64,000 bases of DNA from Candidatus Omnitrophota bacterium (lineage in GTDB: Bacteria; Omnitrophota; Gorgyraeia; Gygaellales; Profunditerraquicolaceae): positions 1,059 through 65,058 of the forward strand of contig JAPLLS010000093.1 in the NCBI GenBank assembly GCA_026387435.1, given 5' to 3'. Both the position numbers and the translations under genes were made by a program. The stretch's first letter is position 1, and each line of letters starts with the position of its first letter. This document shows, one piece after another, positions 1 through 64,000 of the stretch. The notes beneath the pieces are model-generated. The model was given only the letters and a program-made list of their open reading frames with translations, ran no database searches and was not told the origin of the DNA.

Positions 1-971
1 ATGAGCCGCATGCTGCCGCGGACATTTTTAAAAATAAATACGGCGACTGTAAAGATCAGGCCGTGCTCTTAGTAGCCATGTTAAACAGCGCCGGATTCCA
101 GGCCCGGCCCGTTCTTATCGGAACCAGAGATGCCTATAATCTTGACGAGAATTTTCCCAACATGCTTTTTAATCACGCCATCGCCGCGGTGATCTTCGAA
201 GGCAGGACGATTTTTCTCGATGCCACCGCCGAAACCTGCTCCTTCGGCGATTTACCTGCGGGAGATCAGGAAAGAAAAGTCCTGATGTGTTCGCAGGAAG
301 GCTACAAGATCGAAACTACGCCGCTTTATCCGGCCGGGCATAATCTTGTCCGTCAGGTAGCCGATATAAATATCAATGATGACGAAAGCATTATTGCCGA
401 TAAATCAGTTTATAGCTTCGGCGTGTATGATCAATCGCAAAGATACTGGTTGCTTTACACCATGCCCGAAGTAGTCAGGGACCAGATCGCGGAAAAAGCC
501 CAGGATGTTTCCATCGGCGCCAAGCTGGAAAGTTACAAGGTGAAAAATCTTAATGACTTGAATAAACCGGTAGAGTTGAATTATAAATTCCGCGGTCCGG
601 AATATCTGGTTCCGGGTGGCAACCTTCGGATCTTGCCGCAGGTTGGCAACTTAGACACGGGCCTTGTGGCCAAAGACAGCCGCAAATACCCCATAGATTT
701 CAATTTTTTGGACATCAAAGAGCTGGAGTTAAATTTACTTTTGCCGGCCAATTTTATGATAAAATATATTCCGGAAAAGATTTCTAAAGACAGCCCCTGG
801 ATGAAGTTTGAAGCCTCTTACAGTTCCGAGGGGAGGAAACTTGTTTTTAAGCAAAAGCTTGAAGTAAAAAAGAATAAAGTTCTCGAGAGCGAGTATCCTG
901 CTTTTAAGGCTTTTTTTGAGGGACTGGCTAAGTCACTCAAGCAGCGTGCGGTACTAGAAAGAAGAAAATGA
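1..971 (+). CDS. Transglutaminase-like domain protein (DUF3858-type C-terminus). The 5' end is cut by the window start.
   Basis: The reading frame is open from nt 3. Its translation begins ...KNKYGDCKDQAVLLVAMLNSAGF, which is the transglutaminase-like catalytic Cys motif (GDCxD). It continues into the 63..971 ORF. Confidence 0.6.
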   Translation, partial: EPHAAADIFKNKYGDCKDQAVLLVAMLNSAGFQARPVLIGTRDAYNLDENFPNMLFNHAIAAVIFEGRTIFLDATAETCSFGDLPAGDQERKVLMCSQEGYKIETTPLYPAGHNLVRQVADININDDESIIADKSVYSFGVYDQSQRYWLLYTMPEVVRDQIAEKAQDVSIGAKLESYKVKNLNDLNKPVELNYKFRGPEYLVPGGNLRILPQVGNLDTGLVAKDSRKYPIDFNFLDIKELELNLLLPANFMIKYIPEKISKDSPWMKFEASYSSEGRKLVFKQKLEVKKNKVLESEYPAFKAFFEGLAKSLKQRAVLERRK

Positions 972-2626
972 TCGAGAAGAGTTTTATCGACGAGCGCAGG
1001 CAATACAAAAGGCTGGATTCGGTTTTTCCCGTTCAGTTCAAGATTGTCAGCCCCGAAGGTAAGACTTTCTTAACGGACTGGATGCAGGGTTTTACCAGTA
1101 ATATCGGTAAGGGCGGCATAGTGAACGGCTACCTGAACATCAAGCTTGTCCAGGGCAACCGGGTGCTCGTGGAGCAGCTGATCAAGATTTTGCAGGACTC
1201 CAGCGTGGCCAAACAAAAGATAAAAGAAATAAACCGGAGTAAAGAAGAATTGCAGCTGAAAATCGACGCGCTGCAATCGCGCATCAAGACCGTAGAGGAG
1301 GAAAAGGTGAGTTGGGCGGCAAAAGCTAAGGCCGAAGAAGATAAATCTATCCTGAGCGCAAAGGAGCTCAGCGTTATCAGCGAGAAGCTGGGCCGGGAAA
1401 AAACAGCCTTGCAGGAACAGCTGATCGGCCTGCAGCGCAAAGAAAGCGTAGTAACCGGGCAGTTGCTGGATCTGGGCCAGAAGAAGTCGGCGTTGGAGAA
1501 AGCCAATTTCGATAAGATGTACCGCTGGCTGGTCGTTCATCAAAATCACCATACCGGGCTTCTAATGAGCTTTGAGGGGGACAGCGAGGTGGCTGACTGG
1601 GCTTTTATTTACGACCAGTCGCTGGCCTTGCAGGCTTATGTTAATTCCCTGGATTTTGAGCGCGCCAAACTGATGCTGGAATTCTTTAGCCGCAAAGCTA
1701 AAAAAGTCGACGGGCTTTTTGTCAACGCTTATTACGCGGATGACGGTAATCCCGCTGAATACATTGTGCATAGCGGACCGAATATCTGGCTGGGCTTAGC
1801 TATTTGCCAGTATACCAAAAAGACCGGCGATAATAAATATTTGCGCCTGGCGGAAGAGATAGCCCAGAATATAATCGGCCTACAGGCGCAGGATAAGGAA
1901 GGGGGATTGCGCGGCGGGCCCAGAGTGGAGTGGTATTCCACCGAGCATAACCTTGACGATTACGCTTTTTTCAATATGCTTTATAAAATCACCGCCAAAA
2001 ATGTTTATCAGCAAGCCCGGGATAATATCCTCAACTGGCTGGTCAGCCATACCTACGATAAAACAAATACTTCCATCAAACGCGGCAAGGGAGATTCGAC
2101 GATCGCCACGGATACCTATGCCTGGTCGATCGCGGCCATCGGCCCCAAGAAATTAAGTGAACTGGGAATGAACCCCGACAAGATCCTTGAGTTCGCCGAA
2201 GAGAATTGCGCGGTGGAAGTTGCTTTTGTCAGGCCCGAAGGGAAAAGTGTCAATGTCCGGGGTTTTGACTTCGCGGCCAAGAACCATATAGCCCGCGGCG
2301 GAGTGGTTTCTTCGGAATGGACCGCTCAAATGATCATGGCTTTCAAGATCATGGCCAGATATTACCATGAAAAAGGCCTGGACAATAAAGCCGTAAGCTA
2401 TGAAGAGAAAGCCGACGACTATATGTCGCAGCTTTGCAATATGATCATTTCCAGCCCTTCGCCTTCGGGCCAGGGCGCGGGCTGCTTGCCTTACGCCAGC
2501 ATTGATTTTGTAGATACCGGGCATGGTTGGATGACCCCTAAAGGACAAGCTACGGGTTCGGTTTCCGGGACTGCGTATGCTTTATTCGCGTATTATAATT
2601 ATAACCCTTTAGAGCTCAAAGAATAA
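968..2626 (+). CDS. PilZ domain protein with a coiled-coil segment and a C-terminal (alpha/alpha)6-barrel glycoside-hydrolase-like domain.
   Basis: The N-terminus RRQYKRLDSVFPVQFKI...TSNIGKGGI matches the PilZ RxxxR/DxSxGG pattern. The middle is a heptad-rich EELQLKIDALQ... segment. The C-terminal half resembles a six-hairpin glycosidase-like fold; this is a weak call. Confidence 0.55.
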   Translation: MIEKSFIDERRQYKRLDSVFPVQFKIVSPEGKTFLTDWMQGFTSNIGKGGIVNGYLNIKLVQGNRVLVEQLIKILQDSSVAKQKIKEINRSKEELQLKIDALQSRIKTVEEEKVSWAAKAKAEEDKSILSAKELSVISEKLGREKTALQEQLIGLQRKESVVTGQLLDLGQKKSALEKANFDKMYRWLVVHQNHHTGLLMSFEGDSEVADWAFIYDQSLALQAYVNSLDFERAKLMLEFFSRKAKKVDGLFVNAYYADDGNPAEYIVHSGPNIWLGLAICQYTKKTGDNKYLRLAEEIAQNIIGLQAQDKEGGLRGGPRVEWYSTEHNLDDYAFFNMLYKITAKNVYQQARDNILNWLVSHTYDKTNTSIKRGKGDSTIATDTYAWSIAAIGPKKLSELGMNPDKILEFAEENCAVEVAFVRPEGKSVNVRGFDFAAKNHIARGGVVSSEWTAQMIMAFKIMARYYHEKGLDNKAVSYEEKADDYMSQLCNMIISSPSPSGQGAGCLPYASIDFVDTGHGWMTPKGQATGSVSGTAYALFAYYNYNPLELKE

Positions 2627-2633
2627 ACAAAGA

Positions 2634-5477
2634 ATGAAAACCACCTGTTTTAGATCCTCATGGCCTGGATTCTGGGCGGGGATATTATTTTCACTATCAA
2701 TTGTTTTTTTTACTAAATGCTCGTTTGCTTCTGAATTGCCCCGCTACGATATCGCGGCATCCCTGGATGCTCAAAATCACAGCCTAAAAGCCAAAGAGAA
2801 GGTAGTTTTTACCAACAACTCCGATGTTCCGGTCAACGAAATATTTTTCCATATTTATCCCCACCGCCAATATACCAAAAAAGAGATAAAATTCATGTAT
2901 CAATATTCCGGGTATATTAAGGTTAATCTTTTTCCGGAAGGATTCCAAAGCGGCGATTTGAAGATCAATTCCGCTCAAAGCGCCGGCAAGCCCCTTACCT
3001 ATATAATAGAGGGCGATGATCAAACGATTTTGAAGGTTAAGCTGGATTCCGGATTGAACCCCGGGGAGTCCCGGGAGATCGAGATCGATTTTAGCCTGGA
3101 TATTCCCCATTGCTGGAACAGATTGGGATACCATCGGGATATTATTACCTTGACCCGCTGGTATCCTATTTTAAGCGTTCTGGATAAATCCGGGTGGCAT
3201 AATTATCCGTTTTACATCTATCATCAGCCGTTCTTTAGCGATGCCGCATACTATAAGCTGGAACTGACTTTACCCAAGGAGCAAAAATTAGCCTGCGGGG
3301 CTTATTTAAAAACCGAAACTTTAAATCCCGACAACACCAAAACTTTAGTTTTGGAAAATGAAGCGCCGATGCGCGATCTGGGTTTGGCTATTTCTGCGAA
3401 CTTCCAGGTTTTTTCTTTAAACCAGGACAATTTCCGGATCAATGTTTTTTATCCCCAAGGCGAGCTTAAATTTGCCCGGGAAGCTGCCAATAACGCTGCC
3501 GCGGCGATGAAATTTTACGGCCAGCGTTTTGGAGCCTATCCTTATAAAGAATTCACTATAGCCCCCAGCTACCTGGGGTTCGGCGGAGATCAGTCTTCCG
3601 GGATGATCTTTATCGATGTCCGGATGTTCCGGCTGCCAAGGTTTCTTTGCCGCTATTCTGATTTCATGATCGCCCATGAAACCGGACATCAATGGTTCTA
3701 TAACATCGTCGGCTCGGACGAATACAAAGAGATGTTTCTTGACGAAGGAGTGAATTCGTATTGGCTCCTGCGCCACCTGGAGGATAAGTACGGTTATAAC
3801 GCTCAGGTGATGGGCTTACCTAAAAGCTTGGTCTGGCTGGTTCCGAACTTTTCTTTCCGGGATTCCACCGCCAGCCGTTACATCTACCTGGCCAAGAACG
3901 GCTACGACCGGCCGGTGATCGGCGAGCTTTCCAGTTTCAAAGAACCTTCTTCGATCTTTGCCCTGGCTTATGGAAAAGGTTCTGCGTTCTTAAGCATGTT
4001 GGAAGCCCAGGTCGGCAAAGATGTCTTTGATCGGATCATGATCCATTACGCCCGGGAGTTTCGTTTCAAAAACGCCAGCCTTGACGATTTTATCCGGATT
4101 TGCCGGGAAGAATCCCGGCAAAAGCTGGATGAGTTCTTCCGCCAGTGGCTTAAGACCTCCCGGAGCTGCGATTTCGCGGTTAAATCCGTGCAGCCGGGCA
4201 AAGTTATCCTTGAAAACCGGGGCGACCTTCAAATGCCGGTAAAGACCCAAGTGGTCTTGAATGACGGGACCGAAGTCATCGATCAGTGGACGGGAGAAGA
4301 TAAATTCCGCGAGATAGCTATTCCTAAAGATAAAACAACAAAAGAAGTAAATATTGATCCGGATAAAATCATTGATTTGGACCTTGACCGCACCAATAAC
4401 CATTGGCCCAAAAAATTCAGGTTTAAACCGGTGTCGATATATTTTTTCCCCTGGGAGCTTTCAATTTTTCAAGATAGGGACGCTTACAATGCAGCGGCCG
4501 GGCCTTCTTTAGGCGGCTCTTCAATAGGCGCGGCCGCTTCAGCTCAAAAACCGTACGACCAGGTTATCCGGGCAAGTTCGGCCTATGATTTTAGCGGCAA
4601 GGCAGTGGACTCTAAACTGGGATATGAACTCGACCATATTTTGGGCCGGCATAACAGCCTGGGTTTTGAGATTTTTGATTACGATTCCAGCAAAGATGGT
4701 TTTGACGTTGCCGGAGGTAAGCTTTACTGGCGCAAGGAGCTTTGGCCGGCAGCTTACGGTATTTTCGATGTCAATGACCATGTAACTTTTTATCTAGTTA
4801 AAGACCGTAAATTAGACTCGACTGCGACTTTAAACGGCCAGGAATCCATAACCAACCTTAAGTACGCCAAAAAAGACGAGTCTATATTGGGGATAACCGG
4901 CTCGATGAACAGGTGCGGTCCTTCTTTTGACCCGGATTACGGCTGGAAATTCCTGCCTACGCAGGAATTTTCAGGACATTTTTTAGGCGGCAATCAGTCT
5001 TTTTGGCGGTCAAGCGCCGAGTTGGAAAATTATTATTTGGCCCTTCCCCGTTACCAGCAGAAGCTGGCCAGCCGGATCAAGGTTGGCCTGGGCGGACAAT
5101 TCGACAAGAATCTTTTCCAAATAGGCGGATGGGAAGGTTTGCGCGGCTACGATTTTAAGAGTATCGACGGATCGCGGATGATCCTGGGGAGCCTGGAATA
5201 CCGTTTTCCGGTCCTCGGTGACCTTAAATTTTATTTCCTGGATAATATTTTTTGTTTGAACAAGATCCAGGGCGTGGTTTTTTTTGACGCTGGCAAAGCC
5301 TGGTATTCTGATTTCTCGGCCAGGAATTTCAAGAAAGACGTCGGGTTGGGGCTGAGGATACATCTGGGCGCAGTAGGAATTCTGGAAAAAGCGGTTTTAC
5401 GCCTGGATGTTGCCCGGGCCATCAACGAGCCCAAAGAGGATCCGCATATCTGGGCGGGGATAAACCAGTCTTTTTAA
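2634..5477 (+). CDS. M1-family zinc metallopeptidase domain fused to a C-terminal Omp85/BamA-type (bacterial surface antigen) beta-barrel.
   Basis: An N-terminal signal peptide is present. The motif HETGHQWFYNIVGSDEYKEMFLDEG is HExxH-x18-E. The C-terminus GLRGYDFKS...LGSLEYRFPV...GLGLRIHLG...AGINQSF ends in an aromatic residue, as Omp85 barrels do. Confidence 0.65.
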   Translation: MKTTCFRSSWPGFWAGILFSLSIVFFTKCSFASELPRYDIAASLDAQNHSLKAKEKVVFTNNSDVPVNEIFFHIYPHRQYTKKEIKFMYQYSGYIKVNLFPEGFQSGDLKINSAQSAGKPLTYIIEGDDQTILKVKLDSGLNPGESREIEIDFSLDIPHCWNRLGYHRDIITLTRWYPILSVLDKSGWHNYPFYIYHQPFFSDAAYYKLELTLPKEQKLACGAYLKTETLNPDNTKTLVLENEAPMRDLGLAISANFQVFSLNQDNFRINVFYPQGELKFAREAANNAAAAMKFYGQRFGAYPYKEFTIAPSYLGFGGDQSSGMIFIDVRMFRLPRFLCRYSDFMIAHETGHQWFYNIVGSDEYKEMFLDEGVNSYWLLRHLEDKYGYNAQVMGLPKSLVWLVPNFSFRDSTASRYIYLAKNGYDRPVIGELSSFKEPSSIFALAYGKGSAFLSMLEAQVGKDVFDRIMIHYAREFRFKNASLDDFIRICREESRQKLDEFFRQWLKTSRSCDFAVKSVQPGKVILENRGDLQMPVKTQVVLNDGTEVIDQWTGEDKFREIAIPKDKTTKEVNIDPDKIIDLDLDRTNNHWPKKFRFKPVSIYFFPWELSIFQDRDAYNAAAGPSLGGSSIGAAASAQKPYDQVIRASSAYDFSGKAVDSKLGYELDHILGRHNSLGFEIFDYDSSKDGFDVAGGKLYWRKELWPAAYGIFDVNDHVTFYLVKDRKLDSTATLNGQESITNLKYAKKDESILGITGSMNRCGPSFDPDYGWKFLPTQEFSGHFLGGNQSFWRSSAELENYYLALPRYQQKLASRIKVGLGGQFDKNLFQIGGWEGLRGYDFKSIDGSRMILGSLEYRFPVLGDLKFYFLDNIFCLNKIQGVVFFDAGKAWYSDFSARNFKKDVGLGLRIHLGAVGILEKAVLRLDVARAINEPKEDPHIWAGINQSF

Positions 5478-5568
5478 CAAGACCTCACAGGGATTTGTGA
5501 TTGCCGGAGATTAAAAGCCGGGTATTGTGTTGACAGGGAAAGTGTTTTGTGCCAGAATAATTCCCGCG

Positions 5569-6696
5569 ATGATAAACAAAAGACGTTTAATAAAATTAAC
5601 TCAAGACCTGATCCGGATCGATTCCCAGAATCCGAATGGTAATGAGTATGAGATCGCTCGTTGGGTTAAAACCTACTTGGGTAGAATCGGAATTCCGGCC
5701 CGGTTATATGAGTTCAGGCCGAAACGGACCAATGTTGTGGCCACAATGGCCGGACAAGACAAAACTAAATCCTTGTTGATTACCCCTCATTTGGATACTG
5801 TGCCGGCCGGATCGGCCTGGAAATTCGATCCTTTTGCGGGGAAGATCAAAGGCGCAAAAATGTACGGGCTGGGCGCCACTGATTGTAAGGGTAATCTTGC
5901 TTGTGCCCTGGAAGTCATCAACAGTTTGGTCGAAGAAAAAATAAAACTGGGGTATGATCTGGTTTTCGCAGCTACTGCCAATGAGGAATCCGGCTCGGAA
6001 TTCGGGCTGATCGCTCTTCTGGATAAAGGGATACTCAAGCCCACGGCGGCAATGGTCCTGGACGCGGACGATTTCGAGGTTGTGGTCACTCAAAAGGGCT
6101 TGATCCATCTTAAAATAATAATCAGGGGGATCAAGGCTCACGGAGCCTATCCCTGGCTGGGGGTAAATGCTATCGACATCGCTCTGAAGGTCCTGGCCGA
6201 GTTAAAGTGCATGAAATCACGCTTTAGTCCAAATAAGTTCCTTAAGCCGCCGACCATGAACATCGGCACTATTAGGGGAGGGGACAAAGTCAACGTCGTT
6301 GCGGATCGCTGCGAGTTTGAACTGGATTTCCGCTACCTGCCCGGCATGTCCGCCGATACTTTATTGAAAGCTATCAGAAAGATCACGGCCAAGCACGCGA
6401 AAAAATTTGCGATAGAAATTGACGGGGTCCAGAAACCTTATGATATTTGCCCGGACCATCCGATGGTTCTTGGTTTACAGAACGCCGGGAAAAAATTCAA
6501 AGTAACTTGCCCGGTTCGGGGTTCTGAGGGGGCAACGGTTATTACTTTCTTCCAGGATAAATCAATTCCGGCGATCGCCACCGGTTTCGGCTCCGAAGGA
6601 ATGGCGCACATGGCCGATGAATACGTATTGGTCGACAACCTTTATAAAGGCAGCCTTGTTCTGGAAGAGTTTCTGAAAAATTACAAATTTTCTTAG
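5569..6696 (+). CDS. M20-family peptidase (ArgE/DapE-like deacylase).
   Basis: HLDTVPAG...WKFDPF, GLGATDCKGNLA and the EESGSEFG metal-binding motifs. The start is chosen at MINKRRL. The ORF track begins earlier at GTG 5527, inside a TTGACA-containing promoter-like sequence. Confidence 0.7.
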   Translation: MINKRRLIKLTQDLIRIDSQNPNGNEYEIARWVKTYLGRIGIPARLYEFRPKRTNVVATMAGQDKTKSLLITPHLDTVPAGSAWKFDPFAGKIKGAKMYGLGATDCKGNLACALEVINSLVEEKIKLGYDLVFAATANEESGSEFGLIALLDKGILKPTAAMVLDADDFEVVVTQKGLIHLKIIIRGIKAHGAYPWLGVNAIDIALKVLAELKCMKSRFSPNKFLKPPTMNIGTIRGGDKVNVVADRCEFELDFRYLPGMSADTLLKAIRKITAKHAKKFAIEIDGVQKPYDICPDHPMVLGLQNAGKKFKVTCPVRGSEGATVITFFQDKSIPAIATGFGSEGMAHMADEYVLVDNLYKGSLVLEEFLKNYKFS

Positions 6697-6755
6697 ATAT
6701 AAAAGTAATTTGTGTTAAAATTTATCTGGAAACCCAAGTTAAAAAGAGGAATAAA

Positions 6756-7721
6756 ATGGAACGCATAAAATTTTCCCGCAAACCCAGATTGAAAAACCCC
6801 TATTTGATCGTCGCCTGGCCCGGCATGGGCGAAGTGGCTTTTAAGGCTGCGAGTTTCCTGTTGGATAAACTTAAGGCCGAGGAATTCGCTGAGATCCTTG
6901 CCAACGAGTTCTTTTACTTGTCCGAAAGCGTGGTTCAAGACGGGATACTCAGCCTTCCTGAAATGCCTTTTAACAAGTTTTATTTCGCTAAATTGAAAAA
7001 CGCGAAAAATGACCTAATCATATTTTTAAGCGACGCCCAGCCTGACCTGACCAAAGCCGAGGAGTATTGTAACAGCATTATTGCCTTGGCCAAAAAGTAT
7101 AAGGTTAAAGAAGTGATCAGCTTTGCGGCCATGCCTCAGCCCGTAGACCACAGCCAGCAGCCCGGCGTCTGGTTTACTTCTACATCCATTCCTATCAACG
7201 AGCGATTGAAAAGTCTGGATCTCCGGCCTCTGACCGATGGCCAGATCAGCGGCCTTAACGGACTGTTCCTGGGTTTGGCTAAGAAAGCGGGTTTTGGCGG
7301 ATTTTGCCTTTTGGGGGAGATACCGCTTTATACCATACAGATCGAGAATCCTAAAGCTTCTTTTGCCGTGCTGGAGAGCCTCAAGAAGGTCATCGCCTTT
7401 GAGGTTGATTTATCCGAATTGCTCGATCAGGCCCATGTTATGGAAGAGCAAATCAACAGCCTTCTGGATCACCTGAAATCCGGTCCGACCCCCGGCCCTA
7501 TCGGCGAAGAAGAGATCGAAAAGATAAAGAAGACCCTCAGCCAGCTTACCAAGCTTCCTTTGTCGGTCAAGGAGAAGATCGAGAAGATGTTTATTCAGGC
7601 CAATAGCGATATCGCTAAGGCCCATGAATTAAAATCCGAGCTTGATAAATGGAGCGTTTATAAGGAGTACGAAGACAGGTTCCTCGATCTTTTTAAAAAA
7701 GCCAAAAACCAGAACAATTAG
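6756..7721 (+). CDS. PAC2-family (proteasome assembly chaperone-like) protein.
   Basis: The N-terminal NPYLIVAWPGMGEVAFKAASFLLDKL matches the PAC2 GxPGxGxVG signature. Confidence 0.5.
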   Translation: MERIKFSRKPRLKNPYLIVAWPGMGEVAFKAASFLLDKLKAEEFAEILANEFFYLSESVVQDGILSLPEMPFNKFYFAKLKNAKNDLIIFLSDAQPDLTKAEEYCNSIIALAKKYKVKEVISFAAMPQPVDHSQQPGVWFTSTSIPINERLKSLDLRPLTDGQISGLNGLFLGLAKKAGFGGFCLLGEIPLYTIQIENPKASFAVLESLKKVIAFEVDLSELLDQAHVMEEQINSLLDHLKSGPTPGPIGEEEIEKIKKTLSQLTKLPLSVKEKIEKMFIQANSDIAKAHELKSELDKWSVYKEYEDRFLDLFKKAKNQNN

Positions 7722-8344
7722 TGAATAACCAAATTAAAGTGATCGTTTTCGATCTGGGAAGGGTTTTGATCGATTTCGACCATCAGATCGCCGCGAAAAA
7801 GATCGCCGAGCTTACCCGAAAAGATCCCCAGCAAATCTTTGATCTTTTTTTCGATTCCCAGCTTATCCAGTCTTTTGAAAGAGGCAAGATCTCCGCCGAG
7901 GATTTTTTCGCAAGCGTATGCCGGCTGCTCGGCCTGCAGTTGAGTTTTGAGCAGTTCCTTTCGATCTGGAACCAGATTTTTTTCCTTTCCGAGGAGAACA
8001 AATCGGTCTACGCCCTGGGGAAAAGTCTTAAGAAAAACCTTCGCCTGGCTTTACTTTCCAATATCAACGCCCTGCATTTCGCTTATCTTAAGCTGAATTT
8101 TCCCGTCTTCGACATATTTAACGATATTTTCGCCTCCTGCGAGATGGGTTTTATCAAGCCCGAACCTGAGATTTATCGCCGGGTTATTTCTTCTTTAGGA
8201 GTCCTGCCTGAGGAGATTTTCTATGTAGACGACCGGCCGGAGTTGATCGAAGCGGCTTTAAAACTCGGCATCCGCGGTTTTGTTTTTAAAGGGGCCAACC
8301 AGCTTAAAATCGACCTGGTTTCTTGCGGCATTAACTTCCGATGA
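7721..8344 (+). CDS. HAD-family hydrolase.
   Basis: Motif I IKVIVFDLGRVLIDFD at the N-terminus and a C-terminal DDRPE motif. Confidence 0.65.
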   Translation: MNNQIKVIVFDLGRVLIDFDHQIAAKKIAELTRKDPQQIFDLFFDSQLIQSFERGKISAEDFFASVCRLLGLQLSFEQFLSIWNQIFFLSEENKSVYALGKSLKKNLRLALLSNINALHFAYLKLNFPVFDIFNDIFASCEMGFIKPEPEIYRRVISSLGVLPEEIFYVDDRPELIEAALKLGIRGFVFKGANQLKIDLVSCGINFR

Positions 8345-9075
8345 AAAGTCTCAAATATCAAAAAAGATTTTACCGAAAGTGGTACTATCCCCGGGATCTG
8401 TTTTCTAAGATTGTCGTTTTCCGGGAAACCGATCTGCAGATCCTCTGCGATAAGCTGATCGAAGCGGATTATGTTCTTGCCCGGGTCGAGAAATACCGCC
8501 GGCAGATCGAGCTGTATATTTGCAGAGACGAAAAGTTCCTGAGTTCTTTGAAACCCCTAACAGTAGAATTAACCGCGCCGATGATCGTTCGGGAAATGGC
8601 TGCAAGTTCCCGGAAAGCCAATGTCGGCCCCATGGCCGCGGTTGCCGGAGCTATTGCGGAGTATATCGGAAAGGATCTTTTGCGCAAAGGGGCAAAAACA
8701 GTGATTATTGAAAACGGGGGGGATATTTTCTTGAAAACCGAGCGTCCGGTCAAAGTTGGCTTATTCGCCGGCAAGACAAAGTTGTTAAGCCGATTGAAGT
8801 TAAAAATAAAGCCTCAGGATACCCCTTTAGGGATTTGCGCTTCTTCCGGGACGATCGGACATTCTTTGAGTTTCGGCTACGCCGACTGTGTGGTGATCAT
8901 AGCCCAAAATGCGCTTCTTGCCGACGCCACAGCTACCGCAACCGCCAACCGGGTCCGGGATAAAAAAGATCTGGAATCCGCCGTTAAATTCGCCCGCTCA
9001 ATAAAAGGTATAAGGGGTGTAGCGATTATTTTAAAAAATAATCTTGCCAGCTGGGGGGAAATCGAATTTGTTTAA
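8341..9075 (+). CDS. UPF0280/ApbE-related family protein.
   Basis: GPMAAVAGAIAEYIG...IENGGDIFL and ICASSGTIGHSLSFGYADCVVI resemble the UPF0280 family. This is recalled from memory, not searched. Confidence 0.35.
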   Translation: MKSLKYQKRFYRKWYYPRDLFSKIVVFRETDLQILCDKLIEADYVLARVEKYRRQIELYICRDEKFLSSLKPLTVELTAPMIVREMAASSRKANVGPMAAVAGAIAEYIGKDLLRKGAKTVIIENGGDIFLKTERPVKVGLFAGKTKLLSRLKLKIKPQDTPLGICASSGTIGHSLSFGYADCVVIIAQNALLADATATATANRVRDKKDLESAVKFARSIKGIRGVAIILKNNLASWGEIEFV

Positions 9076-9231
9076 AATTTTTAAAAAAATTATTTTAAAA
9101 AACCATTTTTCCGACGAGAGAAAACTCTTGACAAAAAGCGCAGTTATGGCAAAATTTACATTGTAATCAAGGTAACTTTAAGTAATTTTATGGAGGTTAG
9201 AGTACAAAATTGAAAAACTAAGGAAGTTTTT

Positions 9232-9264
9232 AAAGGCTCTGGTAATTCAAAGGAGCCTTTTTTT
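9232..9264 (+). promoter_or_regulatory. Leader hairpin that sequesters the Shine-Dalgarno sequence, followed by a U-run, immediately upstream of the ATP-grasp/kamA operon.
   Basis: The 5' arm aaaggctc (9232-9239) pairs with gagccttt (9253-9260) over 8 bp, with a 13-nt loop. The 3' arm contains the aaggag Shine-Dalgarno sequence, 11 nt before GTG 9267. A 7-T run follows at 9258-9264. Confidence 0.4.
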
Positions 9265-9266
9265 GT

Positions 9267-10268
9267 GTGAAAAAAATGATGAAAATCGGACTGACTTACG
9301 ATTTAAAAACTGATTACTCGCCTAAAAAAGACGATCCGCCGGATGCTAACGCCGAATTCGACCATCCGGACACGATCAAGTACATTGCCGATGCTTTTGA
9401 GTCCCAGGGTTTTTCGGTGAAAAAAATCGGCAATGTGTCCAGCCTTTTGGAAAACCTCGACAAATTAAACGTAGATATAGTTTTTAATATATCTGAAGGG
9501 CTTATCGGCAGAAACCGGGAATCCCAGGTGCCCATACTTCTGGAGATGGCCGGTGTGCCTTTTGTGGGCGCTGACGCTTTAAGCCTGGGGATATCGTTGG
9601 ACAAGATCATGGCCAAGAAGATCTTTATGGCCGAAGGGATACCTACTCCAAGGTTCGTGGAGGTTAAGTCTGTCGACGGCCTGGATCATCTCGATCATCT
9701 GAAATTCCCTCTTTTTGTCAAGCCTCGCTTTGAAGGATCTTCCAAGGGGTTGACCGAGACTTCCCGGGTAGAGAACAAAGCTGAGCTTAAGACCCAGGTC
9801 GAGCATATACTTTCTGTTTACAAGCAGCCGGCATTGATCGAGGAGTTTATCCGCGGCGAAGAGTTCACTGTAGCTGTCATCGGAAATGACCCGCCGGAAG
9901 CTTTGCCGATCGTACAGATAAAGATAGACGGAGAGCTTAACCTTAAAGACAAGTTTTATACATTCGGCCATATCAAGGACGACAAACTGGAATACGTTTG
10001 TCCGGCACCGATAAGCGAAAGCCTCAGGAAAAAACTTATTGACTTGGCTCTGAAGACTTTTAAAGCCATCGAATGCCAGGATTTCGGCAGGGTGGATTTC
10101 CGGGTCGATGAAAAAGGCAGCCCCTATGTTTTGGAGATTAATCCTCTGCCGTCTTTGTCAACGGAAGACGTCTACAGCGTGATCTCTAAGGTGCTGGGGA
10201 TTACTTACGAGAAGATGCTCGGCAAGATCCTTAACGCCGCGCTCAAGAGGAACAATTTAATAAAATGA
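9267..10268 (+). CDS. D-alanine--D-alanine ligase-family ATP-grasp enzyme (paralog 1).
   Basis: MKIGLTYDLK...DTIKYIADAFESQGF, a central ATP-grasp region and C-terminal LEINPLPSL. The size is typical of Ddl at 333 aa. Confidence 0.7.
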   Translation: MKKMMKIGLTYDLKTDYSPKKDDPPDANAEFDHPDTIKYIADAFESQGFSVKKIGNVSSLLENLDKLNVDIVFNISEGLIGRNRESQVPILLEMAGVPFVGADALSLGISLDKIMAKKIFMAEGIPTPRFVEVKSVDGLDHLDHLKFPLFVKPRFEGSSKGLTETSRVENKAELKTQVEHILSVYKQPALIEEFIRGEEFTVAVIGNDPPEALPIVQIKIDGELNLKDKFYTFGHIKDDKLEYVCPAPISESLRKKLIDLALKTFKAIECQDFGRVDFRVDEKGSPYVLEINPLPSLSTEDVYSVISKVLGITYEKMLGKILNAALKRNNLIK

Positions 10269-11272
10269 AAGTAGCCCTGGCGTACAATTTAAAGAAAGAA
10301 GATAATACTAAGCCCGAGGATTATGCTTCGGAATTCGACTCGGAAGAAACCATCGGTGCTATAGCCGGCGCTTTGCGTTCCCGCGGCCATAATGTCGAGT
10401 ATGTAGAGGCCAGCCAGCCGAATCTTTTGGAAGCTTTTAAGAAAAGCCGCGCGGATATGGTTTTTAATATCGCCGAAGGCGAAAAGGGAAAGTACCGCGA
10501 ATCGGAAATCCCGGCGATCCTTGATTTCCTGGGCATTCCTTATACCGGCTCGGGGACGTTATCGCTGGCGGTAGCTTTGAACAAGGCCTTGACCAAGAAG
10601 ATTTTGAAAGCCGATAACATTCCCACCCCGGCTTTTCAGCTTTTTACGACCGGAAAAGAAGTATTGGATCCCCAATTAAAATTTCCTCTGATCATTAAAC
10701 CGAATTTTGAAGGCTCGGCCAAGGGGATCAACCGTTCCAATGTAGTGGAAAACCAGAAAGATCTTTACCTTAAGGCCAGGGAGCTTATTGATGTATATCA
10801 GCAGGAGGCTCTAGTTGAGGAGTTTATCGAAGGCAAAGAGCTTACCGTCGGGATCTTGGAAAACGGGACTTGCAACGTACTGCCGATTTTAGAGATTGAT
10901 TTTGAATCTGCCAAGAAGTCCGGGGAATTTTTCTATTCCTGGAGGATGAAAGAGTTCCAGGGGGACGATGTGCAGGGGCTGACTCCGACATTTCATTGTC
11001 CGGCCCGCCTGGATAGCCAGACGGAGAAGCTGGTCAAGGATACCGCCGTAAAAACTCACCGGGCGGTCGGCTGTTACGGTATTTCGCGCACCGACATCCG
11101 GTTAAGTAAAAACAATATCCCTTATGTTCTGGAGATCAATCCTTTGCCCGGGCTTAATCCCAAGGAATCTAATTTCCCGATCATGGCTTATGCTGCGGGG
11201 ATGAAATATGATGATATAATCGAGGCGATCCTTACCAGCGCCTATCAAAAAAGAAAGGCGGAAAATGGCTAA
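10265..11272 (+). CDS. D-alanine--D-alanine ligase-family ATP-grasp enzyme (paralog 2).
   Basis: It has the same architecture as the upstream gene, with MKVALAYNLKKED... and C-terminal LEINPLPGL. Its start overlaps the preceding stop by 4 nt. Confidence 0.7.
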   Translation: MKVALAYNLKKEDNTKPEDYASEFDSEETIGAIAGALRSRGHNVEYVEASQPNLLEAFKKSRADMVFNIAEGEKGKYRESEIPAILDFLGIPYTGSGTLSLAVALNKALTKKILKADNIPTPAFQLFTTGKEVLDPQLKFPLIIKPNFEGSAKGINRSNVVENQKDLYLKARELIDVYQQEALVEEFIEGKELTVGILENGTCNVLPILEIDFESAKKSGEFFYSWRMKEFQGDDVQGLTPTFHCPARLDSQTEKLVKDTAVKTHRAVGCYGISRTDIRLSKNNIPYVLEINPLPGLNPKESNFPIMAYAAGMKYDDIIEAILTSAYQKRKAENG

Positions 11273-12449
11273 TACGGCGGTAACCGAAAATCAAAAGTTA
11301 CTCTCCGAAGCTGTTATTGCGCCGCGGCCGGCTAGAAAGTCCCGCGATTACCAGCAGATCAGTCTTTATAAAGAAGTTAACCCGCTGGACTGGGAAGACT
11401 GGCGCTGGCAGATGAGAAATCGGATCACTAAGCTCGATCAGATATCTCAAGTTGTTAATTTGACCAAGGAAGAAGAAGAGGGTATTAAAAACGCCAAGGG
11501 GCATATGGCCATGGCCGTCACCCCTTACTGGGCGACTTTACTGGATCCGGAAGACCCCGCCTGTCCGATCCGGCGGCAATGTATTCCTACGCAAAACGAA
11601 TCCAATATCAGCCCCTATGAGATGGCTGACCCTTGCGGGGAGGACAGCGATTCTCCGGCGCCGCATTTGGTGCACAGGTATCCCGACCGGGTTTTGCTTT
11701 TGGCTACCGAGTCCTGCGCTATGTATTGCCGCCATTGCACCAGAAGGCGGCTGGTCGGCCACGCGGAAAAAGTGGATAATTCCCCGGACCGCTGTGATGC
11801 GGCCATTGATTACATCCGCTCTAACAAAAAGATCCGTGATGTTCTTATTTCCGGCGGTGACCCGCTTACGCTGGAAGACGAAGTGCTGGAAGATCTGTTG
11901 AAGAAATTACGCACTATCCCTCATTTGGAATTCCTGCGTTTAGGCACCAGGGTGCCGGTGACCCTTCCTCAGCGGATCACCGAAAGCCTGGTTTCCATGC
12001 TTAAAAAATACTCCCCGCTTTGGATGAGCATCCATTTCAACCATCCCAAGGAGATAACCCGGCGCACCAAGATTGCCTGCGAAATGCTCGCCGACTCCGG
12101 GATTCCGCTGGGCAGCCAGACCGTACTCTTGAAAGGCATTAATGACCGGCCCAGCACCATGCGCAGGCTCATGCATGACCTTTTGAAGATCAGGGTCAGG
12201 CCTTATTACATTTACCAATGCGACTTAGTCCGGGGAACGCAGCATTTCCGCACTCCGGTCGAAGCCGGAATAAATATAATCGAAAAATTGCGCGGCCATA
12301 CCACCGGCTACGGGGTGCCGACCTATGTCATTGACGCTCCCGGCGGAGGCGGCAAGATCCCGATTAATCCTAATTACGTAGTTTCCCAGGGCAAAGGCAA
12401 ATACGTTTTGCGCAACTACGAAGGAAAGGTTTACACTTACCTGGAGTAA
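11265..12449 (+). CDS. kamA: KamA-family radical SAM enzyme (lysine 2,3-aminomutase type).
   Basis: CAMYCRHCTRR is the CxxxCxxC radical SAM cluster motif. LISGGDPL and a C-terminal Cys-rich tail are typical of KamA/EpmB. Confidence 0.75.
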   Translation: MANTAVTENQKLLSEAVIAPRPARKSRDYQQISLYKEVNPLDWEDWRWQMRNRITKLDQISQVVNLTKEEEEGIKNAKGHMAMAVTPYWATLLDPEDPACPIRRQCIPTQNESNISPYEMADPCGEDSDSPAPHLVHRYPDRVLLLATESCAMYCRHCTRRRLVGHAEKVDNSPDRCDAAIDYIRSNKKIRDVLISGGDPLTLEDEVLEDLLKKLRTIPHLEFLRLGTRVPVTLPQRITESLVSMLKKYSPLWMSIHFNHPKEITRRTKIACEMLADSGIPLGSQTVLLKGINDRPSTMRRLMHDLLKIRVRPYYIYQCDLVRGTQHFRTPVEAGINIIEKLRGHTTGYGVPTYVIDAPGGGGKIPINPNYVVSQGKGKYVLRNYEGKVYTYLE

Positions 12450-12459
12450 GGATTTTCCC

Positions 12460-12488
12460 TTGACCGTCCTAAAATTTCCCCCTATAAT
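12460..12488 (+). promoter_or_regulatory. Sigma70-like promoter upstream of the EF-G paralog.
   Basis: TTGACC (12460-12465), a 17-nt spacer, then TATAAT (12483-12488). An AAAGGAG Shine-Dalgarno sequence lies just before ATG 12641. Confidence 0.5.
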
Positions 12489-12640
12489 AACTTTATCGGC
12501 TTTCCCAATCCCTTTTAATCCGGATTGAGTTTAGTTCCGAGCTTAAAACACCTCTAAAATCTATTGTTAGGATATTTGGCTTAATTCCTTAACCCGCCTT
12601 TGGGTTTTTAATACTTTCTTAAAGATAAAGGAGTATAAAA

Positions 12641-14575
12641 ATGGATGCCAAAAACAAAAGAAGTGTTATTTTATTAGGCCATGCTCAATCGGGAAAAACC
12701 ACTCTTGCGGAAAGTATCCTCTTTCGCTGCAAAGCTATTTCGCGCAAAGGCTCGACAGCCGAAGGCAACACCACCAGCGACTACAACTGGGACGAAATAG
12801 AGCGAAAATCTTCTATTAACGCCGGGTTTATGTTTTGCGATTATCAGGATATCCGTATCCAGCTGGTGGATACCCCGGGTTTCGCTGATTTTTACGCGGA
12901 GGTTCTTTCCGGGGTGCGTGCGGTGGATAACGCGATCGTGGTTATCGACGGATCAAGCGGAGTGGAAGTGGGGACGGAGAAAGTCTGGGAGCTGTTGGAG
13001 GAAGCCGGGATCCCCAGGATAGTTTTTGTCAATAAAATAGATAAAGAAGGCGTAGACAAAGATAAGATAGTCGAGGACATCCGGAAATCGCTTTCTCCTC
13101 ACGCGGTAGTTTTGAATTCCAGCGCCCTGGAAGAATTGATGGAGCCTGTCGCTGAAAGCGACGACATGCTTCTGGAAAAATATCTAGCCGCGGGCAAGCT
13201 TACTTTGGAAGAAATCAACAGCGGCCTGCATAAAGCGGTTGCCAGCGCCAAGGTATTCCCCGTTCTTTTCGGCTCGGCGCTTACGGACAGCGGTCTTGAT
13301 GAGTTCTTGAAGGCGATCAAGGACGATCTGGTTTCTCCGGATGAACGGCCGAACATGCAGGTTAAAGACGGCGAAGTAAAATCTCAGGAAGCGGCGCCTT
13401 TTTCGGGGTTTGTATTTAAAAGTATATTTGACCCTTATGTCGGGCAGTTGAGTTTGGTGCGGGTATTTTCCGGCAAGCTTGCCGGCAATACGACTTTTTA
13501 CAACGTTAATCAGAAGAACGTGGAGCGTTTCGGCCAGCTGTATTTTCTCCAGGGAAAAGAACAGCGATTGGTGGAAGCGGCTACTTGCGGGGATATCGTA
13601 GCTATTCCTAAATTAAAATTTACTCATACCTCGGATACTTTGGCGGAGGCGGCTCACCCGGTGGTTTTTAATCCCATAGAATTCCCCGAGGGGATGATGT
13701 CGGCTTCGGTAAAACCCCGCACCCGTCAGGACGAAGAAAAAATTTCCCAGGCTTTGGCTAAATTGGTAGCCGAGGATCCTACGTTCAGGGAGAAAGTCGA
13801 CCCGCAGACCAAAGAAATGATCGTTTCCGGGCTGGGGGATCTGCATTTGCACGTGATGATCAACCGGCTCAAGAAACGTTTTAATGTGGAAGTTGAACTC
13901 GGCAAGCCCAAAGTACCTTACAAAGAAACTATTACCCGCTCAACTAAGATCCAGGGTAAATTCAAGCGCCAGTCGGGAGGCAGGGGCCAGTACGGTGACG
14001 TCTGGATTGAGGTGCACCCTCTGGAGCACGGGAAAGGTTTTGATTTCGTGGATAAGGTCGTCGGAGGAGCGATCCCGCGTAACTTCATTCCTTCGGCGGA
14101 AAAAGGCATAGTCAAAGCTATGTCGGAAGGGGTAATTGCCGGCTATCCTGTCGTAGATATGCAGGTAATCCTTTTTGACGGCTCTTACCACGATGTTGAT
14201 TCTTCGGATATGGCTTTTCAGATCGCCGGGTCCATGGCTTTGAAAAAAGCGGTTTCTGCCGCCGGCCCGGTATTGTTGGAACCGGTCATGGAAATAGAAG
14301 TTTTCATTCCCGAAGAGTACCTGGGGGCGGTTTCCGGAGATTTGAATTCCCGCAGGGGGCGCACTCTGGGAATGGAAGCAAAAGGAAGAACGCAGGCTTT
14401 AAGGGCCAGCGTTCCTTTATCGGAAATGTTTACCTACGCCAGCGACTTGCGCTCGTTGACGCAGGGAAAAGGAAGCTTCACCATGAAATTTTCCCATTAT
14501 GAGCAAGTTCCGGGTAAGATGGCGCAACCGGTTATAGCGCATTATCAGGAGCATCATAAAGCGGAAGAAGAGTAA
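12641..14575 (+). CDS. Elongation factor G-family GTPase paralog with a degenerate catalytic motif.
   Basis: G1 is GHAQSGKT and G4 is NKID, both intact. G3 reads DTPGF instead of the canonical DxPGH. EF-G domains III-V are recognisable (RGQYGDVWIEV...). At 644 aa it is shorter than canonical EF-G. Confidence 0.7.
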   Translation: MDAKNKRSVILLGHAQSGKTTLAESILFRCKAISRKGSTAEGNTTSDYNWDEIERKSSINAGFMFCDYQDIRIQLVDTPGFADFYAEVLSGVRAVDNAIVVIDGSSGVEVGTEKVWELLEEAGIPRIVFVNKIDKEGVDKDKIVEDIRKSLSPHAVVLNSSALEELMEPVAESDDMLLEKYLAAGKLTLEEINSGLHKAVASAKVFPVLFGSALTDSGLDEFLKAIKDDLVSPDERPNMQVKDGEVKSQEAAPFSGFVFKSIFDPYVGQLSLVRVFSGKLAGNTTFYNVNQKNVERFGQLYFLQGKEQRLVEAATCGDIVAIPKLKFTHTSDTLAEAAHPVVFNPIEFPEGMMSASVKPRTRQDEEKISQALAKLVAEDPTFREKVDPQTKEMIVSGLGDLHLHVMINRLKKRFNVEVELGKPKVPYKETITRSTKIQGKFKRQSGGRGQYGDVWIEVHPLEHGKGFDFVDKVVGGAIPRNFIPSAEKGIVKAMSEGVIAGYPVVDMQVILFDGSYHDVDSSDMAFQIAGSMALKKAVSAAGPVLLEPVMEIEVFIPEEYLGAVSGDLNSRRGRTLGMEAKGRTQALRASVPLSEMFTYASDLRSLTQGKGSFTMKFSHYEQVPGKMAQPVIAHYQEHHKAEEE

Positions 14576-14714
14576 AAAGTCACAAGTGCTCCCTCGGCAA
14601 GCTTTCGCGGATTTTGTTAAAATCCGCTCAGCCTCGGGATAAATTCGGCCCAATAACTTATGTCGCACTTCGTGCTCCATAAGTTATGGCCTCATTTAAA
14701 GGAGATGTGGATAA

Positions 14715-15419
14715 ATGAAAATAGGAATTTTAGGGACAGATATTTTTACTCCGGGTAAGGCTAATCTGGTAGATGAGCGAGTCAAGACTCTCAAGGCCAT
14801 GTTTAATTCCGCTAAAGAGGTTTATATCCAGGCGGATATAATCACTGACCAGGAAAAACTGGTCGAAGCCGACGGGATAATCGCCCCGGAAAACGCGAAG
14901 CTGGATTTGATCGTCCACGACATGGAGTTTGTGGAAACCAGGCTTAGCCGTGTCGAAGATCCTGCCGAGAAAACGCTTTTGACTAAATTCAAGGACCAGC
15001 TGGATAAAGAAAAGCTGCTTTGCGAACAGGTAATAAGCGAAACGGAAAAAGGCCTTATTTCCGGATATTCGCTCTGGAGCATACGGCCGGTTTATCTGAC
15101 CAAGCCCGGGGAATTGGAAGACAAGAATAAACTGCTTCTTAATGGCTATGCCCATTTCGGCTACATCAGCTTTTTCACCGCCGGGGATAAAGATTCCCAC
15201 GCTTGGAGCATAAAAAAAGGAGTTAGCGCCTGGGAAGCTGCCGGGGCGATCCACTCGGATATCCAAAATGGTTTTATCCGGGCAGAGGTGACCAGCTTTC
15301 AGGATTTGATCGCCGACGGAAGTTTGTCCAAGGCCCGGGCTAACAACCATATCCGCCTGGAGATGAAAGAGTATGTGGTCCAGGATGGGGATTATATGGT
15401 TATCCGCACCAATAAATAA
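14715..15419 (+). CDS. YchF/Ola1-like protein lacking a functional P-loop (DUF933/TGS-containing remnant).
   Basis: The C-terminus GFIRAEVTSFQDLIADGS...MKEYVVQDGDYMVIRTNK aligns with the YchF TGS domain. The N-terminus GILGTDIFTPGKA is a degenerate Walker A. The protein is about 130 aa shorter than YchF. Confidence 0.55.
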   Translation: MKIGILGTDIFTPGKANLVDERVKTLKAMFNSAKEVYIQADIITDQEKLVEADGIIAPENAKLDLIVHDMEFVETRLSRVEDPAEKTLLTKFKDQLDKEKLLCEQVISETEKGLISGYSLWSIRPVYLTKPGELEDKNKLLLNGYAHFGYISFFTAGDKDSHAWSIKKGVSAWEAAGAIHSDIQNGFIRAEVTSFQDLIADGSLSKARANNHIRLEMKEYVVQDGDYMVIRTNK

Positions 15420-15481
15420 GTCACAAGGTTACAAAGTCACACGTCACAAGTAAAAACAAACAAAAATCCTAGGAGACAGCG

Positions 15482-17029
15482 ATGATAAAGATCAAAAGGG
15501 CTTTAGTGAGTGTTTCCGACAAAACCGGTATCGTTGAATTTTGCGCGGCTTTAAGAAAATTCGGCGTGGAGATTCTTTCCACCGGAGGGACGGCCAGGGT
15601 GCTTTCGGAAAACAATATCCCGGTAATTGAGGTTTCCGATTACACCGGTTTCCCGGAGATGCTCGACGGACGGGTAAAGACATTGCATCCTAAGATTCAC
15701 GGTGGGCTTTTGGCTTTACGCGAGAACCCGTCGCATATGAAGACCCTTAAGGAGCACAACATCGGACTTATAGACATGGTGGTGGTCAATCTCTATCCGT
15801 TCGAAAAAACTGTGGCCAAGCCTGATGTCACCCGGGAGCAGGCCATCGAGAACATCGATATCGGCGGCCCGTCAATGCTGCGCTCCGCGGCCAAAAATCA
15901 TCAGTCGGTGGCGGTAGTTTCGAACGCGGGCCAGTATCAGTCGATAATCAAAGAGCTGGAGATCAATAAGGGCTCGATCAGCGAAGAAACCTGCCGGGAA
16001 TTAGCCTGTGCGGTATTTAAAACCACCTCGGCTTACGATGGAGCAATCTTTAATTATTTAAGCAAAAATCAGTCTTCGGGAAAATTCCCGCAGTCGTTGA
16101 ACCTGCAATTCTCCAAGGTCCAGGAATTGCGTTACGGCGAGAATCCTCACCAGAAAGCCGCTTTTTATTCCGAAGGCCAAGAGCTTAAGGGATTGAGCGC
16201 GCTGAAGCAATTATGGGGCAAAGAGCTTTCTTTCAACAATATCCTGGATTTGAATGCCGCAGTTAATTTGATCAGGGAATTCGAGGATCCGGCGGCGGTT
16301 TTCCTTAAACACAATAATCCCTGCGGAGCGGCCGAGAATAAGGATTTGCTTAAAGCTTATAAACAAGCCTGGGATTGCGACAAGCTTTCGGCTTTCGGCG
16401 GGATCATCGCCGTAAACAGGCCGATCGAACTGGCTTTGGCCAAATTGATCGCCAAAAGCGGGTTTCTGGAGTGCATCATCTGCCCGAAGTTTGCTCAGCC
16501 GGCCCTTGAACTGTTAAAAGCCAAGAAGAACCTGCGGCTTCTGGAATTACCGGGCCTCTCTAGTAAAACCGAGGCTTGGGATTTTAAACGGGTAAACGGC
16601 GGGCTTCTGGTCCAGGACGAGGATGTCCTTACTCTTGACCAGAAAACTTTAAAAGTAGTAACCAAAAAAAAGCCGGCCAAGGCGGATATGGAATCTTTGA
16701 TCTTTGCCTGGAAAGTATCCAAGCACGTAAAATCCAATGCCATAATCCTGGCCAAGGGAACTAAGACCGTTGGGATCGGCGCCGGCCAAATGTCGAGGGT
16801 CGACTCGGTGTTCATCACTAAAAGAAAAGCCGGTAAACTTACGAAAAATTCCTGCTTGGCTTCGGACGCGTTCTTCCCTAAAGATGATGCTGTCCTGGAA
16901 GCGGCCAAGATGGGGGTCAAAGCTATAATTCAACCGGGCGGCTCAATTGCCGACGAAGAAATCATCAAGACCTGCGATAAGCATTCAATCTCCATGGTCT
17001 TCACCGGCATTAGGCATTTCCGCCATTGA
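15482..17029 (+). CDS. purH: Bifunctional AICAR transformylase / IMP cyclohydrolase.
   Basis: ALVSVSDKTGIVEFCAALRKFGVEILSTGGTA is the MGS-like domain. The AICARFT core follows and the length is right for PurH at 515 aa. Confidence 0.9.
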   Translation: MIKIKRALVSVSDKTGIVEFCAALRKFGVEILSTGGTARVLSENNIPVIEVSDYTGFPEMLDGRVKTLHPKIHGGLLALRENPSHMKTLKEHNIGLIDMVVVNLYPFEKTVAKPDVTREQAIENIDIGGPSMLRSAAKNHQSVAVVSNAGQYQSIIKELEINKGSISEETCRELACAVFKTTSAYDGAIFNYLSKNQSSGKFPQSLNLQFSKVQELRYGENPHQKAAFYSEGQELKGLSALKQLWGKELSFNNILDLNAAVNLIREFEDPAAVFLKHNNPCGAAENKDLLKAYKQAWDCDKLSAFGGIIAVNRPIELALAKLIAKSGFLECIICPKFAQPALELLKAKKNLRLLELPGLSSKTEAWDFKRVNGGLLVQDEDVLTLDQKTLKVVTKKKPAKADMESLIFAWKVSKHVKSNAIILAKGTKTVGIGAGQMSRVDSVFITKRKAGKLTKNSCLASDAFFPKDDAVLEAAKMGVKAIIQPGGSIADEEIIKTCDKHSISMVFTGIRHFRH

Positions 17030-17047
17030 AATAGGAAATAACTGACC

Positions 17048-18433
17048 ATGTCCTACCTGGAAGTTATAAAATATCTGGACTCTTTCGTTAATTACGAGAA
17101 AAAACCGGACGAGCTTTATCTTGAATCGCTTAAACTTGAGCGGGTGGAAGGTTTCTTAAGGGTTATCGGCCATCCTCAGCAAAGTTTTAAAAGCGTGCAC
17201 GTTGCCGGAACCAAGGGCAAGGGCTCGGTATGCGCTTTTACCGCCTATATCCTGCGCGAGGCCGGATATAAAGTCGGGTTGTTTACTTCTCCGCACCTGA
17301 CTGATGTCAGAGAGAGGATCAGGGTCTTGCGGCCGCAAGATCCCAACAGCAAGCCTGTTGTCGAGGATTTTGAAGGCATGATCCCCAAAAAAGATTTTAC
17401 GGACCTGGTTACCCGGCTCAGGCCCAGGATCGATAAGTACTGCGAAATTTCCCAGTATGGTCCGCTGACGTTTTTTGAGATCTACACTATCCTGGCTTTC
17501 GAGTATTTTAAGGAGCAGAAAGTTGATTTCGCGGTGTTGGAAACCGGTATGGGCGGAAGATTGGACGCTACCAATGTAGTTAAGCCGGTCATTTGCGGGA
17601 TCACTTCGATCAGCTATGACCATACCAATAAATTAGGCAATACCCTCGCGGAGATCGCAACCGAGAAAGCCGGGATCATTAAAGGCGAGGCTGTGACGGT
17701 GATCAGCGCTCCGCAGGAAGAAGAGGTGATCAAGGTTTTAAGGAAGAAATGCGAGGAGTCTGGAGCTGTTCTTTATGAGATAAATAAGGATATAAAATTC
17801 GAACTGATAAGTTTAAACATAGACCATCAAGAATTCAATATCCGAGGCAGCCTGGGCAGGTTTAATAACCTCAAGATTAAATTGCTCGGCTCGCATCAGC
17901 TGTTTAATGCTACCCTGGCCGTAAGCCTGGTTGCGGGTATTTTTATGAACAGCCGCGAGCATTTTAAAGGCGGCGTTTTTAAAAAAGGGCTGCAGAATAC
18001 CTGCTGGCCGGCCAGATTTGAGATAGTCAGCCACGACCCATTGATAATACTCGACGGAGCGCATAATGTCGCCTCGGCCAGGGTATTAAAGGAAACGCTA
18101 AAGCGTACTTTCCCGGATAAGAAAGTGACCCTGGTCCTGGGTATTAGCCGGGACAAAGATGTTTTGGGGATCACCCGGGAGCTTTTTCCGCTGGCCCAAA
18201 GACTGATCTTGACTTGTGCCGATAATTCCCGTGCGGCCAGGCCTGCGGATATCCTTTCAACGGGAAAAGAGTTTTTAACGGACCAGAAAGCTGAAATCAC
18301 TAGGAGTGTCTTGGAAGCTTTAAAAATCGTGCGCAGCAACCCCGGCCGGGATATCCTTGTTCTGGTCGCCGGGTCTTTATTTGTCGTCGGCGAGGCCAGG
18401 GGGATCGTTAAGAACCTGCCTGCTGCCGGTTAG
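17048..18433 (+). CDS. folC: Folylpolyglutamate synthase / dihydrofolate synthase.
   Basis: HVAGTKGKGSV P-loop, a Mur-ligase-like fold and a size of 461 aa. Confidence 0.85.
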   Translation: MSYLEVIKYLDSFVNYEKKPDELYLESLKLERVEGFLRVIGHPQQSFKSVHVAGTKGKGSVCAFTAYILREAGYKVGLFTSPHLTDVRERIRVLRPQDPNSKPVVEDFEGMIPKKDFTDLVTRLRPRIDKYCEISQYGPLTFFEIYTILAFEYFKEQKVDFAVLETGMGGRLDATNVVKPVICGITSISYDHTNKLGNTLAEIATEKAGIIKGEAVTVISAPQEEEVIKVLRKKCEESGAVLYEINKDIKFELISLNIDHQEFNIRGSLGRFNNLKIKLLGSHQLFNATLAVSLVAGIFMNSREHFKGGVFKKGLQNTCWPARFEIVSHDPLIILDGAHNVASARVLKETLKRTFPDKKVTLVLGISRDKDVLGITRELFPLAQRLILTCADNSRAARPADILSTGKEFLTDQKAEITRSVLEALKIVRSNPGRDILVLVAGSLFVVGEARGIVKNLPAAG

Positions 18434-18443
18434 AGGCTCGATT

Positions 18444-19832
18444 ATGACCAAAGACGGTTTGCTGGATACAATTGCGGCTGTTGCTACATCTGTCGGAGTT
18501 GCCGGCATAGGAATCGTGCGCATCAGCGGAAAAGATGCCCTGGTTATCGCGGACAAGATCTTTGTGCCCCGGGACAAAACCAGGGTTTTTGATTTTAAGG
18601 CCTATACTTTGCATTACGGCTGGATTGTTCATCCCTCCGAAAAAACGATTGTGGACGAGGTTCTTCTTGGGGTTATGAGGGCTCCCCGAAGCTATACTCG
18701 CGAGGATGTAGTGGAGATCAATTGTCACGGTGGAATTGTCGCGGTCCGGGCGGTGCTGGAACTGGCCCTGGAAAACGGCTGCCGGCTGGCTAACCCTGGA
18801 GAGTTTACTAAAAGGGCTTTTTTAAACGGCAGGATCGATCTCTCTCAGGCGGAAGCGGTGTTGGATATTATTCAAGCCAAGACCGACGCGGCGCTAAAAC
18901 TGGGCTCAGAACAACTAAGGGGAACTTTATCCGCCGGGTTAAAAAAAATCCGCAAAATTATCCTGGACCAGCTGGTTGTCTTGGAGGCGAACATCGATTT
19001 TCCGGAAGAAGAAATTGGCTCTGCGGATTTAAGGATTATCCGCAAGAGATTGGGAGAGGCGAATTCCCTGCTCAAGGATCTATTGTATAGTTCCGGCCAG
19101 GGAAGAATAATGCGTGAGGGTATCAGTGTGGTTATTTGCGGAAAACCTAATGCCGGCAAATCCTCGCTTCTAAACGCCCTGCTTAAGCAGGAGCGCTCGA
19201 TCGTGACCGCCGTAGCCGGGACCACCCGGGATACTATCGAAGAAATAATCGATATCCAAGGAATTCCGGTGAGGATCGTTGATACCGCAGGCATCCTCGA
19301 ACCCCGCGATCTGGTGGAAAAAAAAGCGATCCAGAGGACCAAAAGATATATTGACCTGGCCGATCTGGTGATCGTCATTTTTGACGGCTCCCGGTCTCTT
19401 TCGGCCGATGACCGGTTGTTGATTAAAAGAGTGAAGAACAAATTGGCCTTGGCGGTGATCAATAAAATAGATCTTTTGCCCAAGATCAATGAGAAGGCGG
19501 TACAAGTTAATTTTAAACAGACGATCAGGATCTCGGCCAAGAAAATGCGCAATATCGGGCTCCTGGAAGAAGCGATTGCCGAGTTGGTCTATAAAGGCCG
19601 CTTGAGATCGACCGAATCAATACTGGTCAGCAATATCCGGCACATCGAGAAAATCAAAAAAGCGCAAAAATTAATTGCCGAATCGCTCTCTTCGCTGGAT
19701 AATAAGATATCTATTGAATTTGTCTCCCAGAATATAAAAGATGCCATCGGTTACCTGGATGATATTCTGGGAAAGAAGTTTTCCGAGGATCTGCTGGACA
19801 GGATTTTCAGCAGGTTTTGTATCGGCAAGTAA
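18444..19832 (+). CDS. mnmE: tRNA modification GTPase MnmE.
   Basis: GIVRISG..., VICGKPNAGKSSLLNAL and the C-terminal CIGK motif. The start is chosen at MTKDG (ATG 18444, with GAGG upstream), not the track's 18357, which overlaps folC. Confidence 0.85.
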   Translation: MTKDGLLDTIAAVATSVGVAGIGIVRISGKDALVIADKIFVPRDKTRVFDFKAYTLHYGWIVHPSEKTIVDEVLLGVMRAPRSYTREDVVEINCHGGIVAVRAVLELALENGCRLANPGEFTKRAFLNGRIDLSQAEAVLDIIQAKTDAALKLGSEQLRGTLSAGLKKIRKIILDQLVVLEANIDFPEEEIGSADLRIIRKRLGEANSLLKDLLYSSGQGRIMREGISVVICGKPNAGKSSLLNALLKQERSIVTAVAGTTRDTIEEIIDIQGIPVRIVDTAGILEPRDLVEKKAIQRTKRYIDLADLVIVIFDGSRSLSADDRLLIKRVKNKLALAVINKIDLLPKINEKAVQVNFKQTIRISAKKMRNIGLLEEAIAELVYKGRLRSTESILVSNIRHIEKIKKAQKLIAESLSSLDNKISIEFVSQNIKDAIGYLDDILGKKFSEDLLDRIFSRFCIGK

Positions 19833-19854
19833 GTTATTATAAATAGGAGAATAA

Positions 19855-20409
19855 ATGGATAAAAAGAAAATAGAAAAATCGGTCAAACTCTTGCTGGAAG
19901 CGATAGGCGAAGACCTTAATCGCCGGGATATTGCCGCTACTCCTAGAAGGGTTGCAGAGATGTACGAAGAAATCTTTTGGGGGTTGACTAAGGATCCGGC
20001 CAAGGAGCTGGAAGTTGTCCTCGATCAGAAACACAATGAGATTGTTCTCTTAAAGGATATCCCGCTCTACAGCATGTGCGAGCATCACCTGCTCCCTTTT
20101 ATAGGTAAAGCCCACGTTGCCTATATTCCCAAGAAAGGAAGGGTCACCGGCTTAAGCAAGCTCGCGCGCGTGGTGGAGATCCTTTCGCGCCGGCCGCAGG
20201 TCCAGGAACGCTTGACCACCCAGATCGCGGATATAATAATGTCAAAACTCAAGCCCCAGGGCTGCATGGTGGTTATAGAGGCGGAGCATTTGTGTATGTC
20301 GATGCGGGGGATCAAGAAACCCGGAATTCTGACCGTGACATCGGCGGTAAGAGGGATATTCCAGGAGAATGAGAAGACCCGTTCGGAAACCCTGTCTTTA
20401 ATGAAATAG
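19855..20409 (+). CDS. folE: GTP cyclohydrolase I.
   Basis: [21 protein letters not shown] is the active-site motif. The size is 184 aa. Confidence 0.9.
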
Positions 20410-20455
20410 GATAAAAAATGTTAATTTTATTTTAAATAATAGTATAATATAAATA

Positions 20456-20869
20456 ATGAAAGACAAGCATAGTTCAGAAGTGATTTATGCCCTGGCGGAC
20501 TACAAACAGCTGGTTCTGGCTTACCGGACCAAGCATTCGGAATTGATTAAATCTCTGACTTTCTGGAAAACCTCCGTTGTCTGGCTTTCGGTTTTTACGG
20601 GCTTGTTCGTTTTGGTGATGATCTCCTGGATGCTGGAAAACGGCAAAGAGTCAGAGAGCAGCAGAAAGAACATGGAAATCATTAATGCCCGGGCCAACGC
20701 CGTTTCCGAGAAACTGACCAGGATCGAAGATGAGTTTTCCCGGACCAAGGAGGAACTGAAGAAAAAAGAGGAACTGATCAGAAGTTTAGAGAAGAACATT
20801 TCGACGGCATCCAAGAAATTACTGGAAAAATTACTGGATGAACAGGAAGAAGCAGCAGCAACCAAGTAA
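20456..20869 (+). CDS. Hypothetical membrane-anchored coiled-coil protein.
   Basis: One transmembrane segment (VVWLSVFTGLFVLVMISWML) followed by a charged heptad-rich tail. No family was recognised. Confidence 0.4.
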   Translation: MKDKHSSEVIYALADYKQLVLAYRTKHSELIKSLTFWKTSVVWLSVFTGLFVLVMISWMLENGKESESSRKNMEIINARANAVSEKLTRIEDEFSRTKEELKKKEELIRSLEKNISTASKKLLEKLLDEQEEAAATK

Positions 20870-20886
20870 TATACCCGGAGGATATT

Positions 20887-21294
20887 GTGGCGGACAAGAT
20901 TTATAGCAGTGAGCAGCGCAGATTTAAACGGATAAAGATCAACCTTTCGGTTGTTTTTCGCCTGGCCCGGCCTGCGGCTATTCGCTTGTTGGTCGGCAAT
21001 AAGGAGGTCAGGGCCACGATGCTGGATTTAAGCGAGGGGGGGCTATCGGTATTGACCAATTATGATATCCCGAAATCCACGGCCCTGCTTATAAAATTCA
21101 CTTTATTTAAAGTTGAGAATGACGACGTGAGTTTCTACGGCCCCATGGAGATAATCGGAGAAGTCCGCTACAACATGCCGCTGGGCGGAAACGAATACCG
21201 CCTGGGGATTTACTATAAAAAGATAAAAAACCAGGATAAGATCGAAATCGCCAATTTTCTCAAGTTAAAAGCCGCGATGCACTTAACCCCGTAA
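20887..21294 (+). CDS. PilZ domain protein.
   Basis: QRRFKRIKINLSVVF...DLSEGGLSV follows the RxxxR...DxSxGG pattern of PilZ. It starts at a GTG. Confidence 0.6.
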   Translation: MADKIYSSEQRRFKRIKINLSVVFRLARPAAIRLLVGNKEVRATMLDLSEGGLSVLTNYDIPKSTALLIKFTLFKVENDDVSFYGPMEIIGEVRYNMPLGGNEYRLGIYYKKIKNQDKIEIANFLKLKAAMHLTP

Positions 21295-21410
21295 CCCTTC
21301 CCCCTCTGAAAACGCTTTCAAAAAAAACTGTTTTTGGTATTGTAATTACCCTTTTCATAAGGCATAATTATCTCAACGAACTCTTTAGCGCAAGCTTAAA
21401 TGTCCAATGT

Positions 21411-21755
21411 GTGAAAGGGGATATGTCATACGAGGATCGGCGCACTTATGAACGATTTCAGGTAGAAGTTCCCTTGGACTGCTCTGAAGAAAACTGCAAA
21501 GAAGAGCACAATCTCTGCGCTCACGATATAAGCGCGGAAGGTATGGGCGTTATTTCTGATAAGAAATTTCGTCCCGGAGCTGAAGTTAATATGTCGCTTC
21601 ATCTGCCAGGCTTCAACAAAGAATTAACCGCCCAGGGCAAAGTGATCTGGTCCGAAAAATCGGGAGACGGTTTCAGAGTAGGAATAAGTCTGGAGCAGAC
21701 CGGATTAATGGAAGTTTCGACCATCTTGCGCTTCCTGCGCACAAAGCCTTCCTAA
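21411..21755 (+). CDS. PilZ domain protein.
   Basis: DRRTYERFQVEVPLDC...DISAEGMGV matches the PilZ pattern. Confidence 0.6.
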   Translation: MKGDMSYEDRRTYERFQVEVPLDCSEENCKEEHNLCAHDISAEGMGVISDKKFRPGAEVNMSLHLPGFNKELTAQGKVIWSEKSGDGFRVGISLEQTGLMEVSTILRFLRTKPS

Positions 21756-21854
21756 AAAATCATTCCCAACTATATTTTAAAACGGTTCAATCTTTGCTCT
21801 TTAAGTATCTTTAATTTTCTGCTATAATTAATATCATTATCAAGGAGGCAGAGG

Positions 21855-22241
21855 ATGCTTAGAAAAGCGAGGATTTTGGTTATTGACGACGAAGAGGACA
21901 TCTGTCATTTCACCAAAAGTGTTTTAGAGCGGACAGGTAAATTTGAGGTGGCAGTTTCGACTGATTCCGCCAAGGGTATCGCCCTGGCTAAAACCAACCA
22001 ACCGGACCTGGTCATCCTGGATATCAATATGCCTGATATCGACGGGGGAGAGGTTGCCCAGACCCTTCACGAATTTAAATCAACCAGCGATATCCCGATA
22101 ATATTTCTTACCGGACTTCTGAAGAAAGAAGAGATAGAAAATAATTCCGGAAAAATCGGCGCGCATACTTATATCGCTAAACCCGCCAGCCCCCAGGAAC
22201 TTATCGAGAAGATCGAATCCGCACTAAAAATCAGGGATTAA
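21855..22241 (+). CDS. Single-domain response regulator (CheY-like receiver).
   Basis: ILVIDDEEDI...DLVILDINMPDIDG...IIFLTG...K is the receiver-domain pattern. Confidence 0.8.
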   Translation: MLRKARILVIDDEEDICHFTKSVLERTGKFEVAVSTDSAKGIALAKTNQPDLVILDINMPDIDGGEVAQTLHEFKSTSDIPIIFLTGLLKKEEIENNSGKIGAHTYIAKPASPQELIEKIESALKIRD

Positions 22242-23760
22242 CCCGGTCTAAACTCCGGTATTGTATCGCCTCGGAGATGTGCTCTGCTTGTATAATCTGC
22301 TTCCCGTCAAGATCAGTAATGGTCCTGCTTACTTTCAATATTTTGTTATAGGCCCGGGCAGACAGCCCTAATTCCGTCATTGCCGTTTTTAATAGTTCTT
22401 TAGCCGCTACTTCCAAAACACAGTATTTTTTAATTAACCGGTTGTGCATCTGGGCATTAGAGAATATTCCTTCGTTTTTGAACCGGGATCTTTGAATTTT
22501 CCGGGCAATTTCCACCCGGTTCTTGATCGCTGCCGAAGTTTCGGCGTCTTGAGTATCCGTGAGCTCTTTGTATTTAATCGAAGGCAATTCCACGTGAATG
22601 TCGATCCGGTCCAACAGCGGTCCGGAAATTTTAGCCATGTAATTCTGGATCTTAGTGGAGTTGCACCGGCAGGTTTTTTGAGTATCGGTGAAATATCCGC
22701 ACGGGCAGGGGTTCATGGCGCAGACCAGCATGAAATCAGACGGGAAAGTAAAAGATTTGTTTATTCTGGCTATCCGGATCTCGCCGTCTTCCATGGGCTG
22801 CCTTAGTGCTTCCAGGCAGTCACGTCTGAATTCCGGAAGCTCATCGAGGAATAATACTCCTTGGTGGGCCAGGCTTATTTCTCCGGGCTGTGGCATTGAT
22901 CCTCCTCCCACAAGCGCGGCACAAGAAATGGAGTGATGGGGCCACCTGAAAGGATGAACTGTCATTAATCCGTGTTCGGGCTGGATTTTGCCGCTGGCAG
23001 AATGGATTTTAGTTACTTCCAGAGCTTCTTCCAAGGATAAATCCGGCATGATCGTAGGGATCCTTTGGGCCAGCATAGTTTTCCCGCTTCCCGGAGGACC
23101 GATCATCAGCAGGTTGTGGCCACCGGCAACCGCCACTTCCAAGGCTCTTTTAGCGGCATATTGGCCTTTGATCTCCGAAAAATCTTCAACATAGAAGCGC
23201 TTGTCCTGCAATAATTCTTCCAGGTTGCTTTTAAAAGGAGCCAATCCTTCGTGGTTATTCAGAAATTCTACGGTTTGTTTTAAATTCTTCTGCGGCCAGA
23301 TTCGCAATCCGGAGATTATGGCGGCTTCTCTGGCGTTATCTAGCGGCAAGATAAGGTCTTTGGTTTGAGATTTAACCAGGGCCAGGCCTGTAGGAAGGAT
23401 CCCTTTGACCGGCCGTAACGATCCATCTAAGGATAATTCCCCCAGTATGCAAAAATCCCGCAGCCATTGCGGGTTAATCTGTTCCGAGGCAGCCAGGATT
23501 CCCAGGGCAATGGCCAGATCGATCCCGGTACCGTCCTTTTTGATATCTGAAGGAGCCAGGCTAATAGTGATTCTTTCTCCCGGCCATTTGAACCCGGAGT
23601 TTTTGATGGCGGGCTTAACCCGGACCTTGCTTTCTTTTACGGCGGGAGTGGCTAGCCCGACCAGGTTTACAACCGGCAGTCCCCAGGACACATCTACTTC
23701 AGCTTCAATAGGATATGCGTCTATTCCCATCAACCCGTAACTTAAAACCTTGGCTAACAT
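22231..23760 (-). CDS. comM: YifB/ComM-family Mg-chelatase-like AAA+ ATPase.
   Basis: N-terminal MLAKVLSYGLMGIDAYPIEAEVD, Walker A GPPGSGKT, a Cys-rich zinc motif and 509 aa. Confidence 0.85.
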   Translation of the reverse strand: MLAKVLSYGLMGIDAYPIEAEVDVSWGLPVVNLVGLATPAVKESKVRVKPAIKNSGFKWPGERITISLAPSDIKKDGTGIDLAIALGILAASEQINPQWLRDFCILGELSLDGSLRPVKGILPTGLALVKSQTKDLILPLDNAREAAIISGLRIWPQKNLKQTVEFLNNHEGLAPFKSNLEELLQDKRFYVEDFSEIKGQYAAKRALEVAVAGGHNLLMIGPPGSGKTMLAQRIPTIMPDLSLEEALEVTKIHSASGKIQPEHGLMTVHPFRWPHHSISCAALVGGGSMPQPGEISLAHQGVLFLDELPEFRRDCLEALRQPMEDGEIRIARINKSFTFPSDFMLVCAMNPCPCGYFTDTQKTCRCNSTKIQNYMAKISGPLLDRIDIHVELPSIKYKELTDTQDAETSAAIKNRVEIARKIQRSRFKNEGIFSNAQMHNRLIKKYCVLEVAAKELLKTAMTELGLSARAYNKILKVSRTITDLDGKQIIQAEHISEAIQYRSLDRVNP

Positions 23761-23913
23761 ATTTTCTCCTTATGTTTTATTTAGCTTCTACCTATAATAG
23801 ACGGCTAAATTCCAAAAATCTAACATAAATTTTAAAAATTTACCTTAAGTTTAAACTTAAAACTTGCTTTTTGGGTTTACTATTATATAATGATAAGATT
23901 AAGAGAGGGCGCT

Positions 23914-24534
23914 ATGAAGAATATCAAAGTTATTATAATCGCGGTCCTGGCGGGAATAACGTTTTTCTGCGTATATAAATATATCGCTTCGGTTCACGAA
24001 AACAATTCTTTGTCCGCCAACATTCGTCAGCTGAATATAGATGTTCAGGCTCTTGAAGGCGAAAAGAACGGGTTAGTCCAGGATTTCGGCCGGGAAAAAG
24101 AAATAAACAGCGCGCTTAACCAGGATATAACTGGTTTAAAAGATAGCTTAGATCAGAGCAAAGAAAGAATGGCGAAGCTTGAAACTGATTTTCAGGCTTC
24201 CCGGAAGACTATTGAGGATTTGAACTCGGAATTCTCCCTGGTGAAGGCGGAAAATACGGCTTTGCGGGATCAGGTTCAGGGGCTGCAGCTGGATATCAGC
24301 CAGGCTAAAGCGGAAAAAGAACAAATGCAGGTGCGGTTAAGTTCTGTAGCCGAGCTTAAGAAAGCTATTAGAGAACTTCGCCAGAAGGCTCGATTGGCTA
24401 AGAAACAAGTTCAGAATCGGATTAAGGCAATAGAGAAAATAATCTTGGGCAATAGCGGATTCTTAGTTAAAAACGGGAAGTCTACGCTTTCTGGAACAAT
24501 CAAAATTAAGGTAGAACCTTTACCGGGCAGTTGA
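23914..24534 (+). CDS. Hypothetical membrane-anchored coiled-coil protein.
   Basis: N-terminal transmembrane segment (IKVIIIAVLAGITFFCV) and a long heptad-rich region. The start may instead be at 23890. Confidence 0.4.
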   Translation: MKNIKVIIIAVLAGITFFCVYKYIASVHENNSLSANIRQLNIDVQALEGEKNGLVQDFGREKEINSALNQDITGLKDSLDQSKERMAKLETDFQASRKTIEDLNSEFSLVKAENTALRDQVQGLQLDISQAKAEKEQMQVRLSSVAELKKAIRELRQKARLAKKQVQNRIKAIEKIILGNSGFLVKNGKSTLSGTIKIKVEPLPGS

Positions 24535-24983
24535 TAATGCAAGAAATTTTTTCGCAGATGTACCGTAATAAGATTTTCATGGTTACCCTGTCCAGCTGGG
24601 TGATCGCTCAGTCCGTTAAGGTGGTGATCGGTGTTATTCAGGAGCGCAGATTTGATTTCCGCTGGTTTGTGGGGACCGGGGGAATGCCCTCCAGCCATTC
24701 TGCCGGCGCTTCCTGCCTGGCCACGGTCGTAGGCATTAACTATGGATTTGACAGCGTTTATTTCGCCCTGGCCGCAGCGTTTTCTATAGTAGTCATGTTC
24801 GATGCCCAAGGTGTGCGCCGGGCAACCGGAAGACAGGCCCGCATCCTCAACCGGATCATGGAAGACATTTATTGGAAAGGTAAGATCCAGGAAGGAAGGC
24901 TGCGTGAGCTTGTCGGTCATACCCCCCTGGAAGTGATCATGGGTTTTCTTTTAGGCATACTTATCGCGGTAATCGCTTATTAA
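24531..24983 (+). CDS. Divergent PAP2-family (DUF212) membrane protein.
   Basis: GGMPSSHSA...FDAQGVRR is the divergent PAP2 signature. Confidence 0.7.
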   Translation: MIMQEIFSQMYRNKIFMVTLSSWVIAQSVKVVIGVIQERRFDFRWFVGTGGMPSSHSAGASCLATVVGINYGFDSVYFALAAAFSIVVMFDAQGVRRATGRQARILNRIMEDIYWKGKIQEGRLRELVGHTPLEVIMGFLLGILIAVIAY

Positions 24984-25004
24984 TTCGGTAAAGGAGGATT
25001 TCCG

Positions 25005-25811
25005 GTGAATAAGAAACTGATTTTGATCATTGTCCCGGCAGCCGTTATCATTGCTGTTGCCGTTGTTTTTTATATGAACAGGGGCGGTTCGGTAGTGATC
25101 CAGCAGCCCCAGGTTTCCGCGCTTTCCGCTGACGCCAAGAAAATGGAGGAAGGCGGCGACCTGGTTTCCGCCAGGGCCGCTTATCAGAAACTGATCAATG
25201 ATTATTCCAACTCCCGGGAAGTTATGGACTGGCAGAAGAGGTTCGAGGATTTGAATATCAGGCTGTTGTTCTCCCCGGTCATCACTTCGAAGTCGATAGA
25301 ATACGAGATCAAACCCGGGGATTCCCTGGATAAGATCGCCAGAGAGTACAAGACTACAGTTGAATTAATAATGAAGAGCAACAATCTTTCCAGTGAGAAT
25401 ATCTTCCCGGGGAAAAAGATCAAGGTCTGGACCGCGCCTTTTAGCATCGTAGTGGACAAATCTCAGAATACCCTGATCTTAAAAAGCAATGAAGAAGTAA
25501 TCAAAACCTACATCGTGGCCACCGGGCTGAACAATTCTACGCCCGTGGGGACTTTTAAAATTATCGAAAAAATCGTTAATCCGCCCTGGTACAAGCCGGG
25601 GGGAGGGATGATTCCCGCCGGGAACCCCCAGAATATCCTGGGCGCCCGCTGGCTGGGCCTGGATAAAGAAGGTTATGGTATCCACGGCACAACCGACCCG
25701 CAGAGTCTCGGTAAACAGGCTACTGCCGGATGCGTTCGTATGCTCAATGCCGAAGTGGAACAGCTATACAGTATCGTCCCCAAAGGCACGGAAGTGACGA
25801 TTGTAGATTAA
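25005..25811 (+). CDS. LysM domain-containing L,D-transpeptidase (YkuD family).
   Basis: The LysM domain is YEIKPGDSLDKIAREYKTTVELIMKSNNL. The catalytic region is HGT...GCVRM. There is an N-terminal transmembrane segment, a GTG start and an AAAGGAGGA Shine-Dalgarno sequence. Confidence 0.75.
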   Translation: MNKKLILIIVPAAVIIAVAVVFYMNRGGSVVIQQPQVSALSADAKKMEEGGDLVSARAAYQKLINDYSNSREVMDWQKRFEDLNIRLLFSPVITSKSIEYEIKPGDSLDKIAREYKTTVELIMKSNNLSSENIFPGKKIKVWTAPFSIVVDKSQNTLILKSNEEVIKTYIVATGLNNSTPVGTFKIIEKIVNPPWYKPGGGMIPAGNPQNILGARWLGLDKEGYGIHGTTDPQSLGKQATAGCVRMLNAEVEQLYSIVPKGTEVTIVD

Positions 25812-25833
25812 CCCTAACAATTAAAATAGACAT

Positions 25834-26799
25834 ATGGCCGGACTTGATTTCGAAAAACCGATTGTTGATCTGGAAAAAAAGATCCAAGAGCTCCAGAATT
25901 TCTCCAAAGAGAAGCACGTTGACCTCTCTTTGGAGGTAAAAAAACTCCAAGGTAAACTGGAGGGGCTCAAAAAAGATATCTATGCTAACCTATCTCCCTG
26001 GCAGAAAGTTCAGATCGCCCGCCATCCGCAGCGCCCGTATACCATGGATTATATTTCTTTGATCATGACCGATTTTATCGAATTGCACGGGGACCGGTTG
26101 TTTGCCGACGATAAGGCTCTGGTGGGAGGATTAGCTAAGATCGGGGATATTAAAGTGCTGGTTATGGGTCACCAGAAAGGCCGCGATATCAAAGAGAATC
26201 TTAAGCGGAACTTCGGTTGCGCTCATCCCGAAGGGTACCGTAAAGCTCTTCGCCTTATGCAAATGGCTCAGGATTTTAGCTTGCCGATAGTGGTTTTCAT
26301 CGATACTCCCGGCGCATACCCGGGAATAGGCGCGGAAGAGCGCGGCCAGGCTCAGGCGATCGCCACCAATTTAAGAGAAATGATCTCTATTTCAACGCCC
26401 ATTATTTCCATAATAATCGGCGAGGGGGGCTCAGGCGGAGCTTTGGGTGTCGCTATTGCCGACAAGGTCTGCGTTTTGGAAAACGCTTATTATTCTGTTA
26501 TCTCTCCTGAGGGCTGCGCGGCTATCCTTTGGAAAGACAGCTCTAAGGCTCCGGAAGCCGCGGAGGCGCTGAAATTAACCGCCCAGGACCTGCTGAAAAT
26601 GGGACTGATCGACGAGATCGCTCCCGAGCCTCAGGGCGGAGCCCACCGTGACCCTCAGAAAATGGCCCAAACGCTCAAAGAGGTAATCCTGGAAAACCTC
26701 AAAGAGTTATCTAAAGAAAAAAAAGAAGAGCTTCTCAAGTCCCGGTACAATAAATTCCGGGCCATGGGGCAAATCGGCCCGGCTTCTCCCGCCCAATAA
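25834..26799 (+). CDS. accA: Acetyl-CoA carboxylase carboxyltransferase alpha subunit.
   Basis: PQRPYTMDYI, IDTPGAYPGIGAEERGQ and 321 aa. Confidence 0.9.
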   Translation: MAGLDFEKPIVDLEKKIQELQNFSKEKHVDLSLEVKKLQGKLEGLKKDIYANLSPWQKVQIARHPQRPYTMDYISLIMTDFIELHGDRLFADDKALVGGLAKIGDIKVLVMGHQKGRDIKENLKRNFGCAHPEGYRKALRLMQMAQDFSLPIVVFIDTPGAYPGIGAEERGQAQAIATNLREMISISTPIISIIIGEGGSGGALGVAIADKVCVLENAYYSVISPEGCAAILWKDSSKAPEAAEALKLTAQDLLKMGLIDEIAPEPQGGAHRDPQKMAQTLKEVILENLKELSKEKKEELLKSRYNKFRAMGQIGPASPAQ

Positions 26800-26846
26800 C
26801 CATCTCCGTAATTCCTATTTATTAAATCCCGATAACCTAAAAAAAC

Positions 26847-26875
26847 TTGACAAAAGTAATTAATGTGGTATATTT
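26847..26875 (+). promoter_or_regulatory. Sigma70-like promoter for the marR-efflux operon. An AT-rich palindrome, possibly an operator, lies downstream.
   Basis: TTGACA (26847-26852), a 16-17-nt spacer, then an extended -10 tgGTATATT. The palindrome TTAAT-A-ATTAA sits near 26900, just before the Shine-Dalgarno sequence. Confidence 0.45.
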
Positions 26876-26922
26876 TTAATAGAATTGATAGTTAAGTATA
26901 TTAATAATTAAGGAGGTTTAAG

Positions 26923-27381
26923 ATGACTCCTATACCTATAACCGAATTCGCCGATAAGCTTAGTAAGTTGATGCCGGAGATCGCCAGGGGCACTCTCCGG
27001 CGCGAGGCGTTTGAATTGTCCAGCGGGCACATAACTTTGCCGCAATTCGTTATCTTAAATATGCTGGATAGAGAAGAGGAGCTTCGGATGACGGATATTG
27101 CCCGCGCTCTGGGAGTGACTACCGCGGCGGCCACGGGCATTGTCGACAGGCTGGTGAAATCTTCCTACGCGCAACGCGTTTATGACGCCAATGACAGAAG
27201 GATAATCAAGATCCGGCTCAGCCTTAAAGGCCGGGATCTGGTTCAGAGGGTCAATAAACATAAAAAGCAGAATATAATCGAGATATTCGGCAAGATCCCT
27301 TCCGAAGACCGTGACAGTTTTCTTAAAATACTGATGAAGGTTCACGAGATCGTGACCCAGGACAAGGAACCAGCTAAATAA
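26923..27381 (+). CDS. MarR-family transcriptional regulator.
   Basis: A winged-helix region (ITLPQFVILNML...LTDIARALGVTTAAATGIVDRLV) and 152 aa. Confidence 0.8.
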   Translation: MTPIPITEFADKLSKLMPEIARGTLRREAFELSSGHITLPQFVILNMLDREEELRMTDIARALGVTTAAATGIVDRLVKSSYAQRVYDANDRRIIKIRLSLKGRDLVQRVNKHKKQNIIEIFGKIPSEDRDSFLKILMKVHEIVTQDKEPAK

Positions 27382-28649
27382 TGAAGAAAATCATTATTTT
27401 TTCAATCGCGGTTTTTTTTATTCTATTTTCTGTTCTCGCTTTAAGGGCGGAAGAGATCTCTTTGTCTTTAGATGAGGTGGTGAGTATCGCTCTTCGGGAT
27501 AATCCGGATGTCCGGCTCAAGGTTGAAGATGTTAAGAAGGCCAAGGCTAAGATCAACGAGGCCAGGTCAGCGCTGTTTCCTTCTTTAAACCTCGGCGCAG
27601 GATGGAGTGATACTCGGGGATTATATTCCAAAGACGTGAGCGGATTTTCCGGCCAGGCCGGAGTAAGCCAGGTTATTTATGCGGGCGGTCGAGTGATTAA
27701 CACCATCAAAGCCGGAGAGGATAATTATCTGGCAACCCAAGCGGTGCTGGATAAAGCCAAACTCGATACGGTGGCTAGCGTCAAACAAGCCTATTATACC
27801 ATTTTACTGGCGGAGAAACTGGCAGGAATCAATAAGGCGATAGTCGAGAATACCAGGGAGCACCAGGAATTTATCCAGGCGCGCTATTTGGCGGGCCAGG
27901 TTTCCGAATCTGAATCGATCAAGATGCGTTCGGCTCTGGCCGGTGTAGTCCAGGCGTATGAAGCGGCATTGAACCAACTTGAATCATCCCGGGCGTTACT
28001 GAATAATCTGCTCTTCTTGGATAACCAGATACAGATCGATCTATCGGGCGATTTTAGTTACTCGCCTTTAGAGGTTGTTTACGATGAGGCTTTTTTGAAA
28101 GCTTTACGATCTCGTCCGGAGATCCGCCAATTGGAAGCCCAGAAAAATGCCGCGGGAAAGAATGTCGAGATCGCCAAGTCCGGGAACCGGCCGCAGGTGG
28201 CCGCTGCCTGGGATTATTACAGCAATTCTCGCCAGCCCAGTACCGCCGCCCGCAATCAGAATGATTACAATGTCCTGGGGGTCAGCGTCAGCTGGCCGGT
28301 CTTCGACGGAAGATTGACCCGTTCCAAGGTGGAGCAGGCGATCATTGATCTAAAAGAAATGCAGTTATTGAAAGAAAAGGCGGTCAGGGACATCGTCCTG
28401 GAATTAAAGACCGCTTACCTGGCGCTTAAAGACGCCATCGAGAAAACCAGATCTGTTGCCGAGGAAGTCGCGGTTTACAAAGATAACCTTTCGGTCATCG
28501 AAGAAAAACATAAATCAGGAATAGTTAGCGGCCTTGACCTGCACGACGCCCAATTAAGCTGCAGCGTGGCTTTATTCGGCCAGGCTCAGGCGGATTACGA
28601 CTATCTCATAGCTAAAGCGCGGTTCGAAAGGGCCGTAGGAGGAAAATAA
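27381..28649 (+). CDS. TolC-family outer membrane efflux protein.
   Basis: A signal peptide and two repeated OEP domains (e.g. ...LPSLNLGAGWS...), 422 aa. It is immediately followed by the adaptor and the RND pump. Confidence 0.8.
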   Translation: MKKIIIFSIAVFFILFSVLALRAEEISLSLDEVVSIALRDNPDVRLKVEDVKKAKAKINEARSALFPSLNLGAGWSDTRGLYSKDVSGFSGQAGVSQVIYAGGRVINTIKAGEDNYLATQAVLDKAKLDTVASVKQAYYTILLAEKLAGINKAIVENTREHQEFIQARYLAGQVSESESIKMRSALAGVVQAYEAALNQLESSRALLNNLLFLDNQIQIDLSGDFSYSPLEVVYDEAFLKALRSRPEIRQLEAQKNAAGKNVEIAKSGNRPQVAAAWDYYSNSRQPSTAARNQNDYNVLGVSVSWPVFDGRLTRSKVEQAIIDLKEMQLLKEKAVRDIVLELKTAYLALKDAIEKTRSVAEEVAVYKDNLSVIEEKHKSGIVSGLDLHDAQLSCSVALFGQAQADYDYLIAKARFERAVGGK

Positions 28650-29548
28650 TGAATGATCTTAAAGGGTTTCTGCGCATAATCACGGCACTTGTGTTTCTTC
28701 TGGCAGCCTTTGGCTGCCAGAAAAAAGAGATCATTGCCATCAAGGATTCTGCCAGCGAAGCGATCCCGGTCAAGGTAGTCACGGTTAAATCCGGGACTAT
28801 GCAGGAATTCATCGATTATGTGGCTAATGTCAAGGCCCAGGAAGAGACCCAGGTTTTTCCCAAGGTAACCGGAAAGATCGTTGAAAAAGTTAAACAGGAA
28901 GGTGACCCGGTGGTCAAAGGGGAAACTATCGCTTTGGTCGACCGCGACGAAACCGGCTTGAAATTCGCACAAGCCGCGGTGGAGAGCCCGCTCTCCGGAG
29001 TGGTGGCTAGGGTGCTGGTGGATATCGGAGCCAACGTTTCGCCGCAGACCCCGGTGGCCCTGGTCGTGGACATGGAAAAAGTAAAAGTCTTTCTGGATGT
29101 TCCGGAGAAATACCTGCCGAGCATATCCGTAGGGATGAGCGCCACCGTCGGTGTTGAGGCTTACCCGGATGAGACATTTACCGGGACTATCGTACGTATC
29201 AGTCCGATCGTGGACATCGCGACCCGCACCTGCCCGGTGGAGATCGCTATAGATAATAAAGAACATAAATTGCGTTCCGGGATGTACGCCAAGGTTAAGG
29301 TGGTTACCAGGGAATATAAAGACGCTATAGTATTGCTCAAAGAAGCGGTATTGGGCCGGGAACCGCAGCAATATGTTTACGTGATCAAGGATCAGAAGGC
29401 CAAATTGCGCGAGGTCAAGACCGGGGTGCGCCAGGGGCCATATCTGCAGATTGTTGAAGGCCTGACGTTGGGGGATAAAGTGGTGGTCATGGGCCAGCAG
29501 CGCCTGCGTGAAGGCGCCGCGGTATTAGTCGAGGAGAACGGCGAATAG
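28649..29548 (+). CDS. RND efflux periplasmic adaptor subunit (membrane fusion protein).
   Basis: A lipobox-like N-terminus (LAAFGC), a biotinyl/lipoyl-like hairpin and a beta-barrel region. It sits between tolC and the RND permease. Confidence 0.8.
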   Translation: MNDLKGFLRIITALVFLLAAFGCQKKEIIAIKDSASEAIPVKVVTVKSGTMQEFIDYVANVKAQEETQVFPKVTGKIVEKVKQEGDPVVKGETIALVDRDETGLKFAQAAVESPLSGVVARVLVDIGANVSPQTPVALVVDMEKVKVFLDVPEKYLPSISVGMSATVGVEAYPDETFTGTIVRISPIVDIATRTCPVEIAIDNKEHKLRSGMYAKVKVVTREYKDAIVLLKEAVLGREPQQYVYVIKDQKAKLREVKTGVRQGPYLQIVEGLTLGDKVVVMGQQRLREGAAVLVEENGE

Positions 29549-29566
29549 CCGGGGAGGAATCATAAA

Positions 29567-32500
29567 ATGAGTCTTGCGGAATTCGGCGTTAGGAAGCCGG
29601 TAACTAACCTGATGATATTTTTAGCGCTGATCATTGTGTCTCTTTACGCTATGACCCGGCTCGGTGTGGATATGATGCCTACGATCGAGTCCCCGGCCAT
29701 ATCGGTGATCACTTCTTATCCCGGCGCCAGCCCCGAGGATGTGGAGATCAAGGTTACCGAGCCGCTGGAGAACCAATTGGCGATCACTCCGGGTTTAGAT
29801 AAGATCACTTCCACTTCATCGGAGGGGATGTCCGCGGTCACCCTGCTTTTTAAGTGGGGGATTAATGTGGACGCGGCCTCTAATGACGTCCGTGACCGGA
29901 TCGACCAGGCTAAACCATCCCTTCCGGATATTCCCGATGAGATTTCTACTCCTTTCTTATGGAAATTCAATACCGCGAACATGCCGATCTTAGTTTATGG
30001 ATTTAAGGCCGGACGCAGCTATCCTGAGCTCTATGATCTTATCGACCGGCGTATTTGTGATCCTTTAAAGCAGCTTGCCGGAGTTGGCACCGTGCAGTTA
30101 AACGGCGGGTTGGAACGCCAGATCAATGTCTGGCTGGACCGCCAGAAGCTGGAAGGTTATGGTTTTGCCACCTCAGATATACTGCTTGCTTTAGAGAGAG
30201 AGAACGTTACCCTGCCCGTAGGTAACCTTAAAACCGGCTTAACCGATTATCTACTGCGTTTGCCCGGAGAATTCGCCACTCCCGAAGAGATTAACTCGGT
30301 GATCCTGGGTACCCGCAGCGGAAAAGTGGTATATTTGCGCGACGTGGCCCGGATCGAGGACGCTTTCAAAGAGATCTCTACGCTCGTGCGCATTGACCGT
30401 AAACGCGGCTTGACTATGATGGTCCAGAAACAGACCGGTACCAATACTGTTGAAGTAGCCGCCAGGGTGCAAAAGAGATTTCAGGAATTGATGAAGACTT
30501 TACCGTCCGATATTCAGGCGGAAATAGTTTTTGATACCTCCGAAGACATTATTTTAGCTTTAAAATCGCTGAGTAATTCCCTGTGGCTGGCGATCTTACT
30601 GGTAATTTTGGTGGTCTGGTTCTTCCTGCGGCAATTCCTGCCGAGCTTAGTCATCGCTCTGACAATTCCGTTCTCTTTATTGATCACGTTTTTGTATCTT
30701 TTCTTAAGCGGTAGGACCATTAATGTCGTCAGTCTTTCTTCCATCGCCATTGCTTCCGGGATGGTGGTGGACAACGCCATAGTTGTCGTGGATAATATCT
30801 TCCGTTATCTTTCCCGCGGCCAGCGCGCGACCGAAGCTTCTATATTTGGCACCTCAGAAATGTTCTTATCCATCGCCGCGTCTACGCTTACCACTATCGT
30901 AGTATTTCTTCCGATGTTTTTTATTACCGGCGTGGTGGGGGTGATGTTCTCGGAATTAGCGGCGATCATTAGCGCGACCCTCTTGGCGTCGTTGTTTACC
31001 GCCGCGACTTTCAGCCCCATGCTTTGTTCGAAATGGCTTAAGCCGGTAACGGCTTCTTCCACCGACAAGAAAAAGGGGATATTTAGCGGGATTTATAACG
31101 CTATCGAGAAGATCATCGTCGGCTGGGAAAGTATTTATGAAAAGTCTCTGGGTTGGTGCTTAGGCCATAAAAAGCTGGTGCTAATTGCTTTTACCGGAGT
31201 TTTCTTTTTCACTCTGATGCTTACCAGGTTCGTTGGAAATGAATTCATCCCCCAGGAAGATACCGGTGACCTGCAGGTTTCGATCAGGCTTCCGGTAGGG
31301 ACCCGGATGGAAGAATCGGATAAGGTGGCCAAGAAGATCGAGGACATTTTTGACTCGGTAAAAGAAAAGAAATTCAGCTACGTGCGCAGCGGCCAGGTCC
31401 AGGGTATCGGCCGGGTGACCGGCCAGGCCTCGGGATCGCATGTGATTTATTCCGGGCTAAGGTTGGTGCCTAAGACCGAGCGTAAAAGATCGGATAAGGC
31501 AGTTGGTCAGAATATCCGTGAACAGGTGCGTAAAATTCCTGGCGTCGAAAAAGTTGATGTTTCCACCGGAAGTATGGTTAACCGTTTGATACTCGGAGGT
31601 AGCGGAAAGTCTATTCAAATTGAGATTATCGGAAATTCTTTTGAGGATACGAATATGCTCGCGGAAAAGATCAAGAAGATAGTCGAGTCGGTTCCCGGAG
31701 CGGTGGACGCGGCGATCTCCCGCGACGCCAGCCGTCCGGAGATCCGTATTGCGGTGGATCGGGAGCGCGCGGCCAGCCTCGGTTTGAACATGGAGGCGGT
31801 AGCCAGGAGCATCAAGACTTTCATTGAAGGAAGCAGCGCCTCCAAGTACCGGGAAAAAGGCCGGACCTATGATATTTACGTGCGGCTGCAAGAATCTTCC
31901 CGGACCCGGCTGGAAGATGTGGAGAACCTGACCCTGGTTTCTCCGCTGACCGGCAAACAAATCAAGCTCTCCAGTTTTGCCAAGATCTACGAGACCACCG
32001 GACCGCTTTCGATCGAGCGCAAGAATCGCGAGAGGGTGGTTAAGGTGGAAGCCAATACTCTTAACCGCTCCAGCGGTAAGATCGTCGAGGATATCAAAAA
32101 GGAAATGGCCAAGCTGGCCATTCCTTCGGATATGATCATCAATTTCGGCGGAGAAGCGGAAGAACAGGGGAAGGCTTTTGCTGACATGGCTATGTTGTTG
32201 TCTTTAGGCGTAGTCCTGGTGTATATGGTTATCGCCGCGCAGTTCGAGTCGCTCCTGGATCCTTTTATCATCATGTTTTCCATTCCTTTCACTTTTACCG
32301 GAGTGATCTGGGCATTAGCTGCGACCGGGATGACCCTCAACGTTATGTCGTTCTTAGGCACGGTCATGCTCATGGGGATCGTGGTGAACAACGCTATCGT
32401 GCTGATAAGCTATATCAATATCCTGCGGGCTAGGGGAAATTCGCTCTATGACGCGGTAACTAAAGGCGGAAAAGACCGCTTGCGCCCGGTACTCATGACT

Positions 32501-32716
32501 ACGATCACCACCCTAGTCGGCTTGTTGCCGCTGGCCATTTCCCGGGGCGAAGGTTCGGAACAATGGCAGCCGATCGGCATCTGTATGGTGGGAGGACTTA
32601 CCGTATCCACTTTTATTACTATGCTTTTTGTGCCGACATTATACTCGGTATTTCACCGTAAATCAGCCGGTCAGGTAAAAGTGAGGAAATGCGATATTCC
32701 CGCGGAGGTTAAATAA
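29567..32716 (+). CDS. RND efflux transporter permease (AcrB/CzcA family).
   Basis: 1049 aa with 12 predicted transmembrane segments, two large periplasmic loops and the conserved GMVVDNAIVVVDN motif. Confidence 0.9.
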   Translation: MSLAEFGVRKPVTNLMIFLALIIVSLYAMTRLGVDMMPTIESPAISVITSYPGASPEDVEIKVTEPLENQLAITPGLDKITSTSSEGMSAVTLLFKWGINVDAASNDVRDRIDQAKPSLPDIPDEISTPFLWKFNTANMPILVYGFKAGRSYPELYDLIDRRICDPLKQLAGVGTVQLNGGLERQINVWLDRQKLEGYGFATSDILLALERENVTLPVGNLKTGLTDYLLRLPGEFATPEEINSVILGTRSGKVVYLRDVARIEDAFKEISTLVRIDRKRGLTMMVQKQTGTNTVEVAARVQKRFQELMKTLPSDIQAEIVFDTSEDIILALKSLSNSLWLAILLVILVVWFFLRQFLPSLVIALTIPFSLLITFLYLFLSGRTINVVSLSSIAIASGMVVDNAIVVVDNIFRYLSRGQRATEASIFGTSEMFLSIAASTLTTIVVFLPMFFITGVVGVMFSELAAIISATLLASLFTAATFSPMLCSKWLKPVTASSTDKKKGIFSGIYNAIEKIIVGWESIYEKSLGWCLGHKKLVLIAFTGVFFFTLMLTRFVGNEFIPQEDTGDLQVSIRLPVGTRMEESDKVAKKIEDIFDSVKEKKFSYVRSGQVQGIGRVTGQASGSHVIYSGLRLVPKTERKRSDKAVGQNIREQVRKIPGVEKVDVSTGSMVNRLILGGSGKSIQIEIIGNSFEDTNMLAEKIKKIVESVPGAVDAAISRDASRPEIRIAVDRERAASLGLNMEAVARSIKTFIEGSSASKYREKGRTYDIYVRLQESSRTRLEDVENLTLVSPLTGKQIKLSSFAKIYETTGPLSIERKNRERVVKVEANTLNRSSGKIVEDIKKEMAKLAIPSDMIINFGGEAEEQGKAFADMAMLLSLGVVLVYMVIAAQFESLLDPFIIMFSIPFTFTGVIWALAATGMTLNVMSFLGTVMLMGIVVNNAIVLISYINILRARGNSLYDAVTKGGKDRLRPVLMTTITTLVGLLPLAISRGEGSEQWQPIGICMVGGLTVSTFITMLFVPTLYSVFHRKSAGQVKVRKCDIPAEVK

Positions 32717-33015
32717 TGACCAATAAAATGGTGATGATTTCTTTTAATGAAGCGATTGACTTCGAAGTAATGGAAGTCCTGGAGCAATCCTGCGCCTTGA
32801 ATAATTATACAAAGATCCCGGGAGTGTTTGGCAAAGGCAGTTCTTCGGGCACCCATATGGGAGACGACATCTGGCCTGGACGGAATAATCTTCTTTTTAT
32901 CTGCTGTTCTGAAAAAGAAGCCCAGGCCTTGATGTCCAGCGTTAAACAACTGCGGACGAAACTCGGTAAAGAAGGTGTCAAGGCATTTGTCCTTCCAGTA
33001 GAAGCGATCACCTGA
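32716..33015 (+). CDS. PII-like small protein associated with the RND pump (DUF3240-like).
   Basis: YTKIPGVFGKGSSSG and VKAFVLPVEAI mirror the PII GFGRQKG and GKIFV motifs. It is 99 aa and its start overlaps the RND gene stop. Confidence 0.45.
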   Translation: MTNKMVMISFNEAIDFEVMEVLEQSCALNNYTKIPGVFGKGSSSGTHMGDDIWPGRNNLLFICCSEKEAQALMSSVKQLRTKLGKEGVKAFVLPVEAIT

Positions 33016-34010
33016 TGCTTAAGATCGGCAGCCTCAAGCTTCAATCCAACCTGATCCTTGCTCCGATGGCCGGAGTAAGTGACCTGCCTTTTCGAAAGCT
33101 CAATCATAAATTCGGCTGTGAGCTGGCTTTTGTGGAGATGATCAATGCCCGCTGTCTTGGTCATAAGAGCAAGAAGACTGCGGAGATCCTTCGCACGGAT
33201 AAGATCGACAAGCCCCTTGGTATGCAGCTTCTGGGCTGCGAGCCGGCGTATATTGAGCGGGCCATGGATGTCTTAGTTAAATATAACTTCGATCTTTTGG
33301 ATTTCAACGCGGCCTGCCCGGAAAGAAAAGTGACCCGCAGGGGAGAAGGAGCTAGTTTATTGCAGGAGCCGGGAAAACTGGCTAAACTTTTAAAGATCGT
33401 GGTAAAAAGATCTTCGGTTCCGGTGACAGTTAAGATCCGTACCGGCTATGATAAGGACTGCATTAATGCTCCGGAAGTCGCCCAATATGCCCAGGATGCC
33501 GGGGTAAAAGCGATATTCATTCACGGCCGGACCAAGCAGCAGTTATATTCCGGAGCCGTGGATTATGAAACGATCCGCAAAGTTAAGAAAGCGGTAAACG
33601 TGCCGGTCATCGGCTCCGGTGATGTTTTTTCCGGGGAACTGGCCAAGAAGCTGTTCGATGGTACCGGTTGCGATGGGATCACGGTGGCCCGTGGAGCTTT
33701 AGGTAATCCCTGGATCTTCGAAGAAATCCGGCATTATCTGAAAACCGGCCAGGAGCTCCCTAAGCCGGGGATGGAAGAAATAATCCGGACCATGCTTGAA
33801 CACCTGGATTTTTCGGTTGATTTTTTCGGGCCTAAATACGGTGTAGTGATTTTTCGTAAATTCTTCGGATGGTATACCAAGGGTTTCCGCAAGATCCGGC
33901 CGCTGCGCGAAACCATCAGCCGCCTGAAAACCCGCAAAGACGTTGAAGAAGTAATAAACCAGATCTGCCTTATCCGTTATCCCCGACAACCCGGCACATC
34001 AGTTAAATAA
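33015..34010 (+). CDS. dusB: tRNA-dihydrouridine synthase.
   Basis: LAPMAGVSDLPFR, FDLLDFNAACP and a TIM-barrel. It is 331 aa. Confidence 0.8.
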   Translation: MLKIGSLKLQSNLILAPMAGVSDLPFRKLNHKFGCELAFVEMINARCLGHKSKKTAEILRTDKIDKPLGMQLLGCEPAYIERAMDVLVKYNFDLLDFNAACPERKVTRRGEGASLLQEPGKLAKLLKIVVKRSSVPVTVKIRTGYDKDCINAPEVAQYAQDAGVKAIFIHGRTKQQLYSGAVDYETIRKVKKAVNVPVIGSGDVFSGELAKKLFDGTGCDGITVARGALGNPWIFEEIRHYLKTGQELPKPGMEEIIRTMLEHLDFSVDFFGPKYGVVIFRKFFGWYTKGFRKIRPLRETISRLKTRKDVEEVINQICLIRYPRQPGTSVK

Positions 34011-34019
34011 AACTAAAGG

Positions 34020-34544
34020 CTATTGAGGCTGTTTCGAGTAGAGCCCGATTAATTCCGCACTGGCCAAAATATGCCCATGCATGGCCTTTTCCAATTCTTC
34101 TTTTGTCGGCGGGCTTTTAAATTCCAGTTGGCTGTTTAAAGCATAGATTTTAAAATAATACCGGTGAACGCCTGAACGGGGGCAGGGTCCGACGTATAAG
34201 CCTTTTTCACTGGCGTCGGTTTTTCCGGGTTTGCCCGGAAGGCTGTCTGGCGCGATGGTTCTTTTCGGGGGTATATTGTAACGTACCCAGTGCACATAGA
34301 TTCCTTGAGGAACGTCGGGGTCTTCCATGATCAGAGCCATGCTTTTTGTTTTTTCCGGAATACAGGCAAATTTTAAGGGTGGATTTATATTGCGGCCTTC
34401 ACATGTATATTCCGGGGGGATCAACTCGCCCGATCTAAACACTATGGAAGTAATTGTGAACTTTCTGGTCCGGTATTGGGCCGAACTTAAAGCCGGAAAC
34501 AAAGACAGTAACAATGCAGCGATTATCAGCGATCGCTTGGCCAT
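34020..34544 (-). CDS. YbhB/YbcL-family PEBP (Raf-kinase-inhibitor-like) secreted protein.
   Basis: A signal peptide (MAKRSLIIAALLLSLFPALSSAQ) and the PEBP core DPDVPQGIYVHWVRYNIPP...GP..RSGVHRYYFKIYAL. Confidence 0.75.
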   Translation of the reverse strand: MAKRSLIIAALLLSLFPALSSAQYRTRKFTITSIVFRSGELIPPEYTCEGRNINPPLKFACIPEKTKSMALIMEDPDVPQGIYVHWVRYNIPPKRTIAPDSLPGKPGKTDASEKGLYVGPCPRSGVHRYYFKIYALNSQLEFKSPPTKEELEKAMHGHILASAELIGLYSKQPQ

Positions 34545-34552
34545 AAAACCTC

Positions 34553-34732
34553 CTATTTGATCATGTAAATTATGAAGCTGAACAATGCTATTAATATGAT
34601 GATCAGGAAAATTATTCTTGATTTAGGGAAATGCTTGCCTGGACGGTTAAGGCTTTCCCCGCAGAAAAGGCACAAGATGGCTTCGTCGTCATAGATCGGG
34701 TTCTTGCAATGCGGGCAGAGATATTCACTCAT
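34553..34732 (-). CDS. Small zinc-ribbon membrane protein (59 aa), absent from the ORF track.
   Basis: Reading the minus strand gives MSEYLCPHCKNPIYDDEAILCLFCGESLNRPGKHFPKSRIIFLIIILIALFSFIIYMIK*. It has two CxxC pairs and a C-terminal transmembrane helix. The Shine-Dalgarno sequence is weak. It lies directly upstream of the PEBP gene on the same strand. Confidence 0.45.
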   Translation of the reverse strand: MSEYLCPHCKNPIYDDEAILCLFCGESLNRPGKHFPKSRIIFLIIILIALFSFIIYMIK

Positions 34733-34824
34733 GGCGTTATTCTACCGCGTTTAGGAGGAAGCTGTCAAGAGTCCAGATTTTGCGGTCCCTGTCGCGGGCC
34801 TCAAGAAATTTTGCCAGGAGCCGG

Positions 34825-34917
34825 GATTATTTGGTATAATAATGTTTGGAAAAAATCTTTCCCCCTCGCGCTATCCGCGCTCGGGGTCAATTTTTTCTTC
34901 TATAATAATGTTTGGAA
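34825..34917 (+). repeat. Copy A of a ~70-bp intergenic repeat family (plus a 22-bp partial unit), immediately upstream of the ACT-like gene.
   Basis: ctttccccctcgcgctatccgcgctcggggtcaattttttcttctataataatgtttggaaaaaattgagg at 34847-34917, preceded by tataataatgtttggaaaaaat at 34825-34846. It is about 90% identical to the copies at 39430-39570. Confidence 0.8.
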
Positions 34918-34935
34918 AAAATTGAGGAGGTGGTT

Positions 34936-35190
34936 ATGAGCAAAACTTTGTTGGTGATTCTTATGCGGACGAGGCGTTCATCGGCAGTAAAGGTCCAGAA
35001 AGTGCTTACGGATTTCGGCTGCATGATCAAGACCCGGCTGGGAATTCATGACGGAGTGCTGGATAAATGTTCGGACACGGGATTGGTCATCCTCGAGCTG
35101 GTGGGTTCTAAAGCCGATAGATCAAGCTTGAATAAGAAGCTAAAAGCGATTTCCGGAGTAAAAACCAAATTGGTCGGGATTTCACTGTGA
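34936..35190 (+). CDS. ACT-like small regulatory protein (NikR C-terminal-like / TM1266-type family).
   Basis: The 84-aa sequence MSKTLLVILMRTRRSSAVKVQKVL...GIHDG...GLVILELVG...ISGVKTKLV has a beta-alpha-beta-beta-alpha-beta ACT-like pattern. It begins at ATG 34936, which has a GAGGAGG Shine-Dalgarno sequence. The family assignment is from memory. Confidence 0.4.
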   Translation: MSKTLLVILMRTRRSSAVKVQKVLTDFGCMIKTRLGIHDGVLDKCSDTGLVILELVGSKADRSSLNKKLKAISGVKTKLVGISL

Positions 35191-35825
35191 AACCTGCAAA
35201 AGAAAATATAATTAAACGGCGGATAATTGCCATAGGAAAGAAATTAATTGATTGCCGGCTGGTGACGGCCAGGGCTGGGAATTTAAGCGCCCGGCTTGAC
35301 GCCAAAAGCATTCTGATCACTGTTACCGGCAGCGAATTGGGTAACTTAAAATACAGCGACATCGTAAAAGTTTCGCTGGAAAACGGGGTTTTGGCCAAGA
35401 CTAAGAGAAAGCCAAGTTCCGAATTGCCGGCGCACGGCTCGATTTATAAAAATTTCCCCTGCCAGGTGGTTATCCATTGTCATCCTCCTTTGACCAACGC
35501 TTATTTCGCCGTCTTGCCAAGATTAAAGGTGCTGACTTTTGAGACGAGGTTCTATTTGAAAGAAGTCCCGGTGGTCGCACAAAAAAGCCTTAACGTTACC
35601 CGGGTGGATAAGTTGATCGCAGCGCTGCGGAAGAACAAAATCGCCGTTGTCAAGAATCACGGAGTTTTTTCGATAGCCGATACTTTTTCTCAGGCTTTAG
35701 GCCCGATCTTGATCCTTGAGGAAGCGATAAAAGTTGCGGCGATCGCGCGATTGTTCAAGAAGAAGGCTCTCGACAAGATCGACCGGCAAATAAAAAAGTG
35801 CCTTTTAAACCCAAAAGCAGGCTAA
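35187..35825 (+). CDS. Class II aldolase/adducin-family protein.
   Basis: ARAGNLSARLD...ILITVTGSELGNL...VVIHCHPP fits this family. Confidence 0.7.
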   Translation: MKPAKENIIKRRIIAIGKKLIDCRLVTARAGNLSARLDAKSILITVTGSELGNLKYSDIVKVSLENGVLAKTKRKPSSELPAHGSIYKNFPCQVVIHCHPPLTNAYFAVLPRLKVLTFETRFYLKEVPVVAQKSLNVTRVDKLIAALRKNKIAVVKNHGVFSIADTFSQALGPILILEEAIKVAAIARLFKKKALDKIDRQIKKCLLNPKAG

Positions 35826-35831
35826 GAGATC

Positions 35832-37118
35832 ATGCAAAGACACGCGATTAAAAAAAGCCTGAGAGTCTCTTTTTGGGACGGGGTGTTTGCCGCCGCCATG
35901 ACCGGTTTGACCGCGGAATATTTTACCCCATACGCTCTGGCCTTAAAGGCCAGCGTCTCCCAGATCGGGCTCCTGACCGCATTGCCCAGTTTAGCCGGTT
36001 CTTTCTCCCAGCTTAAATCCGCAGATATCACCGAAAGCGTCGGCAGCAGGAGAAAAGTGATTTGTTTTCTTGTTTTCCTGCAGGCCCTGGTGCTTTTACC
36101 TGTAGTTTTTGTCCCCCATCTTTTCAAGAATTGGGCCGTGGGATCTTTGATTGTCCTGGTTTCCCTGTTCAACGTTTTCGGGGCTTTTTCTCTGCCGGTA
36201 TGGCAGAGTTTGATGACCGATTACCTGCCGTATAATAAAAGAGGCAGGTATTTCGGCTGGAGAAACAAGGTCTTGGGCGGGGTTACGATAATCAGCCTTT
36301 TTGGCGCGGGCATGACCTTGAATTTTTTTAAAAGTAATATTCTCCTGGGATTCCTGATAATCTTTAGCCTGGCCTGTTTATGCCGTTTTATCTGCGTGTA
36401 TTTTCTGGCTCAAATGTACGAATCCAGGCAACACCTTAAAAAAGAAGCCTACTTCAGCTTTTGGGATTTCCTTAAACGCGCCCGGGAGTCAAATTTTGCC
36501 AGATTCGTTATTTTTAACTCGGCTTTTATCTTTTGTGTATACCTGGCTTCCCCGTTTTTTTCGGTGCTTATGCTCAAGGACCTCAAGTTTAATTATTTTA
36601 CCTATACGGTTTTGATCTCTACCGTGAGTATCGCCGCCATTTTCACTATCGACCGCTGGGGTAGAAGCGCGGACAGGATCGGAAGCATCAAGGTTTTGAG
36701 GGTGAGCTCTCTTTTGATCGCCAGCCTTCCTTTTTGGTGGATCTTGAACCAGCACCCGGTTTACCTGATTTTTGCCCAGGTGCTTTCGGGAATAGCCTGG
36801 GCGGGTTTTAATCTTTGCAGCGTTAATTTCATTTATGACGCGGTAACCCCGGCCAAAAGGACGCGCTGTATCGCTTATTTCTATTTTTTTAACGGCCTGG
36901 CAATTTGCCTGGGTTCGTTTGTCGGCGGGTTGCTGGCCAATCGCCTGCCGAATGTTTTTGGTTACCGGCTGTTCAGCCTTTTTTTCATTGCCGGAACGTT
37001 AAGGTTTATTGTGGCTCTGACCCTTCCCCGGAGGATCAAAGAGGTAAGGCCGGTGGAAAAGATATCCAGCAAAGATTTGTTTCTGCGCATAGTCGGCCTG
37101 AGGCCGAACCTGGAATAA
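35832..37118 (+). CDS. MFS-family transporter.
   Basis: 428 aa with about 12 hydrophobic segments and a loop motif (DRWGRSADRIG) between transmembrane segments 8 and 9. Confidence 0.6.
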   Translation: MQRHAIKKSLRVSFWDGVFAAAMTGLTAEYFTPYALALKASVSQIGLLTALPSLAGSFSQLKSADITESVGSRRKVICFLVFLQALVLLPVVFVPHLFKNWAVGSLIVLVSLFNVFGAFSLPVWQSLMTDYLPYNKRGRYFGWRNKVLGGVTIISLFGAGMTLNFFKSNILLGFLIIFSLACLCRFICVYFLAQMYESRQHLKKEAYFSFWDFLKRARESNFARFVIFNSAFIFCVYLASPFFSVLMLKDLKFNYFTYTVLISTVSIAAIFTIDRWGRSADRIGSIKVLRVSSLLIASLPFWWILNQHPVYLIFAQVLSGIAWAGFNLCSVNFIYDAVTPAKRTRCIAYFYFFNGLAICLGSFVGGLLANRLPNVFGYRLFSLFFIAGTLRFIVALTLPRRIKEVRPVEKISSKDLFLRIVGLRPNLE

Positions 37119-37119
37119 A

Positions 37120-38148
37120 ATGAAAGAAAATATCAAACAATTATCCCTGGAAGAATTAACTGGTGTTTTGGCTTCCTGGAAAGAGCCGGCTTTTCGGGCC
37201 GGGCAGATTTTTTCCTGGATTTACCAGAAGGGCGCCGATGATTTCGCCGGAATGAGCAATCTTCCCCAGCCGCTGCGTCGGCGGCTTGGGGAGAATTTTT
37301 GTCTTTCCGGCCTGGAACTGGCCAGTTTCAGGGAATCGCTCGATGGCACTAAAAAATTTTTGTTCAAACTTCCTGACGGCAAGTTCATCGAAGCTGTAAA
37401 TATCCCCGCGCAAAATAGAGCGACCGGTTGTATTTCCAGCCAGGCCGGCTGCAAATTCGCCTGCGCTTTCTGCGCCAGCGGAGCGCTGGGGTTTAAGAGA
37501 AATCTTTCCAGCGCCGAGATCCTGGATCAGGTTTTATATTTAAAGAACGATTCTTCCCAGGCTTTGACCCATATAGTTTTCATGGGGACCGGCGAGCCGC
37601 TGGATAACTACGATAATGTCCTGAAAGCCGTGCGGATCATGAACTCGGATTGGGCTTTTAATATCGGAGCCCGCAGGATCACTATTTCCACCTGCGGCCT
37701 GGTCCCGGCCATAGCCAGGCTTGCTGAAGAAGGGCTGCAGATCGAGCTTTCCGTGTCGCTGCACGCCGCCGATGACAAGGTCAGGGATGCTTTGATGCCG
37801 GTAAATAAACGTTATCCGATTAAAGAATTGATCGATAGCTGCCGAAAATATATTAATAGGACAAATCGTCAGGTTACTTTCGAGTATATCCTGGCCAGAG
37901 GGGTCAATTCGGATTTGCCAAACGCCGGAAAATTGAGTAAAATATTAGCAGGGTTGAATTGCAAAGTTAATCTGATACCAATAAATCCTCAAAAAGAAGA
38001 GGGGCTCCAGCCTCCTTCCAAACGGGATATCCTATTTTTCCGGGATGCGCTGGTAAAGTCAGGGGTGGCGGTGACCTTGCGCCGGCCGCGGGGCCAGGAT
38101 ATTGAGGCTGCCTGCGGACAACTAAGGCTTAGATATGAGAAAGATTAA
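37120..38148 (+). CDS. rlmN: 23S rRNA (adenine2503-C2)-methyltransferase, a radical SAM enzyme.
   Basis: CKFACAFCASG, MGTGEPLDNY and 342 aa. Confidence 0.85.
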   Translation: MKENIKQLSLEELTGVLASWKEPAFRAGQIFSWIYQKGADDFAGMSNLPQPLRRRLGENFCLSGLELASFRESLDGTKKFLFKLPDGKFIEAVNIPAQNRATGCISSQAGCKFACAFCASGALGFKRNLSSAEILDQVLYLKNDSSQALTHIVFMGTGEPLDNYDNVLKAVRIMNSDWAFNIGARRITISTCGLVPAIARLAEEGLQIELSVSLHAADDKVRDALMPVNKRYPIKELIDSCRKYINRTNRQVTFEYILARGVNSDLPNAGKLSKILAGLNCKVNLIPINPQKEEGLQPPSKRDILFFRDALVKSGVAVTLRRPRGQDIEAACGQLRLRYEKD

Positions 38149-38818
38149 AATTCCATCTATTGTTCTGGGGGTATCCTTGCTTGGTTTAATGATATTGCAT
38201 GCCGGATGCGTCAGGAGCGATATCGCTAATCTTGAATCCCGGGGTAAGAATATCGTTTGTTTCGGGGACAGTATTACCAGGGGCAAGGGGGTTAATCCTT
38301 CCGAAAGCTACCCAGCGGCGTTAGCTAAAATGACCAGTGTTCCAATAGTCAATGCAGGAATAAACGGCGACATTACTCCCGAAGCTTTGAAAAGGGTAAA
38401 GACCGATGTTCTGGACAACGATCCGTTTTTAGTAGTTATCGAATTTGGCGGCAACGATTATTTAAATAAAGTCCCCTTGGAAGAGACCATCAAAAATATC
38501 GAGGAGATGATCAAAATTATCCAGGCCCAAGGGGTAATGGTAGCAATAGTGGATATCAGCAACATTTTGTTTATGGAAGAATACCGCCAGGAATTCCAGC
38601 GGTTAAGCCATAAATACCGGACAATATTCATTCCCCGGATCCTGGATGACATAGTCTCCGACGAAAGCTTAAAAAGCGACGCTATCCATCCTAATGCCAA
38701 AGGCTACAAAATAATCGCTTACCGGGTTTACCGCGGGATTATCCCTTATATTAACCTTAATACGATCCGCCGTGGACTGCAAAAGAAGATCTTTGATTCT
38801 TCTAAAATTTTTCGGTAA
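38135..38818 (+). CDS. SGNH/GDSL-family hydrolase (arylesterase-like), secreted.
   Basis: A signal peptide, the IVCFGDSIT block I motif and a C-terminal DAIHPN DxxH motif. It overlaps the end of rlmN by 14 nt. Confidence 0.7.
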   Translation: MRKIKIPSIVLGVSLLGLMILHAGCVRSDIANLESRGKNIVCFGDSITRGKGVNPSESYPAALAKMTSVPIVNAGINGDITPEALKRVKTDVLDNDPFLVVIEFGGNDYLNKVPLEETIKNIEEMIKIIQAQGVMVAIVDISNILFMEEYRQEFQRLSHKYRTIFIPRILDDIVSDESLKSDAIHPNAKGYKIIAYRVYRGIIPYINLNTIRRGLQKKIFDSSKIFR

Positions 38819-38975
38819 CAGTTCAAGCGCGGTTTAGCTTTAAAACAGGGGAGTTGTCTGATCGTTTTGGGGGGGTAAAAAAATGCCGGTCGCCCTCAAC
38901 AGCTTTTGAGGCTGCCGCGTATGCCATTTCGCCACCTCGGCAAGAGTAATATAACTATACTATCCAAAATCTTGT

Positions 38976-39004
38976 TTGTCAATTCCGTAAATTTGGGGTA
39001 TAAT
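38976..39004 (+). promoter_or_regulatory. Sigma70-like promoter upstream of the peptidoglycan-binding lipoprotein gene.
   Basis: TTGTCA (38976-38981), a 17-nt spacer, then TATAAT (38999-39004). An AAAGGAGG Shine-Dalgarno sequence lies before ATG 39028. Confidence 0.5.
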
Positions 39005-39027
39005 GTTTTTTCTTAAAGGAGGGGTAT

Positions 39028-39426
39028 ATGTTCAGGATGAATTTATTCGTGATTATTGCAATGCTCGCGTTTGTTTCAGGCTGCGTGACTACGCCTGTCG
39101 TGAATTATTCCGGAGAAAATCAGCAGCTCAAAACGCAGGTTAATTCCCTGGAAACGCAATTGAACCAGTTAAAGCAGGAGAATTTCCAGCTGCGCCAGCA
39201 GTTGCAGCAGCAGGCTGCCGTTAAAAAAGAAGTGCGCATGCCCAATGCCTCCGAGATCCAAGCTGCTCTGAAGAAAGCCGGGTTCTATAAAGGGCCGGTA
39301 GACGGGCAGATCGGCACGCAGACCAAAGAATCGATCAAGAAATTCCAGGAAGCGAATAAGATCAATCCTGACGGGGTAGTGGGAAGCAAGACCTGGCAGT
39401 TGTTGTTGAGATATTTGGAAAAATAG
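39028..39426 (+). CDS. Lipoprotein with a coiled-coil and a C-terminal peptidoglycan-binding (PG_binding_1) domain.
   Basis: Lipobox AFVSGC, a Q-rich coiled coil, and the peptidoglycan-binding motif EIQAALKKAGFYKGPVDGQIGTQTKESIKKFQEANKINPDGVVGSKTW. Confidence 0.7.
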   Translation: MFRMNLFVIIAMLAFVSGCVTTPVVNYSGENQQLKTQVNSLETQLNQLKQENFQLRQQLQQQAAVKKEVRMPNASEIQAALKKAGFYKGPVDGQIGTQTKESIKKFQEANKINPDGVVGSKTWQLLLRYLEK

Positions 39427-39570
39427 AGGAAAATTTTCTCTCCCTCGCTTCTGCGCTCGGGGTCAAAATTTTCTTCTTGAAATATATGTGATGAAAATTT
39501 TTCTCCCCCTCGCGCTATCTGCGCTCGGGGTCAAAATTTTCTTCTATATAAAATGTTGGGAAAATTTTGA
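39411..39570 (+). repeat. Tandem copies B and C (plus a partial) of the ~70-bp intergenic repeat family. They overlap the stop of the lipoprotein gene and abut the tRNA-Ala 5' end.
   Basis: Partial unit 39411-39429, unit B 39430-39497 and unit C 39498-39570. Each carries ccctcgc(g/t)ct(a/t)tc(t/c)gcgctcggggtcaaaattttcttct... The final 'gagg' of unit C overlaps the first two nucleotides of the tRNA. Confidence 0.8.
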
Positions 39571-39646
39571 GGGGCTGTAGCTCAGTTGGGAGAGCACTTG
39601 CATGGCATGCAAGGGGTCGAGGGTTCAACTCCCTCCAGCTCCACCA
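39571..39646 (+). tRNA. tRNA-Ala (anticodon GGC).
   Basis: A 76-nt cloverleaf reads by eye: acceptor ggggctg/cagctcc with the G3:U70 Ala identity pair, D-arm gctc-agttggg-agagc, anticodon stem cttgc/gcaag with loop atGGCat, T-arm gaggg-ttcaact-ccctc, and an encoded CCA. Confidence 0.85.
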
Positions 39647-39652
39647 AAATAA

Positions 39653-39681
39653 AAAGGCGGGTAAATCCCCGCCTTTTTTAT
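39653..39681 (+). terminator. Rho-independent terminator downstream of tRNA-Ala.
   Basis: aaaaaggcggg-taaatc-cccgcctttttt forms a 6-bp GC stem followed by a T-run. Confidence 0.7.
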
Positions 39682-39724
39682 TGTAAATTGACCTTTAAAT
39701 CCGGTTGTGCTACAATTTAACATT

Positions 39725-40570
39725 ATGCTGCTTGGAGTACACGTTTCTATTGCCGGACATATCTGGGAATCGATCGACCGCGCGCAAGCGTTGGGCTGCA
39801 GCGCCATGCAGATATTTTCCCGCGACCCCAGGCAGTGGCGCAGATCCAAACTTAAAACCGAGGATATCCGGGAATTCCGGCTGCGCCGGGAAAAAAGCGG
39901 GATCAAAAAAGTTTTTATCCATATTCCATATCTGATCAACCTGGCTTCTCCGTATAATATTTTATACCAGGGCTCTTTGCGGGCTTATATTCAGGACATG
40001 AAAGAAGCCCAGGCTTTGGGGGCGGATTATATCGTCACCCATATGGGCAGCCATAAGGAATCCGGAGAGAAACAGGGGCTAAAAAGAATTATTGTCGCTT
40101 TGAATCGTATCTTGGACAAGACCAGGGATTCTGCGGTCGGGATACTTCTGGAAAATACTTCCGGTTCAGGCTCCTGGTTGGGGTATAAATTCGAACATCA
40201 GCGCTTGATCATTGATGGACTGGAAAACAAAAAGCGGGTGGGGATTTGTTTTGATACCTGCCACGCTTATACTGCGGGATATGATCTGGCCAGTCCGGAA
40301 GGCTATCTTAAGACTATTGAAAGTCTTGAGCAGACCGTCGGTCTGAAAAGATTGAAATTGGTGCACCTGAATGACAGCCGCGACGAATTAGGTTCCCACG
40401 CTGACCGCCACGAGCATATCGGCAAAGGCAAGCTTGGGCTGGAGGCGTTTCGCAGGATAGTTAATGACCCGCGGCTGGCCGAGGCAGCTTTTGTTCTGGA
40501 AACTCCGAAAGACAGCGATAGTGCCGACAAGCGTAACCTTAAGATCGTAAAAAAACTGATAAAAAAATAA
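39725..40570 (+). CDS. nfo: Endonuclease IV (apurinic/apyrimidinic endonuclease).
   Basis: MLLGVHVSIAG..., the conserved HAYTAGYD...VHLNDS metal-binding motifs and about 281 aa. An extended -10 TGTGCTACAAT lies at 39704-39714. An alternative ATG is at 39707. Confidence 0.85.
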   Translation: MLLGVHVSIAGHIWESIDRAQALGCSAMQIFSRDPRQWRRSKLKTEDIREFRLRREKSGIKKVFIHIPYLINLASPYNILYQGSLRAYIQDMKEAQALGADYIVTHMGSHKESGEKQGLKRIIVALNRILDKTRDSAVGILLENTSGSGSWLGYKFEHQRLIIDGLENKKRVGICFDTCHAYTAGYDLASPEGYLKTIESLEQTVGLKRLKLVHLNDSRDELGSHADRHEHIGKGKLGLEAFRRIVNDPRLAEAAFVLETPKDSDSADKRNLKIVKKLIKK

Positions 40571-40573
40571 ACC

Positions 40574-40966
40574 ATGGCAAATAAAAATTTAAAGATACTG
40601 GTGGTTGACGACGAAAAAGACATCGTGGAGTTCGTGGAAAGAAAGCTCCAGCAGGAGGGGTATGCAACGGTGTGCGCCTATGACGGAGAAGAAGCGCTGC
40701 TTAAGGTTAAAAGCGACAACCCGGATATGGTAATCCTGGATTTAACCATGCCTAAACTTAACGGTTTTGAGGTGTTAAAAGAAATCCGGAATAAACATAA
40801 TGACAAATGGCGTCCGGTGATCATTGTCAGCGGAAACTCGGAAATGGAATCGCTAAAAAAAGGTTATAACATGGAGGCTGACCTTTATTTGAACAAGCCC
40901 TGCGAAATGGAGAATCTGCTGCGCGGGATAAAAACCCTGACGTCATTTATACCCTTAAGGATATAA
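40574..40966 (+). CDS. Single-domain response regulator (receiver).
   Basis: ILVVDDEKDI...DMVILDLTMPKLNG...IIVSG...K is the receiver-domain pattern. Confidence 0.8.
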   Translation: MANKNLKILVVDDEKDIVEFVERKLQQEGYATVCAYDGEEALLKVKSDNPDMVILDLTMPKLNGFEVLKEIRNKHNDKWRPVIIVSGNSEMESLKKGYNMEADLYLNKPCEMENLLRGIKTLTSFIPLRI

Positions 40967-40972
40967 TAGATT

Positions 40973-43375
40973 ATGGCTGAGTATAATTTCAAAGAGATCG
41001 AGGAAAAGTGGCAGAAATACTGGCACAAGAACAAAAGTTTTAAGGCCGAAGTTTCTTCCCGACCAAAATTCTATTGCCTGGAAATGTTCCCTTATCCATC
41101 AGGGAAGATCCATATGGGGCATGTGCGTAATTATTCTATCGGCGACGTTTACAGCCGCTACAAGCTGGCGCAAGGTTTTAATGTCCTGCATCCTATGGGA
41201 TTCGACGCTTTCGGACAACCCGCGGAGAACGCGGCCATCAAGAATAAGACCAAGCCCGGCGCCTGGACCCACAAATGCATCGAGGAGATGGAGACCGAGT
41301 TAAAGAAAATGGGCTTATCTTATGACTGGGATCGGGAGGTTTCCACCTGCGACCCCGATTATTATCGCTGGAACCAGTGGATATTCATCAAGATGTTTGA
41401 AAAAGGGCTGGCCTATAAGAAAGCTTCTGGTGTGAACTGGTGCCCTTCCTGCGCCACAACCTTGGCTAATGAAGAAGTTATCGACGGCGGATGCTGGAGG
41501 TGCCATACTAAAGTTGAGCAGAAGGATCTTGATCAATGGTATTTAAAGATCACCGGGTATAAAGAAAGGCTTTTGGAAGATTTAAATCAGCTTAAGCTTT
41601 GGCCGGAGCGGGTAATTGCCATGCAAACCAACTGGATCGGCAAGAGCTCAGGCTGCGAGATCTATTTCCGGCGCAAGGATAATAACGGGGTGATCCCGGT
41701 ATTTACGACCCGGGCGGATACCATTTTTGGAGCCACCTACATCGTGCTCGCTCCGGAACATCCGACGGTCTTGGAATTGATCAAAGGCCAGCCGCAGGAA
41801 AAAGAAGTTCTTAAATTTATCGATAAAGTCAGCCAGGAAAGCAAGGTGGTCCGATCTTCGAGCGACGTGAAAAAAGAAGGGATATTTACCGGCTCCTACG
41901 CGATCAACCCGGTTAATAATGAAGTTATTCCTATCTGGGTCGCGGATTATGTTTTGATGGAATACGGCACCGGCGTGATCATGGCCGTTCCCACGCATGA
42001 CCAGAGGGATTTTTTGTTCGCCAAAGAACACGGCCTAGCCATGCGGGTAGTCATTCAGCCGTTTACGCAGCAATGCGAGTTGTGCGCCGAAGATTTGAGC
42101 GAGGCTTATGAAGGTGACGGCCGGCAGATCAATTCCGCCCAGTTCAACGGCCTGCCTAATCTGGAAGGCAAAGCGGCGATCGCTGAGTGGATGGAGAAAA
42201 CCAGGATCGGCAAGATCCAGACCCACTGGCGGCTGCGCGATTGGCTGATCTCCCGCCAGCGTTACTGGGGCACACCCATTCCCATGATTTACTGTGATAA
42301 ATGCGGGGTTGTTTCCGTGGCTTATGAGGATCTGCCGGTTGAGCTGCCCAAGGATGCGCCGTTTACCGGTGAAGGCGGCAGCCCTTTAGGTAAAGTTAAA
42401 GAATTTGTAGATTGCTTTTGCCCGAAATGTAAAGCCAAAGCCCGCCGGGAAACCGATACCATGGCTACTTTCTTCGATTCTTCCTGGTATTTTTTAAGAT
42501 ATTGTTCCCCGGAATTCACAAATGGGCCTTTTGAGGTCAAAGACGCTAAATACTGGATGCCTGTCGATCAATATATCGGGGGGATCGAACACGCTATTCT
42601 ACATTTGTTATATTCCCGCTTTTTTACCAAATTTTTCAAAGATCTGGGAATGATCGACTTTGACGAGCCTTTTACTAAACTTCTGACCCAGGGCATGGTT
42701 TTAAAAGACGGCGAAGTGATGTCCAAATCCCGCGGCAATATCGTCGATCCGGATTCTATGATCCAGAGATACGGGGCGGATACTTTGCGGCTGTTCATGC
42801 TTTTTGCCGCCCCGCCGGAGACAGAGCTGGAATGGGATGATCGGGGCATGGATGGCGCGTTTAAGTTCCTTAACCGGGTCTGGAGGATCCAGGATAATCT
42901 TAAAGATAAAGCTGATGAGCCTGTTGTGCGCAGCCTGCACAAGGCCATTAAAAAGATCAGCGAAGACATGGAAGCTTTTAAATTCAACACCGCCATTGCT
43001 TCGATGATGGAACTGGTCAATGCCATCTATCAATCCGGAGCGGATAAAGAGGTCTACTCGAAATTGATCATCATGCTCAGCCCTATCGCTCCTCATTTTT
43101 GCGAAGAGCTCTGGCAGAACCTGGGCAACCAGGGATCGATCATCAAAGCCGGCTGGCCGAAATTTGACCAGAAATTACTAGTTGAAGATACTGTTGAGAT
43201 GCCTGTTCAGATCAATGGAAAGGTCCGCTCAAAAATCTCTTTTCCTACTAACGCTTCAGTTGAAATTATCCAGGCCATTGTGGCTAAAGACGAAAAAGTC
43301 CAACAGTGGATTCAAGCTAAGCCCATCAAGAAATTCATCGTCGTCCCCAATAAAATCGTTACCATCGTAGTTTAA
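40973..43375 (+). CDS. leuS: Leucine--tRNA ligase.
   Basis: The HIGH variant PYPSGKIHMGHVRNY, the KMSKS motif as MSKSRGN, a CP1 editing domain and 800 aa. Confidence 0.95.
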   Translation: MAEYNFKEIEEKWQKYWHKNKSFKAEVSSRPKFYCLEMFPYPSGKIHMGHVRNYSIGDVYSRYKLAQGFNVLHPMGFDAFGQPAENAAIKNKTKPGAWTHKCIEEMETELKKMGLSYDWDREVSTCDPDYYRWNQWIFIKMFEKGLAYKKASGVNWCPSCATTLANEEVIDGGCWRCHTKVEQKDLDQWYLKITGYKERLLEDLNQLKLWPERVIAMQTNWIGKSSGCEIYFRRKDNNGVIPVFTTRADTIFGATYIVLAPEHPTVLELIKGQPQEKEVLKFIDKVSQESKVVRSSSDVKKEGIFTGSYAINPVNNEVIPIWVADYVLMEYGTGVIMAVPTHDQRDFLFAKEHGLAMRVVIQPFTQQCELCAEDLSEAYEGDGRQINSAQFNGLPNLEGKAAIAEWMEKTRIGKIQTHWRLRDWLISRQRYWGTPIPMIYCDKCGVVSVAYEDLPVELPKDAPFTGEGGSPLGKVKEFVDCFCPKCKAKARRETDTMATFFDSSWYFLRYCSPEFTNGPFEVKDAKYWMPVDQYIGGIEHAILHLLYSRFFTKFFKDLGMIDFDEPFTKLLTQGMVLKDGEVMSKSRGNIVDPDSMIQRYGADTLRLFMLFAAPPETELEWDDRGMDGAFKFLNRVWRIQDNLKDKADEPVVRSLHKAIKKISEDMEAFKFNTAIASMMELVNAIYQSGADKEVYSKLIIMLSPIAPHFCEELWQNLGNQGSIIKAGWPKFDQKLLVEDTVEMPVQINGKVRSKISFPTNASVEIIQAIVAKDEKVQQWIQAKPIKKFIVVPNKIVTIVV

Positions 43376-43551
43376 TTGTATCCATCCTTGGGGCGGGTAA
43401 GAAGAAACCGCTTTCAAATTCCGCCCTTGCCCGTCTTGAAAACTACTCTATATATTATATACTTATTATATAAGGTTGAGAGACTCTAGTGCCTTCCAGC
43501 TGGTTACTGGGAGGTCTCTTTTTCTCCACAAAACAAAAAGTTTGTAAAAGT

Positions 43552-44580
43552 ATGATCAATCGGATTTTAGCATTTCTAATTTCGTTTTGTCTTATCTTCG
43601 AGCAGACCGGGTTTGCCCAGCTGGCTATTCCTATAGGCATACCCGGATATTTGAGTTTGCTGGCTCCGGTCGCCGATAAATTCCGGCCGATCCATCTGCG
43701 TTCCATTGATCTTAGCTCCGGTAATGGTAATTTCGAACTCATCCTGGACAAAGGCGACCTCAAGGATATCCAGCCCCGCCAGCTGGAAGAAACGACCAAA
43801 GAACTCTACCGATATTTCCAAATAGGTTTAGCTTTACCGAACAAGTATTTCTGGGTCAACCTCAGGCCGGATTCCCCTGATAGCATGATCGAGCCTTTGC
43901 TGGCCAAGACCGATCTGGGCAAGGTGATGCTAGAAGCCGATCTGCAGCTGAAAAAAGACCTGGCCAATTTTACATCTCTCCAGACTCCGGAAGGCAAACT
44001 TTACTGGGACAAACTTTACTCTAAAGCCAGCGAGCTTTACAACCAGCAGGATATCCAAATTCCCACCTTGACCCGTCCCTGGATCGTTCCCGGAGAAGTG
44101 GTGATTCGCTCTAGCCAAACCGGGGCTTTTGTTTACAAGGCTACGCTTAAGGTAATGCTGGAGCAGGACTATATCAAAGATTCCCCGGCGTATAATTTTA
44201 ACGACCCCCGGCTAAAAGAACTCAATGGTTATTCCTCTCAGCTTATCCGCGAACTGATCATTCCCAAGCTGACCCGGGAAGTCAATTCTTCCCGGCGCTA
44301 CTCGCAATTGCGCCAGGTTTATTATTCGTTGATCCTGGCCCAGTGGTTTAAGTCGAAATCTTTTGGAGTGGCTATGGTCGAAGGTCGGGTGGCGATGGCA
44401 CAAAAGACCGATAGCCAGGACTTGAGCGGGTTGACTTCCAAAACCAGCTGGTCAAAAGACACTTATTTCCAGGCCTACAAGAAGTCGTTCCAGAAAGGCG
44501 AATACAACCAGCAGGAGCAGGTGAATTCGCTCAATGGAATATCGATCCGGCAATACACCAGCGGCGGGATCCAGATAATG
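43552..44580 (+). repeat. About 1.03 kb direct repeat (copy 1): the shared 5' module of the two giant genes.
   Basis: About 88% nucleotide identity to 58476-59504. One example of several long identical runs: cggtcgggtggcgatggcacaaaagaccgatagccaggacttgagcgggttgacttccaaaaccagctggtcaaaagacacttatt occurs in both copies. Confidence 0.85.
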
Positions 44581-47500
44581 GATCAACTGAAGATCCAGGA
44601 GATCCCGGGCAGTGTCGCTGACTTCTTCACGGGTAACCAGGAATACTTTGCCAGGTTGTCGATGAATTCCCTGACCGGTGATGTGAATATCTTACCGGCA
44701 AGTCCTGTTTTAAAATCCGGCGGAGCACAGGAGTTTGACGGCGGGAAAAAGATAAGTCAGGAATCGGAGAAGGCAAAAGACGCAAAGCGAGGTAATGATC
44801 AGGCTTTTTCCTCGGTGCGCGAAAAGTTCATGTTGTTGACCGAGGCCGAAAAGGAGGAGCTTAATCGCAGGCTTAGAGAGCTGCACCAGGATTCACTCAG
44901 TCAGACGAGTCTCAATAAAGAAGAAAGCGATCGGGAATTCTATACCATCACTATCCGCGAGCAAAGGAGATTCATCGCGGTGTTCCTGGATAAATTCTGC
45001 GCGGAGATCGATCTGGAAGTCGCGTTAAGAAAGGAAGAAGCTGCTGTCCGCACTCTCGGTTATTTATTCTCGAAGATCGCGGGGTTGTTCGCCAAATATC
45101 TATCAAAGAAGAAGGAAATAGGAAAGAACAGGCTGGAAGCGGTCAAGCGCCGGGAGATTTTCGACCGGGCCTGGCAGGAAGCAAGCCGGATCTATCTGGA
45201 CATGTTCCCGCAGCCGGAGAAAAGAACTTGGAACGCGCCTGCCAATGTGCCGGCTATCTACGCCGAGGCATACGACAAATTGCAGAGTTGTCTGACAACA
45301 GACATCCCGGCTTTATTCCTTTATTCGCTTGAGTCGCGGGACAGCCTGGACAGGGCGTTTGAGCTTTATCAACGGAATAATCCTCAGGTCATTGTTGAGC
45401 GGGTCATTTGTACGCCGGACAGCGACCGCATGCAGTTGATCGGCGCGGACATGCCGGTTAGCGCGCAGGATCGGGAATTCTCCAAAGAAAAGATACGTTT
45501 CCAGAAAGGCGTATTATACCGGTTGGTAGACCAGGCCAAGGCGGATCCTTCCAAGATTTTCGTGCTTCGATTAGAGCAGGTCGAGGCTTTGTCGGCCAAG
45601 GTCTGGGTGCAGTTGAACCAGTTCTTGCTTACGGGAGAGTTGTGGATACCCGAAACCAACGAAAAACTTATTCTTCCCGACAACCTTAAGATCGTAGCTT
45701 CCCTTTCCAGCGGCCTAAGGGACAGCGCCTTTTACGACCGCTTCCTGCGTAAGCAGTTGAATATCCCGGACAGGAAAAGCCTGGTTGATTACGCTGTGAC
45801 CAGGTTCGGACTGCCTCAGGTGTTGATAGAGGAATATTGTAATCTGCAGGCGGATAACAGCGACAAGATCACCATGGGGCAGCTTTTAGTGCTGTTTTCA
45901 TATATGAAGGGGCGGCTGGCTGATGAAAATATCAGCGCGAATTCCCAACGCGGCAGGGCGATCATCACTGAAGAACGGGATCTGTTTTTCAGATCGATGG
46001 CCAGGGGCAAGGAGAATATTTTGCTGGCAATGGGCAAAAAAGAGGAAGAACCCGGCGGAGGAAACGATCCGGATACGGAAATGCTTAATGAAGTATTGGA
46101 ATTCTCGACGGAGAACCGATTGCAAATTACAGCTGATTTCACTCCTGAAGAGATAGGGGAGATTGTACTCAAATATCCCGCTGACTGGAAGAATAAACTG
46201 AAAGAGTTGAAGCTTATAAAAGAAGAAGAACGGGATCTGTTTTTCCTGGCCCGTCGGAGCAATGAGGGTCCTCTAAAAGGAATTAATCCGGACGACGAAA
46301 CAGCAATGATGGTCCTGGAGTACGGCGGCAAGATTGGCGAAGTTTATTCCCGGATGGGAGAACTTCGCACTTATGCTGGTCTGCACAAGATAGACCTTTC
46401 ACTTGAAGAAGCCCGTGTGATCGCGATATTAGCTCCTGACCAGATAGAGGGGATTCTGAAAGGCCGGGAGGATGTTAGTGAGGTTTTGATGCTGGTTGAG
46501 ATGCGTATGGCGTTCCAGTCCGTAATAACCATTGTCCCGGGAGTAAAGAACGTTTTGGTGTTCGAGCCCAAAACCGGCCGGTTCATGGCGGATGGAGTGG
46601 AATTGCCTATTCGCTCTGAACTCAAGGACAAGATCGCCGAGGCGATGAAAACACGGGATATGGAGCAGGCGATCAGGGAAGTGTTCAAGGCTGAGCTGGG
46701 TTTGACTTTGACCCAGGACGTAGCGCGCACGCTGAGCGCTATTTCCCGTAATTACCGCTACGGCACCCGGGTCCTGCGGCTGGAAGGCCCGACCGGGACC
46801 GGCAAGACGTTCATGGCCCAGGCTTTGGCCAAGATGCTGGACATTCCTTTTTACGGAGAGCCGTTCCACGCCGCCAGCAAACAGTCGAAACTTCTGGGAG
46901 CGCTCAAGCCCGATGAGAAAGCGGATTATTACATGGATTCGGACACGCCGTTTCTGCAAATACTGGAAAAGGGCGGGGTTGTCGCGCTTTCCGAGCTTAA
47001 TGCGGCGGTAAAAGATGATAAAGCCCGCTTCGGCTGGCTGATGGTGCCTTTGGCTCGGGGTGACGAAAAGTTCATCCTTAACCAGTATCCTGACGGTAAA
47101 GAAACGACGCGGGAACTGACCCGCCATCCGGATTCAATGGTGATCATCGATATCAACCCCACGGAATCATACGAGGCCCGCGGCCAACTTCCGGGTCCGC
47201 TTAATGAAGTTACTCCCGCGGTCTGGGTGGAAGGCAGGTTCGAGTCTCAAGAACTCGAGGATATTTCCGGCGATTATCTCGCCGGCCTCGCGCAGGAAGA
47301 TCTTGACTATTACCGCGGAAAGATCGCCGGCCTGCATTTCGCGATACAACAGGAGCTGGCGGATGAGGATGGCCCGTGGCGGCAGGAGGAAAAAGAGAAG
47401 CGCGAGAAATTCGGAGGCGTAGATATTACCCAGATGCTTAAGGCAGGGCGTATGTCGCCGATGAAGGCAATGAAGGTCTTCGGTCCAATGTTCGGGGTTA

Positions 47501-50500
47501 AGATGGAAGGGCATGATGAGGAAATGGCGATACAAAAGACGCTGGCAATAGACGCGCCGCATATCATCAGCCTGCGCGAGCTCAAGCGCGCCTGCCGGAT
47601 GATCGCGGAGAATAACGGGAAGCTCAGCCGGGAGCAGAACCTGATCGAAGCGGTGATGTTTTATTACGGTTTCGCTTTCAAGGAGATCGGCGATCAAGAG
47701 CGGGTTGAGCGGTTTATCCGCAGGATCCTCGCCCCTTCGGCTCCGAAGTGGGAACCGCCGATCGCCATCGAGAAATTCGTCGCGTCAGGACACAGGGTGA
47801 TATGTCTGGTGCTGGATCCCGAAGGCGCAGACATGCAGGAATTGCGGAAGGCAATGAAGAATAACGAGATCGACAAGCTAAATATTGAACGGATAAATGG
47901 CTGGGTGCCCCTTGAAGTAGCCAAACAGGGTAAAATTGTCAACGCTGAAAAGGAATATCCGCGGCTTAGAGCCACTATTGAACAATTATTCGAGAATGAT
48001 TCTGAGTCTTTCGAGAAATCGATAGGATTTTTGATCACCTTAAAGAAGCAGAATAAACCTGATCAGGGAGTTGTTGTTAGCAATGAACTCGATCAGAAGC
48101 TCCAGGAGCTAAAATCGGCAGCGGAACAATGGGCCGGTTCAGGAAACAAGTTAGTTAAGCCCTGGGAGATGTTAGATATGATCGAAAAGGAGCAGCAGCG
48201 CAAGTCCGGAACAACGGTTGAAGTAATGGCGAAAGTCCTGGCAGGTAAGCCGCCGAGCATTTCGAAAGAATTTGCAAAAAAACTGCTGGAATTGCGGTCA
48301 AGGCCAGCGCGCACATCCGGAGTGGCTGAAGAAATCGAGAAAGAACTGAAGGAAACGCCGCCGCCGTTTGTTAGTTCGGGAACCAATGATATCCCGCTGC
48401 GTACAAGGTCCGTGAGAGAAGATATCAGGGATTGGGGGACCAATCCTGACCGGCCGATTGTTGCAAGGCCAGACATGAAATCAGATGAGTACGGGGTAAT
48501 GGTAATGGATGTTGATGGTACTTTAATCGGGTCGCGCTTATCGGGCGTGGCAGAAGATATTGAAAAAGAGTTAATTAAACTGATGCGTTCAGCTGTTGAA
48601 CCTGCTACCGGTGTTCCAGTGGATTGGAATCAAATAATGCTGAAATATTTGAAGGAGCCGGAGCCTCCGCTGGCGGAGTTCCAGGATAAGGGGTTGCAGT
48701 ATTATCTCGACTATTCGCTATTCAGGACGAAGGAGCCGACCCTGTTATCCATGGACGCGGTGAATGATCCTATGGCTCAGTTGCGCTCTGCAGCGGAAAA
48801 ACGCGGCCGGGTGGTTATCGAGAAGCTCAATACCAACCTGTTCACCGACGATTTCACCCTTTTCGGCGGATATATCCCGGACAGCGAGCGGGAAGCAGAA
48901 ACCGGCGAAGCCCAGCTGCGCTTGGCTGACGGAGCGATGTCGCGTTTCATCGCTCAGGCGGCCAAAGCCCGGGAAGAGGATAAAAACCTGCCTGAGGCAG
49001 AACGCCGGATATTCGTCCTGGCTTTCGAGAATTACCATTACCTGCGGCCGCAGATCGCGGTGGCGCTTAACGTGATCCTTCAGGAACGGGTGTATTATCC
49101 TCCGACAAGCACAGACAGGATAGAACTGCCGGATAACCTGCGTTTCTTCGCCACAGCGACCAATGAGGCGGAATTCAACCTGTCGCTGGCCGAGCAGTCA
49201 CGCTGGGCGAGGATATTCTTCCATAAGCCTAACGGGCCTGCTCCGCAGGCAGATAATGATCTGTACAGCTCAGCTGATCCTGGATTGGCGGGTATGCTGC
49301 CGACTGTAGCCGGCGGAGCAATGCCATACGATAACGATTCGATTAGCGCAAAGGATCTGATGAGAATGGCGAGAGTAGATGTAGAAGGTATGTTGGTAAA
49401 CAAGCCCTCACGGCCGCCTTCTGACAGCGGTTCAATGACCACCGCCGGCGGTGCTATGCTGGATATCCTCACCTCAGCGTCTGAGCTGGCTGAAAAGTAT
49501 TTAAAGGATGCAGGTATTAAGATCAAGATCGAGGATAATGGTAAAATTACTTTGCCGGAGTTGAGGGAGATGAAATACAAGAGGCTAGGTTCCCTGGAAG
49601 AAAAACTTAAGGGGGCGGATGATAAGGAAATCTCCAGCTTTGCTCAAGATGACCTTGTGCCGCGTTTCACCGCCGACCCAAAGCTTGAGCAGTTGATCGA
49701 GGACTATTGCCGGGAATTTCCTGCGGTGGACAAGGAGGAGGTCCGGGTCGCGGCAGAAGCAGTTGCCAAAAAGAAGGGCCCGGGTGAGGAGCCGGTTACT
49801 ATAAAAGAAGTACAGTATACCAGCGCGGAAGAATTGCGCAACGCCTACAAGATTGAACCTTTCGAGCGCCAGCACGAGCCATTGGCAGAAGAGGAGTTGA
49901 TGGTCCCCACTAATGAACTTCTGCGCCAGGAAAGCATGATGGTCAACGCCATGAACCGGGGCCAGGTGATCATCTGCGAAGGCGAGCCGGGCGGAGGAAA
50001 AACGGACATGGGCATCGACATCGCCGAACGCCTCGGACTTGATTCCTATATTTATTCCGGCCATGCCGGAGCGCATTTGCGCGATTTTATCGGCGCCTAT
50101 ACCAAAGACGAGAAAGGCAGGTTCGTTCTGACCTGCCTGCCGGATAAGGACGGACATTTCAAGGTGCCGTTCTTGGAATTCTACACTCACGGCGGAGTTT
50201 ATACTTTCGACGAAGGCGCGCTGGGTAAATATCCCCAGGCTTTGATCAGCTGGCTGACCGGGATCGCCCGCGGGGAGCAGGAGTTGGTGATCAATGAGCA
50301 TCCCGGCCAGGAGCCATTGCGGCTCAAGCGGCATAAACATTTCCATATCGTCATTACTACTAACCCTGTTGATGAGACTCCGGGAAGAGAATCGATCTCC
50401 GTTGAAGTCCTCAAAGCGGCGCGCCGGATCTGGGTGGAGAACAAACTTAGCGACGCCTCGTACCAGGCGATCCTGGACCGTTTTTACGATTTTTACTCCC

Positions 50501-53500
50501 GTCAGAGCAAGGTAGAGCTGATTGCTGACCGCGACGGCCTGATCGGACTTAATATCGCTTTGCACAAACTGATGCAGAAGTTCGTGAGCGATGAAGTCAC
50601 CCTCGAGAATCCCGAACGCCACCTGTTGACCATGCGCGACATGCGCGGATGGGTCAAGGCGTTCATGAGCGAGTTGGGCAAAGGCGTTTTGCTTGAGGAA
50701 GCGTTCATGACGCCGTTCGAGCTTTTTTACCTGAAGCAATTCAGCCCTGAGGCATATGCGCTGGCGAGGGAACAGGTTGATAGCCTGCTGCTGAATCAGG
50801 AGATCGCCAAGGTGTTCAACAAAAAAGCATTAAAAGAAAGTAATGGGCGGCCATTGAAATACGCGGCAGCCGAAACGATCAGGACAACCCCCTCAAAGAC
50901 AATCAAGTCGGGGTCGGCCGGAAATGTCAAAGCTCAGGCCAATGAACAAAGCCTTATCGCGCATGAATGGACGGGGGAACTAAAGGTAAGCAAAGAAGAT
51001 GCGGTTATGACTGATGAGCGCCTGAAATCTCTCCAGGAATTAGTGGCTAGTCTGAGTTTTCCCGAGTCTTCTGTGCATTTCCACTACGGGGATATGGCAA
51101 TCCTGAAGGGCGCCTCTGGAGAAGATGTGTTCGTGTACACAGAAGCAGGATCGATCATGATTTTAAGAAAGAATTCCGCGGGCAGATTTGAGCGGACTGA
51201 AATCAAGAATTCGTTGCAAGGATCCGGTCGCTCTTTTAACGCGTTTCTCAATGAAAGAGGTTTGCTTACTGTCGTAACCAAGGAGTTTGATAGTGACAAG
51301 ATCACCCTGACCAGGGAAATGGAGCCGGATGTTTTTAGATCCAAGACTATCCAGGTAAACGGCATCGATCATTTTGGCCTTAGCTTTAAGGCGATTCAGG
51401 ATCTTCAGGGCAAGTTGGTTTTTGCCGACACCAACGAGCAAAAGAGCGTGATTACTCTATGCCGGGAGAGGGACAATTTTATTCCTAAAGACCTGATGTT
51501 CTCAGGGCATGATCTTTGCCGCAGGATAGATCTCCTGGAAGACGCGCAAGGAAAGTTGACAATAGCCGTTTCCGGCGAAGATACGCTGGCGATCATGCAG
51601 GAGAAGAACCCGGATGAGTTTGAGGTCAGGGAGCTCCGGAAGTCAACCCTTTCCAACGGCCAAGTCCAGCTGATGCGAGATAAAGAAAGCAAACTGATCA
51701 TTGCTGCCGTCGGAATGTTAAGCGGTACAGGCCCCAAGGATCCCCTTCCGGAGAAGAAAGACGGGCTCACTATCTTGCGGGAAGAGGATGATCAGACTTT
51801 CTCGGAAAGCCGGTTGGAAGGGAAAATTTACGGCAGTTTTGACGCGATGACGGACGAAGAAGGGTTTTTGTCGATAGTTTCATATAATCCGGAAAGACAT
51901 AGCCAAGCGGGGAAGGAAGAGTTGTATAATTCTCCTGAGATTGCTCTCTTGAAAGAGGTCTCGCTTGATGAATTTACCCGGAAGATTATGAAAAGGCCGG
52001 AAGAAAAAACGGTGACCAATAAAGTCAATATATTCAGGGATCAAGATGGCAGCGTGTCATTTGTTTCCGGGCACGTTGGCTATATCAACATCTGGAAAGA
52101 CGATGAGGCGCAGTTTACGGCATTTGGCGCGGCCGACCCGGCCCGGGCTAAGCCGAAGAAGTTCGCCAGCTCCGAAGTAGTTAAGCATACAAGTGGCCCC
52201 ATTGCGACGAAGAACATCGGCGCCTTAGAGGTGAGCGATGTTAAAGATTATTCCGCCGGGGAGCTGAAAACAAAGACAGTCGAAGCGGTCAGCGCGGTCG
52301 GTAAAGTTGAAAATATGAGCTCGAGCGTCTTGCGAGAACTGAAGTTTGAGTTAAGGATCGAGGAGTATCCGAATTTTTCCGGAGATAAGATCAGGGTGGT
52401 CCGGGATGAACAAGGGCTTTTGACCATTGTCACCATTTCTTCCGCGGATATCGCGATCTGGCGGCAGAACGCCGAAGGCGGCTTCGAGGTCTCGATGGTA
52501 AAAGGCGCGCAGGACAATTGGGGCACGCAGATGAGAGTTGTTCCGGGCAGCGACGGGTTGCTTTACATTGTTACCGAAGCTGAAAAAGACGATGGGTTGA
52601 AAGTGTGGCAGGAGATCGAAAAAAATAAGTTCCGGATCACGATCTTGCCGCGCCCCGCTTCAGGCAGAGGATTCGACGCATTTTCTGACGACAAGGGAGG
52701 GCTGACTATTGTCAACAGCCATTCCAGGGCCCAAGATGAAGATTCGATCAAGAACGGGGATTCTACCTTTGATATCTGGGAAATCCATAAAGACGGCTCG
52801 TGTGCCCTGCGCCAGGGGGTGTTGCCTGCAGTTCCAACTCGAAAGAAGGTGTTTTTGCTGTGGGCGGGCAGGGATCCTTCAGGCCGCTTGCAGTTCATGT
52901 GTGACGATCCGGCAAACTCGAATGATATTCTTATTTGCACCGAGGTTCAGAAAGATCGTTTTAGTATCGAGTTATTGAGGGCGGGGAATGAGGATATTCT
53001 GCTTGCTAAGGGAGCGTTCCGGGATGGAGCGGGAAAACTAAATATTTTTGGCCGTATGTCAAAGCAGGGGCCGGTGTTATTCGACCAGACCGAGCAGGGG
53101 AAATTCGTCCAGACAGTATTAGATATGCCTCTGTTTGGGGCGAGTGTCGCGGTGACTAAAAACAGCTGGGGTTTGTATTCGCTGGGGGTGAATAGTAAGG
53201 AGTACGAATCCAGCATAGGTATCGAGTCCAAGGTGAGCCTGATTGCCCAGGGGCAAGACAAAGAATTCCGGGTCAAAAAATTCAGGTTAAGGGAAAATTT
53301 CGACGAAATTATTGCTTTCGTCGATGAAGAAGGATACAGCACGTTCGTGTCAAGCCATGAGGGAGTGATCAGGATCTGGAAAGACGATGAGGAACGGTTC
53401 AAGAAAGCGCCTGAGCCATTGCCGGATGAGCAGGAAGAATTCGTCGATAAGGGGTTGACCATCGGATCTGAGGAACAGGTTAAGGCTGATCTGTCCAGGG

Positions 53501-56500
53501 TCTTCGAATACGGAGCGCACGGTTTGCTGCTTTTGGAACCGGGTGCGCGGGAACATCAGATTATCAGGGAATTCGGAAAAGAAAACGGCTACCAGTTGCT
53601 TCATCTTGAAAGCGTTCCGGAAATGACCGATATGGAGATCATCGGAGGGCTCTTCCCGATACTGGAGGATGAGCCGCGGGATAACGGCAGGGAATTCCGC
53701 GTCAAGCCGGGATTCCTCAGCCGCCACCTGGTGCCCGAGGAACAGCGCAACGAGCCGGGCAAAAAGAAGCTGCTGATTTTGCATAATATCGACGCTCTTC
53801 CGGAGCGGGTCCGCGCGGCGCTGAATAATTTCCTGATCAAGGGTTACTTGGAGATCAAGGATGATTCGGGCAGGAGCAAAAGGTATTATCTGCCTTCCGG
53901 CACGGACATCGTCGCGACGATATCCTCAAAAAGCCAGCGGGAATTTTCATCCGCGTTCTTCAACAGGTTCGTCAAAATTTATGTGCCATCGATAAAAGTA
54001 TTCCACCGGGGTTTTTCCGAACTGCTCCAGTTATTGATGTTCCAGTGCGGTCTTTCGGAATACGAAGCGCGCCAGCTGCAGAAGATCTATATCATGGTCA
54101 AGGCTCTGGAAGAAGGCGGCCAGTTCTGGCCTTCGGGGACCGATTATAATTTCACGGCCAAGGACGCGCTGCTCTTAGGAGAATTCGTCAGGCTGGCCAG
54201 GCAGGAAGCAGGCGGACAACTGGGCCGGAAAGACATGGAACGGTTGATCGTTCAGGAAGCGCTGCGCGCCTACGGTGGCCGGCTCTGCGAGCATGAAGAG
54301 GATTATACTAATTTTGTCGATTTGATCCTTAAGAATATTTTCGATCACGAAGTGGTAGAGGAGCTTTCCGGTGAGGTTTTGATGGAAGAAGGCCGACTGC
54401 TCGCTCTTTCGGGAGTGAATCTTCCCGCGGGAAGCCGCGGCTTGGCCTGGGATAAGACCGATCCGCGCTACCGCTTGACCCTGGTGCCGACGATCACCCG
54501 GACGATGTCCGGGATCCTGCGCGGATGGCAGGCGGGCAGGATGGTCAGCATTGTCGGCGAGACCGGGGTGGCCAAGACCACGATGGGTGTTTTTCTTTCC
54601 CAATTGCTGTTCGGAGCGTCAAACGGCATGGAGCATTATTACATCTACTCGACCCACGGCGAATCCAAGGCCAGGGACATGACCGTTCAGCTGCGCATGA
54701 ACCGCGAAGGGGCATTCCGCTTGGAGATGCAGGAATTCCTCAAGCGGGTCAAAGCCGGCAACCAGGTGATAATAGTCGACGAAGCGAACATGCGCCCGGA
54801 AATGCTCTGGGTGCTCAACGGCATTGCCCGCGGTGAGAAAGAGGTAAGCGTGGAGATCCCCGGTGAAGAGCCGTTTACCGTCGAGATTGGCGACAATGTC
54901 TATATCCTTCTGACTATGAACCCGGAGAGTTACACTGACCGCGGAGAGGTCCCGGGAGTGCTTCTGGAGAATGTTTTCCGGCTCTGGGCACCGGCACGTT
55001 ACGCTCAAGATGAGGTCATCCGGATCCTGAATGATCTTATCGACGCCTCCCAGCAGGCGGCGGTTTCCAAACGGTTATCGTTAATACAGGCGCGGTCAAC
55101 GCTTTCCGGAGCGGCGGCGCTGGTGACCCTTGAGGATTTTATCAAGCGCGTCGATGAGATAGGCTTCGATAATGCGCTGGAAGAACGCACGATCAAAGAA
55201 TTGCGCAAGCTGGAGAGGGATATCCTGGCCATGGAAAGCGTGCGAAAGAAGATGAACAAGGTGCGCTCCGGTGTGGCGGTCGCCGTTCCTAAAACCCGGA
55301 TCATCTTCTCGATCCTGACCTGGTGGGGTTCGACCGACGACCGCACGACCATCATCGTTCCGCTGCACGAGCTGGCCAATTCCAAGCGCACTCCCGAGAC
55401 GATCATCGGGATCGTCCTGCATGAGGCGCGCCATCAGCTTTATTCGCTTTCTCACCCGGAAATGGAAAAAGTCGCGGAGCCCGAACATTTGCAGATCGTA
55501 AAAAAAGAAGAATTCCACAATTTCTGGAACGGCTTGGAGGATGTGCGCATAAATTATATCAACGATCCGGTAATGGCCGGGGAACGCGCTTATATCAAGG
55601 CCTCGCTTGATGAGATGTGTAAGGATCTGACCCAGGAGCAGATCTCCGAGATGGTAAAGAACTATGAGTTCGAGATGGACAATATCTTCTTATTTGAGCT
55701 GGTTTTTTACGGAAGGACAGGCCGCTACCGGAATTCATTCGCCTCCCTTCCTGAGCCGATGCAGCAGGCGCTTAGATCGGTCATCGAGAAAAACGGCGCG
55801 GAACAATCATTGCTTGATCAGGTTACGAACAACGAGCAGGTCCTGCCGGATATGGCCGGGATACAGCAGGGGAAAAAGGATTTTGCCCAGGAGCGTTTGC
55901 GCTCGGGAAAGGTTTCGCTGGGCGCGATGTGCGCGAAGATCTGGCCAATATACGAGAAACTATTGAAGCAGGCCGATGAAAACCGCGAGAAAGCCGGCAA
56001 GAAAAAAGAGGGCAAAGGCGGGCGCGGCAAGGGAGGGGGTAAAGGTAGTGGCGGGCAAAGAGACGGAATGCCGTCATTCGGAAGGATTAGTCGGGAAGAA
56101 TTGGAGGATCTGATCGAAAATACTCCTCTTGGCGCGCTGCCTGAATCGCTGAGGGGCGGCCGGTCCGGCGGCAGACCCGGGAGAGGTAATCCAGCCGGCC
56201 AGGATGATGCCGGGGGTGGCGAGGGATCGGAAGGGGACGGATCCGAGGGAGATAATAACGACGATAACCAGTCAGGGCGGCCGAATTTCATGAATGACGA
56301 AGACCGCGACAAGGACGCGGATAATGATCTGGATAGAAAGATCAATGAGGCCAAGAATAAGCGTACGGAAGAGATGAAGAAAAATGAACCGTTAAATTAC
56401 GCTTTAAGCAATATTCCGGCGGCCAGTAAGCGGCTTGCCGACGGACTGGTGCAGCTGTTCCGCGTCCCGGACGAGCCGGATATAGAGGAGTCTCCTTCAG

Positions 56501-58470
56501 GATGGAAGATAAATCCGGTGCGCTATCTTTTGCGCAACATGAATCCCTTCGACGAAGAAGAAGACCGGCCGGGTAAGCCTGATCTGGCGTTCGGGGTGAC
56601 CATAGATCTGAGCGGCAGCATGCAGGGGTATTTTAAAGCGATCAAGGACATGAACGCGCTGTTCATGGCTACGTTCCAGAAGATCGGCAGGAAAAAGATA
56701 GATTACAGCATGGGTTACGAGAACAGGGCTTTCGGGGTGGTCAAGGCATTCGACGAGAAGCTGGGGCAGTCAGAATTGAACCGCAAATACGGGGAGTTCG
56801 GCGCCATCATCGATGCCCGCGGAAGGCCGGAAGATATAGGGGGAGAGGGGATCCATCTCTATGTCGCGGTGTGCGGAGTGATCGATAAATACAAGGCCAC
56901 TAAAAAGAAGAATAAGATCGAGATTATCATTACCGATGGGCAGGATATGGGAGGAGACTTGAGTTACGACATGTCCGGTCGTCCGATACCTTCTTTCAGG
57001 CTGAAACGCAAGCTGGATGAAGCCCGGCACCTGGGGATCGAGATCGTGGGGGTTGGTTTTAATACCCGCGATACCGAGGTCTTCGGAAAGTGGGTGCAGC
57101 TGGACGCGAACCAGGCGGACGCGGTGGTGGAGGCGCTTCTAAAGATCGCGCGCAGAAAGGCGCTCAGCGGCAAGCTGCCTGACGGGAACCTGGTTTCGGC
57201 GCTGAATATCAACCTCAACAGGTCCTGGGATAAAAGTCGAGCCGACGGCGGCAGCGAAGAGGCGGGATTCCGGTACGGCCAGAACGATAATGTTCAAACG
57301 GAAGATTTCGGTATTTCCCGCACAGCGCTTTCAACCCAGCAGCTTGGGCAGATGGAGCGGGGGGACGCGGTCATTACCATCGGCAGCTCCAAAGAATGGC
57401 GGGAAGCGAATGAGTCATACGCAGGATTCGTATTCAAGAATGGGACATTAATGCGATCCTGGGCGGCCGGAAAACCGCCGGCGATAAGCGGTGTTGTGCT
57501 GGCGAAATCCCTTGTCCGTGCCCAATCAAGACAGGAAGACAAGTCAGGGGGGGCGGTCAGCAAATATAGTGATTTTCGTACCGATTTAGAATCGTACAAT
57601 CGGCGTTTTTCTCCTCTTCTGGGAACAAAGATAGAGGAATATGTGATCGCGCAGGTGCGAAAAACAAAACAGATAATGCGGATCCTTGATTGGGGCTGCG
57701 GCGAAGGAGTCGCTTTAGTTGAACTGCTCAAGCGCCTGCCTGAAGATGTGCGTCCTATGGTCAAACTGTACGGCTTTAGCAATATGTATTTCGACGACTG
57801 GAAATTCCCCGAAGCAGCTGGTATCGATTTTATCCTCGATGACGGCCAGAACATCGGCTCTTATTTCGGAGGGGAACTCCCGATCGACATGGTCATCAGC
57901 AATCTCGGCTTGTGCCATGTCGAAGATATCGCTTATCTGGAAAAGATCGGCGCGATCATGAAGGACGAGGGGATACTGTTGACCGATGCTGTTTATGATG
58001 AACAGACCTGGGAAGACTGGCAAAAGTCGGCAAGGCAATTGTTCGAAATCAACTTTGATAAAAGAGCGACAAGATTAATGGCAAAGAAGAAGTCAACTTC
58101 CCGACCAGTCGGTCAGGACGGTGGAACGGCGCAAACAGATGATTTGGGCGGTATCGATTTTCGCCAGATCCCAGTAGCTGGTGAATCAGCGGTGACTACA
58201 GCGCTTACTCCGCAGCTGCAGCAGCTGGCGCAGAATTCCAAGATGGCAGATTTGGACCAGGAATGGAGCTGCATCCGTGGAGAAATGCTCGCTCCCCAGA
58301 TGCCGTACGGGAAGATCAGGGAATACATCGCGGTCTGCCTGAGCAGGCCGGGCTGCCGGAAGAAACTGGACCAGGCAGTAACCTGCATCATCGATATTCT
58401 CAGGATGGAAGAAGATCAGGCTCTGGCTACTAACCAGGAGCTCAAAGATATATTGATGTATTTAAGCTAA
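43552..58470 (+). CDS. Giant (about 4,973 aa) secreted or anchored midasin-like protein. It has an N-terminal conserved module, five or more AAA+ (AAA_5/MoxR-dynein class) modules, a repeat-rich linker, an acidic low-complexity tract, a VWA/MIDAS domain and a C-terminal class I SAM methyltransferase-like domain.
   Basis: One uninterrupted ORF. The start is chosen at MINRILAFLISFCLIFEQTGFA (signal-like), in line with the downstream paralog. Walker A motifs: GPTGTGKT (~46785), GEPGGGKT (~49981) and GETGVAKT (~54557). Degenerate AAA_5 modules at ~45556-45710 and ~53521-54000 carry the family's ...HP.F.hhhT.NP-like signatures. MIDAS motif DLSGS at 56604-56618, with ITDGQD at ~56925. MTase motif I ILDWGCGEG at 57681-57707. 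Confidence 0.85.
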   Translation: MINRILAFLISFCLIFEQTGFAQLAIPIGIPGYLSLLAPVADKFRPIHLRSIDLSSGNGNFELILDKGDLKDIQPRQLEETTKELYRYFQIGLALPNKYFWVNLRPDSPDSMIEPLLAKTDLGKVMLEADLQLKKDLANFTSLQTPEGKLYWDKLYSKASELYNQQDIQIPTLTRPWIVPGEVVIRSSQTGAFVYKATLKVMLEQDYIKDSPAYNFNDPRLKELNGYSSQLIRELIIPKLTREVNSSRRYSQLRQVYYSLILAQWFKSKSFGVAMVEGRVAMAQKTDSQDLSGLTSKTSWSKDTYFQAYKKSFQKGEYNQQEQVNSLNGISIRQYTSGGIQIMDQLKIQEIPGSVADFFTGNQEYFARLSMNSLTGDVNILPASPVLKSGGAQEFDGGKKISQESEKAKDAKRGNDQAFSSVREKFMLLTEAEKEELNRRLRELHQDSLSQTSLNKEESDREFYTITIREQRRFIAVFLDKFCAEIDLEVALRKEEAAVRTLGYLFSKIAGLFAKYLSKKKEIGKNRLEAVKRREIFDRAWQEASRIYLDMFPQPEKRTWNAPANVPAIYAEAYDKLQSCLTTDIPALFLYSLESRDSLDRAFELYQRNNPQVIVERVICTPDSDRMQLIGADMPVSAQDREFSKEKIRFQKGVLYRLVDQAKADPSKIFVLRLEQVEALSAKVWVQLNQFLLTGELWIPETNEKLILPDNLKIVASLSSGLRDSAFYDRFLRKQLNIPDRKSLVDYAVTRFGLPQVLIEEYCNLQADNSDKITMGQLLVLFSYMKGRLADENISANSQRGRAIITEERDLFFRSMARGKENILLAMGKKEEEPGGGNDPDTEMLNEVLEFSTENRLQITADFTPEEIGEIVLKYPADWKNKLKELKLIKEEERDLFFLARRSNEGPLKGINPDDETAMMVLEYGGKIGEVYSRMGELRTYAGLHKIDLSLEEARVIAILAPDQIEGILKGREDVSEVLMLVEMRMAFQSVITIVPGVKNVLVFEPKTGRFMADGVELPIRSELKDKIAEAMKTRDMEQAIREVFKAELGLTLTQDVARTLSAISRNYRYGTRVLRLEGPTGTGKTFMAQALAKMLDIPFYGEPFHAASKQSKLLGALKPDEKADYYMDSDTPFLQILEKGGVVALSELNAAVKDDKARFGWLMVPLARGDEKFILNQYPDGKETTRELTRHPDSMVIIDINPTESYEARGQLPGPLNEVTPAVWVEGRFESQELEDISGDYLAGLAQEDLDYYRGKIAGLHFAIQQELADEDGPWRQEEKEKREKFGGVDITQMLKAGRMSPMKAMKVFGPMFGVKMEGHDEEMAIQKTLAIDAPHIISLRELKRACRMIAENNGKLSREQNLIEAVMFYYGFAFKEIGDQERVERFIRRILAPSAPKWEPPIAIEKFVASGHRVICLVLDPEGADMQELRKAMKNNEIDKLNIERINGWVPLEVAKQGKIVNAEKEYPRLRATIEQLFENDSESFEKSIGFLITLKKQNKPDQGVVVSNELDQKLQELKSAAEQWAGSGNKLVKPWEMLDMIEKEQQRKSGTTVEVMAKVLAGKPPSISKEFAKKLLELRSRPARTSGVAEEIEKELKETPPPFVSSGTNDIPLRTRSVREDIRDWGTNPDRPIVARPDMKSDEYGVMVMDVDGTLIGSRLSGVAEDIEKELIKLMRSAVEPATGVPVDWNQIMLKYLKEPEPPLAEFQDKGLQYYLDYSLFRTKEPTLLSMDAVNDPMAQLRSAAEKRGRVVIEKLNTNLFTDDFTLFGGYIPDSEREAETGEAQLRLADGAMSRFIAQAAKAREEDKNLPEAERRIFVLAFENYHYLRPQIAVALNVILQERVYYPPTSTDRIELPDNLRFFATATNEAEFNLSLAEQSRWARIFFHKPNGPAPQADNDLYSSADPGLAGMLPTVAGGAMPYDNDSISAKDLMRMARVDVEGMLVNKPSRPPSDSGSMTTAGGAMLDILTSASELAEKYLKDAGIKIKIEDNGKITLPELREMKYKRLGSLEEKLKGADDKEISSFAQDDLVPRFTADPKLEQLIEDYCREFPAVDKEEVRVAAEAVAKKKGPGEEPVTIKEVQYTSAEELRNAYKIEPFERQHEPLAEEELMVPTNELLRQESMMVNAMNRGQVIICEGEPGGGKTDMGIDIAERLGLDSYIYSGHAGAHLRDFIGAYTKDEKGRFVLTCLPDKDGHFKVPFLEFYTHGGVYTFDEGALGKYPQALISWLTGIARGEQELVINEHPGQEPLRLKRHKHFHIVITTNPVDETPGRESISVEVLKAARRIWVENKLSDASYQAILDRFYDFYSRQSKVELIADRDGLIGLNIALHKLMQKFVSDEVTLENPERHLLTMRDMRGWVKAFMSELGKGVLLEEAFMTPFELFYLKQFSPEAYALAREQVDSLLLNQEIAKVFNKKALKESNGRPLKYAAAETIRTTPSKTIKSGSAGNVKAQANEQSLIAHEWTGELKVSKEDAVMTDERLKSLQELVASLSFPESSVHFHYGDMAILKGASGEDVFVYTEAGSIMILRKNSAGRFERTEIKNSLQGSGRSFNAFLNERGLLTVVTKEFDSDKITLTREMEPDVFRSKTIQVNGIDHFGLSFKAIQDLQGKLVFADTNEQKSVITLCRERDNFIPKDLMFSGHDLCRRIDLLEDAQGKLTIAVSGEDTLAIMQEKNPDEFEVRELRKSTLSNGQVQLMRDKESKLIIAAVGMLSGTGPKDPLPEKKDGLTILREEDDQTFSESRLEGKIYGSFDAMTDEEGFLSIVSYNPERHSQAGKEELYNSPEIALLKEVSLDEFTRKIMKRPEEKTVTNKVNIFRDQDGSVSFVSGHVGYINIWKDDEAQFTAFGAADPARAKPKKFASSEVVKHTSGPIATKNIGALEVSDVKDYSAGELKTKTVEAVSAVGKVENMSSSVLRELKFELRIEEYPNFSGDKIRVVRDEQGLLTIVTISSADIAIWRQNAEGGFEVSMVKGAQDNWGTQMRVVPGSDGLLYIVTEAEKDDGLKVWQEIEKNKFRITILPRPASGRGFDAFSDDKGGLTIVNSHSRAQDEDSIKNGDSTFDIWEIHKDGSCALRQGVLPAVPTRKKVFLLWAGRDPSGRLQFMCDDPANSNDILICTEVQKDRFSIELLRAGNEDILLAKGAFRDGAGKLNIFGRMSKQGPVLFDQTEQGKFVQTVLDMPLFGASVAVTKNSWGLYSLGVNSKEYESSIGIESKVSLIAQGQDKEFRVKKFRLRENFDEIIAFVDEEGYSTFVSSHEGVIRIWKDDEERFKKAPEPLPDEQEEFVDKGLTIGSEEQVKADLSRVFEYGAHGLLLLEPGAREHQIIREFGKENGYQLLHLESVPEMTDMEIIGGLFPILEDEPRDNGREFRVKPGFLSRHLVPEEQRNEPGKKKLLILHNIDALPERVRAALNNFLIKGYLEIKDDSGRSKRYYLPSGTDIVATISSKSQREFSSAFFNRFVKIYVPSIKVFHRGFSELLQLLMFQCGLSEYEARQLQKIYIMVKALEEGGQFWPSGTDYNFTAKDALLLGEFVRLARQEAGGQLGRKDMERLIVQEALRAYGGRLCEHEEDYTNFVDLILKNIFDHEVVEELSGEVLMEEGRLLALSGVNLPAGSRGLAWDKTDPRYRLTLVPTITRTMSGILRGWQAGRMVSIVGETGVAKTTMGVFLSQLLFGASNGMEHYYIYSTHGESKARDMTVQLRMNREGAFRLEMQEFLKRVKAGNQVIIVDEANMRPEMLWVLNGIARGEKEVSVEIPGEEPFTVEIGDNVYILLTMNPESYTDRGEVPGVLLENVFRLWAPARYAQDEVIRILNDLIDASQQAAVSKRLSLIQARSTLSGAAALVTLEDFIKRVDEIGFDNALEERTIKELRKLERDILAMESVRKKMNKVRSGVAVAVPKTRIIFSILTWWGSTDDRTTIIVPLHELANSKRTPETIIGIVLHEARHQLYSLSHPEMEKVAEPEHLQIVKKEEFHNFWNGLEDVRINYINDPVMAGERAYIKASLDEMCKDLTQEQISEMVKNYEFEMDNIFLFELVFYGRTGRYRNSFASLPEPMQQALRSVIEKNGAEQSLLDQVTNNEQVLPDMAGIQQGKKDFAQERLRSGKVSLGAMCAKIWPIYEKLLKQADENREKAGKKKEGKGGRGKGGGKGSGGQRDGMPSFGRISREELEDLIENTPLGALPESLRGGRSGGRPGRGNPAGQDDAGGGEGSEGDGSEGDNNDDNQSGRPNFMNDEDRDKDADNDLDRKINEAKNKRTEEMKKNEPLNYALSNIPAASKRLADGLVQLFRVPDEPDIEESPSGWKINPVRYLLRNMNPFDEEEDRPGKPDLAFGVTIDLSGSMQGYFKAIKDMNALFMATFQKIGRKKIDYSMGYENRAFGVVKAFDEKLGQSELNRKYGEFGAIIDARGRPEDIGGEGIHLYVAVCGVIDKYKATKKKNKIEIIITDGQDMGGDLSYDMSGRPIPSFRLKRKLDEARHLGIEIVGVGFNTRDTEVFGKWVQLDANQADAVVEALLKIARRKALSGKLPDGNLVSALNINLNRSWDKSRADGGSEEAGFRYGQNDNVQTEDFGISRTALSTQQLGQMERGDAVITIGSSKEWREANESYAGFVFKNGTLMRSWAAGKPPAISGVVLAKSLVRAQSRQEDKSGGAVSKYSDFRTDLESYNRRFSPLLGTKIEEYVIAQVRKTKQIMRILDWGCGEGVALVELLKRLPEDVRPMVKLYGFSNMYFDDWKFPEAAGIDFILDDGQNIGSYFGGELPIDMVISNLGLCHVEDIAYLEKIGAIMKDEGILLTDAVYDEQTWEDWQKSARQLFEINFDKRATRLMAKKKSTSRPVGQDGGTAQTDDLGGIDFRQIPVAGESAVTTALTPQLQQLAQNSKMADLDQEWSCIRGEMLAPQMPYGKIREYIAVCLSRPGCRKKLDQAVTCIIDILRMEEDQALATNQELKDILMYLS

Positions 58471-58475
58471 AACTA

Positions 58476-59504
58476 TGATCAAACAGATAGTAGCATTCCT
58501 AATCTCATTTTGCTTAATTTTCGAACAGACCGGGTTTGCCAAGCTGGCTATTCCTATGGGCATACCTGGTTATTTAAGTTCGCTCGCTCCGGTTGCCGAT
58601 AAATTCCGGCCAATCCATCTGCGTTCCATTGATCTCAATCCCGGTAATGGTAATTTTGAACTTATCCTGGATAAAGGCGACCTGAATGATATCCAGCCCC
58701 GTCAGTTGGAAGAAACCACCCAACAGCTTTACCGGTATTTCCAGGTAGGATTAGTTTTGCCGAACAAGTATTTCTGGGTCAACCTCAGGCCGGATTCCCC
58801 GGATGAAGTTATCGAGCCTTTACTGGAAAAGACCGATGTCGGCCGGATCATGTTAGCTAGCGATCTGCAATTAAAGAAAGACCTGGCCAATTTCACTTCT
58901 CCCCAGACTCCGGAAGGCAAACTTTACTGGGACAGGCTTTACGCCAAAGCAGGTGAGCTTTACAACCAGCAAGATATTCAAATCCCCACCTTGACCAGGC
59001 CGTGGATAGTTCCCGGGGAAATCGTGATCCGTTCCAGCCCAACCGGGGCTTTTGTTTACAAGGCTACTTTAAAAGTAATGCTGGAGCAGGACTATATCAA
59101 AGATTCCCCGGCTTATAATTTCAGCGACCCAAGGCTAAAAGAGTTGAACAGTTATTCCTCCAAGCTTATCCGCGAACTGATCATTCCCAAGCTGACCCGG
59201 GAAGTCAACTCATCCAAAAGATACGCTCAGTTGCGCCAGGTGTATTATTCGTTGATCCTGGCCCAGTGGTTTAAGTCGAAATCTTTTGGAATGGCTATGA
59301 TCGAAGGTCGGGTGGCGATGGCACAAAAGACCGATAGCCAGGACTTGAGCGGGTTGACTTCCAAAACCAGCTGGTCAAAAGACACTTATTATCGGGATTA
59401 CCGTAAATCATTCCAGAAGGGGGAATACAATCGCCAGGAGCAGGTCAGTTCCGTCTCAGGCCTTTCCATCCGCCAGTATTTCAGCGGCGGGATCATGATG
59501 ATGG
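58476..59504 (+). repeat. About 1.03 kb direct repeat (copy 2): the shared 5' module of the two giant genes.
   Basis: See copy 1. Identity falls off after ...SGGI(Q/M)IMD. Confidence 0.85.
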
Positions 59505-62500
59505 ATAAGCCGGTTGGAGAGTGGACCGTGATCAGTAAAGACGGCGGATTTGCGGCTAACCAGCCATTTTTCGAGCGGTTGGCCATAGATTCCCGCGGGG
59601 ATGTTGCTAATTTACCGGCCAGCTCTACTTTAGCCGACGGCGGACAGAAAACCAATGTGCCCAGTGTAGAAACGGTTAAGGCCGCTTCCGGTTCCAACCC
59701 AAAAAAGGCTGTGCGTTTACGCGATATCCCTCAGAAAATCATAGATTACGAAGCTTATTTAGCTCCGCCGTTGGGCGTAGGGGCTGCGGTATTCGTGTAT
59801 TCTATCAGTCCGGTTTTACTGTTGTGGCTGATCCCCGTCGGAATTGCCGCCGTAGCTATAATCGGAGCGGAGCTTGCGTCATTAGAGTATCGTAATATAA
59901 AGAAAACCGATCCGGATCTGCTTTTGATCGTCCGGGGAAATCCGCTTAGCCTGATCAATGCCGTAGAATCGTTGGCATTGGGATTAGACGGGATCTTTGA
60001 TATGGGGGAAGTCTGGCGTTCCCCGAGTAAAGTTTTTGTCAACCTTACCCGGATTATGTACTCTTTGCCGACAGGGCTTATTTGGACCGCCATGGAATTG
60101 GCCATTGATTACTTTAATGGTTCGCGCACGGGTGAAAATATTCTTAAATCCAAGCTGGATATGATGCGCTTTGCGATCCGCCACTCAAGCGGGATCAATC
60201 CGCTAAAAGTCATGTACAAGTTATTTCCTAGGTGGTGTTTTGCCAAAGGCGATGTCGAACGCAGGTTCATGCTTTATGAGACAACGCTGTTGCATGTACG
60301 AAGCAGCGGCGACCTTGAGGCCGCCAAGGAAGACACTTTCCGAAACAATACTTTCTTTGCTTCTGAAGCGGCTTTTTACCACCTGCTCAAACAGTTAAAG
60401 TTGGAAGAGTTCGATGAGACCCTGGAGAAAATTAAACAAGGCGACAACATCCTTTATCGGGGGTCGCAGATCAAGAAAAAGAACATAAGTTCCGATGACC
60501 TGATCAATCTCTATCTGGCAGAGCGCAACAGTATCTGGCAAGTACGTCAGGATAGAGGTTTGACTGAACAGGACCAGGCGCTTATTGATTTTTTCGCCAA
60601 ACGCGGCTTATCCGCCACACCCGATTACCGGAATATGCCGTATTATGCGTTCGTTGTTTTAAAATTGCTTGACCGGCATTTCAAGGATTACTTCAGCGCA
60701 AATGAACTCCTGGGAACACCCAAGTGTAACGAGCTTCTGGAAATGGACCACTTGACGAATGAGGAAGTCATCAAGGATTTGATAGAAGCAAGGATCGTCA
60801 TCGAAAACGGCGATGAATATTTCCTCTCTGAAAACTTCAAACAAATCTTCCTGCGATTCCTCGATAAAAACTACAGCGAAATAACCGAAGCCGAGCTTTC
60901 CGGAGTGCCCGAACACGAAGGAGCGCTCCATGTCGACGGTAAATTATATCGCTGGGCTCAAAACGCGGCATCATCGCAGCGGGGCAAAGAGGCGTTAGAC
61001 GGCGGCACGAAATCAATAATGCAAGCGCAGGGGCAAAATAAAATAAAGGTGATTAACTATCCCCGCAGCGGAGTAATAGCGGAACCGAATGTTATCGGTT
61101 TGAAGAATATCGTTACCGGCAAAGATTTTGAACTCCGCAGGATCAGCTCGAAGAAGAACAGTTTTTCGGTATGGATGGATAATGTCAAACTAAAAAGCCT
61201 TTTCGAGTTTGATGAGGATGAAAAGGAGGTCGCCGTACATAATATGGCCGTTCCGAGCGAGTATACTTCGCAGGGAATAGGGCTTACCGTCCTGCGATAT
61301 TTGGCCCAGCGCGCCAGGACAGGAGGCAAGGATCTGGTTTTACATACCGTATTCAGTTATGCCGTGGCCCGGATGTGCTACGAACATATCAGTAAGAATG
61401 CGCGATACCGGGAAAAGGTGCGTCATATTGAAGATGAGTTCGCCAAAATGATCTCAGTGCGGTTATTGGATGACGGCAGGGTTTTGGCGGACTGGAAGTC
61501 GGCTGCGGGAAAATCACCTCTTACCTACCAGGTTTTTTTATCAAAAGGCGTTTTGGATATTTCTATCAGGAACGAAGATATTATGACGACAGGGGAGGAA
61601 TCCGATGGCGGAAAGGAGTTAGAGGTCGCAGAGGCAGGGTTGAACCGGGATGATATGGAGAAATGGGTTTCTGATGCTTTGGAGAGGCCTGAACTCGCAG
61701 CGGGCATAAAGTCGGATGTCGGCGATGTGCTGGAGATGTCCGAGCAAGAGCTGGGGGGATGGTACGATTATTTCAGGGCGCGCGCGCTCAAGCAGTTGCG
61801 CGAATCGAAATCAGTCAGGATGCTGGAGAACAAAAAAGGTTTCAAGCTCTGGTTCCGGCTGAATGACTTTGACTTGGGTGGGTTGTTGTATCTTCTGGAT
61901 GAATTTAAAGATCATTCTTTGTCGCCGGAAGTTTCTTCGGCGCGAACAAAGCCCGGGATCTTAGAATCGCGCTGGCTGCGGTATACGATGCTGTTTTTGT
62001 TTGGGGCAACGCTATTTTCGAGTTTAGTCCCTCTTGTTTCCGGCTTAGACGCGCAGCTACTTGAAAATCACAGCGGTACAAACAACACCTTTGACCAGCC
62101 GGTTACCGTTTCTACTGAGGTTTTGTTCGACGAAATCCTCTCCCAGGATCGATCCCAGCTTGTGGTCGTGAACCCCTACCTGGAACAATATGTCAATAAG
62201 CTGCTGGACTGGGATAGTAAGGATTTAAAGAACAAAGCTTCTAAACTCACTGTTATCAGCACCCGCGACTTAAGAACTTCCGGGGAATTTAATAATCTTT
62301 TACAAAGCGAAAAGAAGCAAGGCAACGCGGACAGGGTAATTTTTGTCGGGAAATACGATAAATATCAGATAACACAATATCTTTCGCAGGATCAAAAGCT
62401 GGCGGTTGGCGATAGCGGGCGCATAAATAAACTAATCTCATTGCGCGACCAGCTTAATAATCTGACCGCCGGTATGGACCCGAACGCTTTCTATGAATAC

Positions 62501-64000
62501 GTCAGTTATCGAAATAAACTCAATAGATGGCCTACCGAGAAAGCGATCAGCATCCAAGGCGGGACTCCCCAGGAGCAGATCGATCGGACAGAGCGAGATT
62601 TGGCGCAAACCCAGGCGTGGGTTGATCAAAACAAGGAGCAATTCCAGGAAACCTACGATCGGTTTTTAGAGTATGATAATTTGCTGTACGATGAGACATC
62701 CGAAGGCAACGTCCCGGCTTACCTGGAAGAAAATAATCTGACGGTCCAATCGCTGTTCCCGGATATTTTTAATCAAGCCCAACGGGGCAAGCACGCCTCT
62801 CATGTCGAGAAATTCATTTTAGACCATCAAATCAACGGCCAGATACCCGGCAATATGGTCTCTGAGATAGTGGAGCCATTACCGGACTTATTTCTGTCCG
62901 GACACAACAAAACTTACGGCCAGGATCAGAACCGGCCGTTATTGCTTGTGGTCGAAGGCGACGCGATACAATCTTTGAGTCAATACCTGAGTGATTACCA
63001 ATTTTACGGCGCAAGAGAAGGCCGCGTTATCGAAGTGTTTAATCCCACCGGACGGGATCTGGGAGAAAGCGTTTCTTACGTCGAATATAAAGGTGAGTTA
63101 GGTTATCAGATAGGGTTTTTAGGGAATAATTCCGGGATGGCTAAAAATAATTACCGGCCTGATGACCTGAAAACGCTGGAGGAGCTGGAAAAACTAAAGG
63201 AAAAAGTGAACGGGCTCGCGCAAAATTATGATGGCGATCCCGCCGCTGATTACGACAAGTATAGGCGCCTCTCGGATGAAAGTTACGAAATCAGCCTTCA
63301 TATGCTGGCTATTGAGACTTCGGAGGACGCTTATGAAAGACGCCAGGAATGGGAGGATTACAACAGGCAGCATGATGAACTTCAGCCTGAGCTGGATAAG
63401 ATAAGCGGAAAACTGGGCCAACCGCTTCTCTGGGCAACGTACAAATTCAAAGAGAAGCTCTACGAGGAAGAGCGAACAGGAGCAATCTACAGGCTTATTC
63501 AGGCGGGGAACGATCCTCAAAGCTGGTTCCCTGTGACTTTTAGCAAGGATTCATCCTTCCAGTATGGCAGTTCTCTCTTTCCGGACGCGATATACTCATT
63601 GAAAACCTACGAAAAGGTGGGTGGGGCTTATCATGAGCATGATGCGGATAAGATAAAGGATATTGAGAAAGCCAAAGCCCTAAAGATACTGCTGGAAGCA
63701 TCGCTAAGCGACTACAAGAAAAACCACCCCAACTCAACTTTCGAGAAAGATTGTGAAGAACTTAAGTCGAGGATAACCAAATCTGATACTGACGTTTACA
63801 TGGAAATATTATTCAGCGGAGACCCCCGGGCTAAAGATATCTGCAGGATCCTGGACATTGAGGGCGCCCTCGGGCAAAGCGGATTTTACGGTGTCTATCA
63901 GGGGGAAGACGGCAAGATTTACTCGAGCGAAGAATCTTATCATGCCTACAGGGATTACACTGCTTTCAGGGATTATGTCGAGGCGAAATGGGGATCCGAA
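58476..64000 (+). CDS. Second giant gene, open at the 3' end of the window with at least 1,841 codons. It shares the N-terminal ~343-aa module with the upstream giant protein and then diverges into a transmembrane-containing region and further uncharacterised domains.
   Basis: ATG 58476 lies 5 nt after the upstream stop. The translation MIKQIVAFLISFCLIFEQTGFAKLAIPMGIPGYLSSLAPVADKFRPIHLRSIDL... parallels the upstream N-terminus. The frame was checked by eye and no stop was seen through 64000. The ORF track omitted it because no stop falls in the window. Confidence 0.7.

Follow-up and report, generated by a model that had tools for sequence, protein, structure and literature searches.

Concatenated six-module AAA+ rings, such as those of dynein, midasin and RNF213, are held to be eukaryotic inventions that arose from single-module bacterial MoxR ATPases (PMC3495828). 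Midasin (Rea1/Mdn1), whose substrates belong to eukaryotic pre-60S assembly, is a chain of ~5,000 aa in which six AAA_5-class modules are followed by a ~1,700-aa helical linker, a long D/E-rich region and a MIDAS domain of the DxSxS...T...D type. Rea1 has functional sites in AAA2-AAA5, and in AAA1 and AAA6 only Walker B is missing (PMC6286127). RNF213 is described as a single-chain giant that joins a dynein-like AAA core to an enzymatic effector module (PMC7311170). The MoxR-VWA pairs, by contrast, are assembled from separate products: in NorQ/NorD, CbbQ/CbbO, RavA/ViaA and GvpN, ~270-aa subunits assemble into homo-hexamers and the VWA protein has a gene of its own. Here we describe an Omnitrophota gene in which six linked ATPase modules and a MIDAS-type domain stand in one chain, a layout previously described for eukaryotic midasin only and now present in a bacterial family. 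The original prediction, made from the DNA letters, had called a fused bacterial midasin analog with a methyltransferase effector domain undescribed, and our literature search likewise found no published description of a bacterial protein with such a layout.

In the window (the whole stretch of 64,000 nucleotides that was analysed), a single open frame on the + strand runs uninterrupted for 14.9 kb (43489..58470), in keeping with the one 15-kb gene first proposed. The gene itself (43552..58470, +; 4,972 codons and a stop) is identical to MCX5708657.1, a 4,972-aa protein of a Candidatus Omnitrophica MAG that NCBI names 'AAA family ATPase'. Its start at ATG 43552, from which all residues are numbered here, is backed both by the family consensus N-terminus and by the deposited record. 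Upstream, in the AT-rich spacer past the LeuRS stop, lies a promoter-like site, TTGAAA-16-TATACT (43436..43463, +), recognised by a 10/12 consensus match alone. All features given below are on the same strand.

Judged from profile comparisons, the ring region is a threefold repeat of a pair in which a degenerate AAA_5 module is followed by an active one. The odd modules, AAA1 (aa 570-773, 45259..45870; identified with our own HMM), AAA3 (aa 1705-1909, 48664..49278; own HMM and profile comparison) and AAA5 (aa 3301-3524, 53452..54123), lack both Walker A and Walker B and share an arginine, in the FFNRF motif of AAA5, that is invariant among 46 family members. The even modules are AAA2 (aa 1034-1379, 46651..47688; Pfam AAA_5, 27.9 bits), AAA4 (aa 2100-2400, 49849..50751; Pfam AAA_5 and AAA_7) and AAA6 (aa 3620-3900, 54409..55251; Pfam AAA_5, 22.3 bits), and they hold the three Walker A motifs that had been read from the DNA: GPTGTGKT at aa 1079, GEPGGGKT at aa 2144 and GETGVAKT at aa 3669. 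AAA4, with Walker B FDE and a conserved sensor-1 Asn and Arg finger, and AAA6, with Walker B VDE at aa 3743, are fully canonical, and each retains its DE pair in 46/46 family members. AAA2 probably binds nucleotide and hydrolyses it poorly: its Walker B reads ALSE, with Ser in place of Asp and the Glu retained, and the same Asp is replaced by Ser or Asn in 41/46 family members. A weak match to the midasin lid follows this module (aa 1333-1393; Pfam AAA_lid_7, 18.3 bits).

The kinship of the modules rests on profiles, which alone revealed the repeats; a BLASTP self-comparison of the whole protein showed no internal repeats, and phmmer of the whole protein against PDB returned P-loop-level matches to ClpX and McrB alone, with no midasin. 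With hhalign, module 1 aligned with modules 3 and 5 (E=3e-10 and 1e-14), the even modules aligned with one another (E 1e-20 to 1e-26), and the family profiles of odd and even modules aligned in register over Walker A, Walker B and sensor-1 (P=97.3%, E=2e-11), which identifies AAA1, AAA3 and AAA5 as AAA_5-class modules homologous to the even ones. A first odd-module profile of 13 sequences had found McrB alone, weakly (E=0.0055); the deeper family profile resolved the identity that the shallower one had not. The original prediction had counted at least two degenerate modules, and there are three. It had also expected Pfam AAA_5 to match five or six times; the family is indeed above threshold on the whole protein (72.9 bits), but in only three stretches, which together with the three degenerate modules are far from a solitary ATPase module. 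In an AF2 model of one odd and one even module (AAA5-AAA6, pLDDT 77.5) the pair adopts a tandem AAA+ fold, which Foldseek aligned with dynein motor domains over ~900-1,000 columns (E ~1e-13); the modelled pair superposes on tandem modules of dynein and of midasin.

Among solved structures, the active modules are by profile most similar to those of midasin. The even-module profile matched Rea1 with E=1.8e-76 and up to 57.7 bits per module, against 47 for dynein, 38 for McrB and 31 for NorQ, so that similarity to dynein is below that to midasin; midasin was also the sole PDB match of the AAA6 profile at E<=0.001 (E=8.5e-15). Midasin and MCX5708657.1 further share a size of ~5,000 aa, six AAA_5-class modules in one chain and, after the ring, a charged low-complexity tract and a VWA/MIDAS-type domain. 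To this extent the midasin-like order of the original prediction stands, but the ring is a triplicated degenerate/active pair and shows no positional orthology to Rea1 AAA1-6, because the even modules are closer to one another than to any Rea1 module (best match 1e-14) and AAA6 finds its best Rea1 match in AAA3. A true midasin orthologue acquired from a eukaryote was rejected because dead modules alternate along the ring and positional orthology is lacking.

The protein differs from the known systems in other respects: (i) The odd modules are without Walker A and B, whereas Rea1 keeps a P-loop in all six, and the host is bacterial. (ii) In place of the ~1,700-aa linker of midasin, ~240-260 aa separate AAA6 from the charged tract; the long linker that had been proposed is a ~260-aa helical region with an invariant HExxH. 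The acidic tract itself is ~60 aa. (iii) A signal-like start, an N-terminal domain (NTD), a double repeat insert, the HExxH region, a methyltransferase-like insert and a C-terminal domain (CTD) have no counterpart in midasin. (iv) Dynein lacks a VWA domain, and the insertion that it carries is a coiled-coil stalk with a microtubule-binding domain, where MCX5708657.1 has propeller-like repeats. (v) The MoxR-type traits (an AAA_5 module with Walker A, Walker B, sensor-1 Asn and Arg finger) are all present, but as six diverged modules, half of them catalytically dead, in one chain with the VWA domain. (vi) In Mg-chelatase, subunit D (BchD/ChlD) is a single-module chain of another AAA+ subfamily, and its hetero-oligomers are built from BchI and BchD as separate proteins. 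(vii) RNF213, likened to MCX5708657.1 by description only, is eukaryotic, has no VWA domain and has an E3 ligase as effector; its six-AAA ring is mostly inactive.

The low-complexity tract was found, by composition, essentially where it had been predicted (aa ~4140-4262, nt ~55969-56337): ~50 aa rich in G/K and then ~60 aa rich in D/E/G. It leads to the VWA domain (aa 4281-4564, 56392..57243), in which DLSGS stands at aa 4352 and TDG at aa 4461. The Pfam VWA match expected of it was sub-threshold on the single sequence (E=0.014), but a profile of the region from seven family members matched in PDB the PTMP1 VWA domain (E=2e-12), integrin I domains (~5e-4) and NorD (0.026), and we regard its VWA identity as shown by these comparisons. 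Of the DxSGS...T...D signature first proposed, DxSGS and the TDG Asp are invariant in the subfamily, while the middle MIDAS Thr, present in midasin, is not evident in the alignment; nor does the domain form the C-terminus, as had been supposed, since ~400 aa follow it.

We consider it rather probable that the gene encodes a cis-fused, single-chain remodelling machine of the MoxR/midasin type, within the AAA_5 (MoxR/midasin/dynein) class of AAA+ proteins. The six modules probably form a single closed pseudo-hexamer whose ATP sites lie in AAA2, AAA4 and AAA6, and the invariant Arg of the degenerate odd modules could complete the adjacent sites. The charged tract would be a flexible tether bearing the VWA/MIDAS-type domain, which would take hold of a protein substrate by one of its acidic residues, through a metal ion, and ATP-driven motion of the ring would pull on the gripped substrate or remodel it. 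This scheme is drawn by analogy with Rea1/midasin, NorQ/NorD, CbbQ/CbbO and RavA/ViaA, which are thought to act in this way.

MCX5708657.1 is not alone. An exhaustive search, run with three segments of the 4,972-aa protein, collected about 50-100 clusters of relatives of 3,000-7,600 aa, whose database entries bear generic names; those members that are named belong to Omnitrophota or Auribacterota. Mapped with our own HMMs, nearly all full-length relatives have the order (odd-even)x3 followed by VWA. One relative, P0231 (7,592 aa; ENA ERZ25039512 contig_83124, locus L010), carries the NTD of MCX5708657.1 (E=4e-92) and a HEAT-repeat region ahead of the ring; its six AAA_5 modules alternate as (A-B)x3, and a VWA domain stands at its C-terminus. 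All six of its P-loops are intact, its midasin lid domains exceed the Pfam threshold, and our odd-module and HExxH HMMs found no match in it. P0231 matched Mdn1 with E=2.5e-152 (512 bits, against 39 bits for NorQ), and 8/10 of the matched stretches pair AAA1/3/5 with A-type modules and the C-terminal parts of AAA2/4/6 with B-type modules, so that, from their alignment, both P0231 and Mdn1 seem to consist of a two-module unit repeated three times in a shared register. A further reading, which extends to the MCX5708657.1 family and, more clearly, to the P0231 type, is that the single-chain six-module ring of midasin and, via midasin, that of dynein have prokaryotic relatives in the NTD-bearing Omnitrophota giants. 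We hold this to be unlikely, although if it were true, the concatenated ring with a MIDAS tail would date not from 'early in eukaryotic evolution', where it is at present placed (PMC3495828), but from before eukaryotes, or would have been exchanged between eukaryotes and a lineage near the PVC bacteria.

Where the machine acts may depend on its two ends. The chain opens with a signal-peptide-like sequence, MINRILAFLISFCLIFEQTGFA, followed by Q (43552..43620), with a short hydrophobic core of 12 residues and small residues at -3 and -1; FEQxGFAQ at the N-terminus is conserved across 79 family members, and beyond the N-terminus there is no TM-like stretch. The sequence features of this start suggest export, which sits badly with the need for ATP: a signal-like start would lead to a compartment without ATP, in conflict with an ATPase role, unless the protein is cytoplasmic or is delivered into another cell. 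The start belongs to a lineage-specific NTD (aa 1-381, 43552..44694; own HMM) with at least 331 homologues, which heads many proteins of varied cargo, the adjoining giant gene included. At the other end, after a GGID(F/L) motif, stands a conserved CTD of ~110 aa (58102..58467). By jackhmmer, 11 other proteins end in the same domain: eight short ones (E 1e-39 to 1e-45), P0131 (4e-37), P0009 (1e-30) and the fragment P0174. The eight short proteins, of ~540-640 aa, are an NTD, a short spacer and a CTD, and nothing else. By these matches the NTD...CTD cargo proteins are an undescribed Omnitrophota family of which MCX5708657.1 carries both ends; the six-module machine would be the cargo between an Omnitrophota-specific NTD and its matching CTD, and this bracket presumably sets its destination. 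An N-terminal barrel of the inverse-autotransporter type was considered for the NTD and rejected, the model being mixed alpha/beta with no barrel.

These ends lend some substance to a rival in which the protein is a secreted effector for predation or host interaction, the signal peptide and the NTD/CTD bracket serve as exporters, and the ATPase works only once it has been delivered into a prey or host cell, whose cytoplasm contains ATP. Besides the signal-peptide features and the varied cargo of the NTD, most Omnitrophota long proteins are reported in two preprints to have signal peptides or TM helices, and are read there as extracellular effectors (10.1101/2023.11.21.568195; 10.64898/2026.06.07.730766). 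The Omnitrophota giant genes of West-Roberts et al. 2023 exceed 30,000 aa and have many TM helices and SecA DEAD-like domains, whereas MCX5708657.1 has 4,972 aa and no SecA match in Pfam; it fits instead a less strict class in preprint 10.64898/2026.06.07.730766, that of the 'long protein, signal peptide only'. Against the effector role, the flanks checked hold housekeeping genes, with no secretion-system genes beside the giant gene and no functional clue among its neighbours; the NTD partners include glycolytic enzymes (PGK and the GAPDH C-terminal domain) that look cytoplasmic; and the role of the NTD is a guess, because no known fold was found for this domain. We regard such an effector as possible but doubtful.

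A second rival starts from the region directly after AAA6. This helical stretch (55180..55959), a putative minimal zincin-like domain, contains HEARH at aa 3957-3961 and, downstream, the motif WN..ED.RI; the H, E, R and H are invariant in six homologues, which also conserve an acidic residue ~38 aa downstream. In the AF2 model both motifs lie in predicted helices and two short strands precede them. The zincin-like domain is offered as a hypothesis, because the region has no sequence match in Pfam or PDB; an expected match of the DUF2201_N type was not borne out. An ATP-dependent protease with FtsH-like logic could be read from this, in which the VWA domain and the propellers recruit substrates, the ring unfolds them and the HExxH domain makes the cut. 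The conserved residues, their position and the predicted helices agree with such a protease, and MoxR-vWA-peptidase degradation systems have been proposed by Zhang and Aravind 2012 (PMC3495828). However, our HMM for the HExxH region matches only a closer subset of the family, whereas ring and VWA domain are universal; substrate threading is not known for machines of the AAA_5/MoxR class; and a single-chain ring would bear one protease domain only. A dedicated protease seems to us unlikely. In the remodelling machine that we favour, processing or marking of the substrate may fall to the conserved HExxH region and the methyltransferase-like insert.

The methyltransferase assignment of the original prediction is weak. 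A class I SAM-methyltransferase-like region (aa ~4698-4830, 57643..58041) does contain motif I, ILDWGCGEG, at aa 4712, but no acidic residue can be made out at its usual place after strand 2, the Pfam scores fall below cut-off (Methyltransf_23 25.1 bits with a cut-off of 27, Methyltransf_31 22 bits, Methyltransf_25 15 bits), PDB gave no sequence match, and the region is absent from every collected homologue, being unique to MCX5708657.1.

Between AAA4 and AAA5 lies an insert of two tandem ~400-aa repeats (50908..53400; aa ~2453-2855 and ~2881-3283), which aligned with each other when the region was compared with itself by hhalign (P=94%, E=1e-7). They are probably two beta-propellers, by analogy with the homologues P0001 and P0005, whose precomputed Pfam matches place WD40 propellers beside their rings; the insert itself has no Pfam match, and neither a simple blade-motif search nor phmmer against the WD40 regions of the homologues established the fold. 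In the remodelling machine the double repeat would dock the ring on a partner. The insert, the HExxH region, the NTD and the CTD had all been overlooked in the original prediction.

In combining a vWA domain with a MoxR-class ATPase and what are probably propellers, the protein also recalls the MoxR-vWA-beta-propeller 'ternary' conflict systems of Kaur et al. 2020, which occur in PVC phyla (PMC7159879), and might be a cis-fused version of these, working in defence or biological conflict; the ring of P0231, moreover, matches Pfam bpMoxR with 81 bits. Yet PADLOC gave weak P-loop matches only (IetA, 22.9 bits), in the described systems single-module MoxR proteins are encoded separately and the vWA protein carries the propeller as a fusion, and the locus shows neither a third variable component nor a mobile-element context, and we judge a conflict role improbable. 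That the gene is an artefact, either an assembly chimera or a functionless, decaying mosaic, is close to refuted: the contig is metagenome-assembled and GC is slightly higher within the gene (0.50-0.55) than in its flanks (0.45-0.49), but the frame is unbroken, the catalytic residues are kept position by position in 46 members, P0131 and P0009 are collinear with it from NTD to CTD, and misassembly is unlikely because collinear full-length homologues occur in independent assemblies (P0009, P0131, P0132 and ~45 others).

Read as a remodelling machine, the gene, together with its family and the more canonical P0231, contradicts the view that such rings are eukaryotic inventions: uncultivated bacteria too would build single-chain AAA_5 rings with a tethered VWA/MIDAS domain, in which each ring position retains its own catalytic signature. 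The family would provide a bacterial system in which such rings can be studied with three live ATP sites only, a concrete set of sequences for asking whether the midasin/dynein ring has a prokaryotic relative, and, for one class of the enigmatic long proteins of Omnitrophota, a first foothold on function. The bracket of NTD and CTD, widespread and with a fold that has no known match, appears to carry varied cargo.

The gene next door had been overlooked at first as well. A second, paralogous giant gene (58475..64000, +) begins 4 nt past the stop of MCX5708657.1 and leaves the window after at least 1,841 aa; its sole Pfam match is a weak GNAT, and it shares with MCX5708657.1 the NTD, the rest being unrelated.

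The giant gene occupies a single unbroken open frame on the + strand (window 43489..58470), in which the ATG at 43552 opens 4,972 codons and agrees with the N-terminal consensus derived from 79 relatives; a sequence-identical NCBI entry exists on a 74-kb contig (MCX5708657.1, "MAG: AAA family ATPase [Candidatus Omnitrophica bacterium]"). Its product is best read as a bacterial cis-fused, internally triplicated AAA+-VWA machine of the MoxR/midasin class. The same-strand genes scanned upstream are housekeeping genes, including those for tRNA-Ala, LeuRS, RlmN, Dus and an AcrB-type pump, among others, and a promoter-like site (43436-43463) precedes the ATG. Between the two, a terminator-like hairpin with a T-rich run behind it (43491-43515) presumably forms part of the giant gene's 5' leader.

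Six AAA_5 modules, AAA1 to AAA6, make up the ATPase array. The three intact Walker A sites of the original prediction (in order, GPTGTGKT, GEPGGGKT and GETGVAKT) were all found, each in a module scoring above the Pfam AAA_5 threshold (at about aa 1077, 2143 and 3667), and in place of the two or more degenerate modules noted there, profile-profile comparison recovered three. These degenerate, odd modules (AAA1/3/5; aa 570-773, 1705-1909 and 3301-3524) match one another at E values of 5e-7 to 1e-14, and the even modules (AAA2/4/6; aa 1034-1379, 2100-2400 and 3620-3900) at 1e-20 to 3e-26. Profiles built across the family, from 156 odd and 189 even modules, show the two sets to be homologous (P=97.3%, E=2e-11), and in the alignment the odd modules hold other residues at the Walker A, Walker B and sensor 1 positions of the even ones. 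The giant protein is thus one degenerate plus active module pair repeated three times. Cross-matches to homologues also reveal similarity between the AAA5-AAA6 and AAA1-AAA2 stretches. The segment from AAA5 through AAA6 into the region behind it, modelled with AlphaFold (pLDDT 77.5, pTM 0.59), contains two P-loop-type alpha/beta modules with helical lids, and in Foldseek the AAA5-AAA6 model matches dynein motor domains over some 900-1,000 columns (E ~1e-13). When ring signatures were counted per position across 46 family members, AAA4 and AAA6 retained DE in all 46, with AAA6 usually carrying G..G.AKT as its Walker A, while AAA2 kept its Walker A and had the Walker B Asp replaced by Ser/Asn in 41; one arginine is invariant at all three odd positions.

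The insert between AAA4 and AAA5 consists of two tandem repeats of ~400 aa (self-hhalign P=94%, E=1e-7), which are likely two propellers, since WD40 propellers adjoin the rings of homologues. Immediately after AAA6 comes a helical region of ~260 aa with an invariant HExRH and, ~38 aa downstream, a conserved acidic residue within WN..ED.RI, both motifs lying in predicted helices. One hypothesis is that this HExxH region resembles a minimal zincin, and we hold it at that level because the region matches nothing in Pfam or among PDB sequences. The predicted G/K-rich then D/E/G-rich tract follows, with ~50 and ~60 aa respectively. The VWA domain is sub-threshold in Pfam on the single sequence (E=0.014); a seven-member profile matches VWA and integrin I domains (E=2e-12 to 5e-4) as well as NorD (0.026). 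As for its expected DxSGS...T...D MIDAS signature, DxSGS and the TDG aspartate are invariant, but the middle threonine is not evident in the VWA alignment of the giant gene's subfamily. The predicted methyltransferase fared less well: the stretch after the VWA has a motif I (ILDWGCGEG), but it stays below the Methyltransf_23 cut-off (25.1 bits against 27), matches no PDB sequence and has no counterpart in any collected homologue.

This architecture belongs to a family. When aa 3283-4480 were run exhaustively with HMMER against 1.84 billion representative proteins, 108 matched at E<=1e-3 and 52 of these at E<=1e-30; many are 3,000-7,600 aa long, and the scan stopped short of ordinary MoxR proteins. 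Custom HMMs mapped onto these relatives recovered three odd-even pairs and then a VWA in nearly every full-length member, with large inserts at varying points and the N-terminal domain (NTD) in a subset only. Among GTDB species representatives we found eight loci: five in Omnitrophota MAGs, two in Candidatus Auribacterota (L004 and L009) and one in a further bacterium. Four of the five Omnitrophota loci are paralogues in one MAG, nW3bin14 (JADGBR01; L003, L005, L006 and L007); their open frames range from 3,154 aa to 4,651 aa or more.

Against all PDB sequences, the even-module profile finds midasin/Rea1 first (E=1.8e-76), matching every one of the six modules of Rea1, the best of them with 57.7 bits, ahead of dynein (47 bits), McrB (38) and NorQ (31). 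A profile of AAA6 only has midasin as its sole PDB match at E<=0.001. Rea1 AAA3 is the module it matches best, and the bacterial even modules lie nearer to one another than to any module of Rea1; hence we see no position-for-position orthology. The live sites also differ: in Rea1 the sites of AAA2-AAA5 work and Walker B is missing from AAA1 and AAA6 (PMC6286127), whereas in the giant protein only AAA2/4/6 have an intact Walker A.

Sequence comparison puts the midasin likeness far closer in a bacterial relative of 7,592 aa, P0231 (L010 8001-30779, ENA ERZ25039512 contig_83124), of which P0207 is a fragment. P0231 shares the giant protein's NTD (E=4e-92) and has a region of HEAT repeats. Its six AAA_5 modules are all intact (465 bits in Pfam, over six stretches) and alternate between GETGVGKT and GPTGGGKT as Walker A; it also has midasin lid domains (AAA_lid_7, 95 bits), a dynein lid match and a VWA that passes the Pfam threshold with 37.3 bits. 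Searched by itself, the P0231 ring matches Mdn1/Rea1 at E=2.5e-152, scoring 512 bits where NorQ reaches 39. The modules form a triplicated A-B pair, and in eight of ten stretches matched to Mdn1 the A type corresponds to AAA1/3/5 and the B type to C-terminal parts of AAA2/4/6. Since the odd modules of the giant gene also prefer the A type, weakly, this register suggests that the bacterial rings and midasin may share a two-module ancestry.

The six-module chain is said to have arisen from MoxR early in eukaryotic evolution (PMC3495828), and the bacterial rings carry a more far-reaching possibility concerning the origin of the midasin ring. As anticipated, our literature search found no description of a bacterial or prokaryotic midasin, nor of one in Omnitrophota; one preprint goes no further than naming AAA_5 as a frequent domain in the giant proteins of Omnitrophota. 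The family's sequences are already public under generic names, and named members in the protein collection go by "AAA family ATPase" or "MoxR-like ATPase" alone.

With module order and homology, catalytic-residue conservation, VWA identity and the existence and spread of the family established, a mechanism can be proposed: (i) the six modules would form a single closed, pseudo-hexameric ring that has three sites for ATP, those of AAA4 and AAA6 being hydrolytic and that of AAA2 perhaps serving for binding or regulation; (ii) the dead odd modules would supply arginine fingers; (iii) the insert would dock the ring on a partner; (iv) the tethered VWA would grip a substrate via a metal ion, and ATP-driven movements would pull or remodel it, as proposed for Rea1 and MoxR-VWA pairs (PMC3495828, PMC7159879, PMC7973254); and (v) substrate processing may fall to the HExxH and methyltransferase-like regions.

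The NTD (first ~380 aa) opens with a segment resembling a signal peptide, the FEQxGFAQ end of which shows unusual conservation, and pairs with a C-terminal domain (CTD) of ~110 aa (window 58102-58467), just preceded by a GGID(L/F) motif and also C-terminal in the giant homologues P0009 and P0131. Short proteins of ~540-640 aa consist only of NTD, spacer and CTD (P0018, P0062, P0067, P0073, P0074, P0076, P0078 and P0096), whereas in giants cargo occupies the space between; PGK, a GAPDH C-terminal domain, HEAT repeats and an HD domain also stand behind this NTD. Such recurrence argues that the ATPase machine is itself cargo between two lineage-specific end domains. The called start of P0009 is too far downstream (L001 ~9790-10000); its frame extends upstream to MTPTRILSLFLCFCLILEQSLFAQ..., giving back the same signal-like N-terminus.

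The N-terminus of the giant protein resembles a cleavable signal peptide, but ATPases depend on ATP, and location is the weak point of our explanation. The protein may either stay at the cytoplasmic face or be delivered into another cell; delivery would agree with proposals that Omnitrophota are host-dependent or predatory, and with the reading of their long proteins as exported effectors (preprints 10.1101/2023.11.21.568195, 10.64898/2026.06.07.730766).

Four nucleotides 3' of the stop, a second giant gene begins on the + strand (58475-64000, continuing past the window end). The part inside the window is free of AAA modules; over its first ~390 aa it shares 81% identity with the NTD of the first giant gene, and the at least 1,450 aa beyond are unrelated to the first, with a weak GNAT match only. 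GC content is 0.50-0.55 inside the first giant gene (window 44001-58000) and 0.45-0.49 in flanking genes, and GC skew is positive all along the gene and its flanks.

What the first reader, a model, noticed from the sequence alone, without database searches (positions are those of the whole stretch)
55420..58100. Unusual C-terminal effector modules on the giant protein: HEARH motif, MIDAS domain and a fused methyltransferase
Downstream of the last AAA module there is an HExxH-like motif (IVLHEARHQL, 55420-55434) with a downstream NGLEDVR. This could be a zincin-like site, or it could be coincidental. Next comes the Gly/Lys-rich then Asp/Glu-rich low-complexity tract, then a clear MIDAS (DLSGSMQG at 56604-56618, ITDGQDMGGD). 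A class I SAM-MTase-like domain follows, with motif I ILDWGCGEGVALVEL (57681) and a post-motif VISNLGLCHV. A MIDAS domain directly tethered to a methyltransferase suggests substrate capture coupled to covalent modification. I do not know of this combination in MoxR/VWA systems.
Basis: partly seen in the sequence, partly recalled or inferred. Interest (0 to 1): 0.5.

Follow-up and report, generated by a model that had tools for sequence, protein, structure and literature searches.

The report
CobT-like tail plus inserted methyltransferase
The C-terminal end of this 5,000-residue Omnitrophota protein is a known kind of adaptor for AAA+ motors (a peptidase-like HExxH domain, a floppy acidic linker and a VWA/MIDAS domain, as in the cobalt chelatase subunit CobT), and the methyltransferase after it looks like a separately inserted cassette, not a conserved partner of the MIDAS site.

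Summary
HEARH is the only HExxH in 4,993 residues and is invariant in 17 homologs. The confident model of its domain (pLDDT 95) resembles M48-type zinc peptidases and, more strongly, the N-domain of phage CobT-like VWA proteins. An archaeal-virus CobT N-domain carries the same HExxH and N-x-L-E-D-x-x-I-D/N motif pair.

HExxH domain, Gly/Lys then Asp/Glu linker and VWA therefore form a CobT-type adaptor. Here it is fused in cis to six MoxR/CobS-type AAA modules, three of them with intact P-loops, which gives a midasin-like layout. The VWA is real, but only 4 of the 5 MIDAS positions are kept.

The methyltransferase is a real class I SAM enzyme fold. It fills a variable slot between the VWA and a C-terminal helical domain shared by more than 100 Omnitrophota proteins. 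It is flanked by "DGG" boundary motifs. It is absent from every other listed or fetched VWA-bearing homolog.

Coupled capture and methylation is therefore not supported by conservation, though it is not excluded. Verdict: a new variant of a known kind.

The parts
43552..58470 (+). Giant gene: 4,972 aa from ATG 43552, or 4,993 aa from GTG 43489. Order: N-terminal family domain, six AAA-type modules, CobT-like tail, methyltransferase cassette, C-terminal family domain.
   Evidence: A single open frame. The ATG start is supported by the paralog and by P0004. Named homologs are Candidatus Omnitrophota MAG proteins.
54457..55263 (+). Last Walker-A-intact AAA_5 module (aa 3657-3925, GETGVAKT at aa 3690). 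It immediately precedes the HExxH domain.
   Evidence: Pfam AAA_5. Internal repeat analysis shows two alternating classes of three modules each.
55186..55989 (+). HExxH domain (aa 3900-4167): CobT_N-like, M48-like zincin fold. HEARH is at 55420-55434. NGLEDVR is at 55528-55548 and carries the candidate third ligand E4017/D4018.
55990..56265 (+). Low-complexity linker (aa 4168-4259): Gly/Lys/Arg-rich, then Asp/Glu/Asn/Gly-rich. It holds a conserved short motif, MPSFGRISREELEDLIENTPLGALPESL, at 56068-56151.
   Evidence: Composition. The motif is conserved in homologs. It is equivalent to the ~90-residue disordered CobT linker.
56266..56490 (+). Conserved pre-VWA segment (aa 4260-4334). Inferred to be the counterpart of the CobT_C N-terminal extension, the "shaft".
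   Evidence: The second half of the "LC" query segment aligns to all close homologs at E = 1e-7 to 1e-18. The link to the shaft is by analogy only.
56491..57234 (+). VWA domain (aa 4335-4582). MIDAS residues: D4373, S4375, S4377 (56605-56619) and T4482-D4483 (56932-56937). The fourth MIDAS position is I4455/H4456 (56851-56856).
   Evidence: Alignment A2 has invariant D, S and TD. The profile matches solved VWA structures at E = 3e-19 and CobT at 3e-4. Pfam VWA is hit by 21 of 23 members and CobT_C by 2.
57244..57252 (+). DGG boundary motif no. 2 (aa 4586-4588). It marks the end of the AAA-CobT unit and the start of the inserted cassette.
   Evidence: There are only three DGG in the protein, all at module boundaries. 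The motif is enriched 8-fold in the family.
57253..57558 (+). Orphan connector (aa 4589-4690) between the VWA and the methyltransferase.
   Evidence: No homolog matches it among the 150 best hits. The modelled part of it, aa 4610-4687, has pLDDT below 50 for almost its whole length.
57559..58083 (+). Class I SAM-dependent methyltransferase domain (aa 4691-4865). Motif I, ILDWGCGEG, begins at 57682. Motif IV-like VISNLGLCHV is at 57892-57921.
   Evidence: Pfam Methyltransf_23 E = 1e-5. The family profile matches solved methyltransferases at E = 8e-10. The model core has pLDDT 88-98, and all top 50 Foldseek PDB hits are class I methyltransferases at probability 0.97-1.00. The family alignment shows conserved motifs.
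58117..58125 (+). DGG boundary motif no. 3 (aa 4877-4879), 7 residues before GGIDF.
58147..58467 (+). GGIDF motif plus the C-terminal family domain (aa 4887-4993), predicted as a five-helix bundle.
   Evidence: Found at the extreme C-terminus of more than 100 proteins of 195-5,600 aa, at up to 76% identity. Model pLDDT 74-96 with five helices. No Pfam hit.
43552..44736 (+). N-terminal family domain (aa 22-416). It starts with a signal-peptide-like segment, MINRILAFLISFCLIFEQTGFAQ, and ends at DGG no. 1 (44737-44745).
   Evidence: 81% identical to the N-terminus of the next ORF. Shared by 40+ CTD-bearing proteins. No Pfam hit.
58475..64000 (+). Tandem paralog, at least 1,841 aa, running off the window. 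Same N-terminal domain, different cargo. It starts 4 nt after the giant gene's stop codon.
   Evidence: Weak GNAT hit.

Best explanation
The last ~1,100 residues hold three units of different origin.

**1. [quoted passage not shown] It is fused in cis to six MoxR/CobS-type AAA modules, of which three keep a P-loop.

By analogy with the solved CobS-CobT motor, I infer the following.
- The AAA modules form one ring.
- The HExxH domain docks on a lid domain of that ring.
- The segment ahead of the VWA enters the ring channel.
- ATP-driven movement is passed through the VWA to a client held at the MIDAS face.

This would be a self-contained, midasin-like remodelling machine. The invariant HExxH argues that the domain still binds a metal. 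Whether it cleaves anything is unknown.

**2. A methyltransferase cassette, aa 4586-4877.** It is delimited by DGG motifs and holds an orphan connector plus a class I SAM methyltransferase. It sits in a variable slot between the VWA and the C-terminal domain. It most likely acts as an independent enzyme that travels with the machine, not as a step coupled to MIDAS capture.

**3. The C-terminal domain.** GGIDF followed by a five-helix domain. Together with the N-terminal signal-like domain, it marks a large Omnitrophota family of multi-module proteins with shuffled enzyme cargo.

**Shown:** the domain identities, the conservation, the modular distribution and the DGG boundaries.

**Inferred:** ring formation, docking, client remodelling, metal binding and independent action of the methyltransferase.
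For: **The adaptor is one conserved unit.**
- HExxH domain, linker and VWA align as a single stretch after the last AAA module in giant AAA_5 proteins P0001-P0012, P0023, P0032, P0033, P0039 and P0042.
- The HExxH is invariant.
- Model 1 has pLDDT 95 and a 3-stranded sheet followed by helices.

**Link to CobT.**
- The best viral fold matches are CobT / VWFA / metallopeptidase-domain proteins at probability 1.0.
- The published CobT architecture is an N-domain resembling peptidase M48C, a ~90-residue disordered linker, a VWA with an N-terminal extension and a shaft that inserts into the CobS ring, and a MIDAS of D, S, S, N, D.
- The HHTV-2 split CobT has HEVQH, NVLEDNHIDY and an acidic tail, followed by a separate VWA gene and an AAA gene. 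hhalign places these motifs on ours at E = 0.0027.
- The VWA profile hits CobT VWA in the PDB, and Pfam CobT_C in 2 members.

**AAA modules.** There are six, in two alternating classes.

**The methyltransferase is real but mobile.**
- Its identity rests.
- The same family occurs in P0030, P0041, P0089, P0094, P0138, P0150, P0122 and P0064, and as small stand-alone proteins.
- No VWA-to-methyltransferase combination appears in the top 150 hits or in L002/L003.
- P0004, P0007 and P0095 go from VWA straight to the C-terminal domain. P0034 and P0046 carry other inserts in that slot.
- DGG sits at aa 417, 4586 and 4877 only. In 41 family proteins it occurs 256 times against 32 expected.
Against: - No sequence HMM (Pfam CobT, Peptidase_M48, DUF2201_N, NCBIfam, PHROGs) recognises the HExxH domain.
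- I could not inspect model coordinates, so convergence of H3978, H3982 and E4017 on one site is not verified.
- Ring formation and docking rest entirely on analogy.
- The fourth MIDAS residue is missing.
- The N-terminus looks like a Sec signal peptide. That is hard to reconcile with enzymes that need ATP and SAM unless the protein stays anchored facing the cytoplasm or acts inside another cell.
- Absence of the VWA-methyltransferase pairing elsewhere does not prove that the two do not cooperate here.
- Only the best 150 of 595 hits could be inspected.
Confidence: 0.6

Rival explanations
1. The MIDAS site captures a substrate protein, and the tethered methyltransferase then modifies it: capture coupled to covalent modification within one polypeptide.
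For: Both domains are intact and lie about 110 residues apart in the same chain. A flexible tether would allow the methyltransferase to reach a client held on the VWA. The nearest solved relatives include peptide N-terminal methyltransferases BamL and CypM.
Against: - The combination is unique to this sequence among 150 relatives and the fetched loci.
- The closest homologs lack the methyltransferase.
- The methyltransferase family is spread over unrelated architectures.
- The connector is an orphan and is modelled as disordered.
- The cassette is bounded by the family's module-boundary motif.
- The MIDAS lacks its fourth residue.
Confidence: 0.15
2. The protein is a polyprotein. DGG motifs are processing sites, so the AAA-CobT machine, the methyltransferase and the terminal domains are separated after synthesis or export. 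The invariant HExxH domain could be the processing peptidase.
For: - DGG is 8-fold enriched and sits at domain boundaries, with K/R at position -1 in 45% of sites and a median spacing of 190 aa.
- The HExxH is invariant in a zincin-like fold.
- Peptidase domains that might cut giant Omnitrophota proteins have been proposed before.
Against: - There is no direct evidence of cleavage.
- Most DGG-bearing family members have no HExxH domain, so it cannot be the general processing enzyme.
- DGG may simply be a flexible-linker signature.
- CobT_N, the closest known relative, acts as a docking domain, not a protease.
Confidence: 0.15
3. The VWA-methyltransferase junction, or the methyltransferase-CTD junction, is an assembly artefact. 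Paralogs that share near-identical terminal domains could have been joined wrongly.
For: - The family has highly conserved terminal domains, and two paralogs lie in tandem.
- The only independent assembly found for this genome is fragmented, with a 4.2 kb contig that ends 315 nt into the gene.
- The fusion is seen nowhere else.
Against: - The frame is open for 15 kb with no shift.
- The VWA-to-connector junction lies in unique sequence, not in a repeat.
- The methyltransferase is followed by a normal DGG-GGIDF-CTD arrangement, as in other methyltransferase-to-CTD proteins P0089, P0122 and P0138.
Confidence: 0.05

Closest known systems
CobT, the adaptor subunit of the aerobic cobaltochelatase CobNST, and the CobT-like VWA proteins of phages and archaeal viruses (cobS-cobT gene pairs)
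   Same: - The same three-part order: an N-domain with a 3-stranded sheet plus helices resembling peptidase M48, then a disordered acidic linker, then a VWA with an N-terminal extension and a MIDAS whose fourth residue is not Thr.
- It works with a MoxR/CobS-type AAA_5 ATPase.
- Viral members share the HExxH and N-x-L-E-D-x-x-I-D/N motifs.
   Different: - Here the adaptor is fused to the ATPase modules in one 5,000-residue chain.
- There is no Pfam CobT hit.
- No cobN or B12 genes are in the window.
- The protein has a signal-like N-terminus, an extra methyltransferase and family-specific terminal domains.
Midasin (Rea1/Mdn1) of eukaryotes
   Same: - About 5,000 residues.
- Six AAA modules of the dynein/MoxR (AAA_5) type in one chain.
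- An acidic low-complexity stretch followed by a VWA/MIDAS domain near the C-terminus.
- A weak Pfam AAA_lid_7 (midasin lid) hit.
   Different: - No sequence match to solved midasin.
- Three of the six modules have lost the P-loop.
- There is a 330-residue M48-like domain instead of the ~1,700-residue linker.
- A large repeat-rich insert sits between modules.
- The MIDAS is not terminal.
- The host is bacterial, and the N-terminus looks like a signal peptide.
Two-gene MoxR-VWA chaperone pairs (RavA-ViaA, NorQ-NorD, CbbQ-CbbO) and BchD/ChlD
   Same: An AAA_5-type ATPase cooperates with a VWA/MIDAS partner that engages the client. BchD/ChlD also join an AAA-like domain, an acidic linker and a VWA in one chain (from established knowledge).
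   Different: These are hexamers of single-module subunits. None is known to carry an HExxH M48-like domain plus a methyltransferase.
M48 zinc metallopeptidases (BepA, HtpX, Ste24) and minigluzincins
   Same: HExxH on a helix after a small sheet, with a Glu/Asp on a later helix. They are the best PDB fold matches.
Class I SAM methyltransferases of the Methyltransf_11/23/25 type (phosphoethanolamine N-methyltransferase, BamL, CypM, CysG)
   Same: Rossmann-like core and motif I (DWGCGEG). Profile E = 8e-10 and Foldseek probability 0.97-1.00.
   Different: It belongs to a separate family, found here in Omnitrophota-type proteins and in small unnamed proteins, with a conserved W..T.L N-terminal extension. 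The substrate is unknown.
Giant multi-enzyme "Archaeovorin"-type proteins of Omnitrophota
   Same: The same phylum. Long chains carry methyltransferases and other enzymes, and AAA_5 is among their frequent domains.
   Different: Those exceed 30,000 aa and have many transmembrane helices. The sections of that paper I read do not describe the N-domain ... DGG ... GGIDF-CTD family or the AAA-CobT fusion.

Membership tests
CobT-type adaptor (works-like comparison) | N-terminal domain: a 3-stranded sheet preceded by helix/helices and followed by about 8 helices, resembling peptidase M48 | tested here: met
CobT-type adaptor (works-like comparison) | Disordered acidic linker of about 90 residues between the N-domain and the VWA | tested here: met
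   aa 4168-4259 is Gly/Lys then Asp/Glu/Asn-rich. The same is seen in homologs and in HHTV-2. Disorder itself was not modelled.
CobT-type adaptor (works-like comparison) | C-terminal VWA with an N-terminal extension and a MIDAS of D-x-S-x-S ... N ... D | tested here: inconclusive
   VWA and DxSxS/TD are met. CobT VWA is hit at E = 3e-4 and CobT_C in 2 of 23 members. A conserved pre-VWA segment is present. The fourth MIDAS position is Ile/His. The fold of the extension was not modelled.
CobT-type adaptor (works-like comparison) | Partner MoxR/CobS-type AAA+ ATPase | tested here: met
   AAA_5 modules lie in the same chain.
CobT proper (cobaltochelatase subunit) | Match to the Pfam CobT N-domain model, and genomic or functional association with CobN and B12 synthesis | tested here: not met
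   No CobT HMM hit at E up to 10 in 17 members. No cobN or cob genes among the window's ORFs that were scanned. It is therefore not filed as CobT.
Zincin metallopeptidase (gluzincin, M48-like) | HExxH on the active-site helix | tested here: met
   Invariant H3978, E3979 and H3982 on helix 70-86 of the model.
Zincin metallopeptidase (gluzincin, M48-like) | Third metal ligand (Glu) on a following helix, converging on the two His | tested here: inconclusive
   E4017 (15 of 17) and D4018 (14 of 17) lie on helix 108-123.
Zincin metallopeptidase (gluzincin, M48-like) | Recognised by a peptidase family HMM; peptidase activity | tested here: not met
   No Peptidase_M48 or other peptidase hit. WLM reaches only E = 0.09 in 2 members, and Wss1 E = 0.7. 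Activity cannot be tested here.
DUF2201_N + DUF2201 (putative metallopeptidase + VWA-like partners of MoxR; recalled from memory as a lead) | Pfam PF13203 / PF09967 match | tested here: not met
   No such hit. There are only lower-ranked fold matches to phage "Metallopeptidase domain containing" and "VWA-like domain-containing" proteins.
VWA domain with MIDAS | VWA fold or family profile match | tested here: met
   Profile against the PDB at E = 3e-19. Pfam VWA is hit by 21 of 23 members, best 1e-12. The query alone scores 19 bits, below the 23.8 cut-off.
VWA domain with MIDAS | Five MIDAS residues: D-x-S-x-S, T, D | tested here: inconclusive
   D4373, S4375, S4377 and D4483 are present and conserved. 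The Thr position is I4455/H4456 in the query and in most close homologs, but Thr in others.
Class I SAM-dependent methyltransferase | Rossmann-like core with the glycine-rich motif I, and family or fold match | tested here: met
   The DWGCGEG motif. Pfam Methyltransf_23 at E = 1e-5, 25.7 bits against a 27-bit cut-off. Profile against the PDB at 8e-10. All top 50 Foldseek hits are class I methyltransferases.
Class I SAM-dependent methyltransferase | SAM binding and methyl transfer | not testable with these tools
   The residue after strand 2 is Asn in the query (GFSN) and Asp in several homologs (GFGD). Strands 6 and 7 are modelled with low confidence.
Midasin (Rea1/Mdn1) | Six AAA modules in one chain, a long linker, a D/E-rich region, a terminal MIDAS, and sequence relatedness to midasin | tested here: not met
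   Six modules and an acidic stretch followed by a VWA are present. There is no match to solved midasin, no long linker, and the MIDAS is not terminal. The layout is similar, but this is not a member.

The most novel reading that the evidence does not exclude
The gene encodes an exported or cell-surface "beads-on-a-string" effector of a host-dependent Omnitrophota bacterium. A self-contained, midasin-like AAA-CobT mechanoenzyme and a SAM methyltransferase would be delivered together, and perhaps released by cleavage at DGG sites, possibly by the zincin-like domain. They would then act inside a prey or host cell using its ATP and SAM. That would make this a prokaryotic, secreted counterpart of a midasin-type machine.
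Probability: 0.1. Interest if true: 0.8.

Novelty: new variant of a known kind. Interest (0 to 1): 0.5.

Why it matters
The result turns an apparently odd set of "effector" motifs into a recognisable machine. The HExxH-linker-VWA tail is the CobT-type adaptor that MoxR/CobS motors use to grip clients, here fused to its six-module motor in one bacterial polypeptide.

Such single-chain versions, which occur as several paralogs in Omnitrophota MAGs, resemble midasin in layout. They could inform how midasin-type proteins arose, and what MoxR-VWA machines do outside metal-chelatase pathways.

The work also shows that the invariant HExxH is shared with viral CobT-like proteins that are often annotated as peptidases. 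That gives a concrete, testable question: is this a metal site, and is there catalysis?

Finally, it exposes an Omnitrophota protein family I found no description of in the papers searched and read. The family has a common N-domain, DGG-delimited cargo modules and a GGIDF-helical C-domain. That context explains the methyltransferase fusion as cassette shuffling.

Tried and rejected
**Searches that found nothing**
- The word-indexed protein search failed three times. It gave 0 hits for aa 3900-4993 and for alignment A1, probably swamped by low-complexity or common words, and only 2 hits for the C-terminal domain. The exhaustive HMMER search supplied all the homologs.
- A scan of species-representative genomes with aa 4338-4993 found nothing.
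- A metagenome scan with the VWA-methyltransferase junction found nothing. The scan with A4 gave four loci, of which the two close relatives (L002, L003) lack the methyltransferase and the other two are only weak partial VWA matches.
- An exact look-up of the giant protein found no record.
- tblastn of aa 3900-4600 against phage genomes found no match.
- For the HExxH domain, Pfam, NCBIfam, PADLOC and PHROGs gave nothing significant. A PDB sequence search with the profile found only Wss1p, on the HExxH helix, at E = 0.7.
- The HHTV-2 CobT N-domain found nothing in the PDB.
- The AlphaFold-database fold library was not available.

**Readings considered and rejected**
- Membership in midasin: no match to solved midasin.
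- Membership in DUF2201_N: no HMM hit.
- Bona fide cobaltochelatase: no CobT HMM hit, and no cobN among the scanned ORFs of the window.
- An anti-phage defence role, suggested by the PADLOC mad2 hit at E = 4e-5 on the methyltransferase: it is only generic methyltransferase similarity.

**Technical dead ends**
- Mixed alignments of methyltransferase-only and CTD-only fragments were misplaced by MAFFT, and X-padding did not help.
- This was solved by limiting the CTD rows to 24.


Full report
**1. Observation**

The window carries one open frame from 43489 to 58470 on the + strand, 4,993 codons from a GTG.
- HEARH: aa 3978-3982 (55420-55434).
- NGLEDVR: 55528-55548.
- DLSGSMQG: 56605-56628.
- ITDGQDMGGD: 56929-56958.
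- ILDWGCGEGVALVEL: 57682-57726.
- VISNLGLCHV: 57892-57921.

The true start is probably the ATG at 43552. The next ORF and the database homolog P0004 both begin at the equivalent Met, followed by the same hydrophobic segment. Neighbouring genes are ordinary bacterial housekeeping genes: LeuRS, RlmN, Dus, EF-G, PurH, MnmE and an AcrB/TolC-type efflux pump. The named relatives of the giant protein are all from Candidatus Omnitrophota MAGs.

**2. Homologs**

The word-indexed protein search returned nothing. An exhaustive HMMER search of aa 3850-4993 against 1.84 billion representative proteins gave 595 hits. I mapped the best 150 domain by domain. They fall into three unrelated groups, and this grouping is the key result.

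- **Group i.** The HExxH domain, the low-complexity tract and the VWA align as one block. The block always follows the last AAA module, in proteins of 3,000-6,200 aa rich in AAA_5 (P0001-P0012, P0023, P0032, P0033, P0039, P0042; 27-44% identity).
- **Group ii.** The last ~115 residues are found at the extreme C-terminus of more than 100 proteins of any length (195-5,600 aa, up to 76% identity). Most of the longer ones also share the giant's first ~345-390 residues.
- **Group iii.** The methyltransferase matches modules inside other such proteins (P0030, P0041, P0089, P0094, P0138, P0150, P0122, P0064), and also small stand-alone proteins.

No listed protein has a VWA followed by this methyltransferase.

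**3. The HExxH domain**

*Chance and conservation.* HExxH occurs once in the protein against 0.05 expected. In an alignment of 17 homologs at 21-36% identity, H3978, E3979 and H3982 are invariant. R3981 and R4020 are nearly invariant. The E4017-D4018 pair is mostly kept.

*Sequence models.* None recognises the domain: Pfam, NCBIfam, PADLOC, PHROGs and a PDB profile search all gave nothing significant.

*Model.* An AlphaFold2 model built on the 17-sequence alignment is confident (pLDDT 95.1, pTM 0.89). It shows two helices, a three-stranded sheet, a helix carrying HExxH, then further helices, one of which carries E4017/D4018/R4020.

*Fold matches.*
- Foldseek against predicted viral structures is clearer. 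The best matches, at probability 1.0, are a phage "Cobalt chelatase, CobT subunit" (E = 1.7e-4, 277 aligned columns, TM 0.53) and several 570-730-residue "VWFA domain containing" and "Cobalamin biosynthesis" proteins. "Metallopeptidase domain containing" and "VWA-like domain-containing" proteins also appear.

**4. Link to CobT**

A 2026 preprint on the cobalt chelatase motor describes CobT in three parts:
- a ~90-residue disordered linker;
- a C-terminal VWA with an N-terminal extension. A "shaft" from it inserts into the channel of the CobS AAA+ ring, and its MIDAS is D422, S424, S426, N518, D546.

In that work the N-domain docks on the small domain of CobS.

This is the same order of parts as aa 3900-4582 here. 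As a direct check I fetched the archaeal virus HHTV-2, whose CobT is split into two genes. Gene 2, which was hit 4, reads ...LSHEVQHHND...INVLEDNHIDYNR..., followed by an acidic, glycine-rich tail. Gene 3 is the VWA and gene 10 is the AAA ATPase. hhalign places its HExxH and N-x-L-E-D-x-x-I-D on the window's HEARH and NGLEDVRIN (E = 0.0027 for the single comparison, but probability only 11%).

Another paper notes that such proteins are often annotated as peptidases.

It is not CobT proper. There is no Pfam CobT match, and no cobN or B12 genes among the scanned ORFs of the window.

**5. Linker and VWA**

The tract aa 4168-4259 is Gly/Lys/Arg-rich and then Asp/Glu/Asn/Gly-rich. It contains a short conserved motif, MPSFGRISREELEDLIENTPLGALPESL. 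The following aa 4260-4334 is not low-complexity filler, because it aligns to all close homologs. I infer, without testing, that it corresponds to the CobT extension or shaft.

The VWA is secure. A 23-sequence profile matches solved VWA domains at E = 3e-19 to 2e-9 and CobT VWA at 3e-4. Of the 23 members, 21 hit Pfam VWA (best 1e-12) and two hit CobT_C.

D4373, S4375, S4377 and T4482-D4483 are conserved. The fourth MIDAS position, however, is I4455/H4456 in the query and in most close homologs, while others have Thr. "Clear MIDAS" is therefore slightly too strong.

**6. The motor**

Iterated searches within the family show six AAA-type modules in two alternating classes:
- degenerate modules without a P-loop lysine, at aa 592-779, 1743-1911 and 3330-3503;
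- AAA_5 modules with an intact Walker A, at aa 1047-1293, 2114-2414 and 3657-3925.

Read directly, the degenerate class keeps the AAA_5-like "LLILHNID ... IVAT ... NRF" pattern. This is my inspection of the sequence, not an HMM result. Six modules in one chain, then an acidic stretch and a VWA, recalls midasin. A search against solved structures finds no midasin, though, so the resemblance is one of layout only.

**7. The methyltransferase**

The query alone scores just under the Pfam cut-offs (Methyltransf_23, 25.7 bits against 27, E = 1e-5). The wider evidence is consistent:
- The family alignment conserves motif I ((V/I)LDWGCG.G), a GF(S/G)(N/D) turn after strand 2, FI.DD, and D.(V/I).S..GL.H.
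- The profile matches phosphoethanolamine N-methyltransferase at E = 8e-10 and BamL at 8e-8.
- The model core (aa 4694-4834) has pLDDT 88-98.
- All 50 best Foldseek PDB matches are class I SAM methyltransferases, with probabilities of 0.97-1.00.

The substrate class cannot be read from these matches, which span small-molecule, peptide and RNA enzymes.

**8. Is the methyltransferase coupled to the MIDAS?**

The comparative evidence says it is an insertion.
- P0004 is the closest full-length relative and has the same N-domain, AAA modules, HExxH, linker, VWA and C-domain. It goes from the VWA (ending at 4120) to the C-domain (starting at 4150) with nothing between them.
- The fragments P0007 and P0095 do the same.
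- P0034 and P0046 carry other, unidentified inserts of about 220 and 535 residues in that slot.
- Two metagenome loci with close relatives end about 80 residues after the VWA.
- The 102 residues between the VWA and the methyltransferase (aa 4589-4690) match nothing, and the modelled part (aa 4610-4687) has low confidence.
- The tripeptide DGG occurs exactly three times in the giant protein: at aa 417 (end of the N-domain), aa 4586 (just after the VWA) and aa 4877 (ten residues before GGIDF and the C-domain).
- In 41 database proteins that carry both terminal domains, DGG occurs 256 times against 32 expected. It usually sits at the end of the N-domain and at the start of the C-domain. Median spacing is 190 residues, and K/R precedes it in 45% of sites.

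The methyltransferase is thus one DGG-delimited cassette in a family built from such cassettes. Other members carry methyltransferases, GNAT and metallophosphoesterase domains. This does not exclude cooperation within this particular protein, but it removes the argument from architecture.

**9. Terminal domains and context**

The C-domain is predicted as a five-helix bundle (pLDDT 74-96) preceded by a near-invariant GGIDF(R).(L/I)P. It has no Pfam match. The N-domain begins with a signal-peptide-like segment and also has no Pfam match.

The next gene starts 4 nt after the stop codon. It shares the first 390 residues at 81% identity and then diverges. Other giant AAA-VWA homologs also begin with signal-like segments.

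How an exported or anchored protein would obtain ATP and SAM is unexplained. Published work proposes that Omnitrophota are host-dependent and that their giant proteins act at the cell surface or on prey. This leaves room for an effector reading that I cannot test.

**10. Verdict**

- The HExxH-linker-VWA block is a CobT-type adaptor, fused to its motor.
- The HExxH is conserved and probably binds a metal, but catalysis is unproven.
- The methyltransferase is real but is best explained as a shuffled cassette.

The single-chain motor-adaptor fusion and the DGG/GGIDF family are, as far as the papers I searched and read show, undescribed. I rate the finding a new variant of a known kind, of moderate interest.

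The main caveats are these:
- The PDB fold scores are weak.
- I had no access to model coordinates.
- Only the top 150 of 595 hits were inspected.
- A single sequence supports the fusion.

Noticed in passing
window 44737-44745, 57244-57252, 58117-58125; proteins P0016-P0142: The tripeptide DGG marks module boundaries. It occurs three times in the giant protein, all at domain borders. In 41 proteins that share the terminal domains it is 8-fold over-represented (256 against 32 expected), with a median spacing of 190 aa and K/R at position -1 in 45% of sites. It could be a linker signature or a processing site.
   Followed up: partly
window 43552-44736 and 58475-59644: A shared N-terminal domain of about 390 aa begins with a signal-peptide-like segment. 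It is 81% identical between the two tandem genes and is present in 40+ database proteins. It has no Pfam match and its fold is unknown.
   Followed up: partly
window 58147-58467: A GGIDF motif plus a predicted five-helix C-terminal domain ends more than 100 proteins of 195-5,600 aa. GGID(F/L/M) also precedes a different short C-terminal tail (PVIINI-type) in P0001, P0002, P0006 and in L002/L003. This may be a sorting or docking element.
   Followed up: partly
window 45262-55263 (aa 592-3925): Six AAA-type modules alternate between a degenerate class without a P-loop and an AAA_5 class with an intact Walker A. This suggests a triplicated two-module unit forming a single-chain ring.
   Followed up: partly
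window about 50926-53418 (aa 2480-3310): A large repeat-rich insert lies between the fourth and fifth AAA modules. It has recurring "...G.L.IV(T/S)..." units, and JGI names homolog P0002 "WD40 repeat protein/MoxR-like ATPase". It may be a beta-propeller. Not analysed.
   Followed up: no
window 56068-56151 (aa 4194-4221): A conserved short motif, (M/V)P.F..(I/L)(S/T).EE...(L/I)(I/L)... P..ALPE, is embedded in the otherwise low-complexity linker and is kept in most close homologs. Its function is unknown.
   Followed up: no
window 58475-64000 (ORF2, aa 910-970): The tandem paralog has a weak GNAT acetyltransferase hit (E = 0.0025) and DGG at aa 356, 388, 842 and 1044. Its cargo differs completely from that of the giant gene.
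   Followed up: no
window 2634-5477: A 947-aa ORF combines a Peptidase_M1 domain (E = 9e-23) with a C-terminal Omp85 beta-barrel domain (E = 9e-18). This is an unusual fusion of a zinc aminopeptidase-type domain with an outer-membrane barrel.
   Followed up: no
locus L006 (HHTV-2, KC292024) 416-2989 and 5983-7365: The split viral CobT keeps an intact HExxH (HEVQH) and NVLEDNHIDY in its N-domain gene. The same motif pair is invariant in the Omnitrophota family, which raises the question of whether viral CobT-like proteins bind a metal at this site.
   Followed up: partly

What the first reader, a model, noticed from the sequence alone, without database searches (positions are those of the whole stretch)
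58476..59504. Two consecutive giant genes share a ~1 kb 5' module at about 88% nucleotide identity
The first ~343 codons of both giant ORFs are near-identical at the protein level: ILAFLISFCLIFEQTGFA...PIHLRSIDL...YFWVNLRPDSPD...WFKSKSFG(V/M)AM(V/I)EGRVAMAQKTDSQDLSGLTSKTSWSKDTY. After that they diverge completely, into the AAA+ array in one and a transmembrane/other-domain protein in the other. This looks like a shared secretion, anchoring or targeting cassette reused on different cargo proteins, comparable to polymorphic toxin or adhesin systems. As a kilobase-scale direct repeat it is also a recombination substrate that could delete or swap the 15-kb gene. The two genes are separated by only 5 nt, which suggests translational coupling.
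Basis: seen in the sequence. Interest (0 to 1): 0.75.

Follow-up and report, generated by a model that had tools for sequence, protein, structure and literature searches.

The report
Shared end-caps on Omnitrophota cargo proteins
The 1-kb repeat is real: it encodes a signal peptide plus an uncharacterised domain that starts thousands of otherwise unrelated Omnitrophota proteins, nearly all of which also end in a second shared domain, so it looks like a phylum-wide scaffold for exporting or handling variable cargo.

Summary
Gene 1 (43552-58470, 4972 aa) and gene 2 (58475 to beyond 64000) share their first ~390 codons: 1036 nt at 85% identity and 81% at the protein level (86% over the first 345 aa). 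Nothing else is shared. The genes are 4 nt apart, not 5.

The module is a Sec-type signal peptide plus a ~320-aa alpha/beta domain ("N-cap"). It has no Pfam, NCBIfam or PDB match. A profile search finds it in 7,756 cluster representatives, always at the extreme N-terminus, on proteins up to 7,391 aa. The named hits come almost entirely from Omnitrophota MAGs, with up to 9 or more copies per MAG, often in tandem.

Gene 1 and about 90% of complete family members end in a ~115-aa "GGIDF + helical bundle" domain ("C-cap"). The stretch between the caps (78-6,911 aa) is essentially unrelated between members, even when the caps are 90-95% identical.

The window pair is unusually similar for this family. 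It carries a 90-nt perfect tract and mosaic sites, which indicate gene conversion.

An export or anchoring role is inferred, not shown. The cargo needs ATP or SAM, which creates an unresolved topology paradox. The two Omnitrophota giant-protein papers I read do not describe this family.

The parts
43436..43463 (+). Promoter-like site (TTGAAA-16-TATACT) upstream of gene 1
   Evidence: 10 of 12 consensus matches. This is a consensus match only, not evidence of function.
43548..44583 (+). Repeat copy A, the 5' module of gene 1
   Evidence: BLASTN (1036 nt, 85.0% identity to copy B); alignment.
43552..58470 (+). Gene 1 (4972 aa): signal peptide, N-cap, ~4,460-aa cargo, C-cap
   Evidence: ORF. Start set at ATG 43552 because family homology begins there. 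Domains.
43552..43617 (+). Gene 1 signal peptide, aa 1-22 (MINRILAFLISFCLIFEQTGFA|Q)
   Evidence: family-wide anatomy: n-region net charge +3, h-region 12 uncharged residues, G at -3 (91%), A at -1 (91%), Q at +1 (93%). The AF2 model has helix 2-19 followed by a disordered stretch.
43618..44586 (+). Gene 1 N-cap domain, aa 23-345, mixed alpha/beta
   Evidence: 47 invariant columns across 44 sequences. AF2 pLDDT 80, pTM 0.77. No PDB fold match. No Pfam or NCBIfam hit.
44378..44467 (+). 90-nt tract identical to 59301-59390 (candidate gene-conversion tract, copy A)
   Evidence: longest perfect run, permutation p ~1e-4; 49 consecutive codons with identical third positions (0 of 20,000 permutations); pS ~0 for codons 257-305, against 0.40 overall.
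46780..47010 (+). Gene 1 cargo: AAA_5 ATPase domain 1 (Walker A at aa 1079)
49978..50382 (+). Gene 1 cargo: AAA_5/AAA_7 ATPase domain 2 (Walker A at aa 2144)
54550..54930 (+). Gene 1 cargo: AAA_5 ATPase domain 3 (no canonical Walker A found)
57658..57993 (+). Gene 1 cargo: weak SAM-methyltransferase-like region
   Evidence: Methyltransf_23, 23.8-24.7 bits, below the gathering score of 27.
58123..58467 (+). Gene 1 C-cap, aa 4858-4972: GGIDF motif (58147-58161) plus a helical bundle
   Evidence: local HMM, E 3.9e-36. Present at the extreme C-terminus in 55 of 59 and 112 of 132 family proteins. AF2 of the homolog P0085 shows a strand at GGID and helices with pLDDT ~90.
58471..58474 (+). 4-nt spacer (AACT) between the gene 1 stop and the gene 2 start
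   Evidence: No promoter-like or terminator-like site on the + strand in 57900-58700.
58471..59506 (+). Repeat copy B, the 5' module of gene 2
58475..64000 (+). Gene 2 (at least 1841 aa; runs off the window): signal peptide, N-cap, TM region, orphan cargo
   Evidence: The cargo has no homolog in the 5.8e9-protein database and none in the PDB.
58475..58540 (+). Gene 2 signal peptide, aa 1-22 (MIKQIVAFLISFCLIFEQTGFA|K)
58541..59509 (+). Gene 2 N-cap domain, aa 23-345
59301..59390 (+). 90-nt tract identical to 44378-44467 (copy B)
59759..59869 (+). Gene 2 hydrophobic region, aa ~429-465 (one long or two hairpin TM helices)
   Evidence: Kyte-Doolittle 19-residue window, peak 2.62.
61991..62047 (+). 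Gene 2 second TM-like segment, aa 1173-1191
   Evidence: Kyte-Doolittle 1.89.

Best explanation
The repeat is the 5' end of two adjacent paralogs of a very large protein family, seen almost only in Omnitrophota, that the papers I read do not describe.

Each member is built the same way. It has a Sec-type signal peptide, a ~320-aa conserved alpha/beta domain (N-cap), a middle of 78 to ~6,900 aa that is essentially unrelated between members (cargo), and a ~115-aa conserved C-terminal domain (C-cap: a GGIDF strand plus a helical bundle).

Proposed mechanism:
1. The signal peptide takes the N-terminus across the cytoplasmic membrane (inferred from sequence features).
2. The two caps are the constant 'handling' parts. 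They would give recognition, anchoring or translocation by machinery common to all members. They probably pack against each other, so that the cargo is a giant insertion between them (inferred).
3. The cargo supplies the member-specific activity. In gene 1 this is a three-AAA_5 ATPase array plus a weak methyltransferase-like region. In gene 2 it is an orphan, membrane-spanning sequence. Because much cargo across the family depends on nucleotides or SAM, it most plausibly acts inside another cell, as effectors of these host-dependent bacteria (speculative).
4. The caps also act as homology arms. Paralogs exchange or homogenise cap sequence by gene conversion, and cargo is replaced between conserved caps (shown as a pattern; the process is inferred).

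The window pair is an unusually young or homogenised tandem pair under purifying selection. It is probably co-transcribed.
For: Shown:
- Repeat and divergence.
- Signal-peptide anatomy across 228 members: net charge +3, 12-residue h-region, G-F-A|Q site.
- The N-cap is always at residues 1-20 of its protein, in 7,756 representatives of 50%-identity clusters, on proteins up to 7,391 aa.
- 413 genomic stretches, almost all in Omnitrophota MAGs, multi-copy, with same-strand tandem arrays in L002, L003, L014, L029, L053 and L067.
- The C-cap sits at the extreme C-terminus in 55 of 59 complete locus ORFs and 112 of 132 long representatives, including gene 1.
- Cargo is unrelated. Mean cargo coverage by BLASTP hits is at most 1.5% for pairs below 80% N-cap identity. 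Many pairs have N-caps 88-95% and C-caps 71-91% identical with zero cargo similarity.
- The SGG-to-GGID distance is 78-6,911 aa, median 1,092.
- N-cap and C-cap identities co-vary: r = 0.75, Mantel 0 of 500.
- AF2 models are confident for both caps. The pTM of 0.72 for a 537-aa member equals the fraction of residues in the N-cap plus C-cap, which suggests one rigid unit.
- Purifying selection on the window pair: dN/dS 0.15.
- Gene conversion: a 90-nt perfect tract (p ~1e-4) lying in the part that the family consensus shows as its most variable, and conflicting site patterns of 56/48/37 against the syntenic ortholog L078, with a g2=L078 patch at nt 331-386.
- No promoter-like or terminator-like site between the genes.
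Against: - No experiment or proteomic datum shows export. No dedicated signal-peptide or topology predictor could be run.
- Gene 1 and 109 of 169 complete members have no TM segment after the signal peptide. Yet the cargo includes AAA+ ATPases, kinases, methyltransferases, glucose-6-phosphate isomerase and GNAT-like domains, which need cytoplasmic cofactors.
- No secretion system, chaperone or other conserved partner gene lies next to family genes. Neighbours are housekeeping genes.
- N-cap/C-cap docking rests on pTM arithmetic and a DSSP strand assignment only. Neither PAE nor coordinates were available.
- Paralog N-caps within a MAG are as divergent as those between MAGs (58% vs 56% median). 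Homogenisation is therefore sporadic, not general.
- Gene 2's C-terminus lies outside the window, so its C-cap is predicted, not seen.
Confidence: 0.6

Rival explanations
1. The N-cap is not a targeting or handling module. It is an autonomous periplasmic or surface domain, such as an enzyme or binding domain, and its own activity is the point. The variable remainder would modulate or localise it, and the sharing between the two genes would simply reflect tandem duplication.
For: Very strong conservation, including many invariant charged and polar residues (R50, D130, K134, K135, D136, R175, E182, K196, E204, D206, N225, R233, R254, Q255, K267). Stand-alone N-cap-only proteins exist (P0060 350 aa, P0081 342 aa, P0099 347 aa, and L003 ORF 19412 at 347 aa). 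dN/dS is 0.15.
Against: No similarity to any enzyme family or fold. The domain is always at the extreme N-terminus and almost always paired with the same C-cap. Cargo turnover between nearly identical caps fits constant handles better than a constant catalytic head.
Confidence: 0.2
2. The proteins stay in the cytoplasm or at the inner face of the membrane. The N-terminal hydrophobic stretch would be an uncleaved tether or a buried helix. The caps would mediate assembly or oligomerisation of giant cytoplasmic multi-enzyme proteins, as the terminal domains of spidroins do.
For: The cargo domains are of cytoplasmic type and need ATP, SAM or acetyl-CoA. Most members have no further TM segment. No secretion genes lie nearby.
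Against: The positively charged n-region, the fixed 12-residue h-region (too short for a TM anchor) and the G-F-A|Q site are classical features of a cleaved Sec signal peptide. The positive-inside rule places the downstream chain outside the cytoplasm. The 2026 preprint reports SP-only and SP+TM classes among long Omnitrophota proteins using DeepTMHMM.
Confidence: 0.15
3. This is a polymorphic-toxin or contact-dependent-inhibition type system: an N-terminal trafficking domain, a variable toxin and an immunity gene.
For: A conserved N-terminus with variable downstream sequence, multiple copies per genome, and recombination signatures.
Against: The C-terminal tip is the conserved part, not the variable part. 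No toxin, Rhs, TPS, LXG or PT-type domain was found by Pfam. The gene directly downstream of gene 1 is another family member, and neighbours elsewhere are housekeeping genes rather than small immunity genes.
Confidence: 0.04
4. Assembly or binning artefact: a chimeric join duplicated one 5' module.
For: The related contig L078 breaks inside the N-cap, which shows that assemblers struggle with this repeat.
Against: The copies are 15% diverged with a codon-level purifying pattern. Both frames are open for 4972 and at least 1841 codons. Equivalent tandem arrays occur in many independent MAGs.
Confidence: 0.01

Closest known systems
MARTX toxins (multifunctional-autoprocessing repeats-in-toxin; comparison from my own knowledge, not tested against sequences here)
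   Same: Very large proteins in which conserved N- and C-terminal regions flank a central array of exchangeable effector domains. The repertoire differs between close relatives through recombination. The conserved arms are thought to deliver the middle into a target cell.
   Different: MARTX arms are glycine-rich repeat regions, the proteins carry a cysteine protease domain, and they use a type I secretion system with no N-terminal signal peptide. Gene 1 has no internal repeats, no Peptidase_C80 hit, a Sec-type signal peptide, and no T1SS genes in the window.
Polymorphic toxin systems (Zhang et al. 2012, PMC3482391)
   Same: A conserved N-terminal trafficking part reused on diverse downstream modules, multiple copies, and diversification driven by recombination.
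   Different: In polymorphic toxins the extreme C-terminus is the variable toxin and is followed by an immunity gene. Here the extreme C-terminus is conserved, the variable part is internal, no toxin or immunity signature was found, and the cargo is kilobases long.
Mycobacterial PE/PPE families (own knowledge)
   Same: A lineage-restricted multigene family defined by a conserved N-terminal domain that heads highly variable, sometimes very long, C-terminal regions. Genes are often adjacent, and the N-domain serves secretion.
   Different: PE and PPE N-domains are ~110 and ~180-aa helical hairpins exported by type VII secretion, without Sec signal peptides and without a conserved C-cap. There is no sequence or fold relationship to the N-cap.
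Giant Omnitrophota proteins of the Archaeovorin and Dockerin types (West-Roberts et al. 2023, bioRxiv 10.1101/2023.11.21.568195) and the long-protein catalogue of bioRxiv 10.64898/2026.06.07.730766
   Same: Same phylum. Very long, mostly unannotated, sequence-unique proteins with signal peptides and scattered enzyme domains (AAA_5, methyltransferases, kinases, GNAT). Their N-terminal regions are said to 'lack identifiable domains'.
   Different: Those papers treat proteins above 10,000-30,000 aa that have many TM helices, SecA_DEAD domains and flanking T2SS/T4P loci. In the passages my term searches returned, neither describes a conserved ~320-aa N-terminal domain or a conserved C-terminal domain. 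Gene 1 and gene 2 lack SecA_DEAD and have no secretion-system neighbours in the window.
Spidroins (conserved N- and C-terminal domains flanking a variable core; PMC2928236 surfaced)
   Same: Conserved, non-repetitive terminal domains bracket a long and highly variable middle. The terminal domains evolve together, and clustered paralogs undergo homogenisation.
   Different: Spidroins are eukaryotic, their core is repetitive and structural, and there is no homology. The analogy is architectural only.

Membership tests
N-cap/C-cap protein family of Omnitrophota (unnamed; defined here) | Sec-type signal peptide followed by the conserved N-cap at the extreme N-terminus | tested here: met
   Both gene 1 and gene 2 match.
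N-cap/C-cap protein family of Omnitrophota (unnamed; defined here) | Conserved GGIDF + helical C-cap at the extreme C-terminus | tested here: met
   Gene 1 aa 4858-4972, local HMM E 3.9e-36. For gene 2 this cannot be tested because the gene runs off the window.
N-cap/C-cap protein family of Omnitrophota (unnamed; defined here) | Middle region unrelated to that of other members | tested here: met
   Apart from the caps, the only hits are a 164-aa block shared with L001 and a weak 25% match to P0248. The gene 2 cargo has no database homolog.
Polymorphic toxin systems | Variable toxin domain at the extreme C-terminus | tested here: not met
   The C-terminus is the conserved C-cap. No toxin domain was found.
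Polymorphic toxin systems | Small immunity gene immediately downstream | tested here: not met
   Another family member starts 4 nt downstream of gene 1. No recurrent small neighbour family appears across 77 loci, though only ORFs of at least 90 aa were examined.
MARTX toxins | Glycine-rich repeat arms and a cysteine protease domain (Peptidase_C80) | tested here: not met
   Gene 1 has no internal repeats in a self-BLAST and no Peptidase_C80 hit.
MARTX toxins | Type I secretion genes and a C-terminal T1SS signal; no Sec signal peptide | tested here: not met
   A Sec-type signal peptide is present. The only nearby efflux genes are an OEP/HlyD-family/AcrB (RND-type) cluster at 27381-32716, about 11 kb upstream, with no ABC exporter detected.
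Archaeovorin-type giant proteins (West-Roberts 2023) | More than 30,000 aa, numerous TM helices, SecA_DEAD domain, T2SS-like locus upstream | tested here: not met
   Gene 1 is 4972 aa with no TM segment after the signal peptide. It has no SecA_DEAD hit. The upstream gene is LeuRS and other neighbours are housekeeping genes.
Autotransporters (T5SS) and T9SS substrates | C-terminal beta-barrel translocator, or a beta-sandwich CTD | tested here: not met
AAA_5 (MoxR/dynein/midasin-type) ATPases (gene 1 cargo only) | Pfam AAA_5 match above the gathering score, with a Walker A motif | tested here: met
   Whole-protein AAA_5 score is 72.9 bits against a cutoff of 22. There are three separate AAA_5 regions, with Walker A motifs at aa 1079 and 2144. 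Whether they form a ring was not tested.

The most novel reading that the evidence does not exclude
The N-cap and C-cap are two halves of one folded unit, a 'clasp' of previously unseen fold. The end of the N-cap (invariant SGG) and the start of the C-cap (invariant GG-I-D) would pair as adjacent strands, and any cargo from 80 to 7,000 aa is inserted between them. With thousands of members, this family would be the main effector or surface arsenal of Omnitrophota, which are host-dependent. It would be exported by a shared route, with cargo exchanged by recombination between the caps. The two GG junctions might also be processing sites that release the cargo.
Probability: 0.3. Interest if true: 0.85.

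Novelty: new variant of a known kind. Interest (0 to 1): 0.7.

Why it matters
Omnitrophota are ubiquitous ultra-small bacteria thought to live on or prey on other microbes. Their giant, mostly unannotated proteins are an open puzzle.

This family supplies a concrete organising principle for many of those proteins: two conserved caps around interchangeable cargo. It provides two new domain definitions, which can be used to annotate several thousand proteins now labelled 'hypothetical' and to join fragmented giant genes.

It also raises a testable question. How are ATP-dependent machines that carry a Sec signal peptide deployed, and are they delivered into host cells?

The kilobase-scale, in-frame repeats explain assembly breaks. 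They may also contribute to the hypervariable loci next to housekeeping genes reported in complete Omnitrophota genomes; this link is a lead and was not tested.

Tried and rejected
- A single-sequence search with the C-cap found only 2 proteins because of the word prefilter. I replaced it with a local HMM.
- A degenerate-pattern scan of JGI metagenome contigs for the conversion tract found nothing, so no population variants or deletion alleles could be examined.
- The gene 2 cargo search returned no homolog. PDB sequence searches with both cargos were empty.
- I attempted a TM-parity test (an even number of TM segments between the caps) with a Kyte-Doolittle script. Overlapping windows were double-counted, so I use only the statement 'no TM-like segment in 109 of 169'.
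- DGG motifs at domain borders are only weakly enriched: 4 observed against 0.5 expected in gene 2, and 3 against 1.9 in gene 1. I did not pursue this.
- An Rfam scan of the gene 1 leader found nothing.
- The viral collection holds only 2 loci among 2.9 million contigs, so a phage or mobile-element origin is rejected.
- The neighbour census found only housekeeping genes, so a dedicated adjacent partner is rejected at the 10-kb scale.
Full report
OBSERVATION

Two long ORFs lie head to tail on the + strand. Gene 1 is 43552-58470 (4972 aa). The mechanical ORF starts at GTG 43489, but homology to relatives begins at ATG 43552. Gene 2 starts at ATG 58475 and runs off the window, giving at least 1841 aa.

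BLASTN aligns 43548-44583 with 58471-59506: 1036 nt at 85.0% identity. BLASTP aligns residues 1-391 with 1-390 at 80.8% identity, and the first 345 residues are 86.4% identical. Nothing else is shared, and gene 1 has no internal repeat.

The gene 1 stop codon (TAA, 58468-58470) and the gene 2 ATG are separated by 4 nt. No promoter-like or terminator-like site lies between them. A promoter-like site lies upstream of gene 1 at 43436-43463. The observation therefore stands, with small corrections: 85% rather than 88% identity, a start at 58475, and a 4-nt spacer.

WHAT THE MODULE IS

Neither Pfam nor NCBIfam recognises the module, even at permissive thresholds. A profile of it finds no PDB sequence.

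The first 22 residues have the anatomy of a cleaved Sec signal peptide, and this holds across 228 relatives. The n-region has a median net charge of +3. The h-region is 12 uncharged residues. The c-region is unusually conserved, F-[E/Q]-Q-[S/T]-G-F-A|Q-V-A, with G at -3 in 91%, A at -1 in 91% and Q at +1 in 93%. My anchoring on a small-x-small motif makes this partly circular.

A VERY LARGE FAMILY, SEEN ALMOST ONLY IN OMNITROPHOTA

The word-indexed search gave 331 hits. Those with a source name come almost entirely from Omnitrophota/Omnitrophica MAGs.

The exhaustive profile search of 1.84 billion cluster representatives gave 7,756 proteins at E <= 1e-3, of which 6,466 are at E <= 1e-30. In the top 150, the match begins at residues 1-21 in all but two proteins. 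Lengths reach 7,391 aa.

In one-genome-per-species contigs, 413 stretches encode the domain. Single MAGs hold at least 7-9 copies. Same-strand tandem arrays are common: four copies in L003, three each in L002 and L014, and two each in L029, L053 and L067.

The viral collection holds only two loci. Neighbouring genes are housekeeping genes such as an RsmI-like methyltransferase, GlmS, GyrA/B and tRNA synthetases. No recurrent secretion, chaperone or immunity partner appears.

In the window, the upstream genes are also housekeeping: Dus, an MFS transporter, RlmN, a GDSL lipase, an AP endonuclease and LeuRS. Farther upstream is an RND efflux operon. A related ENA contig (L078) is syntenic (GDSL, PG-binding, AP endonuclease, LeuRS, N-cap) at ~86% nucleotide identity. 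That contig ends inside the N-cap, a typical assembly break at a repeat.

THE SECOND CAP

The last ~115 residues of gene 1 (58123-58467) match the C-termini of small homologs that begin with the same N-cap. They also match the ends of N-cap ORFs in 25 tblastn matches across 20 loci.

A local HMM finds this C-cap at the extreme C-terminus in 55 of 59 complete N-cap ORFs. The four exceptions are two truncated ORFs, one N-cap-only ORF and one of 563 aa. It is also at the C-terminus in 112 of 132 long representatives, and many of the rest are probably truncated at contig ends.

THE CARGO

The distance from the invariant SGG that ends the N-cap to the GGID that starts the C-cap ranges from 78 to 6,911 residues, with a median of 1,092 (n = 177).

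Cargo is essentially unrelated between members. Mean cargo coverage by BLASTP hits is at most 1.5% for pairs below 80% N-cap identity, and 10% at 80-90%. Only pairs above 90% usually share cargo.

Even so, many pairs with N-caps 88-95% identical and C-caps 71-91% identical have no detectable cargo similarity, and their cargo lengths differ by thousands of residues. This includes the tandem pair in L053. Such pairs cannot arise by gradual divergence. They require either cargo replacement between the caps or cap homogenisation between paralogs.

A Pfam census of 24 members found mostly dark sequence. Sporadic hits were to cytoplasmic-type enzymes: HD, methyltransferases, ABC1 and APH kinases, glucose-6-phosphate isomerase, guanylate kinase, a metallophosphatase, HATPase_c, M48 peptidase and FHA.

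Gene 1 carries three AAA_5 (dynein/midasin/MoxR-type) regions, two with Walker A motifs, and a weak methyltransferase-like region. Gene 2 has a hydrophobic region at aa ~429-465, a second TM-like segment at aa 1173-1191 and a weak GNAT hit.

The gene 2 cargo has no homolog in the 5.8-billion-protein database or in the PDB. Its only relatives are a 164-aa, 69%-identical block at a non-collinear position in L001 and a 25% match in P0248. This is a mosaic pattern.

EVOLUTION OF THE WINDOW PAIR

Across 342 codons, dS is 0.57 and dN is 0.083, giving dN/dS 0.15. The pair is therefore not a very recent duplication, and the domain is under purifying selection.

Codons ~257-305 have essentially no synonymous differences. 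A perfect 90-nt run (44378-44467 and 59301-59390) has a permutation p of ~1e-4. Forty-nine consecutive codons have identical third positions (0 of 20,000 permutations). This tract falls in the part of the N-cap that the family consensus shows as its most variable. That argues for a recent gene-conversion tract rather than selective constraint.

Against the syntenic ortholog in L078, informative sites split 56 (g1=g2), 48 (g2=L078) and 37 (g1=L078). A cluster of g2=L078 sites lies at nt 331-386. This again indicates a mosaic history.

The pair is atypical for the family. Paralog N-caps within a MAG have a median identity of 58%, against 56% between MAGs. Only 2% of within-MAG pairs exceed 80%, and both of those are adjacent tandem genes, here and in L053.

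Because the repeats are collinear and in frame, unequal crossing-over within the identical tract would delete 14,923 bp and fuse a hybrid N-cap to the gene 2 cargo. This is inferred; no reads were available to test it.

HOW IT MOST LIKELY WORKS

Shown: the architecture (signal peptide, N-cap, variable cargo, C-cap), its scale, its near-restriction to Omnitrophota, the unrelatedness of the cargo, and the recombination signatures.

Inferred:
(a) Export of the N-terminus by Sec.
(b) The caps are the constant parts, recognised by or anchoring to machinery common to all members.
(c) The caps pack together. N-cap and C-cap identities co-vary strongly (r = 0.75, Mantel 0 of 500). The pTM of 0.72 for P0085 is what is expected if about 385 of its 537 residues, the N-cap plus the C-cap, form one rigid body. 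Shared descent could also produce the covariation, and I had no PAE.

Speculative: because 109 of 169 complete members, including gene 1, have no TM segment after the signal peptide yet carry ATP- or SAM-dependent domains, the cargo may act inside another cell. That would fit the host-dependent or predatory lifestyle proposed for the phylum (papers read). The alternative is that these proteins stay in the cytoplasm despite the signal-like N-terminus. This cannot be excluded, and it is the main unresolved point.

COMPARISON WITH KNOWN SYSTEMS

The logic resembles MARTX toxins (conserved arms around swappable effectors), polymorphic toxins and PE/PPE proteins (conserved N-terminal trafficking domains on variable bodies). 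Each membership test that I could run failed. The C-terminus is conserved rather than a variable toxin. There is no downstream immunity gene. There are no glycine-rich repeats and no CPD. No T1SS, T7SS or T2SS genes lie nearby. The C-cap is helical, not a beta-barrel or beta-sandwich.

The two papers on giant Omnitrophota proteins describe N-terminal regions that 'lack identifiable domains' and a landscape of sequence-unique proteins. In the passages I searched, neither describes these caps. Other literature searches found nothing closer. The library is incomplete, so prior description elsewhere cannot be excluded.

VERDICT

It is greatly extended by the C-cap and by the size of the family. 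Its functional label (secretion or anchoring) and its polymorphic-toxin analogy remain unproven or only partly apt.

I rate this a new variant of a known kind: modular proteins with conserved ends and exchangeable cargo, built here from two domains that have no recognisable relatives. Interest: 0.7.

Noticed in passing
window 58123-58467 (gene 1 aa 4858-4972): Conserved C-terminal 'GGIDF + helical bundle' domain. It is shared with the C-termini of ~90% of complete proteins that start with the N-module.
   Followed up: yes
window 44560-44568 and 59483-59491 (SGG); 58147-58161 (GGIDF); 44677-44697 and 59597-59617 (GDVxNLP): The N-cap ends with an invariant S-G-G(-I), and the C-cap starts with an invariant G-G-(I)-D. 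A GGIDF-like 'GDV(x)NLP' motif follows the N-cap in both genes and is predicted as a strand in the gene 1 model. These may be paired strands or processing sites.
   Followed up: partly
window 43491-43515 (hairpin) between the promoter-like site 43436-43463 and ATG 43552: A terminator-like hairpin followed by a T-run lies in the presumed 5' leader of gene 1, and its sequence is conserved in the syntenic contig L078. It could be the LeuRS terminator or a leader attenuator. It has no Rfam match.
   Followed up: partly
L053 37-621, 653-9979, 10001-15919: A second example of adjacent family genes with near-identical caps (N-caps 89%, C-caps 86%) and completely unrelated cargo of 2553 and 1417 aa. 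The C-cap of a third, upstream copy sits at the locus start.
   Followed up: partly
L078 (ENA contig k141_2517720), 5622-6401: Syntenic locus from a related species (~86% nt identity). The contig ends inside the N-cap, and the ORF is cut at 233 aa. This is a likely assembly break or chimera at the repeat. It implies that family genes are systematically fragmented in short-read MAGs.
   Followed up: partly
window 2634-5477: A 947-aa ORF that combines a Peptidase_M1 domain (aa 285-505) with a C-terminal Omp85-superfamily domain (aa 710-936). This is an unusual fusion.
   Followed up: no
window 59648-63997 (gene 2 cargo): 1450 aa with no homolog at E <= 1e-5 among 5.8 billion proteins and none in the PDB. 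The only relatives are a 164-aa block in L001 (69% identity, non-collinear) and a 25% match in P0248.
   Followed up: yes
window, gene 1 aa 396, 4565, 4856; gene 2 aa 356, 388, 842, 1044: 'DGG' tripeptides recur at apparent domain borders, and about 10 residues before GGIDF in one C-cap subfamily. Enrichment is modest: 4 observed against 0.5 expected in gene 2.
   Followed up: partly
window 46780-54930: Three widely spaced AAA_5 (dynein/midasin-type) domains with a weak midasin AAA-lid hit lie on a protein that carries a signal peptide. Whether they form a ring with undetected degenerate AAA modules is unknown.
   Followed up: partly
L079 and L080 (IMG/VR contigs): Two contigs labelled viral encode N-cap proteins. 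They are probably misclassified cellular fragments, but I did not inspect them.
   Followed up: no
window 968-2626: A 552-aa ORF with no Pfam match at E <= 1e-5.
   Followed up: no
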